Position numbers and translations under genes: made by a program. A DNA stretch of 64,000 nucleotides from Phaeosaccion multiseriatum (lineage: Eukaryota > Protista > Ochrophyta, other classes). Position 1 is the stretch's first letter; every line of letters begins with the position of its first letter. Shown here piece after piece: positions 1-64,000 of the stretch. The stretch spans positions 1,984,001 to 2,048,000 of the forward strand of contig OZ218961.1 in the NCBI GenBank assembly GCA_965112735.1, given 5' to 3'. Under the pieces are notes generated by a model. It saw only the letters and a program-made list of their open reading frames with translations, made no database searches and was not told the DNA's origin.

Positions 1-12
1 CCTCCTTCGCAG

Positions 13-3000
13 ATGCGGGACAAGGTGGTGACAACGCTGAACCACGACCTCCTGACCCTTAAACGCAGTTTAGACAAGGAGTTTGGTGCCGCCTTTGATG
101 ATGTTCGAGCCCTCCTCCGCTCTGAGAAGAATACGCACACCATCGCTAACTCGGGCCAAATGGTCTCCCCGGCCACCAGACTCACCGTGGAGCTCTGCAC
201 GTCCTTCGAGGTTAGGATGAGGAGGAACATCGGAGGGCAGTGGAGGGCAGTGGAGGGCAGTAGATGGCAATGGATGGATGGATGGATGGATGGATGGATG
301 GTTGGATTGGGGGAGGGAAGGAGGAGATCACTCGGTAGCTTCCACCAGTGCGCACCACGAGCGATCGTACTCTGCCTGTCGCCGCCGTCAAGTGTTGCGT
401 GTTTCGGTCTGAAACGCCCTCCTCAGCGGCGTGCTTGCTTGCTCTGCTGTTTTCGAGAGGGTCACTTCTCCCCCCCCCCCCTCCCTGCCCCCGACTGCAA
501 CCTCACTCACCTTGTTTGCCACCTTTCCTTTCCCCTCTTCCTCTGCCCCCCTCCTCGGTCGCGTGATGACATCTCTTGGTGCTGGCCTGCCTGCCTACCG
601 GCGCATATGCCTGGCTGCCTGCCTGCCCGTATGCCTGCCTGTCCATATGCCTGGCTGCCGTGTGGTGCCATCCCTCACTACGGCCTGGCTGTCCAGGTGC
701 TGGTGCACGCTGTGCAAGGCCTTCGTACCGTCAAGGAGGGGCTCGATCAAACGATGGTGCTCAAGCAGCTGAGGCTCGACAATGATCGCCTTTCGAGGGA
801 GGTAGAGGAGCATGTCACGGAGCTCAAGAGTGAGTGGAGGACTGACGGGAGGGAGGAGGGGGTAGGGGGGAGGGAGGGAGGAAGGGAGGGAAGGGAGGGG
901 GGAGGGAAGGGAGGAGGGAGGGAGGAAGGGAGGGAGGGAGGGAGGGGAGGGGGGGGAGGAGGACGAGGAGGACGAGGAGGATGAGGGGGAGGAGAAGGAG
1001 GAGGAGGAGGAGGAGGATGAGGAAGGTGAGGGGGAGGAGGAGGAGGAAGGGGAGGAGGAGGAAGAGGAGTAGTTTCCCTGTGCTATGGGCCTTTGTGGTC
1101 TGCATGGTCTGCATGTGCGTGTGCGTGTGCGTGTACGTGTGTACGTGTGCGTGTATGTATGCGTACTTTGTGTACTTACGTGTGCCTGTGCAACAGGAAT
1201 ACACCACACATACCGAGAGCTGCAGAGCCCCGAGCTTGCCCTCGGATTGGGCAATCGGCAGCGCAGAATCATAGAGGAGCAGTTGCAGGACCTCAACAAA
1301 CTCAAGGGACAGGTGAGATGGGGGGAGGGTTGCGCTTGACAATTGCGCTTGACACTTGTGCTTGACTGTTGTGCTTGACATTGGTGTGGTTCGTCGCCCT
1401 CCTGGGGGCAGGTCGTATTTATTCCTGGTGCTGTAAGTAGCCTACTGGTTCGCGTCTGCGTTCCGAACCCCCCCCCGCCCCCAATCTGACCACCCCTCCT
1501 TCCCCTACTTCATCTGTGTGTGCGCGCGCGTGTGCGACCCCACGGCGACGTTAGGTGAACGTTCTCCTGCGAGAACAGTCTCTGCTACTCGCCGAGAACG
1601 GTCGGCACAAAGACGCCCTTGGTGAGGTGACCTCTCTCATGGCGGCGAAGACAAGTCTGTACGAGAGAGAGAAGGCATGGCTCATGCCGAGGGTGAGTAG
1701 CGTCCCAGTTGTGTGCATATGAGTAGCGTCCGAGTTGTGTGTATATGAGCGTGTGTGAGTGTGCGTGTGTGTATGAGCGTGTATGTGCATGGGTATGTAT
1801 CTAACGAGGAAGAAGAGCAGATTAATTATGAGAGAGGAGGAATGAAGCGAAGGAATGAAGCAAAGAAAGACGGAAGAATCACTTGGTGCTGCTGCTGTCC
1901 TCCATCTGTGATGGGCCGAACAACCAACACGTCTACAGGTGGAGGCTGCCCAGAAGCGTGCTCAGGAGGTTGAGGAGACGATGAAGCAGCTCAGCCTTGA
2001 TATGTCGCTGCTCTCCACGGTCAACAAAAAGGTACGTGACTGAGTGAGTGAGTGAGTGAGTGAGTGGATGAGAGGGCGAGAGGGTGAGTGGGTGGGTGAG
2101 AGGGTGGGTAGGTGAGTGAATGAGTGAGTAAGTGGGTGAGTGACTGGGTGGGTGGGTGAGGTGAGAGAGTGAGAGAGTGAGTGACTGAGTGGGTAGGGGA
2201 GTGGGTGAGTGAGCGAGTGAGTGGGTGGGTGAGTGGTTGAGTGACTAAGTGGAGTGGATGAGTGAGTGGGTGAGTGTGGCAATGAGGCAGGGAGGGAGGG
2301 AGGCAAGGAGGCAGTGAGGCAGTGAGGCAGTGGGGTAGTACCTACGACGTCGTTGTCAGCCTTCTACCATCAGTAATGCTTCAGTAGTCAGTCAGACCCA
2401 CTTAGACTCAGTCAGTCAGTCACTCACTCCCTCTCCCCCTCCCTCTCCCCCTCCCTCTCCCCCTCCCTCTCCCCCTCCCTCTCCCCCTCCCTCTCCCCCT
2501 CCCTCCCCATCCCCCCTCCCGCATCCACTGCCACCCCCCCAGGCTGAAGACCGCAATGCTGAGCTGGAGGCTTTGGTTGCGAAGATGGCAGAGGAGGGAG
2601 CAGAGGGCACCAAGGGGAGGGCGCGTGCTCAGCAGTACTCGGAAACCTTGGCCAAAGTGGAGAGTCTCGAGGTAAAGTGGTGGACGGATGAGTTCGATAA
2701 TGAGGGTCCCATCTTTTTTACAATGACGGACCTAAATCTGTCTTTGTATCTTGTTGGTCGGGTCCGTGGTGTGTGGCCTGCTCCCTCCCCCCTCCTCCCC
2801 CTCCCCCCCCCTGACCCGCTGGCTCTCCTCTCCACTACCTCCTCTTAGAACGAGCTCGTACGGAAGACGAATATGTCAATAATTGCCATGGCCGCTCGGG
2901 AGGAAGCAATAAAGGCATATAGGGGGAGAGAAGAGCTCGTCCGATCGAATGCAGCGACTTTGAAGGCACTTGGTGAGGGAGTTGGTGATACAGAGGGAGA

Positions 3001-4534
3001 GGCGGGGGGAAAGGGGAGGGGGAGGGGGAGGAGAGGAGAGGAGGTCGCGGGAGAGGAAAGAAGACCTATCGAGCAAACCCAAAGTGCTCTTACCCTCACC
3101 CTTCCATCCCCTCCCTGCTGTAACATATGATCATGGCAATTGCGCCTGTAAATCACTTCGGATGACTAACGGTTGCACCTGCAGAGGATCGAGAGTCCAA
3201 GGCGCTGGCGTCGGAAATGCGGAGTGCGGGGTATTACGCCGAGACCAAGGCCAAGCTGGACAAGTACGTATTATTACGTGTCATTACGTGTTTGTTAAAC
3301 CCCATGCTTCCCCCCCTTCACCCAACCATTGACTCACTACCCACCCACGTACGCACGCACCCACAGGACGCTGGAGGAGAGGAATGCCCTCGAGCAGGAG
3401 GTATACACCCTCAAGGCCCAGCTTGACATCAAGGAGGAGGAGGGACGCGCCATGACCAAGAGGATGCACTCCGTACAGGACCTCGAGAGGGATAACAACG
3501 ACCTTGCTCTGGCGCTCAGGAGGACCGGTGAGTGGTGTCAGGACAGTGGGTGGGTGGGTGTTCGGACAGTGGGTGGGTGGGTGGGTGTCAGGACAGAGAC
3601 TGGGGGAGTGAGGGAGGTGTCAGGATAGTGTGTGGGTGTCAGGACAGTGGGTGGGTGTCAGGACGGGGTAGGTGTCAGGGCAGTGGGTAGGTGTGAGTGG
3701 ATGAGGGGGGGTGGGTGTCAGGACAGCGTGTAGGCGAGCGAATGAGGGGGGTGGATGGGTATGTTCGATGTATGAGTAGAGAGCGTGTCTGCCGCTGAAG
3801 CTTGATGTAGGTGTATGGGCAAGACATCGACATTTGGTATCGAGAGGGTCGATTTTGGTATAATTCGGGACTGTGGGCGGGAGGTTATCGGGTCAGTGAC
3901 AAGGCCGTGTAGTAGGCAAAGGGAGTATCAGGACAAGGACAGAAGGGACATTGAGGCAGGTGTAAGGACAGGACATTCGTCAAGAGGGTAGTATTAGACA
4001 TTAGCATTAGAAAGAAAACACACCCTACTTGATCAGTCCGCACGTACATCTCATCTATCTTGGAGTGAGCGGTAGGCCTCTAGGAGGCTACTGAGAGCTG
4101 TTCCGGGAAGGGTCGTCACTGCCCTTGGCCCGGAGGCTAACATTGATGCTGATGCGTATCCCCCGCTAAACGCCCTCCCCCACCCCTGCTGCTACGGCCC
4201 TACCCTGCCCTACTCTGCCCTCCCTCTCGGCTCTTACGGTGCCGTGCGTGGGCCTCTTTCGACGACGTGGCGTGTCCCTCACTCAGAGGGCGAGCGGGAC
4301 CAAGCGCGTGCGACCAGCGAGGAGCATCGTCGCCATTTGGAGCAGTGGACGGACATCATTCACAGGTTCCAGCTGAACAGCGAGTTTAATGTGCCCCGCC
4401 TCACCCCCGAGGAGCGTCGGGAGAGGGACCTGACGGATCATGAGGAGAACAACGCCGGTGCTGTTGTTGTTGATCCTGGTGCTGCTGCTGCTGCTACTGC
4501 TGCTGCTGCGGCGGCAACGAACAAGCCGGACTAA
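13..4534 (+). CDS. Coiled-coil protein of unknown function, 5'-partial, about 10 exons in window
   Basis: GT-AG exons of approximately 13-210, 697-829, 1197-1312, 1555-1692, 1939-2031, 2543-2671, 2849-2971, ~3185-3263, 3367-3527 and 4287-4534 (TAA). Peptides are E/K/L/R-rich and heptad-like (e.g. TLEERNALEQEVYTLKAQLDIKEEEGRAMTKR). An acceptor cttcgcag precedes 13, so the gene starts upstream of the window. Confidence 0.65.
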
Positions 4535-5770
4535 GGAGTGGAGGAGTACGACACCGAGGGATGAGGAATGGGCGCATACACACTAAGGGCCCAGAGCCTA
4601 CTAATCCTTCGGGGAAGAGCTGAATAGATCGAAGAAGTCAGGCTCTCTATCTCCCTCCCGGGCTCTTCTTTTTTGGCTGTACTACCGCAGGCAAGGTGGC
4701 CTCCTTTCGAAAGAACAAGAACTGTAAGCGTCGTTTGTGTTTATCATTCCTTTAGTATTTTATTCTTAAGCTCGGAGGCTCGAAGAGCACTGCCACGAAT
4801 GAAGTACGGAGAGCGGAAAAGGAAAGAAATGCCTGCGTCCTCTTCGCCCATCTGCTGCTGCTTTTGCTCTCATCACCCACTCCTCTCCTCTCCTCGCACA
4901 CGCCTCTCCTCCTCGCTAATGTTCTTCGCCAACTACAAACGCCCCTCCTTCTCGCCCGGCCCAACACTTAATCTGTACAACGGTCTTTTCCGCGAAGTCG
5001 CGAGGGGTGTGAAGTGGCAACAAGCGCTCGCGAGAGCTGCCCCTGACCTTGTTGCGCGACTCCCCCAACCCCATCCCCCCCCCCCCCCAAAACAACGAAG
5101 CGAACCACTTACTGGTTCATGCATGCAAGTCTCATCGCTCACTCCACACACGTCACTCAATCTCATCAGAAGGAGCTTTCCGCTGCTTCCCACGCGGCCT
5201 CCTGGATGGCGTCCTGGTCATCGGAAGACGCCGGCGCAGCGGATGCTCCTCCTCCTGCTTTGCCACTCTCCACAGGTACTGGTGAAGGCGCTGGAGCCTC
5301 CTTGGGCTCGTTGGTCAGAACCGTACTCGGTGCTGTTATAGAAGGCATCTTTGTCTATTTGTCTTTTCTTGCTTGCTGCTACTCCTTCTTGACTCGCTGA
5401 TACTGGTCAAATAACTCGTCTCCCTCCCATCCCTCTATGTTTCTGCGAGGCAAGAGGGATCCTGTGAGCAACATCGTTTCTGCGAGGCAAGAGGATTGAT
5501 GTTGCTCGGCGGGAAAGAAACCAAGAAACCAAGAAATCAAGAAATAAGAAAAGGGGGGGGGGGAGTTGGTGATTTGACAGAATCTGTGAGCCGAACGAAT
5601 TTCCAATTTCACCCGCCCCTCCGATCTCGTTCTCGATCTCTGAACACAGACCGCAGCAGCAGCAACTACGACAGAAGAGTCTGCAAGGGAAGCCGCTGCG
5701 AGAGGGAGGGGGTGGCGGGTGGCGAAGTCGTTGACTGCGGCGGAGGAAAGAGTGTGTGGATAGAAAAAGG

Positions 5771-8700
5771 ATGGCAGCCTGGACAGGGGCGGCCAGCCTT
5801 AGGGTAGCCTCAGCGGCGTCTACAGCAGCGGCTGCGGTGGGACGTGGCGCAGCCGCTACTGGTGCTGGTCAGGCGGCAGCGCCTTCGGTCTTGGGAAAGT
5901 CTGGTAGCGCATGCCGAGGGTTGTGCTCGGGGAGAGTAAGGAGAGGAACAGCCTCTACATCATTGAGGGGCAGGCAATGGAGAGACAGGTACGAGTGCTC
6001 ATTTGTCATGTGGGAGATGCAACCTCTCCTGGGGGATGGGATAGGGACTTCCTCTCGCAGCAGTTTGGCTGTCCACCGCGCCGCTTTAACCCAACCAATC
6101 CTGAAGGCCCTCTGCCTCTGAAAGTCTCCCTCGTTGTCTTTCTCGCGCTCCTGATACAGAACCTGGGCACACACAATTTACGGCCCATCCATCATCTATC
6201 CACCCTCTCCCTTAAATCCCCACTCGTCACTTCTTGCTGCGCTCCCTCCTGCCTGCCGCCCATATTCCTTGTCACAGCCCGGCCCAGCGCCGCTGGCCCT
6301 GCCTGCCCCTTGCTGTTGTGCAAGCAACCCACCCACAGCAGGTGCGCGCAACTGAGTGAGAAGCGAAACGAACTGAGGGAAGGAAAGGAGGGGAGAGAGT
6401 CGTTGTCTCTTTCCAATCTTCCAGAGTCTTTCTGAGAAGAAAGAGTTAAGCACCGGCTCCTGCGTGGTAGACCACCGGCAGAGACCATCCACCTACCTGT
6501 CTTCACCTACAAGCAACCAACCAACCAAGCAGCCTCACTATTGACCAACGAAGCCCGTCCCCCCTCCCCAAGCGCCCTGACCAACAACACGCCCCACCCA
6601 TTGCTGCTTGCACGTGCACACACACACACACACGCACGCACACACACACACGCAACACACACACACGCGCACACACACACGCACACACACAGGCTCGCAG
6701 CATGATGATGATGGCCTCCTCCCGTAAGAAGAAGAACGTTACAGCCCCTGCGAACAGCAAACCCGTTCACCACGTCACCTCCGCCATCCGATTAGTCAAG
6801 GAAAATGCCCTCAAAAAGCCGAGAAAGTTCGACGAAACCGTCGAAGTGGCCCTGCACCTGGGCGTCGACCCGCGAAAGCCCAATCAAACGGTCCGGGGCA
6901 CGGTGTCCCTGCCGAGCGGTACGGGTAAGAAGACAGTCATCGCGGTGTTCGCCAAGGGAGATTCCGCGGAGGAAGCGAGGGCAGCAGGGGCGGACATCGT
7001 CGGTGCAGATGACCTTGTTGAGCAGGTGTGTGTACGTGTGTGCGTGTGTATGGTTGTGTGTGTTTGCGTGTGTGTGTGCGCGCGTGTGTGTGTTTGACCT
7101 CCTTCCTGTGCCGCCTCTCCCTGCTGCTCAGTGATACATTCAATCCCCGCCGATCTGTTCCCAGTCTTCAATCTTGATTCTCCCCGCCCCCCCCCCTCCC
7201 TCGCCGTGACGCCCCCCGTAAACCCCTCCTCCTCTCTCTCACATCCTTCTCTCCGTCTCTCGCTCTGTCTCTCGCTTTGCCTCTATCTCTATCTCCCCTT
7301 TGTCTCTCCCTTTGCCTGTCTCTCCCTCTTGGGATCTCCCGCTCCTCCCCTCCCCCTCTCTCCATCGCTTCTACGCACACACCCACCCACACCCACCCCA
7401 CCACCCACCCCACCATCCACCCACCCACCCACCCACACACCCTTACCATACCCTACCATCGACTGCCATCCTCTGGCATTCACTGCCTGTCATCCACTGC
7501 CATGCCCGCAGATCCAAGCAGGCCAGATCAACTTCGACAAGTGTGTGGCCACTCCTGACGTAATGGGCCTCGTGGGCAGGTGCGCAAGGCAGCTCGGACC
7601 CCGGGGGCTCATGCCCAATCCGAAGGTAAGGGTTACGGCGCAGCATCAGCATATATAACCTATTACATAATACTACGAAGTAATACGTAAGAGGCAGAGG
7701 CAGAGGCAGAGGCAGGCTCGAGGGGGAGGGGATGGAGTACTTCAGTTTCAGTTTGTTTCAGTTTGTCGAAGGCCCTCCTGCGCGAAGACAGGGACAGGAG
7801 TGCGTGGTGCGTACTGTATCGGCCTATAGCTTGATTGTTCTCGCTGGCTGCTCAGTTCCTCTGGAGCGGCACGTGTTCTTGCTCGTATTCCCTCCCTCCT
7901 CTGCCCTTCTCTGTCGGCCTTTGTCTCCTACTAACCCCCCCACCCGCCCCCTCCCCCCCCTTCTCCTCCTATCCACCTACTATCGCTTCTATCGCTTCTC
8001 CAGCTGGGCACGGTGACGAGAGACGTGCAGGCGGCTGTGGCGGCGCTGAAGGGAGGTCAGGTGGACTTCCGCGCGGGAAAGCTCGGCCTCATGCACGCAG
8101 GGATTGGCAAGGTGAGTGAGTGAGTGAGTGAGTGAGTGATTGAGTGAGTGAGTGAGTGAGTGAGTGAGTGAGTGGGTGAGTGAGTGAGTGAGTGAGTGAG
8201 TAAGCGAGTGAGTGAGTGAGTGAGTGAGTGGGTGAGTGAGTGAGTGGGTGGGTGAGTGAGTGAGTGAGTGAGTGGGTGAGTGAGTGAGTGAGTGAGTGAG
8301 TGAGTGAGTAAGCGAGTGAGTGAGTGAGTGAGTGAGTGGGTGAGTGAGTGAGTGAGTGAGCGAATGAGTTAGTGAGTGAGTGGGTGAGTGAGTGAGTGAG
8401 GCGGGTGGGTGGAGTGAGGCTGGTGGGTGGAGTGGGTGGTAAGTGAGGAAGGTATAAGTATCCGATAGCTTCTTTCTGAGCCTCGACGAGTGTACGTGTA
8501 CATGTTTTGTGTCTGCCTGTGTGCCTGCTTGATTCGGTGTCGCCTCCTTCCTACTATCACCCACACGCACCCACCCACTTAATCATTGACTTACTACCCA
8601 CCCACCCATTGACTTTTCCCCACAGGTGAGCTTCAGCGTGCAGGAGCTGCAAGACAATCTCCGTGCCTTCATGCTGGCCGTGACCAGCGCCAAGCCCGAG

Positions 8701-8850
8701 GGTGCCAAGGGAAAGTATGTGAGGAACGTGTCTCTGAGCAGCAGCATGGGGCCTGGTGTCAAAGTGGCGTTGGAGACGGCGGATCCGAGCTCACCGAGGT
8801 TTATGTTGGATGAAGAGTTGTATGCGAGGATGAACGCGCAGGGACAATGA
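5771..8850 (+). CDS. rplA: Bacterial-type ribosomal protein L1 (uL1), nucleus-encoded, probably mitochondrial
   Basis: join(5771..5988,6701..7025,7512..7625,8004..8111,8626..8850) is in frame with GT-AG introns. Motifs: [60 protein letters not shown]. Exon 1 ([17 protein letters not shown]...) is Ala/Arg/Ser-rich and poor in acidic residues, like a transit peptide; it is less certain than exons 2-5. Confidence 0.92.
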
Positions 8851-9572
8851 CGGTTTCATGCATGATCCCGTACGCATAATACACATACACACGTACCTAA
8901 TATGTATACACACATACACACACAAGAGAGGGAGGGAGGGAGAGAGAGGCATAGGGATAGAGAGACAGATCGAGAGAGAGAGAGAGAAGGCGGCCGGGTC
9001 AGGAGTGAGTGAGTGAGTGTGTGGGTGAGGTGGGTGTGTGGGTGGGTGAGGTGGGCGAGGTAGGTGGCCGCCGCTGCTGCTACTGAGGACTGGCGATGAT
9101 ATAGTGATTCGTGATCAGAGTGGCGCCCACCCCGTGTGGATTTATTTCAGCGATCCTCAGCAAGGGGTGGGAGGCGCGAGCTGCAGGCTTGAGTAGAGGT
9201 CTCGTATAGTGCCATGGCCTCCATCAGCTTTGAGTAGAGCACCCGATTAGTTTAGTTTAGTCCCTCCCCTCCACCAATTGATAGCAATCATCAGACGGTT
9301 GATCGACACCAACACTCCTGGCGTCCACACTTTTGTCCACGGTTGTCCATCTCACTCTGGGGTGTACCAAACCGCTGAGTCCATTAGTCCCCACGCGTGC
9401 ATTACAGAACACTAGAAGTGCCTTCTATATAATATATATATATAATTTATATATATATGTATACATATGTATTATACATATATATACATATGTATACATA
9501 TGTTGATATGTTGTGAGCTGCTGCTAGGGTAGGGTAGGGTGCAATGGGGGAGCGCCGCTGCGTGTCGTTCAA

Positions 9573-9840
9573 TCGTTTGTGTGGGGTGGGGAGACGAAGC
9601 ATCATCGTCAGTGGCCAAGAGAGCCGCGGCCGCGCTGTCGGGAGGTGAGGAGGTGTAGACCCCACCGCTGCATCTGGGTGCTATTGTGGAGGGTGGCCTT
9701 GCTCACCACCACCCGCCAACTGTGAGAGGTTCAAGTAGAGCCACAGGGGTTACCACTCCGGTGCGACTCACTTGCGCGACGATGCCCTGTGAGTCGGAGG
9801 TGTACAGACAAGGGAGGGAGGGAGGGAGTGAGTCAAAGGG
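9573..9840 (-). pseudogene. Small remnant of a third ligase copy (part of exon 7 plus flanking intron, fused to ligase-downstream-like sequence)
   Basis: 9655-9838 aligns to 27209-27416 (GIVAQVSRTGVVTPVALLEPLTVGG, then a -1 frameshift and TGA). 9573-9646 resembles 15527-15630 and 24532-24635. Confidence 0.85.
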
Positions 9841-9998
9841 GAGCAGGAGCGGAGAGCGTGTGTGTGACCGCTCTGTCGACGACATCTTCACTTTGCTTCA
9901 GTTTACTCGACCCGACAAGTACCAACACATGACGTCACGCACCCTCCCCTCCCCCCTCACCCCACCTGCACTTAAGATGAGCCCCAAGAGGGTTCCGC

Positions 9999-12900
9999 TT
10001 AATACGCGCTGGCCCGGTGTGGATGGTTGGCAGGCAGCACCTCCTCATGAATCGCTATGGCCTTGCGGTAGAGCGCCTCCGCCTCCTCCGCCTTGCCCTG
10101 ATCGCTGAGAAGGTTACCGAGGTTGTGGTACGACATGGCCAGGGCCGGGTGGTTGGCAGGCAGCACCTCCTCAAAAATCGCCATGGCCTTGCGGAAGAGC
10201 GCCTCCGTCTCCTCCGCCTTGCCCTGATCGATGAGAGCGATACCGAGGTTGTGGTACGACACGGCCAGGTCCGGGTGGTTGGCAGGCAGCACCTCCTCAT
10301 GAATCGCCATGGCCTTGCGGTAGAGCGCCTCCGCCTCCTCCGCCTTGCCCTGATCGCGGAGAATGGTACCGAGGTTGTGGTACGACACGACCAGGTCCGG
10401 GTGGTTGGCAGGCAGCACCTCCTCACGAATCGCCATGGCCTTGCGGTAGAGCGCCTCCGCCTCCTCCGCCTTGCCCTGATCGCTGAGAAGGTTACCGAGG
10501 TTGTTGTACGACTTGGCCAGCTCCGGGTGGTTGGCAGGCAGCACCTCCTCACGAATCGCCATGGCCTTGTGGTAGAGCGCCTCCGCCTCCTCCGCCTTGC
10601 CCTGATCGCGGAGAATGGTACCGAGGTTGTTGTATGAGTCAGCCAGGTCCGGGTGGTTGGCAGGCAGCACCTCCTCACGAATCGCCATGGCCTTGCGGTA
10701 GAGCGCCTCCGCCTCCTCCGCCTTGCCCTGATCGCGGAGAATGGTACCGAGGTTGTTGTACGACATGGCCAGGTCCGGGTGGTTGGCAGGCAGCACCTCC
10801 TCATGAATCGCCATGGCCTTGCGGAAGAGCGCCTCCGTCTCCTCCGCCTTGCCCTGATCGCGGAGAATGGTACCGAGGTTGTTGTATGAGTCAGCCAGGT
10901 CCGGGTGGTTGGCACGCAGCACCTCCTCACGAATCGCCATGGCCTTGCGGTAGAGCGCCTCCGCCTCCTCCGCCTTGCCCTGATCGCGGAGAATGGTACC
11001 GAGGTTGTTGTACGACATGGCCAGGTCCGGGTGGTTGGCAGGCAGCACCTCCTCATGAATCGCCATGGCCTTGCGGAAGAGCGCCTCCGTCTCCTCCGCC
11101 TTGCCCTGATCGCTGAGAAGGATACCGAGGTTGTGGTACGACATGGCCAGGTCCGGGTGGTTGGCAGGCAGCACCTCCTCACGAATCGCCATGGCCTTGC
11201 GGAAGAGCGCCTCCGTCTCCTCCGCCTTGCCCTGATCGCTGAGAAAGATACCGAGGTTGTGGTACGACACGGCCAGGTCCGGGTGGTTGGCAGGCAGCAC
11301 CTCCTCACGAATCGCCATGGCCTTGCGGTAGAGCGCCTCCGCCTCCTCCGCCTTGCCCTGATCGCGGAGAATGGTACCGAGGTTGTGGTACGACATGGCC
11401 AGGCTCGGGTGGTTGGCAGGCAGCACCTCCTCATGAATCGCCATGGCCTTGCGGAAGAGCGCCTCCGTCTCCTCCGCCTTGCCCTGATCGCTGAGAGCGA
11501 TACCGAGGTTGTGGTACGACATGGCCAGGTCCGGGTGGTTGGCAGGCAGCACCTCCTCACGAATCGCCATGGCCTTGCGGAAGAGCGCCTCCGTCTCCTC
11601 CGCCTTGCCCTGATCGCTGAGAAGGATACCGAGGTTGTGGTACGACCCGGCCAGGGCCGGGTGGTTGGCAGGCAGCACCTCCTCAAGAATCGCCATGGCC
11701 TTGCGGTAGAGCGCCTCCGCCTCCTCCGCCTTGCCCTGATCGCTGAGAAGGATACCGAGGTTGTTGTACGACATGGCCAGGCTCGGGTGGTTGGCAGGCA
11801 GCACCTCCTCATAAATCGCCATGGCCTTGCGGAGCAGCGCCTCCGCCTCCTCCGCCTTGCCCTGACGGCTGAGAAGGTTACCGAGGTTGCTGTACGAGCT
11901 GGCCAGCTCCAGGTGGTTGGCAGGCAGCACCTCCTCACGAATCGCCATGGCCTTGCGGTAGAGCGCCTCCGCTTCCACGCCTCTCACCACCATGCTAAAT
12001 AACTCAGCACATGACTCCAAATGGCCTGCTCTACTCAACCCCGTTGTGTGAGACTCTTCATCCTTGAGTGACTTCATCACCACGTCCACCACCATGTCCG
12101 ACGACGACTGAGCGAGCTCCCACGTGCTGCGCCAGTACCCGACATACACATATCCACCACCAAGGCCGTACTCTGTGCCGCCAGCCGTGCCACCCTGTTC
12201 AGAATCACTGTCGGCCCACACGTTCCCAGCGATGCACTCCTGCTGGGACAAGAAGCCAGACTGCCGCTCTACAGCTGTCTTCAAGTCCCACTTGTGCATG
12301 TCTGACTTGATGGTATTGGCAATGAAGTCCAGCTGCAGCTCGTGAGGCACCGCACCGCCATGGCCCCACCTCTCCAGCAGAGATCGATCCGCAAGTTGAG
12401 CCACTGCTTCTGCTACTGCAGGCTCGTCATCGGCCCACAACGACCTCAGCATGAGCTCGCTCGCTCCCCTGCCCCTTGGAAGGACGGCCAGGTACAGATA
12501 ACGGCTTTTGAGTGGGTCAGGCAGTGCGTCGATGCTGAGTGTTAGAACCCTGCCCAGCGCGGCCTTCATATTGTCAATCGATCTATCCTCCCTGTTCTCG
12601 CCGAGCCCTTTCTTGATGTCCTGAGCCAAATCGAGCCAGGCTTGCTCCTCATCCGGCTTGCTCTTTACTTGAGGGAGCGACCCGGCCATTGACAGCGCCA
12701 GTGCGTGCCTCCCGCACCACTCTGCAACAAGCAAGATGGCCCTATACAACCCCTCACCATCATCAGGAACGCGAGTGCCAGCTGTGTCCCTCAACAGCAG
12801 CTGCACCGACGCTTTCTCCTCCATGCGCCCCACCTCCACGCAGTCAGACTCCTCTGAGGGGAGCAGCCCCTTGACTCTCGTCGTGACCAGCAGCTGAAGC

Positions 12901-14847
12901 CCCGTCCTGCGGAGCATGCTCAGAACGTCGGCATCCCACACATCGTCTGCAACGCACAAGCATCTCGAGGAGTGCTTATGAACGTGTCTAGCGATCTCAG
13001 AAGCAAAGTCGGAAGCTTCCCGGAAGTGCTGAATATGTTGCGGCCCTTCGTCCGGCAGCCCAAGCCCCACATTCAGACCAAAGTCGTTCATGAGCGTCTG
13101 CATCAGCGACAGGAGCATGTCAGCTTTCCCCTTCTCATCCCCCTCTTCGGCCCCCTCTTGATGCAGCCTCCCCACACGCAGATACAGAATGCCGTTCGTC
13201 TTGAACTGCTTCCGGACGTCGTCCCTCTCAATCACCGCCCGCGCTAGCTCGGACTTGCCCATCCCCCCCGCACCATGGCACACCACCACGGGGAGGAGCG
13301 GCTCGTCCGGAAGCGGCTGCTCCATCTCCGCAATCTCAATGAGTCTTCGCGCTATCTTGTCCTCGATTTCGGCTCTCGGGATGTGCGTTTTGCTGAGACG
13401 TGGGTGGGCTTGGTGCGGAATGGGCGCTTTCTCCCGTTCCTGCCGTTGGGGAGCACGCTGGAGCAACACGGCATTCATCAGACGATTCGTCTCCATCGCC
13501 GTGTCCTTGCTCTCCGTGACGAGACGATTCGTATCCATTGCCCCGCGCTTGCTCTGCGTGACGATTTGCTTCGTCTCCAGTACCGGTGTCATCAAAAAAA
13601 CAAACAAACAAAAAACAACCAAAATGCTCGCCGTGACGATTTGCTTCGTCTCCATTGCCGTGTCCTTGCTCTCCGTGACGATTTGCTTCGTCTCCATTGC
13701 CGCGGCGAACACCTGAGAGGCCATGAAGTTGCTCAAAGTCGACTGAAGCGCGTCTTTGAGCTTCTCAATGTTCCCTTGGAGCGTGGAGGTATTCAGGAAC
13801 TTACGCAGACAGTTCCCAACCAAGAAGTCTTCCGAGATGCCAAACAGTTCTTCCTGCAATGCGTGTAGCGCCTTTCGCAGAGAGCCTCGAATGGTCGAAT
13901 CGGCAGCACCTTCTTGCAAACGCCCCATTTTCTCCACAAAATCTGTCATCTCCTTGGCCTGGACCATTTTCTGCACAAGCTGGAGTAGGTCTTGCTTGGC
14001 GGCTTGTAGCTGCTCATGCTTCAACCAAAGCCCAAACAGAAGGTCGAAGGCCGGCCCGATGCCTGGCACCTCCTGGGCGAACTTGTTGGTCACGTCAACC
14101 ACAACCTTGAGAGCCTGTCCGACCAGGGCAGGAGAGCTGTCCAGCGTTTCCAGCGTTTGAATCAGGCGAGGAGCGCTGTCATTCTTTGATATCATGCTAG
14201 CGAAGTACTCCTCGGCAGCTGTTGCCGTGTGCTCTCCCTCGGCAGGGAACTCCAATCTCCACGTTTTCACGTCAAAACTGCTCTTGTTCTCGGACACAGA
14301 GGCTGAGATGAGCACCAGGCAACCTTGCCCCGGGATTTTTCTGCTCGGAAACACCTGCCAAGGGTTGGTCAAGAGGCAGGCACGCAATATACAAAGCGAG
14401 TGCATCAGCCAGTGACACTTCATTTGAGAGGGAGTGCTTACAGAGAAGGGGGTGGTGGTGTAGGCTATGTGCAGAGAGAAGGTAGCCGAGGGAGGCCACT
14501 CAAGCTGAAGAGGCGCTGTAGTTGGAAAGAGCGGTAAGTGCGAGCAGGGGAGGGAGGAAGGGCGGCAAGGACTGCAGGCAGGGCCTCACCTGGATGAGAT
14601 CTTGCAGTGGCATCACTTTCAGGTCCTGTGTGGTCCCACGTTTGGTCTGGCTATTCCTTCTCCAGAGCTTAGTAGATCCGTCAACGAGGTGCAGTGTTCG
14701 TGTTTTGTCCGTCTTTCCGCTCGCCGCCGTCTTCCGCACCTCCACACCTTTCTCGGATTCCAGAGCCTCCTTAAATCTAACCACATCCCCATCCTGAGCA
14801 CCTCCTGTCCCTGCTCCTCCCGCATCCTGGACCAGCGCTGGCTGCAT
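9999..14847 (-). CDS. NLR-like STAND protein 1: PH-like + helical N-terminal domain + 14-aa repeats + NB-ARC + 15 TPR (42-aa) repeats, ~1537 aa
   Basis: join(complement(14590..14847),complement(9999..14354)) with a phase-0 intron CAG|GTGAGG...TGGCAG|GTG. In-frame TGA TAA lie just upstream of ATG 14847. Walker A CHGAGGMGKS, Walker B CVADDVWD, LLVTTR, CGRHALAL (GLPL-like), PHELQLDF (MHD-like), and a kinesin-light-chain-like TPR array. Confidence 0.9.
10002..11939 (-). repeat. 126-nt coding tandem repeat, 15 full units plus a partial (TPR array of NLR-1)
   Basis: Consensus xEEVLPANHPxLAxSYxNLGxxLxxQGKAEEAEALYRKAMAI with an exact 126-nt period from 11939 to 10050. Confidence 0.97.
13478..13701 (-). 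repeat. 42-nt (14-aa, AMETKQIVTESKDT) coding repeat, about 4-5 units, interrupted by a T-rich insert
   Basis: Visible directly in the translation and DNA (gtgacgatttgcttcgtctccattgccgtgtccttgctctcc on +). Confidence 0.9.
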
Positions 14848-15871
14848 CCGTGCCGCTTATCAGCCCGTGCTGCTGCCCTCCTTCAACTGAGCAGCACCTT
14901 GGCAGCACCCTTTGGAAGAAGGGAAGGGGAGAAAAAAAGAAAGAAAGAACGAACGGCCCAGGCCCAGGCGGATACGGTGAGAAACGATGCAGAGGGTAAA
15001 AGCTAATAATAGTGAAGACAAGGCTGACTGCGACTTTGGGGTTGCTAATACCTTGTCCATGCGTCTACTATTTTGTGTTTTCCGTGTCAGAGATCCTGCT
15101 GCTTCAGGGGGTACGATCGTACGAAACCGCCGAGAGTTCAACCTCTGTTTCGAAGTGTCCACCTACCGGGGGGAAAATGAAGCAGGCCGTCTCGGGCCGG
15201 CCGCCGCGGCGCTAGTCGTGGGGTTCTCTGACTCTCTGACAGCAGCCACGCATGCTGTATGCTCCACCGCCGCTCGGCTGCTCAAAGGCATGCCTTGCCC
15301 AAGTAGCAAAAGCTGGGGGGGGGGGGGGGGGGGGCGGGATATCGGGGCGGGCTGTGTGTGGCCCTGCCTGACCCTTTGCTTGCACATGGCTGCGCTCCAG
15401 TGGACTGCCTCACAAAAGAAGTGCCCGTCACATTACAACATTACTCTGCGTCTCAGCCTATCCATTGCTCAGTGACTCCCTCGGTATGAGCTACGAGAAC
15501 TGGGGGGGGCTGGGAAGCGCTGCTTGTCGTTTGTTTGGGGTGGGGAGACGAAGCATCAATGTCAATAGTGCCCCAGCAAGCCAGCGGGCCAATGACTTGA
15601 AGGCCGCGGCGCCGCGGTGTCGGGAGGTGGCTCGATGCTGGACTCGCTCGGTACGCGAAGGGTTCCAAGGGACATGCGCTCCAGTCGTAGCTACGGTGGC
15701 GATTGGCCTGTGGCACGGCCTTCCTCCCTCCCTCCCTCTCTCCCACCCCTCTGCCTACCTTCCTCCATCGAACGCCCCGAAGCAACCCCTCGCTCTGCCA
15801 AGTGCGTGCCGCTGGCTGTACCACGTACCACCAACTGGCAGGCTGTATCACCAACGGAAGTACACCCGCCT

Positions 15872-18508
15872 CTACCCCTCCCCCGTCCCCTCCCAGCTCA
15901 GCCTCCGTAACCACTCCGCCTCACTCACGCACTCCACCCCCCGCTCCTCTGCCTTCTTGAGCTTTCCCCTAGGGTTGCTGCCCACCACGAGGAGCTGAGT
16001 CTTGCCACTCACTCCGCCCGTCACTCGCGCTCCAAAGCTCTCGGCGAGACGCTTGGCTTCGTCGCGGGGCATCCTGAGGCGAGGAGGAGGGGAAGGAGGC
16101 GGACAGACACACACGCACGCACACACACACACACGCAGAGAGAGAGAGAGGGAGATAGGAGGAGACAGCACCACACAAACGACACACAGAGAGAGCAAAC
16201 GGGGTGGTGGGTCGGTTGGTTGGTCGGTATCCCGTATACCACACAAGTAGAAGCATACAGAAGCCTCTCTCCCTCTCTCACAATCGAGCTTCTTCCTCAA
16301 TCTCAATACAATATCGAGCTTCTTCACATCAAATATCGAGCCCCACATGGTACCACCGCACCTCATACCGCACCGTCCTTCCTGCCTTACGTAATCTTAC
16401 CTCTCCAGTGTGCCCGTAAACACCACGGCCTTGCCTCGCAGCCACTCGCCCGTCAGCCCCTGCCCATACGCCTCTGCATCCCTTCCATCCCTCCTCCCAC
16501 TGCTCCCATCCCCCCCACCACTATTATTGGCGAATGTGAGGTGCTGAGCCAACCCCTCCACCACTTCACAGTTGGCAGCGTCGCTCGCAAACTCCACCAG
16601 AGAACCAACTGCCACAGACACCACCCCGGGGATCACACTGAGCCTCGCCAGTACCTTGCTCTGCTCCAGCACTACCGGCGCCGCCCCTGCTGCTGAGTCA
16701 CCAACTGCTGTATCTATCTCTGCCTGCCCCCTCTTCCCCTCCTCCTTCTGCTGCTCCTCTCGCCCCTCACTACAGCCCTCTTTCGTCCCTTCTGTATCGT
16801 CCAGTGCCGCAGCCGCTGCTGTGGCTTCTCTCCACCACTCCTCAAAGTCTCCTCCGTAGGCCTCGGCGGTGAGCTGGGCCGTCTTGGCCCCGAAGTGACG
16901 GATGCCCAGTGCGTAAATGAAACGCTCCAGACGCACTGAGAGAGAGAGAGAGGGAAAGGGAGGGAGAGAGGGGCGGAGACTCACTCAATTCATTCACTCA
17001 CTCACTCACTCACTGATTCACCCAATCACTCAATCACCCTCTCCCTTCTTCCCTCCCTCTCTTCCTCCCTCCCTCCCTCCCTCCCTCCCTCACTCACTCA
17101 CTCACTCACTCACTCACTCACTCATCACTCACTCACCTACTCACGCACTCACTCACTCACTCACTCACTCACTCACTCACTCACTGATTCACACAATCAC
17201 TCAATCACCCTCTCCGTCCTTCCCTCCCTCTCTCCCTCCCTCAACTCACCCTCTGTACGAGCCCTGTCCACAGCTCTGAGAAGGTTGAAGGCTGAGAGCG
17301 GCCCCCACCCGTCCCTCTCGGCCAAGCTCGAAGGGGGCATGGCGGCAGCGAGGGCCGCGTCCCCTGTCAGAGCCTGGGTGGATGGCAGTGGACGGGAGGG
17401 GATGGCAATGGATGTGGAGGGGGGAGGAGGGGGGTGGAGACGGCAGTGGACGGGGAGGGGGGTAGGGGTGGTTAGTTGAGGTAGGGGAGGGGCACGCGCA
17501 CACTTCACACACACGCGTGCGCACACACACACACACACGCACACACACACACACGCACGCACACACGCACACACAATCACGCACACGTAACACACTCGCC
17601 TTCTTGACCCGTGCCCGCTTGCGCCCCTTGCTCTTGGGAGCGGATTTCGCCCCCGCCCCCTCCCCCTCTCCCTCCCCATCCCCTTTCCCTTCCATCTCCA
17701 CCTCCTCTTGCAGCGGCGGTGGCGGTGGCAGAGCAGTGGTCTCTCTCAGCCGGAAGAGGTCGACGGGGCTGGTAACGATGCCTGCGTCAAAGAGCTCCTG
17801 TAGTTTGTTGCCTCCGATGCCCTTAATGTCCATCCCATCACGGCTCACAAAGTGCCTCAGACGCTGCACAGCCTGGGCAGAGCAGCGCAGACCCGCGGGA
17901 CAGCGGGTGGCCACTTCTCCGCCTGCCTCCTCCTCCTCGTCGTCGTCGCCGTCCTCGTCCTTGTCCCCCTCCTTCAGCTGTTGCTGTTGCTGCTGCTGCT
18001 CTTTCTCGACTGGGAAACCCTCGCCTCCTTCTCCCCCCGTGCTGCCCATATGACTGGCCGGACTGCCTTGTATCAGCTCCGTGCCGCAAGCAGGGCAGTG
18101 CGTGGGCAGCCTCAGAGGCGGGCCTCTCGAGTCGGAAACCGAGGCATTATCGACATCATCAACATCGACATCGATATCGACACCAATATCGACCCCGGCT
18201 TGACCTGCCTGGCTCCTCTCCTCGCGCTCCTCCTCAGTCGGCACAACCCTCACCACCTGAGGAATGACGTCACCCGCCCGCCTGACGACGACTCTGTCAC
18301 CCTCACGTAGACCCAACCGCTGCATCTGGGTGCTACACTGTATTGTGGAGGGTGGCCTTGCTCACCACCACCCGCCAACTGTGGGAGGTTCAAGTAGAGC
18401 CACAGGGGCTACCACTCCGGTGCGACTCACTTGCGCGACGATGCCCTGTGAGTCGGAGGTGTACAGACAAGGGAGGGAGGGAGGGAGGGAGGGAGGGAGT
18501 CAAAGAGA
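15872..18508 (-). pseudogene. 5'-truncated duplicate of the NAD+-dependent DNA ligase (OB, Zn finger, HhH and BRCT exons only)
   Basis: Near-identical to 24948-27416 but lacks the adenylation domain. A -1 deletion (~18371) gives GGG TGG TGG TGA, and there is a 7-nt insertion at ~18336. Downstream exons 17600-18325, 17250-17373, 16401-16935 and 15872-16073 stay open and keep their splice sites. Confidence 0.88.
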
Positions 18509-18665
18509 GCAGGAGCGGAGAGCGTGTGTGTGACCGCTTTGTCGACGACATCTTCACTTTGCTTCAGTTTACTCGGACCCGACAAGTACCAACACATGAC
18601 GTCACGCACCCTCCCCTCCCCCCTCACCCCACCTGCATTTAAAATGAGCCTCAAGAGGGTTCCGC

Positions 18666-21600
18666 TTAATACGCGCTGGCCCGGTGCGGATGGTTGGCAG
18701 ACACCGCCCCCTCACCAATCGCCATCGCCTTCCGGTAGAGCGCCTCCGCCTCCTCCGCCTTGCCCTGATCGCTGAGAAGGTTACCGAGGTTGCTGTACGA
18801 CATGGCCAGGTCCGGGTGGTTGGCAGGCAGCACCTCCTCAAAAATCGCCATGGCCTTGCGGTAGAGCGCCTCCGCCTCCTCCGCCTTGCCCTGCTTTCTG
18901 AGAAATAAGCCGAGGTTGTTGTACGACATGGCCAGGTCCGGGTGGTTGGCAGGCAGCACCTCCTCACAAATTGCCATGGCCTTGCGGTAGAGCGCCTCCG
19001 CCTCCTCCGCCTTGCCCTGATCGCTGAGAAGGATACCGAGGTTGCTGTACGACCTGGCCAGGTGCGGGTGGTTGGCAGGCAGCACCTCCTGATAAATCGC
19101 CATGGCCTTGCGGTAGAGCGCCTCCGCCTCGTCCGCCTTGCCCTGACCGCTGAGAAATAAGCCGAGGTTGTTGTACGACATGGCCTGGTACGGGTGGTTG
19201 GCAGGCAGCACCTCCTCATAAATCGCCATGGCCTTGCGGTAGAGCGCCTCCGCCTCCTCCGCCTTGCCCTGACCGCTGAGAATGGTACCGAGGTTATTGT
19301 ATGACATAGCCAGGTCCGGGTGGTTGGCAGGCAGCACCTCCTCATAAGTCGCCATGGCCTTGCGGTACAGCGCCTCCGCCTCCTCCGCCTTGCCCTGACC
19401 GCTGAGAAGGGATCCGAGTTCGATGTATGAGTCAGCCAGGTCCGGGTGGTTGGCAGGCAGCACCTCCTCACGAATCGCCATGGCCTTGCGGTAGAGCGCC
19501 TCCGCCTCCTCCGCCTTGCCCTGATCGCTGAGAAGGGTACCGAGGTTGCTGTACGACCTGGCCAGGTGCGGGTGGTTGGCAGGCAGCACCTCCTCATAAA
19601 TCGCCATGGCCTTGCGGTAGAGCGCCTCCGCCTCCTCCGCCTTGCCCTGATCGCTGAGAAGGGTACCGAGGTTGCTGTACGACCTGGCCAGGTGCGGGTG
19701 GTTGGCAGGCAGCACCTCCTCACGAATCGCCATGGCCTTGCGGTAGAGCGCCTCCGCCTCCTCCGCCTTGCCCTGATCGCTGAGAAGGGTACCGAGGTTG
19801 CTGTACGACCTGGCCAGGTGCGGGTGGTTGGCAGGCAGCACCTCCTCATGAATCGCCATGGCCTTGCGGTAGAGCGCCTCCGCCTCCTCCGCCTTGCCCT
19901 GATCGCTGAGAAGGGTACCGAGGTTGCTGTACGACATGGCCAGGTGCGGGTGGTTGGCAGGCAGCACCTCCTCACGAATCGCCATGGCCTTGCGGTAGAG
20001 CGCCTCCGCCTCCTCCGCCTTGCCCTGATCGTGGAGAAGGGTACCGAGGTTGTTGTATGAGTCAGCCAGGTACGGGTGGTTGGCAGGCAGCACCTCCTCA
20101 AGAACCGCCATGGCCTTGCGGCTGAGCGCCTCCGCCTCCTCCGCCTTGCCCTGATCGTGGAGAAAGGTACCGAAGTTGTTGTACGACATGGCCAAGTCCG
20201 GGTGGTTGGCAGGCAGCACCTCCTCACGAATCGCCATGGCCTTGCGGTAGAGCGCCTCCGCCTCCTCCGCCTTGCCCTGCTTCGCGAGAAGGATACCGAG
20301 GTTGTGGTACGACCCGGCCAGGTGCGGGTGGTTGGCAGGCAGCACCTCCTCAAAAATCGCCATGGCCTTGCGGTAGAGCGCCTCCGCCTCCTCCGCCTTG
20401 CCCTGATCGCTGAGAAGGTTACCGAGGTTGCTGTACGACCTGGCCAGGTGCGGGTGGTTGGCAGGCAGCACCTCCTCACGAATCGCCATGGCCTTGCGGT
20501 AGAGCGCCTCCGCCTCCTCCGCCTTGCCCTGATCGTGGAGAATGGTACCGAGGTTGTTGTACGACATGGCCAAGTCCGGGTGGTTGGCAGGCAGCACCTC
20601 CTCACGAATCGCCATGGCCTTGCGGTAGAGCGCCTCCGCCTCCTCCGCCTTGCCCTGATTGCGGAGAAGGGCACCGAGGTTGTTGTACGAGGTGGCCAGG
20701 TCCGGGTGGTTGGCAGGCAGCACCTCCTCATAAATCGCCATGGCCTCGCGGGAGATCACCACTGCTTCCACGCCTCTCACTACCATGTCAAATAACTGAG
20801 CACATGACGCCAAATGGTGTGCTCTACTCAACCCCGTTGTGTGAGGCTCTTCCTCCTCGACTGACTTCATCACCACGTCCACCACCATGTCCGACGACGA
20901 CTGAGCGAGCTCCCACGTGCTGCGCCAGTACCCGACATACACATATCTGCCACCAAGGCCGTACTCTGTGCCGCCAACCGTGCCATCCTGTTTAGAACCA
21001 GTGTTGGTCCACACGTTCCCCATGATGCACTCCCGCTGGGACAAGAAGCCAGACTGCCGCTCTACAGCTGTCTTCAAGTCCCACTTGTGCATGTCTGACT
21101 TGATGGTATTGGCAATGAAGTCCAGCTGCAGCTCGTGAGGCACCGCACCGCCATGGCCCCACCTCTCCAGCAGAGATCGATCCGCAAGTTGAGCCACTGC
21201 TTCTGCTACTGCAGGCTCGTCATCGGCCCACAACGACCTCAGCATGAGCTCGCTCGCTCCCCTGCCCCTTGGAAGGACGGCCAGGTACAGATAACGGCTT
21301 TTGAGTGGGTCAGGCAGTGCGTCGATGCTGAGTGTTAGAACCCTGCCCAGCGCGGCCTTCATATTGTCAATCGATCTATCCTCCCTGTTCTCGCCGAGCC
21401 CTTTCTTGATGTCCTGAGCCAAGTCGAGCCAGGCTTGCTCCTCATCCGGCTTGCTCTTTACTTGAGGGAGCGACCCGGCCATTGACAGCGCTAGTGCGTG
21501 CCTCCCGCACCACTCTGCAACAATCAAGATGGCCCTATACAACCCCTCACCAACATCAGGAACGCGAGTGCCAGCTGTGTCCCTGAGCAGCAGCTGCACC

Positions 21601-23851
21601 GACGCTTTCTCCTCCATGCGCCCCACCTCCACGCAGTCAGACTCCTCTGAGGGGAGCAGCCCCTTGACTCTCGTCGTGACCAGCAGCTGAAGCCCCGTCC
21701 TGCGGAGCATGCTCAGAACGTCGGCATCCCACACATCGTCTGCAACGCACAAGCATCTCGAGGAGTGCTTATGAACGTGTGTGGCGATCGCAGAAGCAAA
21801 GTCGGAAGCTTCCCGGAAGTGCTGAATATGTTGCGGCCCTTCGTCCGGCAGCCCAAGCCCCACATTCAGACCAAAGTCGTTCATGAGCGTCTGCATCAGC
21901 GACAGGAGCATGTCAGCTTTCCCCTTCTCATCCCCCTCTTCGCCCCCCTCTTGATGCAGCCTCCCCACACGCAGATACAGAATGCCGTTCTTCTTGAACT
22001 GCTTCCGGACGTCGTCCCTCTGAATCACGGCCCGCGCTAGCTCGGACTTGCCCATCCCCCCCGCACCATGGCACACCACCACGGGGAGGAGCGGCTCCTC
22101 CGGAAGCGGCTGCTCCATCTCCGCAATCTCAATGAGTCTTCGCGCTATCTTGTCCTCGATTTCGGCCCTCGGGATGTGCGTTTTGCTGAGACGTGGGTGG
22201 GCTTGGTGCGGAATGGGCGCTTTCTCCCGTTCCTGCCGTTGGGGAGCACGCTGGAGCAACACGGCATTCATCAGACGATTCGTCTCCATTGCCGTGTCCT
22301 TGCTCTCCGTGACGAGACGATTCGTATCCATTGCCCCGCGCTTGCTCTGCGTGACGATTTGCTTCGTCTCCAGTACCGGTGTCATCAAAAAAACAAACAA
22401 ACAAAAAACAACAAAAATGCTCGCCGTGACGATTTGCTTCGTCTCCATTGCCGTGTCCTTGCTCTCCGTGACGATTTGCTTCGTCTCCATTGCCGTGTCC
22501 TTGCTCTCCGTGACGATTTGCTTCGTCTCCATTGCCGTGTCCTTGCTCTCCGTGACGATTTGCTTCGTCTTCATTAACGTGTCCTTGCTCGCCGTGACGA
22601 TTTGCTTCGTCTCCATTGCCGTGTCCTTGCTCTCCGTGACGATTTGCTTCGTCTCCACTAACATGTCATTGCTCTCCGTGACGATTTGATTCGTCTCCAT
22701 TGCCGCGGCGAACACCTGAGAGGCCATGAAGTTGCTCAAAGTCGACTGAAGCTCGCGTCCGAGCTTGTCAATGTTCCCTTGGAGCGTGGAGGTATTCAGG
22801 AATTTACGCCACCAGCTCCCAACCAAGAAGTCTTCCGAGATACCAAACAGTTCTTCCTGCAATGCGTGTAGCGCCTTTTGCAGAGAGCCTCGAATGGTCG
22901 AATCGGCAGCACCTTTTTGCAAACGCCTCATTTTGTCCACAAACCCTGTCATCTCCTCGGCCTGGACCATTTTCTGCACAAGCTGGAGTAGGTCTTGCTT
23001 GGCGGCTTGAAGCTGCTCCTGCTTCAACCAAAGCCCAAACAGAAGGTCGAAGGCCGGCCCGATGCCTGGCACCTCCTGGGCGAACTTGTTGGTCACCTCA
23101 AGCACAACGCTGAGAGCCTGTCCGAACAGGACAGGGGAGCTGTCCAGCGTTGCCAGCGTTTGGATCAAGCGAGGAGCGCTGTCATTCGTTGATATCATGC
23201 TAGCGAAGTACTTCTCGGCAGCTGTGGCCGTGTGCTCTCCCTCGGCAGCAGGGAACTCCAATCTCCACGTTTCCACGTCAAAACTGCGGTCGTTCGTGGA
23301 CACAGAGGCTGAGATAAGCACCAGGCAACCTTGCTTCGGGATTCTTCTGCTCGGAAACACCTGCCAAGGGTTGGTCAAGAGGCAGGCACACAACATACAA
23401 AGCGAGTGCATCAGCCAGTGACACTTCATTTGAGAGGGGGCTTACAGAGAAGGGGGTGGTGGTGTAGGCTATGTGCAGAGAGAAGGTAGCCGAGGGAGGC
23501 CACTCAAGCTGAAGAGGCGCTGTAGTTGGAAAGAGCGGTAAGTGCGAGCAGGGGAGGGAGGAAGGGCGGCAAGGACTGCAGGCAGGGCCTCACCTGGATA
23601 AGATCTTGCAGTGGCATCACTTTCAGGTCCTGTGTGGTCCCACGTTTGGTCTGGCTTTTCCTTCTCCAGAGCTTAGTAGATCCGTCAACGAGGTGCAGTG
23701 TTCGTGTTTTGTCCGTCTTTCCGCTCGCCGCCGTCTTCCGCACCTCCACACCTTTCTCGGATTCCAGAGCCTCCTTAAATCTAACCACATCCCCATCCTG
23801 AGCACCTCCTGTCCCTGCTCCTCCCGCATCCTGGACCAGCGCTGGCTGCAT
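18666..23851 (-). CDS. NLR-like STAND protein 2 (paralogue), same architecture with 16 TPR repeats, ~1650 aa
   Basis: join(complement(23594..23851),complement(18666..23360)) with the same NB-ARC motifs. It is 113 aa longer than NLR-1: 5 extra 14-aa units, 1 extra TPR and 1 further aa. Confidence 0.9.
18669..20732 (-). repeat. 126-nt coding tandem repeat, 16 full units plus a partial (TPR array of NLR-2)
   Basis: Exact 126-nt period from 20732 to 18717, same consensus as the NLR-1 array. Confidence 0.97.
22270..22704 (-). repeat. 42-nt (14-aa) coding repeat, about 9-10 units
   Basis: Six full AMETKQIVTESKDT-type units precede the T-rich insert, against one in NLR-1. Confidence 0.9.
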
Positions 23852-24947
23852 CCGTGCCGCTTATCAGCCCGTGCTGCTGCCCTCCTTCAACTGAGCAGCA
23901 CCATGGCAGCACCCTTTGGAAGAAGGGAAGGGGAGAAAAAAAGAAAGAAAGAACGAACGGCCCAGGCCCAGGCGGATACGGTGAGAAACGATGCAGAGGG
24001 TAAAAGCTAATAATAGTCAAGACAAGGCTGACTGCGACTTTGGGGTTGCTAATACCTTGTCAATGCCTCTATCCTATCCTATGTGTGTGTTTTTTCCGTG
24101 TCAGAGATCCTACTACTTCCGGGGGTACGATCGTACGAAACAGCCGAGATTCAACCTCTGTTTCGAGATGTCCACCTACCTTTGGCAACACAAGAAGCAG
24201 GCCTCTCGGGCCGGCCAGAAATAGGAAACAGGCCGCCGCGGCGCTAGTCGTGGGGTTCTCTGACTCTCTGACAGCAGCCACGCATGCTGCATGCTCCACC
24301 GCCGCTCGGCTGCTCATCGGCATGCCTTGCCCAAGTAGCAAAAGCCGCTTGGGGGGGGGGCCTGTGTGTGGCCCTGCCTGACCCTTTGCACATGGCTGCG
24401 CTCCAGTGGACTGCCTCACAAATAAAGTGCCCGTCATATTACAACATTACTCTGCGTCTCAGCCTATCCCTTGCTCAGTGACTCCCTCGGTATGAGCTAC
24501 GAGCACTTGGGGGGACTGGGAAGCGCTGCTTGTCGTTTGTTTGGGGTGGGGAGACGAAGCATCAATGTCAATAGGGCCCCAGCAAGCCAGCGGGCCAATG
24601 ACTTGAAGGCCGCGGCGCCGCGGTGCCGGGAGGTGGCTCGATGCTGCACTCGCTCGGTACGCGAAGGGTTCCAAGGGACATGCGCTCCAGTCGTAGCTAC
24701 GGTGGCGATTGGCCTGTGGCACGGCCTTCCTCCCTCCCTCCCTCTCTCCCACCCCTCTGCCTACCTTCCTCCATCGAACGCCCCGAAGCAACCCCTCGCT
24801 CTGCCAAGTGCGTGCCGCTGGCTGTACCACGTACCACCAACTGGCAGGCTGTATCACCAACGGAAGTACACCCGCCTCTACCCCTCCCCCGTCCAGCCAG
24901 CGGCACGCACTTGGCAGGCTGTATCACCAACGGAAGTACACCCGCCT

Positions 24948-30671
<5,724 letters not shown>

Positions 30672-31456
30672 CGAGCGTACCAAGAGAGGCGCCTATGTCT
30701 GTTCTAGTGAAAGTCCATCCTCCATAGAGCCGACCACAAGAGAAGAGAGGGAAGGACGAGAAGAAAATCGGAAAAGGGGTGGATGTAGAGCTTTGGTAGG
30801 AGAGTCACAGATTGCCCCCTCGGGTTCCTACCGGGACTAAACCTCTTCCAGAGAACACACTCTTAAAGAGAAAATTGTGTAGTGTGTGGGCTACCAATCA
30901 ACCCCGGTAAGGGTCTAGATGGTCTGAGAGAAACTTGTAGGACGGACGTGTTGATGCACCAGTTGCAGCGGCATCTGAGGAGGCGAGGCGGAGCTCTGTC
31001 AAAGCGGGATGGTTTTATTCCCTCTCTGAAACATCACCCTTGTCTCTCCGCCTTGCTGCCAACCCTTCCTCCTATTGAAGCCGTGGTGTTGATCTGATGA
31101 ATGGCTTGCAACTTTTGGTGTCGATTAAGCCTGCCGGTGCCGCGGGAAGCCACCTACCTGCTAACGGGTACTGCTTGATAACACAGGGGGGCATATTGTC
31201 TGCTTGTCTGAGTTTATTTTACGCCTCTTGCTCCCCCATTGCTTTGACTTCTACTCCTCTCCCTGCTCACCAAGGATTTCTCGGCCCATACCCATCCCCC
31301 TCCCTGCCCGCCCCAAAGAAACCACAACACCGCAGCACTGGACTTGGGCACAGAGAGAGAGACAGCGAGAGGGAGAGAAAGCGGCAACCAGGCCTAGGCC
31401 AGGCCTTCGTGTCTGTAGAGGCATAAGAGCATAAGAAGGGAGGGAAAGGGGGAGTG
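30672..31456. promoter_or_regulatory. Putative bidirectional promoter region between divergent ligA and RPT3
   Basis: Head-to-head start codons about 785 nt apart in microsatellite-poor sequence. No specific elements identified. Confidence 0.4.
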
Positions 31457-33070
31457 ATGGCGGCTGCGGCGGTAGCGGCCGCACCAAAGGTAAGAACACG
31501 GAGGCGTTGACGGCGGCAGCAGCCGCGGCAGCAGATTTGGGCTCACCGGTGCTAGCGACGGAGTATGAGTGCTCTCATGTGCATAGTCAGGCTCTTGCCC
31601 GATCACCGAGGGAGGCATGGGAGGGGGAAGGGGGTAGGGGGGTTCAGTGACCTGAGACAGAAGCGGGTCATCTGTCTGCTGCCTCCGCGGCGATGCCACT
31701 TGCATGTGCTCCAGTGAGCGGCAGATGGTCTCCCCTCTCTCCCGCAGAGGAGGGGGGCTGGGTTCGGCCCACTCGCTCCCCTCCCTGTGGTCTGCACCGC
31801 CCCCCCCCCCCCTTCGCTGTGTGCTTCTCTCTCTCTCTTCGCTGTGTGCTTCTCTCTCTCTCTCTGTTGCGATGGGGTTGACCCTACTTCTTCTCCCTTG
31901 GCCCTTGACCCTTGACCCTTCGCCACTCCCCATACCTGCACTACCCTTGCCCGTGCCGCCCCATGGCATGACGTTTCAGGTGTCGTTTGCCATGGACGTG
32001 GCGGACGACGTCACAGCCTCGGTGGAGGACCAACACGCCAAGGACGATTACGTGCGCCTCAAGACGCTGCAGCAGCATCTCGAGTTCCTCGATATTCAGG
32101 AGGAGTACATTAAGGTTCGTGCATTGCATGGGTCAAGGGCACTCAATATCGATATCTATATCGATATCTATGTCGATACAGGATCGATAGTATCGCGTAC
32201 GTACGATACCGTCCCGTCCAACCAACTACTCAGCAAACCACCCAACCCACCAACCAACCAACCCACCCACCAACCCACCACACCAACCAACCACCAACCA
32301 ACCAATCAACCCACCAACCAACCCACCACCACCCCGACTACCCTACCACCCCAACCCCCTCTGTACTCAGGACGAGATGAAGAACCTCAAGCGGGAGCTG
32401 ATCCGCGCCAAGGAGGAGATCAAGCGCATCCAGTCCGTGCCCCTCGTCATTGGGCAGTTCAACGAGATGATCGATGCCAACTACGGTATCGTGGGCAGTA
32501 CTGCAGGGTACGTGTCATGTTGTAAGGTTACGTATAGTTGTGTAAGGTACTTGCGGAAGGGTCTCTTGTCGACTGCTTCCTTCCTTCCTCCCTCCCTTCC
32601 TTCCTTCCTTCCTTCCTTCCTTCCTTCCTTCCTTCCTTCGTCGCTCAACCTAGGCTCAGTATCTCTCTCGGCTGACGGCTGGACTCCTTTCTTTCCTCCT
32701 TCATCACTTCCTTCCTTTATATTCACCCTTCCTTGATTCATCTCCTCCCTTCCTTCCTTCCTTCCTTCCTTCCTTCCTTCCTTCCTTCCTTCCTTCCTTC
32801 CTTCCTTCCTTCCTTCCTCCCTTTAGGTCGAATTATTTTGTGCGCATCCTGTCCACGCTCGACAGAGAGGCTCTCAAGCCCAACACCAGGTACACTCAAA
32901 CTCAAACTCAAACTAGGGGAATGGGTGGGGCAAGTGCCCGTATCGCTCACAACACGAGGGGAGAAGGAATGGGGAAGGAAGGAGGGAAGGAGGGGGTAAC
33001 GGACACATCGAGGCGTCCTTTCTCTATCTCTCTCTCTGTGTCTCTCTCTCTCTCTCCCTCTCTCTCTCTT

Positions 33071-33141
<71 letters not shown>

Positions 33142-33176
33142 TTCTCTCTCTCCTTCCTCTCTCTCTCTCTTTCTCT

Positions 33177-33224
<48 letters not shown>

Positions 33225-35948
33225 ATCTCCCTTCCTTTCCCGTCGTTTCCTCTCTCGATCGCGGCGCCTTGACGCTCTCCCTCCCCCCCTTCTGCTCCTG
33301 CCCCTGCTTCTAATCTGATCGTCCTTGGGCGTGATTGGGTGTCATATCAGTGTGGCCCTGCACCGCCACAGCCACAGCGTCGTGGAGATTTTGCCCCCAG
33401 AGAGCGACAGTACCATCCAGGTTGGTTAGGCCGTGCCTCTGTGCGTATATATATATTATGTAGATGGTGTGTATATATATGTATGTACACATATATACAT
33501 GTGTGTGTGCGTGTGCCTGGTGTGGAAGGGCTCACTGCCTCACGGACAGTCAGACTCTATCGATAGTTCCTTTGTCTTTCACCCCCCACTCCTCTTGTCT
33601 GCCAACCTCTGCCTCTCTGTCTCTGTGTCTCCCTGCCCTGCCCCCCCTATACCTCGCCTGACGTTTCCCTTGCCTTCACTCTGGTCACACCTGGTGTTCG
33701 CCTTTCCTCCCCTCCCCTCTGTGCTGTTTCCTTCCTCCTATGCTTGTGCTTGTGCCGTCCTCTCCTCTTCACCGCACTTGTAACTGCACTTGTTCATTCA
33801 GCTCATGCAAAAGAAGCCCGACATTACGTACCGCGACATCGGCGGTAACGACATGCAAAAGCAAGAGGTCAAGGAGGCCGTGGAGCTGCCCCTCACACAC
33901 TTCGAGCTCTACAAGCAGATCGGAATAGACCCTCCCAGGGGGGTGCTGCTATGGGGACCCCCGGGGACAGGTGTGTGTGTACGTGTGTGTGTGCGCGTGT
34001 GCGTATGTGTGACCCCATCCACCGTTGTGCACTGTGTGTGTGTTCGCGTGCGTGTGTGCATGTCCGTGTGTGCATGTGTGTGTGCGTGTGTGTGCGTGCG
34101 TGCGTGCGCGTTTGCGTGACCTCATTCACCCCTTTATGTGTTGTGTGGTGCTCCCCTTCCCAGGCAAGACGATGATGGCCAAAGCCGTGGCCAACGCGAC
34201 GACAGCATCCTTCATATCTGTGGTGGGGTCGGAGTTCGTTCAAAAGTATCTTGGGGAGGGTCCACGAATGGTCCGCGATGTGTTCAGGTGAGCGGACGGA
34301 TAATCGGCCTTAGTAGGCTAGAGGAGCTGAGAGACAGAGGGAGGGAGAGAGGGAGGGGGGGAGGGAGGGAGAGAAGGAGGGAGAGAGGGAGGGAGAGAGG
34401 GAGGAAGAAATGGATGGTCCTCAGTCAGCAGAAATGGATGGTCCTCAGTCAGCAGAAATGGATGGTCCTCACTCAGTCAGCAGAAATGGATGTGGGGGTG
34501 CGGGGGGTGCTCCGCCCCTCTCTCCACTAACATCAATTTCTCTCTCTCCGTCTCTTGCCTCCCTCCCTCCTCCCTCCCTCCCTCACTCTCTCTCTCTCTC
34601 TCTCTCTTTCTCTCTTTCTCTCCCTCCCTCCCTCCCTCCCTCCTCCCTCCCTGCCCTTTTCTCTCGTTCTCTCCCTTCTCTCTCCATCTCCCTCGATCCC
34701 CCCTCTCCCTATCTTTGTGGGTGTTTCTATGCGTGCGTCCGACAGACTCGCGCGTGAGAACAGCCCATCTGTGATCTTCATCGACGAGATCGACGCCATC
34801 GCCACCAAGCGGTAAGAGCAACAGCAAGAGCGACGGAGAGAGAGAGATCGTGTGATCCCCCCCTCCCCTCCTCCGTACTCAACTTGGTCCCCTCCTCTCC
34901 CCTCCTCTCTTCTCCTCTCATCCCATCTCCCCTCCTCTCCTGGACTGCTGCCCCGCTCTTATCCTCTCCTCTCCTCTCATGTCCCTGGACTGCTCCGCTC
35001 CTTTTTTTTTCTTCTTGGCGTAACTGTGCTGTGCTGTGCTGACGTCATCGCGTTGGTCTTCCTCAGATTCGATGCGCAGACGGGAGCAGACAGGGAGGTG
35101 CAGCGCATTCTGCTGGAGCTGCTGAATCAGATGGACGGGTTCGATCAAAGCACCAATGTAAAGGTGATTATGGCCACCAACCGCGCCGACACGCTGGACC
35201 CTGCTCTGCTGCGACCGGGCAGACTCGACAGGAAGATTGAGTTCCCAAATCCGGACAGGTGAGGGAAGCAGACGGAGGGAAGCAGACGGAGGGCAGGGAG
35301 GGGAGGGGAGGGGAGGGGAGGGGAGGGGAGGGGAGGGGAGGCAAGTGGGGAGTTGAGGGGAAGAGAGGGAGGAGGGGAGGGGGGGAGAGGAGGGAAAGGA
35401 GGAGAGGGAAGGAGGGCACTACGACGCGTGTTGTAGAGGAGGATAGTCGGGTAGTCATCTCATCTCTCTCTCTGTTCTCACTCTTGGCCTATTTAGCTGT
35501 GGTGTATGACACTTGCCTCCTCCCCTGACGGGGGGGGGGGGGGGTCTCCTTCCGCGGCCACTGACAGACCTGTGTGTTGCTGTCTTCTCTCCATGTCCAC
35601 GAACTTATTGGCGGTCCTTTTACCAACCTTTTACGTGCTCTAATCAATCGGACGTACTCTCTCTGTCTCTCTGTCTCCTCTCTCTCCCCTCAGACGACAG
35701 AAGCGCCTTGTGTTCGCTGCGTGTACGGCCAAGATGAATCTGCACGAGGAGGTGAGTGTGTCATCTTCTCGCTCATTCTCTCTCTCTCTCCCTCTCTCTC
35801 TCGTGCACTCTCTATCTGCCTCTCTCTCTTCTCTTCTTTCGCTCCTTTTCTGTAACCCCCCCTCCCCCCTGTCTCTCTGCCCGGGCCTCTTCTCTTTGTC
35901 CTCCCCGCTTTCTCTCACAACCCCTCTCTCTCTCCCGATGCCCGTATG

Positions 35949-36007
<59 letters not shown>

Positions 36008-36952
36008 CTCTCTCCTCTCTTTCCCTCTCTCTCCCTCCCTCTGTCTCTCTCTCTCTCTCTCTCTCCCTCCTCTCTCTTTTTCCCTCTCTCTCCCTCTCTC
36101 TCGCTCGCTCCTTATATCTCTTGTCTCTCTCCCACTCTCTCTCTCTGTCTATCCCTCCGCCCCTGTCTCCCACTCCCTTTGGACCCCCCCCTCCAGGTGG
36201 ATCTGGAGGATTACGTGAACCGCCCCGAAAAGATTAGCGCAGCGGACATCGGAGCCATCGCACAGGAGGCAGGCCTGCAGGTCAGTGTCAGTTTCAGTTT
36301 GAGATTGTGAGGGCATTTTTTTGCCCCACACTCGGGCGTACAACACGCGTGCATTGCCATCGTTTGGGGCTTTGCTCTCTACCTCTCCTTCCTTCCCCCT
36401 CCCTTGCGCTCCACCTCTTCTCTCCCTCTACTCCTTTCCTTCGCTCCCTCTACTCCCTTGCTCTCTACCTCTCCTTCCTTCCCCCTCCCTTGCGCTCCAC
36501 CTCTTCTCTCCCTCTACTCCTTTCCTTCCCTCCCTCTACTCCCTTGCGCTCTACCTCTCCTCCCTTCCCCCTCCCTTGCGCTCCACCTCTTCTCTCCTTC
36601 TACTCCCTTGCTCTCTACCTCTCCTTCCTTCCCTCTACTCCCTTGCTCTCTACCTCTCCTTCCCTCCCTCTACTCCCTTGCTCTCTACCTCTCCTTCCCT
36701 CCCTCTATCCCCTTGGGTGTCTCCCTGTCTCCGTCCCTCTTTGCCCATCTCCTTCACACCTCTTCCTCCATCTATCTCACATTTCAATGCCTTTGCCTGC
36801 CTCCCTCCCCCCCTTCAATGCATTGCTCATACATTGCTTGTGCCCAGGCCGTACGCAACAACCGTTATGTGGTGCTGGGGAAGGACTTGGACAAGGCGTA
36901 CAAGAAGCACGTCAACAAGGCTGACAAGGAGCACCTCTTCTACTCCATGTAG
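31457..36952 (+). CDS. RPT3: 26S proteasome AAA-ATPase regulatory subunit RPT3 (6B / PSMC4)
   Basis: join(31457..31489,31980..32114,32371..32507,32827..32889,33351..33420,33802..33970,34164..34287,34746..34811,35067..35258,35694..35751,36197..36280,36848..36952). Motifs: [81 protein letters not shown]. Confidence 0.96.
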
Positions 36953-37052
36953 GCGTCCTGTAGGCCTCCTGTAGGCGTCCTGTAGGCGTCCTGTAGGTGT
37001 CCTGTAGGCCTCCTGTAGGCCTCCATGTAGGCCTCCTGTAGGCCTCCTGTAG
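36948..37052. repeat. 11-nt tandem repeat (tgtaggc(g/c)tcc), about 9 units, starting at the RPT3 stop codon
   Basis: Seen directly. Confidence 0.85.
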
Positions 37053-37630
37053 GGCTCTGATAGGACTCCAAATGGAGAGAGAGAGAGAGAGCGAGAGAGA
37101 AGGCTCCGAATGGAGAGCGGCAGGGCCCTGAATGTCGACTCGACTTTGCCTTTTGTGTGGTGTATGTAGGCAGAGTGCGTGGATGGCCCTGTGCCTTCAT
37201 TGTATCGACTGTGGAGTAGAAAGGGCAGAGGGCAATCAATAATTGCAAAGGGCCGATCACAAAATACTATTGAAAATATACGTGTTCTATCAGTCGTCGT
37301 CGACTTTCGACAGTTCCGCTTCCATCCACCCCGGGGTGTTGCTGCTTCCCCACTGCTACCCTACTGCTACACTACTGCTAATAGCGCTGCTACACTCTAA
37401 TGCACTGCTGCTGATACATCACATGTGTGGTGGTGGTGGTGGAAAAAGCCCCCTCCAACAACACTTCCTCACGGCCCCCTCCAGCAAAGGCGCTTCCAAA
37501 CGATGCTTCCATAATTTTCTTACGACAGTGGTACTGGTGCAGTTACGTAAGATGCTTACGTAAGCTGCTTACGTATGTGTCACTGGTGCAGTAACATAAG
37601 ATGCTTACGTAAGCTGCTTACGTAAACTGC

Positions 37631-38581
37631 TTACGTATGTGCCGCTGGTGCGGGAGCAAGGCCGTCCAACAAGGCCCTCACGGCCTCCTCTGAGAGCGTC
37701 CCGTACAAGCCAAGCCCCTCTTCATTTGGGACTCCGAGTAGGCATGCACCTGTCTTCCACTTCTCGCGGAGAGCAGGGTCCAGGCGGCAGCCCTTCTTCT
37801 CGTCGGAACTGTATGTTACAACGAGGTGACCGTCTGTCGGCAGCCCCACCTGTTGGTGATACGGGGAGGTGTAGGGTAAGGTGGGTGGAGGGGTGGGTGT
37901 TGAGATGGGGAGAAGTGTAAGAGAGAAAAGAGGGGAAAGGCCGGATGAGAGGCTATGATGCATGTGTGCTCCTGACCACTTATGACTTCTCATACCACAC
38001 CCGCTACCCACCCATTGACTTACTACTCACCCATTGACTTATTACGACCGTATCCCATTGACTTACTACTACCCACCGTCCACTATCCACACCACCCACC
38101 ACCCACCTCGTCCCACTATTCCCTTCTCACATGTTGTAATCGCGCTGGTGTAACCCATTGACTTACTACACCCCCCACCCCTCACCCCCACTACTCCCTA
38201 CTCACATGTTGGTACTCGCTGGTGTAGCCCTCTGACCAGCTCTCCGGCAAGTCCCATCCAAAGATGAACTGGTGCTGCAGAGGGTCGCTCTTACGCGAGA
38301 ACCTGTTAGTTGGTAGGAACGTAGTAGAAGGCAAGAAGCCCAATGATTGTCGGTGAAGTACGTCAGTTGGTAGTACGTAGGATGTCACAAGAGTGTGGCT
38401 GGCCGGGCAGAAGTCTACAGAGGTGTACTGGGCTCAGTGGGTGGAGATTTCGCTGGCAGGCAAGTTCCCCAGCAGCAGCGACAGTTGGTTGACTAGCCGG
38501 TCCAAAAAGATGAAAGCTTGTTTACACACAAACACACGCTCACACGTACACACACACACGCACACACACATACACATACAC

Positions 38582-38679
<98 letters not shown>

Positions 38680-39755
38680 CTGGTTGAGGAAGTTGGTGCC
38701 CGGCTCCTTGACGGCAAGGTCGGTCAACAGCTGCCCCATACGGCGGTGGTCGCTCTGTCGAAAGTCGAGGTCGTACGTAATGTCGGCCTTGTAAGGGTTG
38801 AACACGTTGAGCCAGCCCAGCCGCTGGTACACAGAGTGCCTGTTGGTTGATCAGTTGGTTCACAGTTGGCAGTTGGATAGTTTTCAATGTCAGTTATGTG
38901 ATATGCTCACAGTTTCAGTTCAGGTGACCCCTTTCACGTACCCAACGTGACATAATATCGATTCTCTCTTCTCACCCATATGCTTCCATATATGTCTATA
39001 TGCCTATACATGTAAAGCCAAAGCACTACAATAGCCAATCTCTAAAATGAAATATGTATATGCCACGCTAACTCCACTTGACCCACACACTTTCAGTTTC
39101 AGTTTCTTAAGGTGACTCCTAGCAAGCCCAGATGAATCTCTCCACTTGCACTTGAACTTGCACTTGAACTTGCACTTGCCTGCTCTCGTTGTCGACACAG
39201 CACTCCAGCACCGTATCAAAGTTGTCCAAGTCGGTGACTCTGCTAAACAGAGACACGATCAAGTCCTCCCGCAGCTTGCAGTGACTGCCGCCACTACTAC
39301 TGGTGCTTGTGCTGCCGCTCGTATTACTATTAGTGCCGTTACTTGGACTGTGACTGGCATTACTGGCATTACTGGCATTACTGTCGTTACTGCCAGTACC
39401 AGTTCCAGTGCTGTGGCCCGTGCCAGCCGTGGCGGGGAAGCTCTCTGCCAATCGCCGCACCTGTGGTTGATTCGTTGACATGATACAAAAGATGGCAGAT
39501 GATGGAAGAAAGGAAGGTGTGGTGAGGTCATAAAACAAACAAGGATGCTCCACAAGGATGGGGAGAAAGAATGGGGACAGATAAGAGGAACAGATGTGCA
39601 ACGCCACCACCCTAACCCACCACTCCATGCAGTACAGCAGTCAGTCAGTCAGTCAGTCAGTCAGTCAGTCAGTCAGTCAGTCAGTCAGTCAGTCAGTCAG
39701 TCAGTCAGTCAGTCAGTCAGTCAGTCAGTCAGTCAGTCAGTCAGTCAGTCAGTCA

Positions 39756-39798
<43 letters not shown>

Positions 39799-42700
39799 AG
39801 TCAGTCAGTCAGTCAGTCAGTCCCTCAGTCAGTCAGTCAGTCAGTCAGTCAGTCAGTCAGTCAGTCAGTCAGTCAGTCAGTCAGTCAGTCAGTCCCTCAG
39901 TCAGTCAGTCAGTCAGTCAGTCAGTCAGCACTGGAAAAGAAGGGAGGATGACCATGACAAGACAACTGCGGCGACTTACAACAACCCACCTGCGCACAGC
40001 TAGCCCACCGCCGCGACATGCGAAACTGCACCATGCGGGCCTTGCGTGCATAGTCTCCGGCAGCAGAGGTGGGGGCAGATGCGATGGCTGCAGTGGGGGG
40101 GGAGGAGGAGCAGGAGGAGGAGGAGGAGGAGGCAGCAGCGGCGAGGCTCCCCCTCTTGCGGGAAGTCACGTCAATGCAAGTAGACTGTGGCACCCAGTGA
40201 TAGCGGAGCGATTGGCCTCCGCCCCCGCCTCGGCCTCCGCCTCCTTCTCTTCCTTCTCGTCGTCGTCGTCGTAGTCGTTTTCCTCCCTTCCCACCCTGCT
40301 GCTCGTCCTCTTGCTCGTCCTCTCTTCCCTCTTTCTTCTCCTCCTCCTCCCCCTCCTCCTCGTCGTCGTCGTCGTCGTCCTCGTTCTCCTCCTCTTCCTC
40401 CTGCTCCTCCCTCCCATCCCCCTTCTCCTTCTTGTCCTCCCGTTTCTCCGCCGTCTCCACCTCCTCCTTCTCCTCCTCCTCCCCTGCCTCTTCCTCCTCC
40501 CTCTCCTTCTCCTCCTCCTCATCATCCTCCTCCTCCTCCTCCTCCTCCTCCTCATCCTCCTCCTTCTCCATCTCCTCCTCCTCCTCCTCCTCCTCCTCCT
40601 CCTTCTCCTTCTCCTTCTCCTTCTCCTTCTCCTCCTCCTCCTCCTCCTCCTCCTCCTCCTCCTCCTCCTCCTCCTCCTCCTCCTCCTCCTCCTCCTCCGC
40701 CTCCTCCCCCTCTTCCTCCTCCGCCTCCTCCTCCTCCTCCGCTTCCTCCTCCTCCTCCTCCTCCTCCTCCTCCCCCTCCTCCCCCTCTTCTCCCTCCCCC
40801 CCCACCTTCTCCTTCTTGCCCTCCTCCTTCTTCACTTGAAGCGTAAAAGGCTCCTCTGGCAGGCCGAGAACAAAAGCGTCAAACACATGAACATGTGCAA
40901 CTCTTGTGAGCCCCTCCACCCCGGGGGACAGCTCCTCAAGCCCCTCCCAACCCTCCTGTTCACCTCCTTGGACATCGGAGGGGTGGAATTGGGTATCCAA
41001 GGAGGGAGGGCGCCAGCTGACCTCTTCGGAACCTCGTGACGTCACCCAGATCTGACGGGTACAGAAACGACGGTCACAGGAGGGAGGGATTGAAAGGAAT
41101 TTTCAAATTCACACGATTCGAGAGGAGGGAAGAAAGAGAAGTGGAGAGAGCGGAAGGAAAACCCCTCCCCCCTGTCTGTGTGTCTCGATCCTCCCTACCC
41201 ATATGCCTCTAACCTCCCTACCCATACGCCTCTAACCTGGTGTATCCCGATGGCTTGTGCCTGGAGGTGGGAGAGCACCAGAGCGACGGCGTGCGGCTTG
41301 GCCTCTGCACTGGATAGCTTTCCCAGGGGGGACGCTCTAGAGAGTCAAATATACATATGTAAAGGTACGTAGGTGTAGGGCAGACAAAGCGAAGGAGACG
41401 AGAGGGGGAGAAAAACGCATGGGAAAATGAATAGAAAATGAGTGACGATCTGGAAGCATATGGTTATGGGAAGGGTGTGGGGTGCGGACTTGGGGTGGGG
41501 CAGAGGGCGAGAGAAGAAGGGTCATGTACTGTGAGAGGCAGAGGGGAAGGGCACCACGGAAGGTCTGAGGAGGGACTGCCTATCAACGTTACGTTACCCT
41601 ACCTACTTTCCTCCCTACCCACTCTGCCCACTTCCTCACTTTACCTACCTCATTTTTATCTACCTCACTCTATCTACCTCACTCTATCTACCTCACTCTA
41701 CCTACCTCACTCTACCTACCTCACTCTACTTCCTCACTCTATCTACTTACGCTACAGAAACCGCTTACCTCACTCGCTGCTCGAGGAAGTCTCTTGACAC
41801 GGCGGTGCGCGAGTTGGTTCTTCGCTTGGCTGGCGACGACACGAGCTTCAGCACAAGCTTCCTGCTTCCGTGACAAAGCCGCACCTGGAGAGAGGAGAGG
41901 AGGGGAGGGGAGGGGAGGGGACGGGAGAGGAGGGGAGATCATATAGTAAGGCTACGTGCTTCTCCAAGTAGCGAACGGCACTTGCAAAGTGTTATGCCTG
42001 TAACTGTCAGAACTGTTCTGTAACTGTCAGAACCGTTACCTTGACGATTTCGAGCTTGATGATGGCGGGCATGGAGGAGAAGAGACACACTTCCCGGGTA
42101 CGCACTGCTTGCCACAGGGCAGCCTCACCCTGAGGGGCACACACACACGCACGCACACACACACACACACACAACGCGCACACACAAACACACAAACACA
42201 CAAACACACAAACACACACAGAGGAGCGGCGGAGGGCAGGGTGTGAGCCTTCGAGTAGGGATAGAAAGGAGCCCCTCCTCAGAGAGCGGGGCAGAGAAGT
42301 GGACTGGACGGACGCTTCCCAAGGAGGAGGGGCACAGACTCAGTCTAGGGAGAAGGGCGGGGGGCGTGGTTGACACCTGACACCGGGTACTGACAACAAA
42401 CCTCCCGTGGGCGTCCCCCGGTGGCTCAACACCCCCATCCCTCAATAAGAAGAACCTGCCTACCCATACGCCTGCCCATATACCTCTCGCTGCCTTACCC
42501 AAATGCATGCCTGTCTTACCTGGCTGCTGACGGTTGTGCTTGACTTGTGCAGAAAGTCGAGCATGTCGACTTTCTCTGTCGACCCCGTCACCTCGAAAAG
42601 TTTGGTGTTGTGAAACCCTGTTAACACGCGCAAGACACAGAGAATGCACAGCAGCGAAAGAGCAGCAGCAAGGAGGAACGATGGTGCGATTCAGAGGCTT

Positions 42701-45700
42701 AGGATGCGTGTGTAGCGTTTGGGCGCGTGCGTGCGTGCGTGCGTGCGTGCGCGTGGGCGTGTGTGTGGGCGCACACACGTGTGTGCATATGAGAAGAGAA
42801 GGGAAGAACATGGGAAGGAACAAGCAAGCAGAACTAAAAGAGAAGGAAAGGACGCAGCCAATAGAGCATCAAAGGGGCCCACTCATCCAGTGCCATCCAG
42901 CGCCAGCCAAGAGCAGGTCCACCCCTCCAGTATCCAGTGCCATCCAGTGCCATCCAGTGCCATCCACGCACCTGCCATGGCAAACGCGGCCCCCTTCTTC
43001 CAAAGGTTTTGATGGACTAAGCTCTTGGACACTGAGAGGTCTTGCGTTAGGTCCTCCTGCGTTGATGATGATGATGGGAGCAGGAGGAGGAGGAGGAGGA
43101 CAGAGAGGAGGGAGGGGAGGGGGTAAAGGAAAAAGGAGGGAGGAGAGGGAGGGCAGTAAGGCAAATGGTTTTCGAGGGGGAGAGGGATTAGGAAGAACAT
43201 AGCTTCAATGATGGAAGGAAAGCAGAGCCGCAGTTCGTGGCACAGGGAGGGAAGGGAGGGAGGGAGAGTGGGGGGAGGAAGGAAGGAAGGAAGGAGGGAA
43301 GGAAGGAGGGAGAGAGGGGGACAGGGGGAGACGGTACTCACTTGGATTGGCGCAACAGCAACGGTTCGACCGCGGCTGCTGCGTGTATGGCCCTCCATGG
43401 ACGCTTCATGGTCTTGAGGTATGGTTTCCATCTCTGTCGACACCAATGAGAGAGAGAGGGAGAGGTGATAGGGAGGGAGAGGCGAGAGGGCGGGAGGGAG
43501 AGAGAGAGAGAGAGAGCGAGAGGGAGGGAGAGAGAGGGACAGGGAGAGGGAGAGGGAGAGGGAGAGAGGGAGAGAGAGTGGGAGAGAGAGTGGGAGAGCA
43601 GGACAGCGAGACGGAGAGAGGATTGAGAAGCAGCGAGGGAGCGAGCGAGAGAGAGATCGGGAACGAGAGAAAGGGGGGGGGAAGAGAAGGGAGAGGAGCA
43701 GCGAGACGGACAGAGACGAGAGAGGAGCAGTGATAGCGAGGGCAGGAGATCAGTGAGGCCGCCAGAAGAGAAGTGAGTGCTGAAGGTGAGATTAGGTTAG
43801 GCAGGAGTGGAGAGCGGCTGCGCATGTCAAGAGAGGCAAGGTGGTGAGTCAGCAGGCGGGAGACACACACACACACACACACGCACGCGCACACACACAC
43901 ATCCGCACACGCACACGCACACGCACACGCACACGCACACGCACACGCACACGCACACACGCGCTCACAGTCACACTCGAACGCAACAGAGTCCAGCGAG
44001 GGAGGCTGATGGTGTGCATGAATGCATGACAGCCACAGAAACCTGTCTTTCGTGGACTTACGTGAGCGGCGCCTGAGATCGGACTTGGCCTGAGCAGATG
44101 CCTCTGCATACTGACTGACCCTGATTGGGGGGTGGTGTGAGGGTGGTTGGAGGGTGGGATAGTACAGTCAGGCATATGGGTATACGGTTTCCTTCTTCCT
44201 CCTTCTTCCTCCTCCTTCCTCCCTTCTTCCTTGCTCCTTCCTCTTGCCCTCTTTGCTGTACCTGACGGTGTCCGCCAGAGAGAAATCGCCACGCTGGGGG
44301 GCAACTCCCGTCATGCTGGTCTGTGGGGAGGGAGGGAGAGACAGGAGGGGTTGAAACTGAGCCAATTACGTCCTAAAAGTAACAGCAACCTACCCTACCC
44401 TACCCTACCCTACCCTACCCTACCCTTCCCTACCCTTCCCTACCCTACCCTGCCCTACCCTGCCCTACCCCACCCTACCCTACCCTACCCTACCCTACCC
44501 TACCCTTCCCTCCCCTTCCCTCCCCTTCCCTCCCCTGCTCTCCCCTCCCCTCCCCTCCCCTCCCCTACTCTCCCCTACCCTATCCTACTCTTTCCTCCCC
44601 TTCCTTCCCCTTCCCTACCCCCTCCCCTCCTACCCTATCATACTCCACTCACTCACTCACTCAGTCAGTCACCCACTCACTCACTCACTCTCTCAGTCAC
44701 TCACTCACTCACTCACTCACTCACTCACTCACTCACTCACTCACTCACTCACTCACACACTCACTCACATTCGCTCACTCACTCACTCCTCACTCACTCA
44801 CTCACTCACTCACTCACTCACCCACTCACTCACTCACTCACTCACTCACTCACTCGCTCACTCACTCGCTCGCTCACTCACTCGCTCACGCACTCACTCA
44901 CTCACTCACTCGCTCACTCACTCACTCACTCACTCACACACTCCTCACACTCGCTCACTCACTCACTCACTCACTCACTCACTCACTCACTCACTCACTC
45001 ACTCACTCACTCACTCCCTCACTCACTCACTCACTCACTCACTCACTCACTCACTCACTCACTCCCTCACTCACTCACTCACTCACTCACTCACCCACTC
45101 ACTCACTCACTCACTCGCTCACTCACCCACCCACTCACTCACTCACTCACTCACCCACCCACTCACTCACTCACTCACTCACTCACTCACTCACTCACTC
45201 ACTCACTCCCTAACCTTGCGATTCACCCGACTGGAGGATGTGGAGGGGACAAGGCCGCAAGCAACAAGCAGCGCAGCGAAAGACGACTCCGGCATGGGGA
45301 GTGTGCCTGCCAGGGAAGGGATGGCAGTGGATGGGGAAGGGAGGGAGATATCATATATATATATAAAGGAGTGGATGGGGAAGGGAGGGAGATACTTATC
45401 TTCCCCCTATATATATGTACTTGTCGTAAGATGAGATGACTTATGACCCTTTGACTAAGAGTACGTAAGAGTACGTAAGGTGACCAAATGTGAGGTACGT
45501 ACCCTTGGGGGGGCGGCTGGTGCTGGCGAGGTCGAACTGGAGGACCCCGGGGGACTGATCTGACAGACGGGCCTTGAAGAACTTGTCCGTCAGCACTCTG
45601 GGCTTCCCACGGAAGCTAAAGAGTTGGTGATACAGAGACAACAGTAACCGATACAGCGGTTGGTGATAAAACGATAGTGCAGCAGTTGGTAGTACAGCGG

Positions 45701-48700
45701 TTGGTGGTGCAGCGGTTGGTGGTGCAGCGGTTGGTGGTGCAGCAGTTGGTGGTACAGGCAGCTTACCTCGCGCTCCTCGCGCATACTCTTTCTCTTGCCT
45801 CTCTCTGCCTGGATGCATGCCCCACCCCTTTCTTCGCGTCTCTCTCTCTCTCTCGGCCTCTCTTTCTGCCCGTATGTTCCTATGTCCATATGCCTCTCAC
45901 CTTTCGTTTCTGAAGTTGGTCCACCTCCCGTGCTGTCCGGTGCCTCCGCTGACCGCATCCCATCCACTCGCGTATCTGACAAGCGATGAGAGAGAGGGAC
46001 ACAGATAGGGGAGAGTGAGTGAGTGCGTGAGTGAGTGAGTGAGTGAGTGAGTGAGTGAGTGAGTGTGAGTGTGAGTGTGAGTGTGAGTGTGAGTGTGTGT
46101 GTGTCTGTGTGTATATGTGCTTGCGTGCGTGCGTGCGTGTGCGTGCGTGTGCACGTGTGTGAGTGTGCGTGTGCGTGTACGCATGGATCACAGCTCATAC
46201 CGAGACCCAACAAGCTCGTATCGAAACTACACGACACTGACAGACCATGAGTAAGTCACTATTTTACCAGTAGAACAAAAGAGTAGTGGGTCAGTGAGGC
46301 AGTGAGGTAGTGATGTAGTGATGTAGTGATGTAGTGATGTAGTGATGTAGTGATGCAGTGGAGCAATAGAGCGACTTTCCCTGACTTACTTGAGGAACAG
46401 GTTCTCCCACGCGTGACACTCTGCGAGCCGCATAGCGACGTTTCGGTCTCCGGGTCTGCGTGTGCGCCAATCAAAGACCGAGCGACGGGGCAAGAGAGGC
46501 ATTGTAAAGTACGTCTCGTCAGTGGAGAGGGAAGAGGGGAAGGGGGAGCTGGAACTCAATCTTGGGGTGCAAGGACAGCATCCACCCGCCCCCCAAAAGA
46601 GAGAGTCCCAACACCGTGCAGGCTATGAAGAATAGATGAAGGAAGGGATGAAGAGCGGATGAAGGAAGGGATGGGGATGAGAGAGAATCCTTCCCTGACT
46701 CCCTCCCTCCCTCCCTCCCTCCATCCCTCCCTCCCTTTCCTCCCCTCCCTCCCTCCCTCCCTCCCTCCCTCCCTCCCTCCCTCCCTCCCTCCCTCCCTCT
46801 GTATCACCAACTCCCACACCTGCTGAGGTCAAGATTGTAGTGCCCGCTGAAGCACAAGGTGTAGGCCGATGCGTTAGGCCCGAGGCGTGTCATGAGGACA
46901 GCCTCTTGCGCCTTGTCCATGTTGGCGTCGATTAGATCCTTCGTTAACGGTCACGTTGCAGGGGGGAAGGAAGGGAGGGTACGTTAAGAGGAAGTTCACG
47001 TACGTTAGCGGGGGTAAAGAGTACGTTAAGGGGGGAGGAGGGTACGTTCTAAGGTACGATCAGGGCCCCCCTCTCCCGCCCCTCTGTCCATCCATCTCTG
47101 GCACGCCCCCTCCTCCACCTTGAATACCTGCATAGCCTCGGTGTCCTGTATCTGGGGTAGGAGCTCAACGAAGAGCTCCATAAGTTGCGACGGGGAAAAC
47201 GGCTGTCCGGAGGCGAAGCACGCACAGAGGAGGTGCTGAACAGAGCTGCAAGTGAAGCGGAGGTCCATGGCTGCCAGACGGATGTACTGGGATGGCAGTG
47301 GATGGGTGGGAGGGGATGGCAGTGGATGGGCGGGAGGGGGAGGGGAGGGGATGGGATGGGATGGGACGGGAGGCGAAATGACTTATGGCTATGGTGATGG
47401 GTTGGGGTGGCTGTGTAGACGCCACACACGCACGCGCACACACGCGGCCGGCCACCCTTCACTCACCCACCCAGCCACCCACACACACACATATATACAC
47501 ACACTCACCCACCCAGCCACCCACACATACACATATATATACGCACACAGACACAAACACGCACACACATGCACATACATACACGCACATATACACACAC
47601 ACTTAAACGCACACACACACAAACACATACACACACATACACACACATACACACACATACACCCACACACACACACACATACACACACACACACACACCC
47701 ACCTGCATCCTATGGCTCGGCTCAGCGGCGATGAGCAGCTCCTCCAGCCTTTGCAGCCCCCCTCTGTTGAGGAGCATGTGTTCTGTGGAGGGCAAAGGGG
47801 AGGATCGAAGAGTGACGCACAGCAGCCCCGAGGTGGGCGGGTAGAAGGGTAGGCCGGATTGGGCATCGACCACCCAAGCGCGAGACTGGGCCTCTCGCCA
47901 TGCGGTGGCGTCCATAGCGGCGAATCTGTGGGTGGTGGATGGCAGGTTATGGAGGTGGTGGGTTGTTTGTTGGTTGCAGGGGATGCAGTGTTTCTACACG
48001 CCCATACTCTGTACCCTTTCCCCAATCCCCAATACCCTATACCCCAAACCCTATACCCTATACCCTATACCCTATACCCTATACCCTATACCCTATACCC
48101 TATACCCTATACCCTATACCCTATACCCTATACCCTATACCCTATACCCTATACCCTATACCCTATACCCCATACCCCATACCCCATATACCCTATACCC
48201 CTCACCTGCTGTTGTACGGGTAGCGCTGGTCCGTTTCCGCGTTACTCGCATCAAACCTGCGTCGCACCATCTCGTCCACACCGGCAGCCGGCTTCACAAG
48301 CGTATACTTCACCACCCCTCCACCTCCTCCGCTGGTGGTTGCTGCCGCTGCTGGGGTTGCCGGGCCTGGTGAAGGCGAAGTGGAGGATGTGGTTGTGGCG
48401 GAGACTGGATTGGCGACGGCGGGGGTGTGTGAGCAGCTGACGACTTTGCATCCGGGTTGGAGGGAGGCGCAGCGGAGCAGCTCGTAGGCGACGGCCCACT
48501 GAGAGAGGAGGGAGGGAGGGGGAGGGAGAGAGAGAGTGTGTGTGAGAGACAGAGGGAGAGAGAGAGGGGGGGGGGGGGGAGGAGAGAGTGGGAGAGAGAG
48601 AGAGAGAGAGAGAGGGGTGGGGGTGGGGGAGGAGGGAGTGGGAGGGAGGGAAGAGGGAGGGAAGGAGGGAGAGGGGGGGGAGGGAGAGAAGAGCTGAAGA

Positions 48701-51700
48701 GAGAAAGTCGCTGCTACATGGCCTGTACCCTGCTCTTCTCAATGCCCTTAGAGCACTGGACAGTTACTTCTTCCCTTCCTATCTGGCCTCCACTCCCCCC
48801 CCCTCCCCTCCCCTCCCCTCCCCTCCCCTCCCCTCCCCTCCCCTCCCCTCCCCTCCCCTCCCCTCCCCTCCGATCCGCTCCCATCTCCTCCCTTCCCCTC
48901 TACTCCACTCCCTCCCCCTCCATCCCCCCCTCTCCACTGCCATCCCTTCCTCTCCATCCACTGCCATCCCCTCCTCTCCATCCACTGCCATCCCTCACCT
49001 CGTAGGGCTCTGCGCAGTCCAACGCATACACCTGATGGGTGGGTGTCAGGACAGAGGGTGGGTGGGTGTCAGGACAGAGAGTGGGTGGGTGTCAGGACAC
49101 AGGGTGGGTGAGTGTCAGGACAGAGGGTGGGTGGGTGTCAGGACAAAGGGTGGGTGGATGTCAGGACAGAGGGTAGGTGGGTGTCAGGACAAAGGGTGGG
49201 TGGGTGTCAGGACAGAGGGTAGGTGGGTGTCAGGATAGAGTCAGGACAGGGGGTGGGTGGGTGTCAGGACAGACAGGACGTAGAAGAGGGGAGCCAAAGG
49301 GCAGACAAAACAGGAGGATACAGAGCACCACAAGCGTGAGAAAAAAGACAGAGAGAGGGAGAGAATAGAGAGAGGAGCGTGAGAGAGGGACACAGATTAG
49401 AGAGAGAGACAAGAGAGAGAGAACGAGAGAGAACGAGAGAGAGAGCGAGAGAGGAAGAGAGAGGAAGAGAGAGAAAGGGAGAGAGAGAGACAGAGAGCGA
49501 GAGAAGAAGAGGAAGAGAGAGAGTGTGAGAGACTCACCCCGGTGGGCATTCTCGGGTCAAAGGAGTCTTTGGTGTGTCCGGCACTCTCCGGAGTGAGAGA
49601 GGCGGCGTCCACGTACATCGCTCGGGAGCAGGGCCATGAGTTGAGGCTACGCATCTGGGGGATGGCAGTTTATGGATTGGGTTGAGGGGATGGCAGCGGA
49701 TGGGTCAGGGTTGGCGGATGGCAGTGGATGGGAGTGCATGGCATTGGATGGCCGTGGATGGGGGGCTAGAGCAGGTGTCTGTGTCTGTGTGTGTGTGTGT
49801 TAGAGAGAGAGAGAGAGAGAGTGAGTGTGTGAGTGTGTGTAGGCGCGTGAATGTGTAAGTAAGCGTGGGGCTACCCGGCAGCCTTCAGCACACACATATG
49901 GACACTTCCTACCTCAAACTGCGTACTACACATATGTAACACTATGTATCTACTTACACACGTAAGTACATACGTAAGTACATACATACGTACGTACTCT
50001 ACAAAAGGTAAATTACATACGTAATACGAAGTAGTACGTAACCCCCTCATAAGCTGACTGACTCACCAAGGCCCTCCCCCCATGACTGCCCAGCGCGTTA
50101 CCACAGAGCCTGATATCCTTGAGGGTAGAGTTCTCCTCTAAGGCTTGGGCAAGCACCAGGCAGCCGCGGGCAGTCACCTCGTTGGCGCTGGGGGGATGGC
50201 AGGGGATGGCAGTGAATGGGAGGGTGATGGCAGTGGATGGCAGTGGATGGCAGTAGATGGCAGTGGATGGCAGTGGATGGCAGTGGATGGCAGTGGATGG
50301 GAGGGGATGGGAGGGGATGGTAGTGGATGGTAGTGGATGGGAGTGGATGGGAGTGGATGGCAGTGGATGGGAGGGGATGGTAGTGGATGGGGAGGCAGGC
50401 AGAGTCAAAGCGCAGTGATCAGAGGCCATGGATGCTGAGGCGTGTGTTCATCACGGCAGCATCACAAACAGCATGCTCTTTAAAACTTCATGTAAAGTTA
50501 CGTGTTCTTATGCACTTCGGAGTATGATGTTTACGTACCTGATGTCCAGCTTGGTGACGCCCGTGTTGACCTTGAGAGCGTTTCCGAGGGCACATGCACC
50601 CTTATCTCCAATGGCGTTGAAGGCGAGAAGCAGCTCCGTTAGCGTGTTGTTCTTCACCAGGGCCTGTGGCAGTTGTGAGTGAGGAAGGGACGGGGGGGAG
50701 GGGGAGGATAAAGTGGTGGGTGGGGTAGGGAGGGAGAGGCGGGGGGAGGCGGGGGGAGGCGAGGGGTGGATAGAGAAGGAGGGAGAGAGAGGAAAAATCA
50801 CCGACAGACATTTTGTTAGTTCGCAGTTTGAGTTGGTGAGCAGCTCAGCTGTCAGCAGGTATGACTTTTAGTTACATCTATACATGTATATATATATACG
50901 TACTCTTACCTGCCCCAAGAGAATACCGCTGTCTGCCCCCAGGCTGTTCCAACTCAAATTGAGGCTGCGCAGAGAAGAGTTGACGTTCAAGGCTCGCGCT
51001 ACGGCAACACCGCCTGACACCACGTGGTTGGACTTGAGCTTCTCGTATCTTTGGGGATGGTAGTGGATGGGGGAGGGGGGACGGGGGGAGGAGGGGGTGA
51101 GGGAGGGAGGGAGGGAGGGAGGGAGGGAAGGAGGGAGGGAGGGACAAAGAGTGAATGAGAGGCGGAGAAAAGAGACAGAGACACACACATACACACACAC
51201 AGAGAGAGAGATGGGGAGAAGAAGATAGAGGCAGAGAGGATGGAGAGAGAGAGAGAGTGATAGAGAGATAGGTTGGTAGAGAGTGAGAAAGAGAGCAAGA
51301 ACCAGACAGAGAGAGATAGAGAGAGATGGAGAGAGAGACAGAGAGAGTGCTGTACCTGCCGCCGATTTGATTGTCGGAGAAGTCGAGGAAGGTGAGGCTG
51401 CGGTTGACCATCAGGGCATTCATGAACACCTGGATGGGGATGGCAGTGGATGTGTTCAGGGATGGCATTGCATGGGGAGGAGATGGGGGGAAGGAGGAGA
51501 GTTTAATAATCAGTACGCCACGAGAGAGATTCGGGGGGGGGGGCGAAGAGGGGGGGAGAGAGGAGAGGAGAGGAGAGGAGAAAGAGGGGAGGGAGAGACA
51601 GACAGAGACAGAGAGAGGGGGAGAGGAAGAAAGAGACAGACAAGAGAGAGACAGAGAAAGTCTGTATGTGAGAGAGACAGACAAGAGAGATAGATAGAGG

Positions 51701-53704
51701 GAGAGAGAGAAAGTCTGTATGTGAGAGAGAAAGGGAGACTGAAGAAATGAGGTAAGTCCCGCGGAGGCCAAGCGAAAGACGCGTGCATCACACAACACAC
51801 AATCAGCACACGCCTTGCTTGACCTCAACAAGCACACGCCTTGCTTGACCTCAACAAGCACACGCCTTGCTTGACCTCAACAAGCACACGCCTTGCTTGA
51901 CTTCAACAAGCACACGCCTTGCTTGACTTCAACAAGCACACGCCTTGCTTGACTTCAACAAGCACACGCCTTGCTTGACCTCAACAAGCACACGCCTTGC
52001 TTGACTTCAACAAGCACACGCCTTGCTTGACTTCAACAAGCACACGCCTTGCTTGACTTCAACAAGCACACGCCTTGCTTGACCTCAACAAGCACACCAA
52101 GCACACTCACACGAACGAAAACACGTATGTACATCCACACCACATCGGCAAACTCACAAACACACGTAAGCATACAAACGTTACCTTCCATAACCCTTTC
52201 ATAACTACCAATGTGCATGCCTTCACGACTCAAGTACTTGGTACTTATTCTAATGTACATGCTTTCACTTACCAGCGTCTCTGTGTCATCCATATCAGCG
52301 TTACTGAGAAGGAGCTCCTTAAGGCCGCACGAGGGGCGTTGAAGGTACTCACAGAGAGAGGCCGCAGCCACAGAGTCCAACTTGTTCAAGGAGAGGTCCA
52401 GCACCTGTTGGCGGTGGTATAGCAGTTGGTGATACAGTGGATGGGGGGAGGGAGGGAGGGAAGAAGAGTACACATGTAAGACTGATGAAAGGCAGGCAGA
52501 GGGGGGGGACTCGCATGAAGAGGAGCTACGTGAGAGTGAGTGCAAGGTAGCATGGCCCTTGAAGTTCTTGCTTCCTAACATTACGTAATAGAGCGTAAGA
52601 AGGCAGTCAGGAAGCCCAGAGATCCCAGATTTAGTCGGAGTTTCAGTACATTGACCTCGACCAATGTCGAGCACATCGATATGATTATCGATACACCACG
52701 CATTGCACAGCCTCACCCACCTTCATGTTGGAATCTGTTCTGCTACAGATGGCGTTCACCACTGCTTGGATGCCCAGGTCGGTCAAGCGATTGTCTCGTA
52801 GCACCAGCCTGCCCGAGGGGATGGCAATGGATGGGGGGAAGGCAGTGGATGTGGAGGGGATGAAAAGAAGGAAGGAGGAGGGGGGGGGCAAGGGGAGGGA
52901 TCACACAGACAGAGAGAGAGAGAGATGATAGAGAGAAAGAGAACGGGCAGAGAGAGAGAGAAAGGGCAGAGGGAGAGAGAGGAAGACAGAGAAAGAGAAC
53001 GGGCAGAGAGAGAGAATTTAAGGGAGTGCGAACCACAGGAAACAGAGGGTCAAGGGTGGTGATAGGCAGGGGACGCAGAAGCCCAAGACTTCCATCCATC
53101 CACTGTCATCTCCCACTTTGAGTGCCATCCACAGACATTTGGGCTGCCCTCGACTCGGAAACCCCGCGGGAACCCACCCACTCACTCACTCTCACTCACT
53201 CACTCACTCACTCACTCGCTCACGCACCCACCCACCCACCCACTCACTCACTTGCTCACTCACTCACTCACTCACTCACTCACTCATCCACCCACTCACT
53301 CATCCACCCACTTACCCACTCACTCACTCACTCACTCACTCACTCACTCACTCACTCACTCACTGACTCACTCACCTGTCGATGCTATGCAAGTCCTGGA
53401 TAGCCTCAGCGAGGAGAATCACGTAACCGTCGCCCAGTGACTTATGCGGCACCACGATGCTGCACAGATGGAGACGACGGACGTCATGAGTATGGCGGTG
53501 GGCGAAGGAGCGAAGGGTCGGGGGACGGGTGGTAGATCAAGGACAGCAGTGGGTAGGAGCAAAGAAGATCGTGCAAGCGAAAGCGAGCGACACTTCTCTC
53601 TCTCTCTCTCTCTCTCTCTACAGGAGGCAGAGAGGAAGAGGATGCCATCATGCGCTACTGCCAAAGCCCCAAATGGCACACACACACGCACACACACACA
53701 CACG

Positions 53705-53739
<35 letters not shown>

Positions 53740-54956
53740 GTACTCCTCATCTCTATCCACGACCAATCCCCCATGCTGGAGGGACCAACCCCTGACGAAT
53801 CGAGCCTCCGTATCACCAACGCTTTACCCTACCCTATCCTACCTGGAGGAGTTACCCCCATCATCGAGGAGGGCCATGGGAGGCATGCGCTCTTGCACGA
53901 GTCGGCGAGCGTAGGCGCTACGAGGCTGGAGCTCCACGGGCATAGACTCGGACTCCGGGCACTCGGGTCCTCCTCCTTGTCCTTCTCCTCCTCCTCTTCT
54001 TCCTCCTCCTCCTCCTCCTCCTTGTCCTTCTCCTCCAGCTCCTGCTTCTGCCCCTCCTCCTCCTCCTGCTGCTGCTACTGCTGCTGCTCCTCCTCCTCCT
54101 CCTTCCTCTTTTTGCTCCTCTTCCCCTTCTTCGTTTCCTCCTCCTCCTCCTCCTCCTCCTCCTCCTCCTCCTCCTCCTCCTCCTCCTCCTCCTTGATCTT
54201 CACCTCGCTTGACTGCTTCACTCCCCATGAACATGATGGAGCTTAGCGGTCGCAGCAGCTCCCCGTCCCACTCCTCCATACTACTCGAGCCCCCGAACTC
54301 CCCGCCCCCCCCCCCTCCTCCTTCTCCTTGCTGCGACTGTGTCACCAACTGCTGTGGCTGCTGCCAGTTGTTGCTTCGAGGCGGTGAGAAGCCGAGTGGC
54401 ATTGCCCCCATCCCTTCGCTGTACCTTCGCCCCCCCCCTACCTCGGCACTATCAAAGGCACTCATCGTCATCATCGTGTCTTCCTGCTCCGTGCCACCCG
54501 TACTGCAACTGGTGTTTCTCCACCTCACCCCCCTCTCTCCCCCTCGCCCCTCCCACCCCAACCCCCCTCCTGACCCAAATCCGTGCGTCAAACCCTCCTC
54601 TGCGGCTGTGGCTGTCGTAACGGTCATCATGTCCTCCTCTTGCTCTGCTCGGAAACCCTCCCCACCCTCACCGCGTCGCTGCTGCTGTATCACCAACTGG
54701 TGTTGTTGTTGCTGCTGCTGTACTGCCAACTGTTCCAGCTGCTTCTGCTCCTCCTGCCGCCGCTCCTCCTGCTCCATCAGCACCTCCCGAAGGAGAATGT
54801 CCCTGATTGGTTGATTGGTTGGTTGGTTGGTTGGTTGGTTGGTTGGTTGGTTGATTGATTGAATGGTTGATTTGGAGGGATGGAGTGATACGTTGAATGG
54901 TTGATACATTCATTCCCTGATTTGATTGATTGGTTGATTTGGAGGGATGAATTGAC

Positions 54957-54993
<37 letters not shown>

Positions 54994-55258
54994 GATTGAT
55001 TGATTGATTGATTGATTGGATGATTGAGTGGGTGAGCGCCCACACACGCATACGCACATTCACGTAGACACAACCACACACACGCACCCACCCACACCCA
55101 TGCACACACACGCACACACACATACTCATGCACACACAAGCACACATACAAGCACACATACACGCACACACACGCACACACATACTCATGCACACATACA
55201 CGCACACACTCACACACATGCACGCACACACTCACACACATACACGCACACACACACA

Positions 55259-55312
<54 letters not shown>

Positions 55313-58300
55313 CCTCTCAACGCGGTAGGCTTCCCTCAGTGAAGAGAAATCAGCAGACGTCTTGGCCCTCTCGTCTCCCTGGCATGATGTTTTGTTGTTG
55401 TGGTCATGTCGTTATCGTGTGTGTACGTGTGTGTGTGTGTTGGTCGTTCGTAGGCGTCGCCAGCACACCGCAGCGAGAGAGAAAACGTGTTTGTTGCATA
55501 GGTGGTAGGCAAGGTAAGCGATTTAGTGAGTCTTATGTTGATACGGTGGTGATACATGTCAACAGAAGACCGCCTGGGTTGGGCGCAAGGGACGCCAGCA
55601 GAGACCATCACACAGGGTACAGCTCAACCTCAGTTCCAGTTTCAGCTTGTTGAGGGCTCGATGAATATCGAAGACATCGATATATTGATGCACCTCTCAC
55701 CCTTCCACAAACGCCACATGTGATATCAACATGCAGGTAGAGGCGCTGGTGGTACAATACGGCCCCGTGAGGCTTTGTGATGAGTGAACGTAGTGTTACA
55801 TAATCTTACGGACCTGTTGCAACAGGATGTGTTCCAACTCGTCCACCCGGCGGTACACACCGAAGAAGGCGCTGTCTCGCTCGCGCTTCTGCGTCACTCT
55901 GGGGGGAGAGGGAGGGAGGGACGGAGGGAGGGAGGGAGGGAGGGAGGGAGGGAGGGAGGGAGGGAGGGAGGGAGGGAGGGAGGGAGGGAGGGAGGGAGGG
56001 AGGGAGGGAGGGAGGGAGGGAGGGAGGGAGGGAGGGAGGGAGGGAGGGAGGGAGGGAGGGAGGGAGGGAGGGAGGGAGGGAGGGAGGGAGGGAGGGAGGG
56101 ATGGAGGGAGGGAGGGAGGGATGGAGGTGGGGAGGTGAGGGAGGTGGGGAGGGAGGTGGGATGGCAGTGGATGGGGCGTCCGTCCACGTCACCCCCGCTC
56201 TATGTCTCTCTCTCTGCACCTTGCCCATCCCCTGTGATCCCTCTCTCCCTCTGGCTGAGCGGAGTAAAACCAACGCCTTCACCTACCGCTGCATGGCTCT
56301 ATGGAGATCCTCTCTCCAGCCCTGTTTGTGGCTACCCAGCTGCTGCCGTAAGCCGATGCTGAAGGGGAATCCTCCTCCGCCTCCTCCTCCTCCGCTTCCC
56401 CCTCCTCCTCCTCCACCTTCTCCTCCTCCTATTCCTCCTTCTCCCCCTCCTCCTCCTTCTCCTCCTCCTCCTCCGCCACCACCCCCTCCCTCGTCGTCGC
56501 CAGCTGTAGCAGTGGTGTCTCCATCAAGTGCCATCCCCATTCCGAACCCTAACCCGAAACCCAATCCGACGCCCAAGTCCTGTCGGGTACCGGCACACTG
56601 GCGGAGGAACGTTTCGCTTAGTGTGGTGGAGCGGCTGCTGGTGTCGCCGTCGTCGTTGTTGTTGTTGTTGTCGTTGTTGTTGCCCTGCTGTGGGTAGAAG
56701 GGGCGGAAGAGACAGAGGGACACAGAGTGGCACAGAGAAAGAGGTGGGGAGAGGAGGAAGAGAACAACAAGGGGAACGAGGAGGAGGAGGAGGAGGAGGA
56801 GGAGGGTGTTGAGGAGGATGAGGGTGAGGAGGGAGGGGTACAAAGAGTTACAGTAGGACTTTAGAAGGCGGGGAACATCGCAAGAACAAAACCAGAACAT
56901 GATAGGGAAGGGCCCTCTTTCCCTCTCTGCTTCCCTCCTTCCCTCCCTCCCTCCTTCTCCCTCCCTCCTGCCTTCCCTCCGTCCGTCCTTCCTTCCTCTC
57001 TCCCTCCTTCTCCCTCCCTCTCTCCCTGTCCCAATGTCCCTCTCTCCCTCTCTTCCCCGCCCCCTCTCTCCCCTCCCTCCCTTCCTCCCTCCCTTCCTCC
57101 CTCCCTTCCTCCCTCCCTTCCTCCCTCCCTTCCTCCCTCCCTTCCTCCCTCCCTTCCTCCCTCCCTCCCTCCCTCCCTCCCTCCCTTCCTTCCTCCCTCC
57201 TCTCTCTCTCCTCCCTCCTTGTCCCTCCATTCCTTCCTCCCTCCCTCCTTCCTTCGTTCCTCCCTCCCTCCCTTCTCCCTCTCTTCCTCCCTGCCTCTCT
57301 CCCGTCCTTCCTTCCTTCCTTCCTTCCTTCCTTCCTTCCTTCCTTCCTCCCTTCCTTCCTTCCTTCCTTCCTTCCTCCCTCCCTCCCTCCCTCCCTCCCT
57401 CCTTCCCTCCTTCTCCCTCCCTCCCTCCCTCCCTCCTTCTCCCTCCCTGCCTCCCTGCCTCTCTCCATCTGTCCCTCTCTCCCCTCCCTCCCTCCCTCCC
57501 TCCCTCCCTCACCTCAGTGGTCTGATACCGGCCGGTTAGCCTCGCTCTATCTAGCGACAACGTACTCCTCACCCCCCCCCCTCCTCCTCCCTCGCCAACC
57601 CCCCCCTCTCCCCCCGGGTAGTACGGAGGCACGAAGGCCTCCATAGGCAGCCCCATGGCTCTGACCCAATCGGCCCGGCTCTCATAGCCTGCTGTGGAGG
57701 GGCGATCGATCACCCCAAAGATCCTTCGTACAGCCTTCTGCCGGCTCCTGCACCATTCAGTTTTCAGGGTCAGTGTCAGTGTCAGTTTCAGTGTCAGTGC
57801 CCGTTTCAGTGTCAATTTCAAGGTTGAGGTGTTAGGTCGAAGCTTCCACGTGGAAGCTTCGATCCTAGTGATCATGGACGCGCTCAGTGAGCTGAGCTGA
57901 ACCTCGAAAACTGAACACTCTTTGAGGCAAATTGACTTGAATCCAATCAGTCGCAGGCCAAAAGCCAATCAATGCTTGTCAGTCAAGAGTCGACTTTGAA
58001 TCGAATGCTTCTGCGGATACCTCCAGATCGATATTACATGAATGCTTCTGTGGTGAATGCTTCTGTGGAGAGGTCAAGCTCACCTGATCATGCACCCTCC
58101 TCCTCCTCCTCCCCCTCCTCCTCCTCCTCCTCCTCCTCCTCCACCACCACCACCGCTGCAGCTGCTGCCATCTGCTGCCCCCCCCATCCCCGTTTGACCG
58201 AGGCCGGGCACGCCTTCAAGGGTGGGTTGGATGCTTGTGGAGACCATCTGAGGAGTGTGCTTCCTGACGGCTCCTCGTCCTTCGTAGAGGGCCCGGGAAG

Positions 58301-59220
58301 GCGGGATAAAGCGGTGGGAAAAGGCTCTGCCACCGAGTCTAGGGGAGAGGGAGAGGGAGGGTGAGAGGGGGGGTGGAGAGGGAGAGGGGGAGGGAGAGGG
58401 AGGGTGAGAGGGGGGGTGGAGAGGGAGAGGGAGAGGGAGAGGGAGAGGGAGGGTGGAGAGGGAGAGGGGGAGGGGGAGGGAGAGGGAGAGGGGGAGGGAG
58501 AGGGGGAGGGAGAGGGAGAGGGAGGGTGAGAGGGGGGGTGGAGAGGGAGAGGGAGAGGGAGAGGGAGGGTGAGGGGGAGGGGGAGAGGGGGAGGGAGAGG
58601 GAGAGGGAGAGGGAGAGGGAGAGGGAGGGTGAGAGGGGGGGTGGAGAGGGAGAGGGAGAGGGAGAGGGAGAGGGAGAGGGAGGGTGGAGAGGGAGAGGGG
58701 GAGAGAGAGGGAGAGGGAGAGGGAGAGGGAGAGGGAGAGGGAGGGTGAGAGGGGGGGTGGAGAGGGAGAGGGTGAGGGAGAGGGGGAGGGAGAGGGAGGG
58801 TGAGAGGGAGGGGGAGAGGGGGAGGGAGAGGGAGAGGGGGAGGGAGAGGGAGAGGGAGAGGGAGAGGGAGGGTGAGAGGGAGGGTGGAGAGGGAGAGGGG
58901 GAGGGAGAGGGAGGGTGAGAGGGAGGGGGAGAGGGGGAGGGAGAGGGAGAGGGAGAGGGAGAGGGAGAGGGAGAGGGAGAGGGAGAGGGAGAGCAGGAAA
59001 GAGGGAGAGGGGAGGGGGGGAGAGGAAACAATAGAGACAGCGAGAGAGGAGGGTCAAAGACGGTCGTACTTGTGCCGTACCTTCTTGATGCATCCCCTTC
59101 GCTGTCGGCACTGCCGGAAACGAGACTACTGCCGCTGCTGCTGCTTCCACTGTTAGCGGTACTTCCTCTTTTTGAGCCACTCATGCCGAATCTTCCCCCC
59201 TCTGACGCATCCCTGAGAAC

Positions 59221-59255
<35 letters not shown>

Positions 59256-59505
59256 CATCAGAGTGGGGAGAGAGGTGGGGAGAGAGTGAGAGCGAAGTGG
59301 AGAGAGAGAGGGGAGAGAGGGAGAGAGGGATAGAGGGATAGAGAGAGAGGGATAAGATAGAGAAAGATTGCGAGAGAGAGAGGGAAGGAGAGGGAAGAGA
59401 AAAGAGGGAGTGAGAGGAAGGGGGGTGAGCTACTGGGAGGGAGGAGAGATACGAAGAGGAGAAGAGAGAGGCATGTGGGAGGGGTGGAAAGAGACGGAGT
59501 GTGAA

Positions 59506-59547
<42 letters not shown>

Positions 59548-60263
59548 GAAGAGCGACGCACCCACAAAGAGAGACAGAGAGCGACAACTCCCTTAGCTCT
59601 ACAGTTCAGTACCAAGGGACATATCTCTTTATACATCAGTGAAAATGAAATAAGCACGCACGTTCCCTCGATCACACCTTAGTGGCGCTCGGTAGGGCAA
59701 GGATTTGCTCATTGATCTTCGAGCCTCTACTCTTGGAGCTTCGCTCCATCGCCCGGCGGGTAGGGCTGGCGCGCGACTGAGAAGTAAGAGGGGGAGAGAA
59801 GGAAGAGTGAGAAAGCAGGGGAGGGTCAACGTAGGCTAATGAGAGAGCAGGGGAGAGTAGTAGATTGCAGGTGACCTGGCGCTTGGGTGGGTGGAGGTGA
59901 GTACAGAACGCACAGAACAAGGAGGAAGAGAAAAGAAGAGAAGAAGAGTTGGCCGGAGGGACCGAGTTGGTCGACGTGAGAGGAACGGAAGAGGATTCTT
60001 TGTTCCTGAACACCAGAAGTGATCCAGTTGCAGTATCAAGAGAGGTTTAGAGAACGAAGCGTCTCTTTCCCTCCTCAATGAACACAACACCATCGCTTGC
60101 TCTGCCTATCGTCCACACCCTGCCTCTGCCCTCCTTCGCCCGCACTAACCCGCACTGAGCTGTAGTTCAGCCTGGCCCGATTTCGGGTCTGTGGTAGAGA
60201 AGCAAATAGCCTTCTCTTCTCCCAGACATCGGCCTTGAACCTCTCCTCCGCTGCTGCCGCCAT
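37631..60263 (-). CDS. Large multi-exon ribonuclease-inhibitor-like leucine-rich repeat protein
   Basis: LRR exons between ~50060 and 53460: LVLRDNRLTDLGIQAVVNAI, VLDLSLNKLDSVAAASLCEYL, LTFLDFSDNQIGG, LRSLNLSWNSLGADSGILLGQAL, LTELLLAFNAIGDKGACALGNAL, LKDIRLCGNALGSHGGRAL. C-terminal exons include QRLGWLNVFNPYKADITYDLDF (~38680-38830). Probable ATG at 60263. The full exon set and both ends are uncertain, and this could be two genes. Confidence 0.7.
39638..39928. repeat. (CAGT)n microsatellite, ~290 nt, intronic
   Basis: Seen directly. Confidence 0.95.
44385..45207. repeat. (CCCTA)n/(CCCCT)n tract followed by a ~560-nt (CACT)n microsatellite, intronic
   Basis: Seen directly. Similar (CACT)n/(AGTG)n tracts occur at 2040-2270, 8112-8400, 16980-17185, 28486-28649 and 53177-53375. 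Confidence 0.95.
48033..48200. repeat. (CCCTATA)n heptamer array, intronic
   Basis: Roughly 20 or more units of ataccct, degenerate at the edges. Confidence 0.92.
51805..52095. repeat. 26-nt minisatellite (agcacacgccttgcttgac(c/t)tcaaca), about 11 units, intronic
   Basis: Head-to-tail units with no spacers. Confidence 0.93.
55909..56120. repeat. (GGGA)n microsatellite, intronic
   Basis: Seen directly. Confidence 0.95.
58340..58992. repeat. (GAGAGG)n purine tract with higher-order repetition, intronic
   Basis: Seen directly. Confidence 0.9.
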
Positions 60264-60964
60264 AGATCCCCTCTCTCCACAACAACAAAAATATAACGGG
60301 TTATGCTTCTTGCTTGCCGCTGCTACTCCCCCCCTTGCGCCCGCCTTCCCTCACGGCGATATGCGGGTCCTAGCCAACAGAGGCTTCGTCCTTTCATCTC
60401 AGCTAACGAAGGACGCTAACTTTACACGCCTCGTCTCTCCATCATGCCGTCGGACAAGTGGCGTTTCGAAATCGTTGGCATATTACAGATCTCAAATCCC
60501 AATGGACTTGATTTGCCATAAAGGGATGAATGTGTAAAAGCTTTTTTCGTAGTAAAACAAAAAAGCTGGTCAGGAGCTTCTGGACCAAGCCCCGCACCGG
60601 TTTCTGCGCGTCAAACCCTCCTCTCCCCCTTCCCCTCCCTTTCATATGCTTTCCCGTCCCTCCCTCTTCTCCGCCCTTCCCTTTCCCTCTTCTTTTGGCG
60701 TGACGTCACGGCGCAGCCAGCAAGTCCGAGCAGGCAGAAAGCAGCAACCCACCACGTACCATACAGTGACCAAAGGGAAAGCAAAGCCCAAACACACACA
60801 CACCACCGCGTAACATATGCCTCCTTCTCCTCCTCCCCCTTCTCCCCTCCTCCTCCTCCTCCTCCTCCTCCTCCTCCTCCTCCTCCTCCTCCTCCTCCTC
60901 CTTCTCCCCTCCTCCTTCTCCCCTCCTCCTCCTCCTCCCCACCCCCCCACCCCCTCCTCCCCCT

Positions 60965-61960
60965 TCAGTAGCTCCTACCCCACAGCACCCAACATGTGGC
61001 AGGAAGTCCCGACACGAAGCACTTGGTCCCAGGCTCCAGCGGCGGCGGAGAGAAGGGCTTACAAAGCGTCTTGGCCGCGACTGGGGTGGCGCTCCTTTCA
61101 TCCTCTTCCCCCTCTGCCCCCAGAGCCTCGTCCCTGCTCATGGCCTTGACCTTCTCCTCCCACTCGTCTTGGTCGCACCAAGGTGTCAGGACCATCTTGT
61201 CTTCGTTCAGGCGAGGGACAAAGTCCTTCCACTCGTACACCTTTGTGGGGGGGGGATGGCAAAGGATGGGATGGGGAATGGATGGATGGCAACGGATGGA
61301 TGATGAATGGATGGATGGCAATGGATGGATAGGCAATGGATGGATGAGCACGGATGGCATTGGATGGCGGTAAATGGGGTATTGAAGGGGGTAGAGTATC
61401 GGTGGAGAAGGCGAAGTAGAGGGTACGCGTGCGAGATCAAAGACCGCAGAACATCGAAGACCTCCTTTGAAACAAAAGCACATACAAACTGGAGGAGTGA
61501 TAAAAGCCAAAAGAAAGGAGCGGCTACAAAGCGGTCTGCTCCTCCTTGTCCCTCCTTGTCCCTCCTTCCTCTACTTCTCCTTGCACCTCCTTCCTTTGCT
61601 CCTCCTTATCCCTCCTTCCTCTACTTCTCCCTGTCCCTCCTTCCTCTTCTCCTCCTTGTCCCTCCTTCCTCTTCTCCTCCTTGTCCCTCCTTCCTCTGCT
61701 CCTCCCTGTCCCTCCTTCCTCTTCTCCTCCTTGTCCCTCCTTCCTTACCTTGCAGAGGCATTCGTCCCTCTCCTTGAGAGCCTTGGCAAAGAGGCTTGAC
61801 TGAATGTCCTCAAGCAAGCGAAGACTGGTCTCCTTCAGCTCTGACACTTTGACGTTCATCTTCTCTCCTGTGTCGCGTCGAACAATCACGACCTGCTCAC
61901 TCTCCATGTCGCGGGGCCCGATTTCGATCCTCAGTGGTACACCCTGTTTGAGGGGGAGAG

Positions 61961-61995
<35 letters not shown>

Positions 61996-62103
61996 ACGCA
62001 GACGCATGCAGGCAGATGCATATACGCACGCACACCGCACACGCAAATACCATGCAAACACACATAGACATACACATACACACATAGGCACATACACACA
62101 CGC

Positions 62104-62134
<31 letters not shown>

Positions 62135-64000
62135 ACGGAAAGATGGGACATGAGTTTGTGGGGATTTGGGGGGACAGCTACGTGACTGACTGACTGACTG
62201 ACTGATTTACTCAGTTGAAGAGGAAGTCACTCAGTCACTGACTCAGTCACCCGGCTGCTGCACACGTGTGCGTATCTAAGCCCCCCCCCCCCTCAACAGA
62301 AGATGTGCAAACTCCCCACAGAAAGACATGTCAACTCAGATCTTTCCCAAGAAGACATCTTAATAACCCCCCACAGAAGGAACACATGTTCGCCCCCCCA
62401 AAGAAAAGGGAAGACGTTCTTTTCGTGTACACTAACTACCCTACTGACCCTGACCCTGACGGGAAGAGTCCACAGTTTCATTCTGGATTTTCTACATTGT
62501 ACATGCCCAGATGCTCACCTTCTGCTCCCAGTGATTGTACTTGAAGCCGGCGGTGTAGTTCGTTCGATCGTCCTCCTTCACACGCACCCCGGCCGCCTTG
62601 AGCACGTCGTGCACATTCTTGCTGTACGGGCTGATCATCTCCGGAGGACACTTCTTGCTGATGATGGGAATCACCACCGCTTGTAGAGGGGAGACGCGAG
62701 GAGGCAGCACCAAACCGCGATTGTCCCCGTGCACCATTACGCACACACCAATGCTGCGGGTGGTGATACCCCAGCTCGTCTGAATCGGTCGGGCGGCCTT
62801 GCCGTCCTTGCCCTCGTAGGAGATGTTGAACATATCCCCAAAGCCTGTGCCCAGGTTGTGGCTCGTTGCCCCCTGAATTGCCCGGCCACTCCCAGTGATG
62901 TACGCCTCGACGGTGGTCGTCATGACGCCGCCTGCGAACTTCTCCCCCTCCGTCTTGTACCCAGGAATCACGGGCACAGCAAGCAACTCCTCGTACACCC
63001 TCCGATAGAGCTCCAGCGCGGCCATGACCATCTCCTGCGCTTCCTCCTCCGTCTCGTGGGCCGTGTGCCCCTCTTGCCACAGGAATTCTCGACTACGCAA
63101 GAATGGAGTGGGGTCCTTAAACTCCCACCTGACCACATTGCTCCACTGATTGAGTTTGAGGGGCAGGTCCCGGTGACTCTGGATCCACTTGGCAAAGCAC
63201 GGGTACATGATGGTCTCGCTGGTCGGTCGCACAGCAATCGGCTCAGCGAGGTCCTCCTCCCCCGACCTTGTCACCCATGCTACTTCAGGAGCGAAGCCCT
63301 CGACGTGGTTCTCCTCTGCCTCGAGAGCCTTCTTGCTCACAAAGAGTGGGAAGTATGAGTTGGACACATCGTGGTCCTCCTTGATGCGCGTGTCGAACCA
63401 CCTTTGAATGTGCTCCCACACCTGTTGGTGATACATACAGGGAGGGAGGGAGGGATTGAGGGAGTGAGGGAGTGAGGAAGCGAGCGAACCTCCTCCATTC
63501 CTTCCTTCCTTCCTTCCTTCCTTCCTTCCTTCGTGCATGCGCTCCCCCACCTGAAAGGCCCACGGGCGCAGGATGTAGCAGCCCGAGATGTCGCTATAGT
63601 CGATCATCTCACTGTATGTGATGACCTGTTACAAGTTTCATGACGGACAGATGGGGTTTATGGCGGTTACACTACATGACGGACAGATGGGGTTGTATGG
63701 CGGTTACATTACATGACGGACAGATGCCGTTGTATAACGGTGACAGGTCCAGGTCAGGTGGGGCTGTGGGGACGGGCACTAGTAACAAACGTTACGTACA
63801 TACATACATACATGCATACATACATACATACATACATACATACATACATACATACGTACATACATACACACATACGTGCATACAATAGCTCCTTGGTTGG
63901 TATCGTGCTGGATACTGCTCTAACAAACTGAAACCGCATACCAAACCGAAACTGCACCCTCCAACCACTGACCTGTGTGTACCAGCCCGGGAAGTCCTCC
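60965..64000 (-). CDS. proS: Prolyl-tRNA synthetase (eukaryote/archaeal type), 5'-partial
   Basis: Exons 63973->64000, 63551-63625, 62519-63421, 61749-61943 and 60965-61240. Motifs: [86 protein letters not shown] and terminal WGRSY*. Confidence 0.96.

Follow-up and report, generated by a model that had tools for sequence, protein, structure and literature searches.

Results

The window analyzed here, a 64,000-nt stretch of contig OZ218961.1 from the ochrophyte Phaeosaccion multiseriatum, harbors two intact minus-strand paralogues (gene 1 and gene 2) inside a ~9-kb direct tandem duplication, each unit of which carries one NLR-like gene and one ligase-OB-fold ORF (Table 1). The neighboring gene encodes a prolyl-tRNA synthetase (ProRS). 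The gene pair arose by a very recent tandem duplication, and the joined reading frames are open along 1537 (gene 1) and 1650 (gene 2) codons. The order of the predicted product is a β-rich head, an all-helical domain, a variable 14-aa repeat linker, an NB-ARC domain, and a TPR array.

Table 1. Positions of the duplication, exons, introns, and encoded modules within the window
Feature	Positions	Strand	Details
Tandem duplication	9655..27395	.	units 9655-18499 and 18307-27395, 91-95% identical
Gene 1 ORFs	9999-14423 and 14500-14847	-	
Gene 1 exon 1	14590..14847	-	86 codons, ATG to donor CAG/GT; would hold first half of PH-like segment
Gene 1 intron (predicted)	14355..14589	-	235 nt, GTGAGG...TTGGCAG, phase 0
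Gene 1 exon 2	9999..14354	-	1451 codons plus stop; joined protein 1537 aa
Gene 1 PH-like second half	14172..14354	-	two predicted strands and a helix with AAEEYFASMI
Gene 1 all-helical domain	13701..14183	-	~160 aa, predicted; MLKL_N/HeLo-like reading a lead only
Gene 1 linker	13470..13715	-	14-aa (42-bp) repeats of type ETKQIVTESKDTAM
Gene 1 NB-ARC	12552..13298	-	Pfam E 8.9e-12, 45.2 bits (cut-off 23.5)
Gene 1 TPR array	10002..11999	-	16 units of exactly 42 aa each, single exon
Gene 2 ORFs	18666-23429 and 23504-23851	-	
Gene 2 exon 1	23594..23851	-	86 codons; 2 substitutions vs gene 1
Gene 2 intron (predicted)	23361..23593	-	233 nt, GT...AG, phase 0
Gene 2 exon 2	18666..23360	-	joined protein 1650 aa
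Gene 2 helical domain	22704-23186	-	within exon 2
Gene 2 linker	22273-22705	-	42-bp repeats, 5 extra units (70 aa)
Gene 2 NB-ARC	21345-22112	-	Pfam 43.7 bits (cut-off 23.5)
Gene 2 TPR array	18677-20755	-	17 units

An earlier note on this DNA had claimed that the ORF track splits each gene and that a phase 0 intron unites an 86-codon exon with the long ORF. Coordinates and GT-AG signals agree with this, and the peptides quoted in the note occur within the joined translation. Judging from these signals, the 5′ exon is very probably joined to the long ORF by a canonical intron. Exon 1 begins at an ATG (14847 in gene 1, 23851 in gene 2) preceded by an in-frame TAA, and in gene 1 it reaches, after 86 codons, the donor CAG/GTGAGG (14590/14589), with the acceptor TTGGCAG/GTG (14355/14354) closing a pyrimidine-rich tract and placing the predicted intron in phase 0. 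This style is that of two homology-anchored introns in the adjacent ProRS gene, the downstream one of which is pinned between positions 51 and 52 by an unbroken Pfam HGTP_anticodon profile.

Alternatively, there might be no intron. The start codon would then be the ATG at 14423 (23429 in gene 2) or a Met further inside the frame, the 86 codons upstream would represent either a 5′ leader or an ORF arisen by chance, and the proteins would therefore have no PH-like domain. We regard this as improbable, even though ORFs of at least 100 codons are common in this 58% GC DNA (16 kb contain 87 ORFs that reach 60 aa or more), codon-usage scoring gave no separation of exon 1 from the intron, and conservation of exon 1 is uninformative on its coding status because exon 1, intron, and upstream DNA are all ~99% identical between the copies. 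Also compatible with an unspliced gene are the contigs from the four public runs found to contain the locus, none of which is an RNA run; these contigs resemble genomic DNA and are continuous through both splice sites, with no spliced joints. However, the splice signals, comprising the donor, a branch-like TTGAC, the tract of pyrimidines, and the CAG acceptor, are canonical, in phase, and like those of the verified local introns, and the alternative start would equip a cytosolic STAND protein with a hydrophobic leader rich in Cys and Leu, for which it has no sensible use. Furthermore, read contigs, which hold four 1-nt indel variants within the gene 1 intron, and the comparison of the copies confine frame-breaking indels to 14433-14490, with none in exon 1. 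The two introns differ by a 2-bp indel and the exons by 3-bp indels. Finally, exon 1 alone has PH-clan neighbors, as detailed below.

The presence of an NB-ARC domain after the helical part, and of TPRs after the NB-ARC, was correctly recognized in the earlier note. The NB-ARC matches span profile positions 10 or 19 to 243 of 248. Their motifs are intact, namely GAGGMGKS, LCVADDVWD, LLVTTR, and PHELQLDF, which we take to be the Walker A, Walker B, sensor (TTR), and MHD-type motifs, the last being MHD-like with His-Glu where His-Asp is expected. The dN/dS of this region is 0.46, and its nearest relatives are EukProt proteins with 30% identity, in which a helical N terminus is followed by NB-ARC and TPR. 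The TPR arrays, identified above the cut-offs of Pfam TPR_10/TPR_12, consist of 16-17 KLC-type 42-residue units with an inter-unit DNA identity of 91-93% (~93% in gene 1), and each array is encoded within one uninterrupted ORF rather than with one exon per repeat. Variation between units is concentrated in a few hypervariable positions (entropy above 1 bit at 9/42).

Between the N-terminal module and the NB-ARC, the gene 1 linker contains a 33-nt T/G-rich in-frame insert (13593-13625) encoding a TM-like hydrophobic stretch. This insert counts against the interpretation that we favor below. We dismissed the idea of a small intron around it, since the single GT..AG pair available delimits 45 nt, far less than the 129-575 nt of local introns, and excising this piece fails to rebuild a repeat unit.

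The N-terminal front end of both proteins, ~300 residues ahead of the NB-ARC, lacked detectable relatives. Searches covering 1.84 billion representatives, 5.8 billion clustered proteins, and the JGI metagenome contigs found no sequence relative of the module. An exhaustive phmmer search of 218 aa against the 1.84 billion representatives, a word-indexed search of residues 1-330 within full-length candidates, and tblastn against the remaining window were all blank; Pfam gave no match to any family, including MLKL_N, HeLo, RPW8, and PH; and BLASTP against the helical N termini of the nearest NB-ARC relatives returned only chance-level matches. Of AlphaFold and Foldseek, which the earlier note had proposed as a check, AlphaFold gave a helical prediction at low confidence, and neither could decide the identity of the two folds. 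AF2 models, whether from a single sequence or from a two-paralogue alignment (which has no depth), reached a pLDDT of 42-50, and two Foldseek runs with these low-pLDDT models against the PDB retrieved nothing at E <= 0.001. In a wide fold search with VIA, a poor model gave the ZAR1 CC domain as its top row, inside the noise band, and an atlas shape search with a poor model gave unrelated rows. Because the models are poor, such searches cannot decide on the fold, and with relatives of the front end undetected, its reading as a PH fold followed by an MLKL-like bundle remains a plausible, unproven lead.

The joined product opens with a β-rich, PH-like segment of ~125 aa that is interrupted by the predicted intron. 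In a model of the exon 2 half, AF2 predicts a hairpin of two strands followed by a helix (DSSP E12-20, E27-35, and H44-56), at a low pLDDT of 26-43. By atlas features, exon 1 alone has PH clusters as its nearest neighbors, a weak match (0.82/0.78), and its best ten named matches all belong to the same clan. The second half by itself matched nothing in the atlas, Pfam, or the PDB, no PH-clan Pfam profile matched either of the two halves in separate scans, and phmmer of both halves against the PDB gave only chance matches. The PH-like domain of the earlier note agrees with the low-confidence secondary structure and gained no support from Pfam, PDB sequences, or HMMER. The only positive evidence on the N-terminal module is similarity in language-model embeddings, and a PH fold for the head is a lead resting on the weak match of exon 1.

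For the segment behind the β-rich part, AF2 predicts only helices, with low confidence, and this domain carries an invariant glycine-rich hydrophobic stretch, VPGIGPAFDLLFGLWL. Most of its embedding neighbors are either helical proteins of short length from fungi or clusters of MLKL_N. By atlas features it scores 0.94-0.95 to unnamed fungal clusters and an MLKL_N cluster (0.94 for the latter, with 200/256 features in common), a level attained by shuffled proteins in 1-10 of 100 cases; moreover, 5/10 agreement among its named matches corresponds to "probably wrong" in the atlas calibration. Pfam MLKL_N, HeLo, Helo_like_N, SesA, and RPW8 gave no match even at E up to 10, with HMMER filters that drop weak matches; the helical domain alone found no relatives in sequence searches at E up to 10; and phmmer against the PDB yielded chance matches only, which for this domain and the PH-like halves were VSG, TIM10, and a WD40 "KLW" motif. 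Of the MLKL-like bundle proposed earlier, the all-helical nature held up at low confidence, Pfam, PDB sequences, and HMMER gave no support, and an MLKL/HeLo-like identity is a lead drawn from one embedding search.

These data bear on another explanation, in which the N-terminal module of these NB-ARC-TPR receptors serves as a helical domain peculiar to the lineage, with an adaptor or regulatory role, rather than as a membrane-disrupting bundle, and the head is not a lipid-binding PH domain. Signaling would then proceed by homotypic interaction or scaffolding, like that of CARD, death-domain, or non-pore coiled-coil modules. We judge this somewhat unlikely, but it fits several observations: no sequence or profile ties the module to any death-effector family, structure searches with the poor models return only generic helical bundles, the module lies away from the free N terminus, and its dN/dS of ~1 is compatible with loose constraint. 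Against it stand the fungal and MLKL_N embedding neighbors, at a score that few shuffled proteins attain, and the place of the module ahead of the NB-ARC, where fungal NLRs have their effector domains (PMC12258605). The position of the module is supported as that of the effector domain in fungal, plant, and animal NLRs.

Discussion

The evidence from sequence supports the view that both genes encode NLR-like STAND receptors of the NB-ARC-TPR branch in a stramenopile-type alga. On balance, although by no great measure, we favor the interpretation that they are recently duplicated NB-ARC-TPR receptors with a PH-like head and a helical domain, the output of which would be membrane perturbing. If the proteins work like APAF-1, plant CNLs, and fungal HeLo-like NLRs, the TPR array would keep the ATPase off until a ligand is bound, ligand binding would lead to nucleotide exchange and oligomerization, and the clustered N-terminal helical domains would constitute the output, most likely membrane perturbation by a HeLo/MLKL_N-type bundle. 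The PH-like head might help membrane targeting or mask the bundle. HeLo, MLKL, and CC bundles are usually found at a free N terminus. The helical domain described here is instead preceded by another domain, which counts against this interpretation. A broader reading, which we find doubtful, is that the pair represents a stramenopile-specific class in which a PH-type lipid-binding head, a HeLo/MLKL-type membrane-attacking bundle, and NB-ARC-TPR would unite sensor, switch, and membrane-targeted executioner in one chain, a combination not known to be described for any NLR; such a class would form a small gene family in this genome.

The gene pair bears on how stramenopile algae detect pathogens and on whether they execute regulated cell death. 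The NB-ARC-TPR genes of stramenopiles are candidate receptors, and we found no description of their output end in the literature examined. If the membrane-targeted death module is real, algal NLR-like proteins would join the executioner theme represented by HeLo, MLKL, and CC-RPW8 in fungi, animals, and plants, the PH head would be a new means of aiming a membrane-attacking bundle, and there would be a concrete construct for testing. In the opposite case, the locus keeps its value as a clean case of the very recent birth of a tandem receptor pair, with repeat-focused diversification and an orphan N-terminal domain.

To judge by sequence, the pair belongs with the known stramenopile and fungal NB-ARC-TPR receptors. 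The brown-algal (Ectocarpus) NB-ARC-TPR proteins were reportedly treated as candidate immune receptors by Teng et al. in 2023. They were also put forward as such by Zambounis et al. 2012 (PMC3341825), in a paper that makes no mention of a pleckstrin, effector-domain, or coiled-coil region on these proteins. The similarities are extensive: a stramenopile host, an NB-ARC with a C-terminal TPR array, a TPR unit of 42 aa (PMC3341825), and clustered genes born by duplication, with diversification focused on the repeats. However, unlike the Ectocarpus exon-shuffling clade with one repeat per exon, the arrays described here each lie in one exon, and the NB-ARC is just 30% identical to its nearest database relative.

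In fungi, NLRs with pore-forming helical N-terminal domains (HeLo-like/SesA/Goodbye) have already been described (PMC12258605, PMC13449251), NB-ARC/TPR is the usual NB-ARC pairing (PMC12258605), and MLKL_N is documented on NLR-like proteins whose repeats are highly conserved (PMC13449251). In Sordariales, HeLo-like domains occur mainly on NACHT NLRs rather than NB-ARC NLRs (PMC12258605). The present proteins share with fungal NLRs the tripartite order of helical putative effector, NB-ARC, and TPR, the fungal embedding neighbors of the helical domain, and, with those containing highly internally conserved (HIC) repeats, near-identical repeats with few hypervariable positions. Unlike fungal NLRs, they have no Pfam HeLo, Helo_like_N, SesA, or MLKL_N match, and they possess an additional β-rich head before the helical domain and a 14-aa repeat linker with a hydrophobic insert.

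An amphipathic helical domain of ~150 aa as putative output module of a switch protein is also a feature of the MLKL four-helix bundle (MLKL_N, PF22215), with its atlas feature similarity, and of plant CC/RPW8 domains of ZAR1-type resistosomes, the ZAR1 CC being the top VIA row within the noise band. Unlike MLKL_N and CC/RPW8, the helical domain in this pair is not N-terminal and has no sequence or profile match, and its partner is NB-ARC-TPR rather than the pseudokinase of MLKL or the LRR of ZAR1. The earlier suggestion that the combination is undescribed as an NLR class must therefore be narrowed, since helical effectors and NB-ARC/TPR are known (PMC12258605, PMC13449251), to the PH-like head, which alone would be new as a combination.

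A tandem pair of NLR-like genes

The first finding of this analysis is that the two minus-strand NLR-like genes (gene 1 and gene 2) are very probably a real gene pair. The earlier note had placed NB-ARC and TPRs downstream of an N-terminal module, and Pfam confirms this in both proteins, in which NB-ARC exceeds the gathering score and is accompanied by 16-17 TPR_10/TPR_12 (kinesin-light-chain-type) repeats. Both ATPase domains retain intact motifs (GAGGMGKS, LCVADDVWD and LLVTTR, with PHELQLDF as the MHD equivalent), and the TPR units, which are exactly 42 residues long and 91-93% identical at the DNA level, differ mainly at nine unit positions (8, 15, 25, 28, 31, 35, 36, 38 and 39). The closest NB-ARC relatives are two EukProt proteins of only ~30% identity, with helical regions before NB-ARC and KLC-type TPRs after it. 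The genes are part of a direct tandem duplication that also includes ligase OB-fold ORFs; for the nuclear genome of a eukaryote, a ligase of the LigA type is unusual.

Features of the NLR-like locus and of the tRNA synthetase gene used for comparison (coordinates within the window)
Feature	Position	Strand	Remarks
Long ORFs (gene 1; gene 2)	9999-14423; 18666-23429	minus	ORF search
Upstream 115-codon ORFs	14500-14847; 23504-23851	minus	~80 nt upstream of each long ORF
Proposed introns	14355-14589; 23361-23593	minus	donor to acceptor, 235 nt (gene 1) and 233 nt (gene 2)
NB-ARC/ARC to first TPR (gene 1)	11999-12510	minus	spliced residues about 701-870
33-nt T/G-rich in-frame insert in repeat linker	13593-13625 (gene 1); about 22380-22415 (gene 2)		conserved in both copies
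Direct tandem duplication, ~9-kb unit	9655-18499; 18307-27395		one NLR-like gene and one ligase-OB-fold ORF per unit
NAD-dependent DNA ligase OB-fold ORFs	17246-18325; 26130-27326	minus	profile positions 45-78 (first), 12-78 (second)
Long microsatellites (ACTC)n and (CA)n	16979-17208; 17497-17586		spacer between gene copies
Class II (prolyl-type) tRNA synthetase gene	61746-63607	minus	at least two GT-AG introns, 129 and 575 nt

A probable 5' exon

The signals of a phase-0 intron, which had been claimed to link an 86-codon exon (exon 1) to the long ORF (exon 2), are present in both copies. The ATG of the upstream ORF is preceded by an in-frame TAA, the donor CAG/GTGAGG (slash, splice site) is reached after exactly 86 codons, and the acceptor TTGGCAG/GTG, which meets the long ORF in phase 0, closes a C/T-rich tract that includes a branch-like TTGAC element. 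Joined by script, the exons give open frames of 1537 (gene 1) and 1650 codons (gene 2), and the peptides quoted in the earlier note are found in this translation. As a local standard of intron style we took the prolyl-tRNA-synthetase-like gene, whose two homology-anchored introns are of the same style. The borders of the 575-nt intron (AAG/GTGAGC ... AAACAG/G) are exact, because the Pfam HGTP_anticodon profile continues from 51 to 52 across it, positions 1-51 stopping at the final residue before the donor and 52-90 beginning right after the acceptor, while the 129-nt intron (CAG/GTGGGG ... AACAG/GTG) splits a conserved YILRPW...WEHIQ block. The longer of these introns is rich in (GT)n/(CA)n microsatellite.

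Between gene 1 and gene 2, the intron has a 2-bp indel and exon 2 indels measure either 3 bp or a multiple of 42 bp; in variant contigs from the same sample, four single-base deletions fall within 14433-14490 and none in exon 1. These indels and the local intron style provide fair, if indirect, support for the intron. Conservation is uninformative on this point because the whole 5' region, including the nearly identical intron, is 99% identical between the copies, and codon-usage scoring does not distinguish exon 1 from the intron. Just four public runs, all from a single sample, contain the locus; their assembled contigs cross both splice sites and the upstream DNA without joints, so that these runs behave as genomic DNA. 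Judged from the sequence, the splicing is likely to be as proposed and the 5' exon to be real. The contigs of runs X1, X3 and X4 reveal two more haplotypes of exon 1 within this one sample, with 6 and 4 base differences within 14691-14814 that change 5 and 2 codons, all of them amino-acid-changing and none to a stop, a sign of further paralogues or alleles encoding the PH-like head.

Identity of the N-terminal module

The N-terminal module consists of a PH-like segment spanning the intron (the head) and an all-helical domain. It matched nothing in Pfam, even with E allowed to reach 10 (the PH-like region being scanned as separate exon halves) and had no relative in a word-indexed set of 5.8 billion proteins, by exhaustive phmmer against 1.84 billion representatives or among JGI metagenome contigs, and no further match in the rest of the window. 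PDB sequences gave chance matches only, and comparison of the module with the helical N-termini of the closest NB-ARC relatives showed no similarity. The pattern of strands and helix followed by further helices, described in the earlier note, fits the secondary structure that AlphaFold predicts for the exon 2 part (a helix after two strands, followed by seven or eight more helices), but the tertiary models are unreliable: lacking alignment depth, they have a pLDDT of 42 for 218 aa and of 50 for the 161-aa helical domain modelled from an alignment of the two paralogues. With these low-pLDDT models, Foldseek found no match at E <= 0.001, and a shape search of the atlas (protein clusters compared by language-model features or shape) returned unrelated bacterial rows.

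The positive evidence for the identity of the module is language-model similarity. The helical part scores 0.94-0.95 against unnamed fungal clusters of 142-186 aa and 0.94, with 200 of 256 features in common, against a Mucoromycota cluster annotated MLKL_N, a set that holds 5 of its 30 matches; a score of 0.95 is attained by about 1 in 100 shuffled proteins, yet an agreement of only 5/10 among named matches calls for caution. Exon 1 by itself scores 0.82/0.78 against PH-domain clusters, a level reached by a third of shuffles, and its best ten named matches all belong to one clan; the exon 2 half of the segment has no atlas match. As leads only, we take the spliced segment to resemble phospholipase-C-type PH domains (R-x-L-x-L-x-D-G-x-x-x-L-W, an L-x-D-L-I-x-V strand, C-L-V-L-I and a terminal helix with EEY in place of the EEW of PH domains), and the last helix of the module, with its RKFL...I..L pattern, to be similar to the final part of the MLKL bundle. 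A PH-like fold of the head is about an even call, the helical domain is tentatively a HeLo/MLKL_N-type effector, and the full reading as a PH-targeted executioner is unlikely.

Divergence between the copies

In a Nei-Gojobori comparison of gene 1 with gene 2, dN/dS is 0.46 in NB-ARC, about 1-1.6 in the second half of the PH-like segment and the helical domain, 2.5 in the TPR array, and 0.32 in exon 1 and 0.28 in most of the repeat linker (2 substitutions only in each); it is highest (about 3.6) in the 170 residues from NB-ARC to the TPRs, with 19 non-synonymous and ~2 synonymous differences, and, given the small counts and probable gene conversion, we read these ratios only as suggesting a constrained ATPase with diversifying ends. 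The linker, a run of 14-residue (42-bp) repeats, separates the helical domain from NB-ARC and is five units longer in gene 2. Its insert codes for a run of Ile, Leu, Val, Phe and Cys residues and, taken together with its flanks, reaches a Kyte-Doolittle mean of 2.5 over 19 residues, a value typical of transmembrane segments. No normal intron can be fitted at this site; a tolerated microsatellite, a membrane anchor and a hairpin are candidate explanations of the insert. Were it to cross a membrane, the usual NLR logic would break down.

Comparison with known NLR-like systems

In Ectocarpus, clustered NB-ARC-TPR genes that evolve by birth and death and have TPR units of 42 aa have been described as candidate immune receptors (PMC3341825), and such genes expanded in the course of brown-algal diversification (bioRxiv 10.1101/2024.02.19.579948). 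Unlike in the Ectocarpus exon-shuffling clade, the TPR array here lies in one exon. Full-text literature combining pleckstrin homology with NB-ARC, NLR and N-terminal domain yielded a single paper, on the role of Rho-family GTPases in immunity to judge from the title. In fungi, pore-forming domains of the HeLo-like and Goodbye-like types are canonical N-terminal components of NLRs and TPR is the usual partner of NB-ARC (PMC12258605), and highly internally conserved repeats combined with MLKL_N heads have been illustrated for NLR-like proteins across lineages (PMC13449251). The helical-effector/NB-ARC/TPR layout is therefore already known, and the new element of the combination would be the PH-like head alone.

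What the first reader, a model, noticed from the sequence alone, without database searches (positions are those of the whole stretch)
10002..20732. TPR arrays with a hypervariable code at about 8 positions on an almost invariant DNA scaffold
Seen: across the 31 full 126-nt units, the scaffold and most synonymous sites are nearly fixed. Repeat positions 1 (R/H/Y/F/L/C), 11 (D/H/S/A/E/Y), 14 (M/V/G/D/K/R/S/T), 17 (N/H/S/I), 21 (N/I/T/A/S/L), 22 (L/I/A/F), 24 (S/R/H/I/A) and 25 (D/R/N/K/G) vary, mostly at codon positions 1-2 (position 1: CGT/CAT/TAT/TTT/CTT/TGT). The spacing 11-14-17-21-24/25 places them on one helix face. Established: this pattern of concerted evolution plus diversifying selection is typical of fungal NLR repeat domains. 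Brown-algal NB-ARC-TPR genes are reported to diversify through one-repeat-per-exon shuffling, whereas here each array lies inside a single exon. Inference: a reprogrammable ligand-binding groove.
Basis: partly seen in the sequence, partly recalled or inferred. Interest (0 to 1): 0.8.

Follow-up and report, generated by a model that had tools for sequence, protein, structure and literature searches.

The report
Algal immune-type receptors with variable TPR groove
Two neighbouring genes of a stramenopile alga encode NLR-like receptors whose sensor is a row of near-identical 42-residue TPR repeats that differ mainly at eight groove-lining residues under strong positive selection, a pattern already known from fungal and brown-algal receptors.

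Summary
On the minus strand lie two tandem paralogues, g1 (9999-14357) and g2 (18666-23363). Each has an N-terminal helical region, an NB-ARC domain and 15 or 16 full 126-nt TPR_10 units.

Across the 31 units:
- 78 of 102 scaffold bases never vary, and 72% of pairwise differences fall in 24 bases, codons 1, 11, 14, 17, 21, 22, 24 and 25.
- Nucleotide identity (92%) exceeds amino-acid identity (84%).
- At the eight codons dN is 0.51 against dS 0.07. The scaffold has omega 0.45.
- My own M7/M8 test gives 2dlnL 80.8 with omega about 9. Three null simulations with recombination gave 3.4 or less.

An AF2 model (pLDDT 94) puts seven of the sites on one 160-degree face of helix A. An ungapped alignment to kinesin light chain 1 places 11 of its 15 cargo-contact residues on seven of the eight sites.

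The same positions vary in two further paralogues 170 kb away, in an unrelated NB-ARC-TPR gene on another contig, and in a Nemacystus homologue. The nearest NB-ARC relatives are brown-algal (31-37% identity). There the units sit on separate exons, checked in Choristocarpus; here the arrays have no introns.

Verdict: a real and clean new member of a known kind. Population polymorphism, ligand and immune function remain untested.

The parts
9999..14357 (-). g1: last coding exon of NLR-like gene 1. It holds the N-terminal helical region, the 14-aa repeats, NB-ARC and the TPR array. Stop codon at 9999-10001.
   Evidence: Continuous ORF. Pfam NB-ARC E 9e-12 and TPR_10 E 4e-214. Upstream limit is the splice acceptor at 14358, supported by spliced contigs in run X5.
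10050..11939 (-). g1 TPR array: 15 full 126-nt units (u01 = 11814-11939 to u15 = 10050-10175). In a unit whose highest coordinate is hi, codon k occupies hi-3k+1 to hi-3k+3.
10002..10049 (-). g1 C-terminal partial unit (cap), conserved in all four paralogues (ends ...ANHPHRASAY, or ...ANHPHRTSAY in g4)
11940..12035 (-). g1 N-terminal capping helices and partial unit preceding the array
   Evidence: helices H2-15 and H19-36 of the model
12552..13298 (-). g1 NB-ARC domain (P-loop GMGKS, Walker B DDVWD, LLVTTR)
   Evidence: Pfam PF00931, residues 376-624. Motifs read in the translation.
13480..13695 (-). g1 42-nt (14-aa, METKQIVTESKDTA-like) linker repeats, interrupted by a T-rich hydrophobic insert at 13588-13625
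   Evidence: The insert is present in an RNA-derived contig of X5 (record 21).
14358..14587 (-). Intron (GT..AG on the minus strand) separating an upstream exon from the large exon of g1
   Evidence: Sequence. Loose ends of X5 contigs at 14357 and 14587 read straight into each other's exon, and X5 has zero depth in 14376-14542.
18666..23363 (-). g2: last coding exon of NLR-like gene 2, same architecture as g1. Stop codon at 18666-18668.
   Evidence: 92-94% nucleotide identity to the g1 locus, flanks included.
18717..20732 (-). g2 TPR array: 16 full 126-nt units (u01 = 20607-20732 to u16 = 18717-18842)
18669..18716 (-). g2 C-terminal partial unit (cap)
21345..22112 (-). g2 NB-ARC domain
   Evidence: Pfam PF00931, residues 440-695
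22273..22705 (-). g2 42-nt linker repeats (about 9 copies, against about 4 in g1)

Best explanation
g1 and g2 are young tandem paralogues of a STAND/NLR-like receptor. It combines an N-terminal helical region of unresolved fold, an NB-ARC nucleotide switch and a C-terminal sensor of 15-16 kinesin-light-chain-type 42-residue TPR units.

Shown:
- The units share an almost invariant DNA scaffold.
- They differ at eight codons whose side chains lie on the exposed face of helix A (seven sites) and at the end of helix B (position 1). These are the positions that line the concave peptide-binding groove in KLC1.
- Those codons evolve at omega about 9, while the scaffold is under purifying selection (omega 0.45).
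- The arrays of the four paralogues differ in unit number (15, 16, 7, 10) and in unit order. The terminal units and the flanks remain alike.

Inferred mechanism:
- The near-identical intronless units promote unequal crossing-over, slippage and gene conversion within and between arrays. This duplicates, deletes and reshuffles units.
- Point mutations at groove positions are kept by diversifying selection. Each array therefore presents a new composite binding groove.
- Binding of a non-self or modified-self protein or peptide in the groove would release the NB-ARC switch and trigger oligomerisation and an N-terminal effector. This step is inferred only by analogy with fungal, plant and animal NLRs.
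For: - Architecture.
- Unit census and codon tables.
- Selection:
  - NG86.
  - Site models: M1a/M2a 2dlnL 67.8. M7/M8 80.8, with omega 9.0 on 20% of sites and NEB above 0.99 at 1, 11, 14, 21, 22, 24, 25.
  - Star tree: 143, including position 17.
  - Tree-free count: 36 extra amino-acid states against 2 extra synonymous codons at the eight codons, versus 16 against 9 in the scaffold, Fisher p 0.0045.
  - Three null simulations with block-wise recombination gave LRTs of 3.4, 0.6 and 0.0.
- Structure:
  - AF2 pLDDT 93.7, with helix A at unit positions 10-25. The variable residues span a 160-degree arc and the fixed residues the opposite face.
  - The closest solved folds are KLC1/KLC2 TPR, with TM up to 0.89.
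  - In an ungapped alignment, 11 of the 15 KLC1 residues that contact JIP1/TorsinA (PMC6214655) fall on positions 1, 14, 17, 21, 22, 24, 25. Overlap by position is 7 of 9, hypergeometric p 1e-5.
- Replication:
  - Paralogues g3/g4: M7/M8 2dlnL 40.5.
  - Unrelated gene g5 on contig 9: variable at 1, 2, 14, 17, 18, 24, 25.
  - Nemacystus homologue: variable at 1, 11, 21, 24, 25, 36.
- Turnover:
  - 29 distinct 8-residue codes in 31 units. g1_u08 is identical to g1_u10, and g3_u01 to g4_u01. g1 u08-u11 shows a two-unit periodicity.
  - The nearest-neighbour unit lies in the same gene 59% of the time, against 26% by chance.
- Expression: spliced contigs in run X5.
Against: - No ligand, no phenotype and no population data, so the immune role is by analogy only.
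- NB-ARC and linker evolve at omega 0.7-1.2 between paralogues. This could mean relaxed constraint on the genes as a whole.
- The N-terminal 'effector' could not be identified. Pfam found nothing, the atlas gave only a weak MLKL_N lead (0.88), and the AF2 model had pLDDT 43.
- The site models assume one tree for sequences that recombine. The hypervariable set was partly chosen by looking at the same data. I ran only three null simulations.
- Exposure on the concave face rests on homology to KLC1 and on helix geometry. I had no coordinates to measure it.
Confidence: 0.72

Rival explanations
1. Fixed-function scaffold. Each unit keeps its own specific groove residues because the array binds one constant partner. 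Gene conversion erases neutral divergence everywhere else. The excess of non-synonymous differences would then reflect conserved unit identity, not diversifying selection.
For: Gene conversion or recent duplication clearly homogenises the scaffold. The terminal units are conserved between paralogues.
Against: - The arrays of paralogues whose NB-ARC differ by dS 0.03-0.07 are not collinear. They carry 15, 16, 7 and 10 units and almost no shared internal codes (44 distinct codes in 48 units).
- Hypervariable dN is as high within an array as between arrays.
Confidence: 0.1
2. Relaxed constraint or incipient pseudogenes. The family is dispensable, and the variable positions are simply the surface sites free to drift.
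For: Omega is near 1 in NB-ARC and the N-terminal region between paralogues. A truncated copy exists at C12:2165340.
Against: - Drift gives omega of at most 1, not about 9.
- The scaffold has omega 0.45.
- The ORFs of 1474-1587 codons are intact, and the NB-ARC motifs are intact.
- The transcript is spliced and present in an RNA-type run.
Confidence: 0.06
3. Targeted mutagenesis. A DGR-like, deaminase-like or repeat-induced mutation process hits fixed places of the repeat DNA, and the pattern is mutational rather than selective.
For: Variation is extremely localised. DGR diversification of putative sensors is known in bacteria (PMC10907252, listed).
Against: - Third codon positions inside the variable codons are 4-fold less diverse than positions 1-2.
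- Codons without any A vary freely (CGT to CAT/TAT/TTT/CTT/TGT; CTT to ATT/TTT/GCT).
- The same protein positions vary in g5 and in Nemacystus, on quite different DNA scaffolds.
- There is no C-to-T spread over the scaffold, as repeat-induced mutation would give.
Confidence: 0.03
4. Assembly artefact. The arrays are collapsed or chimeric products of assembling near-identical repeats.
For: Near-identical tandem units are hard to assemble. No single contig or read spanning an array was available.
Against: - Units differ on average at about 8% of bases, and nearly every unit is unique. Long-read assembly is therefore well determined.
- The 42-codon register is perfect and the frames stay open over 2 kb.
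- Unit-specific words are held by runs of two other studies (58-70% of sampled words).
- Four paralogous arrays show the same design.
Confidence: 0.03

Closest known systems
Fungal NLRs with highly internally conserved TPR, ANK or WD repeats (Podospora nwd/het-e family; NB-ARC-TPR genes such as Pa_2_10340). Dyrka et al. 2014, PMC4986451.
   Same: - NB-ARC plus 42-residue TPR units inside one exon.
- Very high unit-to-unit identity.
- Positive selection confined to a few positions that map to the concave face when modelled on kinesin light chain.
- Differences in unit number.
   Different: - The organism is a stramenopile alga, not a fungus.
- The NB-ARC is closest to brown-algal proteins, not fungal ones.
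- Repeat-number polymorphism between individuals is not shown here, and no link to allorecognition is shown.
- RIP, invoked in fungi, shows no signature here.
- Eight strongly supported sites here, against three reported for the Podospora TPR locus.
Brown-algal NB-ARC-TPR candidate pathogen receptors (Ectocarpus). Zambounis et al. 2012, PMC3341825.
   Same: - Homologous NB-ARC (best hits 31-37% identity to Sphacelaria, Nemacystus, Ectocarpus, Choristocarpus and Cladosiphon).
- 126-nt, 42-aa TPR units.
- Gene clustering.
- Positive selection on the units.
- Nemacystus P0009/P0157 shows the same near-identical units, variable at the same positions.
   Different: - Brown algae carry one unit per exon. 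In Choristocarpus the exons are about 126-135 nt, separated by introns of about 260-340 nt, with boundaries near the A/B turn.
- Here each whole array is a single uninterrupted exon. Reshuffling must therefore work by homologous misalignment of coding repeats, not through introns.
- Identity to any brown-algal protein is low.
Kinesin light chain TPR domain (KLC1/KLC2; PDB 6FUZ, 7AI4, 3NF1)
   Same: - Same 42-residue TPR_10/TPR_12 repeat, in ungapped register at 31-36% identity, with TM up to 0.89.
- The variable positions here are the cargo-contacting positions there.
- Position 17 is the Asn/Ser switch (KLC1 N343, KLC2 S328) that sets isoform specificity.
   Different: - KLC has six diverged repeats, a fixed set of cargo motifs and no NB-ARC.
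- It shows no internal DNA conservation and no diversifying selection.
Modular repeat codes (TALE RVDs, PPR, PUF)
   Same: Near-identical tandem units that differ at a few fixed positions.
   Different: Those read nucleic acids, one unit per base, with a deciphered code. Here nothing shows one-unit-to-one-residue reading, and the fold is a protein- or peptide-binding TPR.

Membership tests
STAND / NLR-like NB-ARC-TPR receptors | Central NB-ARC NTPase with P-loop and Walker B | tested here: met
   PF00931, E 9e-12 and 3e-11, above the cut-off. GMGKS, DDVWD and LLVTTR are read in the translations. The MHD-like motif reads PHE.
STAND / NLR-like NB-ARC-TPR receptors | C-terminal superstructure-forming repeat sensor | tested here: met
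   TPR_10 E 4e-214 and 2e-221. AF2 superhelix with pLDDT 93.7.
STAND / NLR-like NB-ARC-TPR receptors | N-terminal effector or signalling domain | tested here: inconclusive
   No Pfam hit at E below 0.08. Atlas lead to MLKL_N at only 0.88. The AF2 model has pLDDT 43.
STAND / NLR-like NB-ARC-TPR receptors | Ligand-triggered oligomerisation and an immune or cell-death output | not testable with these tools
   Needs biochemistry and genetics.
Fungal-type 'highly conserved repeat' NLRs (Dyrka 2014) | Internal repeat identity of about 85% or more over at least 100 aa | tested here: met
   Mean amino-acid identity is 84-85% within each array over 630-670 aa, right at the threshold. Nucleotide identity is 91-93%.
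Fungal-type 'highly conserved repeat' NLRs (Dyrka 2014) | Positive selection restricted to a few positions on the binding surface | tested here: met
   and the KLC1 mapping
Fungal-type 'highly conserved repeat' NLRs (Dyrka 2014) | Repeat-number polymorphism between individuals | not testable with these tools
   Only short Logan contigs were available. Paralogues differ in unit number (15/16/7/10), but that is not population polymorphism.
Brown-algal NB-ARC-TPR family (Zambounis 2012) | Homologous NB-ARC and 126-nt TPR units | tested here: met
   After a multi-NB-ARC Vigna protein that ranks first on summed score, the top hits of an exhaustive HMMER search are brown-algal proteins at 31-37% identity. 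Unit length is 126 nt.
Brown-algal NB-ARC-TPR family (Zambounis 2012) | One TPR unit per exon (exon shuffling) | tested here: not met
   The arrays here are uninterrupted ORFs with perfect 42-codon spacing. The Choristocarpus homologue has separate unit-sized exons.
Diversity-generating retroelement targets | Adenine-specific substitutions copied from a template repeat by a reverse transcriptase | tested here: not met
   Variable codons without A vary freely, and there is no A bias. I did not search for a reverse transcriptase or a template repeat.

The most novel reading that the evidence does not exclude
The intronless, near-identical arrays may be reshuffled during mitotic growth, or at high frequency per generation. 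A clonal algal population would then carry a repertoire of receptor variants, as Zambounis et al. speculated for brown algae. And/or the eight positions may form a modular code in which successive units read successive residues of an extended peptide ligand.
Probability: 0.07. Interest if true: 0.85.

Novelty: new member of a known kind. Interest (0 to 1): 0.42.

Why it matters
- It extends a receptor design beyond fungi and brown algae. The design is an invariant TPR scaffold with a few groove residues under diversifying selection, on near-identical tandem units. Here it appears in a small-genome stramenopile alga that is related only distantly to brown algae at this locus.
- The same algal receptor family can hold its repeats either one per exon (brown algae) or as a single exon (here). 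Exon-intron structure is therefore not essential to the diversification mode.
- Nearly all variable positions coincide with known cargo-contact residues of kinesin light chain. This gives a concrete, testable map of the presumed binding groove.
- With five such genes in a 67-Mb genome, the organism could be a tractable system for asking what algal NLR-like proteins recognise.

Tried and rejected
- Population polymorphism. They carry no usable information on array length or order. Most 'other letters' are paralogue cross-mapping.
- Metagenome scan with a 27-nt invariant scaffold word: no match.
- Word-based protein search on the NB-ARC part: only two hits of 27-28% identity, bacterial-type or unattributed, and no self hit. 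The exhaustive search was needed to see the brown-algal kinship.
- N-terminal domain. Pfam, the atlas and AF2 all failed to give a confident fold. The MAFFT alignment with brown-algal N-termini is poor.
- Parallel null simulations timed out or were killed. Only three sequential simulations finished.
- Divergent TPR matches on C14 and C9:3.53 Mb show no 126-nt tandem array and were dropped.
- I never had model coordinates, so burial and exposure were not computed directly.
All searches used single-exon references.


Full report
**What is there.**
The window is G000:C12:1984001-2048000 of a 67-Mb, 22-contig eukaryotic genome. Tandem Repeats Finder reports two 126-nt arrays. One is at 10010-11976 (15.6 copies, 93% matches) and the other at 18677-20755 (16.5 copies, 91%). 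Both lie in long minus-strand ORFs, 9999-14423 (1474 aa) and 18666-23429 (1587 aa). Pfam finds NB-ARC (E 9e-12 and 3e-11) followed by TPR_10/TPR_12 (E down to 1e-221) in each.

The two loci are tandem duplicates. They are 92-94% identical from at least 15500 to 9655, flanks included. The first 22 codons of each ORF are intron read-through. A GT..AG intron at 14358-14587 is supported by spliced contigs in run X5, which also lacks the intron sequence. The gene is therefore transcribed and has at least one upstream exon.

**Check of the observation.**
Anchoring on the ANH motif gives spacings of exactly 42 codons. There are 15 + 16 = 31 full units, plus a conserved C-terminal partial unit in each gene.
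- 78 of 102 scaffold bases are invariant, against 2 of 24 in the eight codons.
- 72% of all pairwise differences fall in those 24 bases.
- Nucleotide identity between units (92%) exceeds amino-acid identity (84%).
- Diversity by codon position is 0.43/0.40/0.11 in the eight codons and 0.025/0.024/0.037 in the scaffold.

Positions 36 and 32 vary moderately as well.

**Selection.**
- *Nei-Gojobori.* The eight codons have dN 0.51 and dS 0.07. The scaffold has dN 0.022 and dS 0.050, so omega 0.45.
- *Site models.* PAML and HyPhy are not installed. I wrote Goldman-Yang site models with F3x4 frequencies, a FastTree topology and one branch-scale parameter.
  - M1a against M2a gives 2dlnL 67.8.
  - M7 against M8 gives 80.8, with omega 9.0 on 20% of sites.
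  - Posterior is above 0.99 at 1, 11, 14, 21, 22, 24, 25 and 0.92 at 36.
  - A star tree gives 143 and also includes position 17.
- *Tree-free count.* The eight codons show 36 extra amino-acid states against 2 extra synonymous codons. The scaffold shows 16 against 9 (Fisher p 0.0045).
- *Null simulations.* Recombination inflates such tests. I simulated data under the fitted M7 (omega at most 1), with a different tip shuffling for each third of the unit. Three runs gave LRTs of 3.4, 0.6 and 0.0. That number of simulations is small, but the gap to 80.8 is very large.

**Structure.**
An AF2 model of the g1 cap plus eight units has pLDDT 93.7. Helix A covers unit positions 10-25, helix B covers 29-42 plus 1-4 of the next unit, and the loop is 5-9. 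On helix A the variable residues (11, 14, 17, 21, 22, 24, 25) occupy a 160-degree arc. The fixed residues (12, 13, 15, 16, 19, 20, 23) occupy the opposite face.

Foldseek's closest compact matches are KLC1/KLC2 TPR domains, with TM up to 0.89 and 31-36% identity. phmmer aligns six units to KLC1 without a gap, and query index + 200 equals the KLC1 residue number.

The KLC1 residues reported to contact JIP1 and TorsinA peptides are N259, R266, N301, N302, V305, K309, Y313, R327, K340, N343, N344, L347, L348, N351 and N386 (PMC6214655). They map to unit positions 17, 24, 17, 18, 21, 25, 29, 1, 14, 17, 18, 21, 22, 25 and 18.
- Eleven of the fifteen fall on hypervariable positions.
- By position the overlap is 7 of 9 (p 1e-5).
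- Position 18 is the conserved Asn of the 'asparagine ladder'.
- Position 17 is the N343/S328 switch that sets KLC isoform specificity.
- Only position 11 has no listed KLC counterpart.

The variable sites therefore line the presumed concave binding groove. This rests on homology and helix geometry, because I had no coordinates.

**Replication elsewhere.**
- *Paralogues g3 and g4.* The genome holds two more paralogues 170 kb downstream in inverted orientation, with 7 and 10 units, plus a truncated copy. Their units give M7/M8 2dlnL 40.5 at positions 1, 14, 21, 22, 24 (and 11 at posterior 0.69).
- *Gene g5.* An unrelated NB-ARC-TPR gene on contig 9 has 37% NB-ARC identity and a different unit sequence. 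It carries 11 near-identical 126-nt units, variable at 1, 2, 14, 17, 18, 24, 25 and 38 (2dlnL 18.7).
- *Relatives in other organisms.* An exhaustive HMMER search with the NB-ARC part finds no relative above 37% identity. Apart from a multi-NB-ARC Vigna protein that ranks first on summed score, the best hits are brown-algal proteins from Sphacelaria, Nemacystus, Ectocarpus, Choristocarpus and Cladosiphon.
- *Nemacystus.* Its homologue has near-identical units, variable at 1, 11, 21, 24, 25, 36 and 37.
- *Choristocarpus.* Its homologue has unit-sized exons separated by introns, as published for Ectocarpus (PMC3341825).

This supports 'stramenopile alga', as another agent of the scan wrote. I could not name the organism.

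**Turnover.**
- NB-ARC dS between the four paralogues is 0.03-0.07, with omega 0.7-1.2.
- Scaffold dS among units is 0.026 within g1, 0.074 within g2 and 0.049 between them.
- The arrays nevertheless carry 29 different eight-residue codes in 31 units, and 44 in 48.
- The arrays are not collinear except at their ends.
- They contain identical non-adjacent units (g1_u08 = g1_u10; g3_u03 = g3_u06), a unit shared between genes (g3_u01 = g4_u01) and a two-unit periodicity in g1 u08-u11.
- A unit's nearest neighbour is in the same gene 59% of the time, against 26% by chance.
- Neighbouring variable positions are linked in two blocks, 11-14-17 and 21-22-24-25. This suggests exchange inside units as well.

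These facts fit unequal crossing-over or gene conversion together with selection for new groove residues. Scaffold dS is in the same range as the age of the paralogues. Long-running concerted evolution therefore cannot be told apart from recent bursts of amplification on this genome alone. The same state recurs in g5 and in Nemacystus, which favours a persistent process; that is an inference.

**Rivals.**
- *Fixed unit identities kept by purifying selection.* This is contradicted by the non-collinear arrays of very young paralogues.
- *Drift.* It cannot give omega of about 9.
- *Site-directed mutagenesis.* Third codon positions are quiet, there is no base bias, and the same protein positions vary on different DNA scaffolds.
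- *Mis-assembly.* It is unlikely. The units are nearly all unique, the frames are perfect, and unit-specific words occur in runs of other studies. No spanning read was available, however.

**Comparison and verdict.**
The design matches fungal NLRs with highly conserved 42-residue TPR units and groove-restricted positive selection (PMC4986451). By descent the genes belong with the brown-algal NB-ARC-TPR genes, but without their one-unit-per-exon structure. I found no paper describing this for a stramenopile outside the brown algae in the library searched.

It is a clean, well-supported new member of a known kind. The immune function, the ligand, the N-terminal effector and population-level variability remain open.

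Noticed in passing
window 9786-9964 (minus strand): A 179-nt GT..AG intron lies about 35 nt downstream of the g1 stop codon. It is seen as a joint (9785 to 9965) in one contig of the RNA-type run X5, at word depth 649. So g1 has a 3'-UTR intron.
   Followed up: partly
window 13480-13695 and 22273-22705 (minus strand): A 42-nt (14-aa, METKQIVTESKDTA-like) tandem repeat sits between the N-terminal region and NB-ARC. g1 has about 4 copies and g2 about 9, making it a second length-variable module in the same genes.
   Followed up: partly
window 13588-13625 (and the same place in g2): A T-rich in-frame insert inside the 14-aa repeats encodes a 17-residue hydrophobic stretch (ILVVFCLFVFLM...). An X5 contig covers it without a gap, so it seems to be exonic. 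It could be a membrane segment or an unspliced mini-intron.
   Followed up: partly
G000:C12:2170385-2172764 and 2176587-2179331 (L044, L039); fragment at 2165340-2165645 (L038): Two more paralogues (7 and 10 TPR units) lie in inverted orientation 170 kb downstream, plus a copy truncated inside NB-ARC. Their first TPR units are identical to each other.
   Followed up: yes
G000:C9:1888000-1896000 (L040), minus strand: A second, unrelated NB-ARC-TPR gene (961-aa ORF, NB-ARC 37% identical) has 11 near-identical 126-nt units on a different scaffold sequence. It is variable at largely the same repeat positions.
   Followed up: yes
window 12040-14357 against 20830-23363: Between paralogues, NB-ARC plus linker evolves at omega about 1 (dS 0.03, dN 0.03) and the N-terminal region at omega about 1.2. 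The TPR scaffold has omega 0.45, so it is the most constrained part of the protein.
   Followed up: partly
window 10017-12002 and 19446-20795, plus strand and other frames: Long stop-free ORFs run antisense and out of frame through the arrays, for example 10905-12002 (+, 365 aa) and 18602-20731 (-, 709 aa). They are by-products of repeating a stop-free unit, not genes.
   Followed up: no
window 9700-10033 and 12039-12679: A run labelled 'plant metagenome' (X6) holds near-identical low-depth contigs (0-4 differences) of the unique parts of g1. The alga, or a very close strain, therefore occurs in that environmental sample.
   Followed up: no
L045 (Choristocarpus contig, gene 1001-13014): In this early-branching brown alga the exon boundaries of the TPR units fall near unit position 26, the turn between helices A and B. 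Each exon therefore encodes helix B of one repeat plus helix A of the next.
   Followed up: partly
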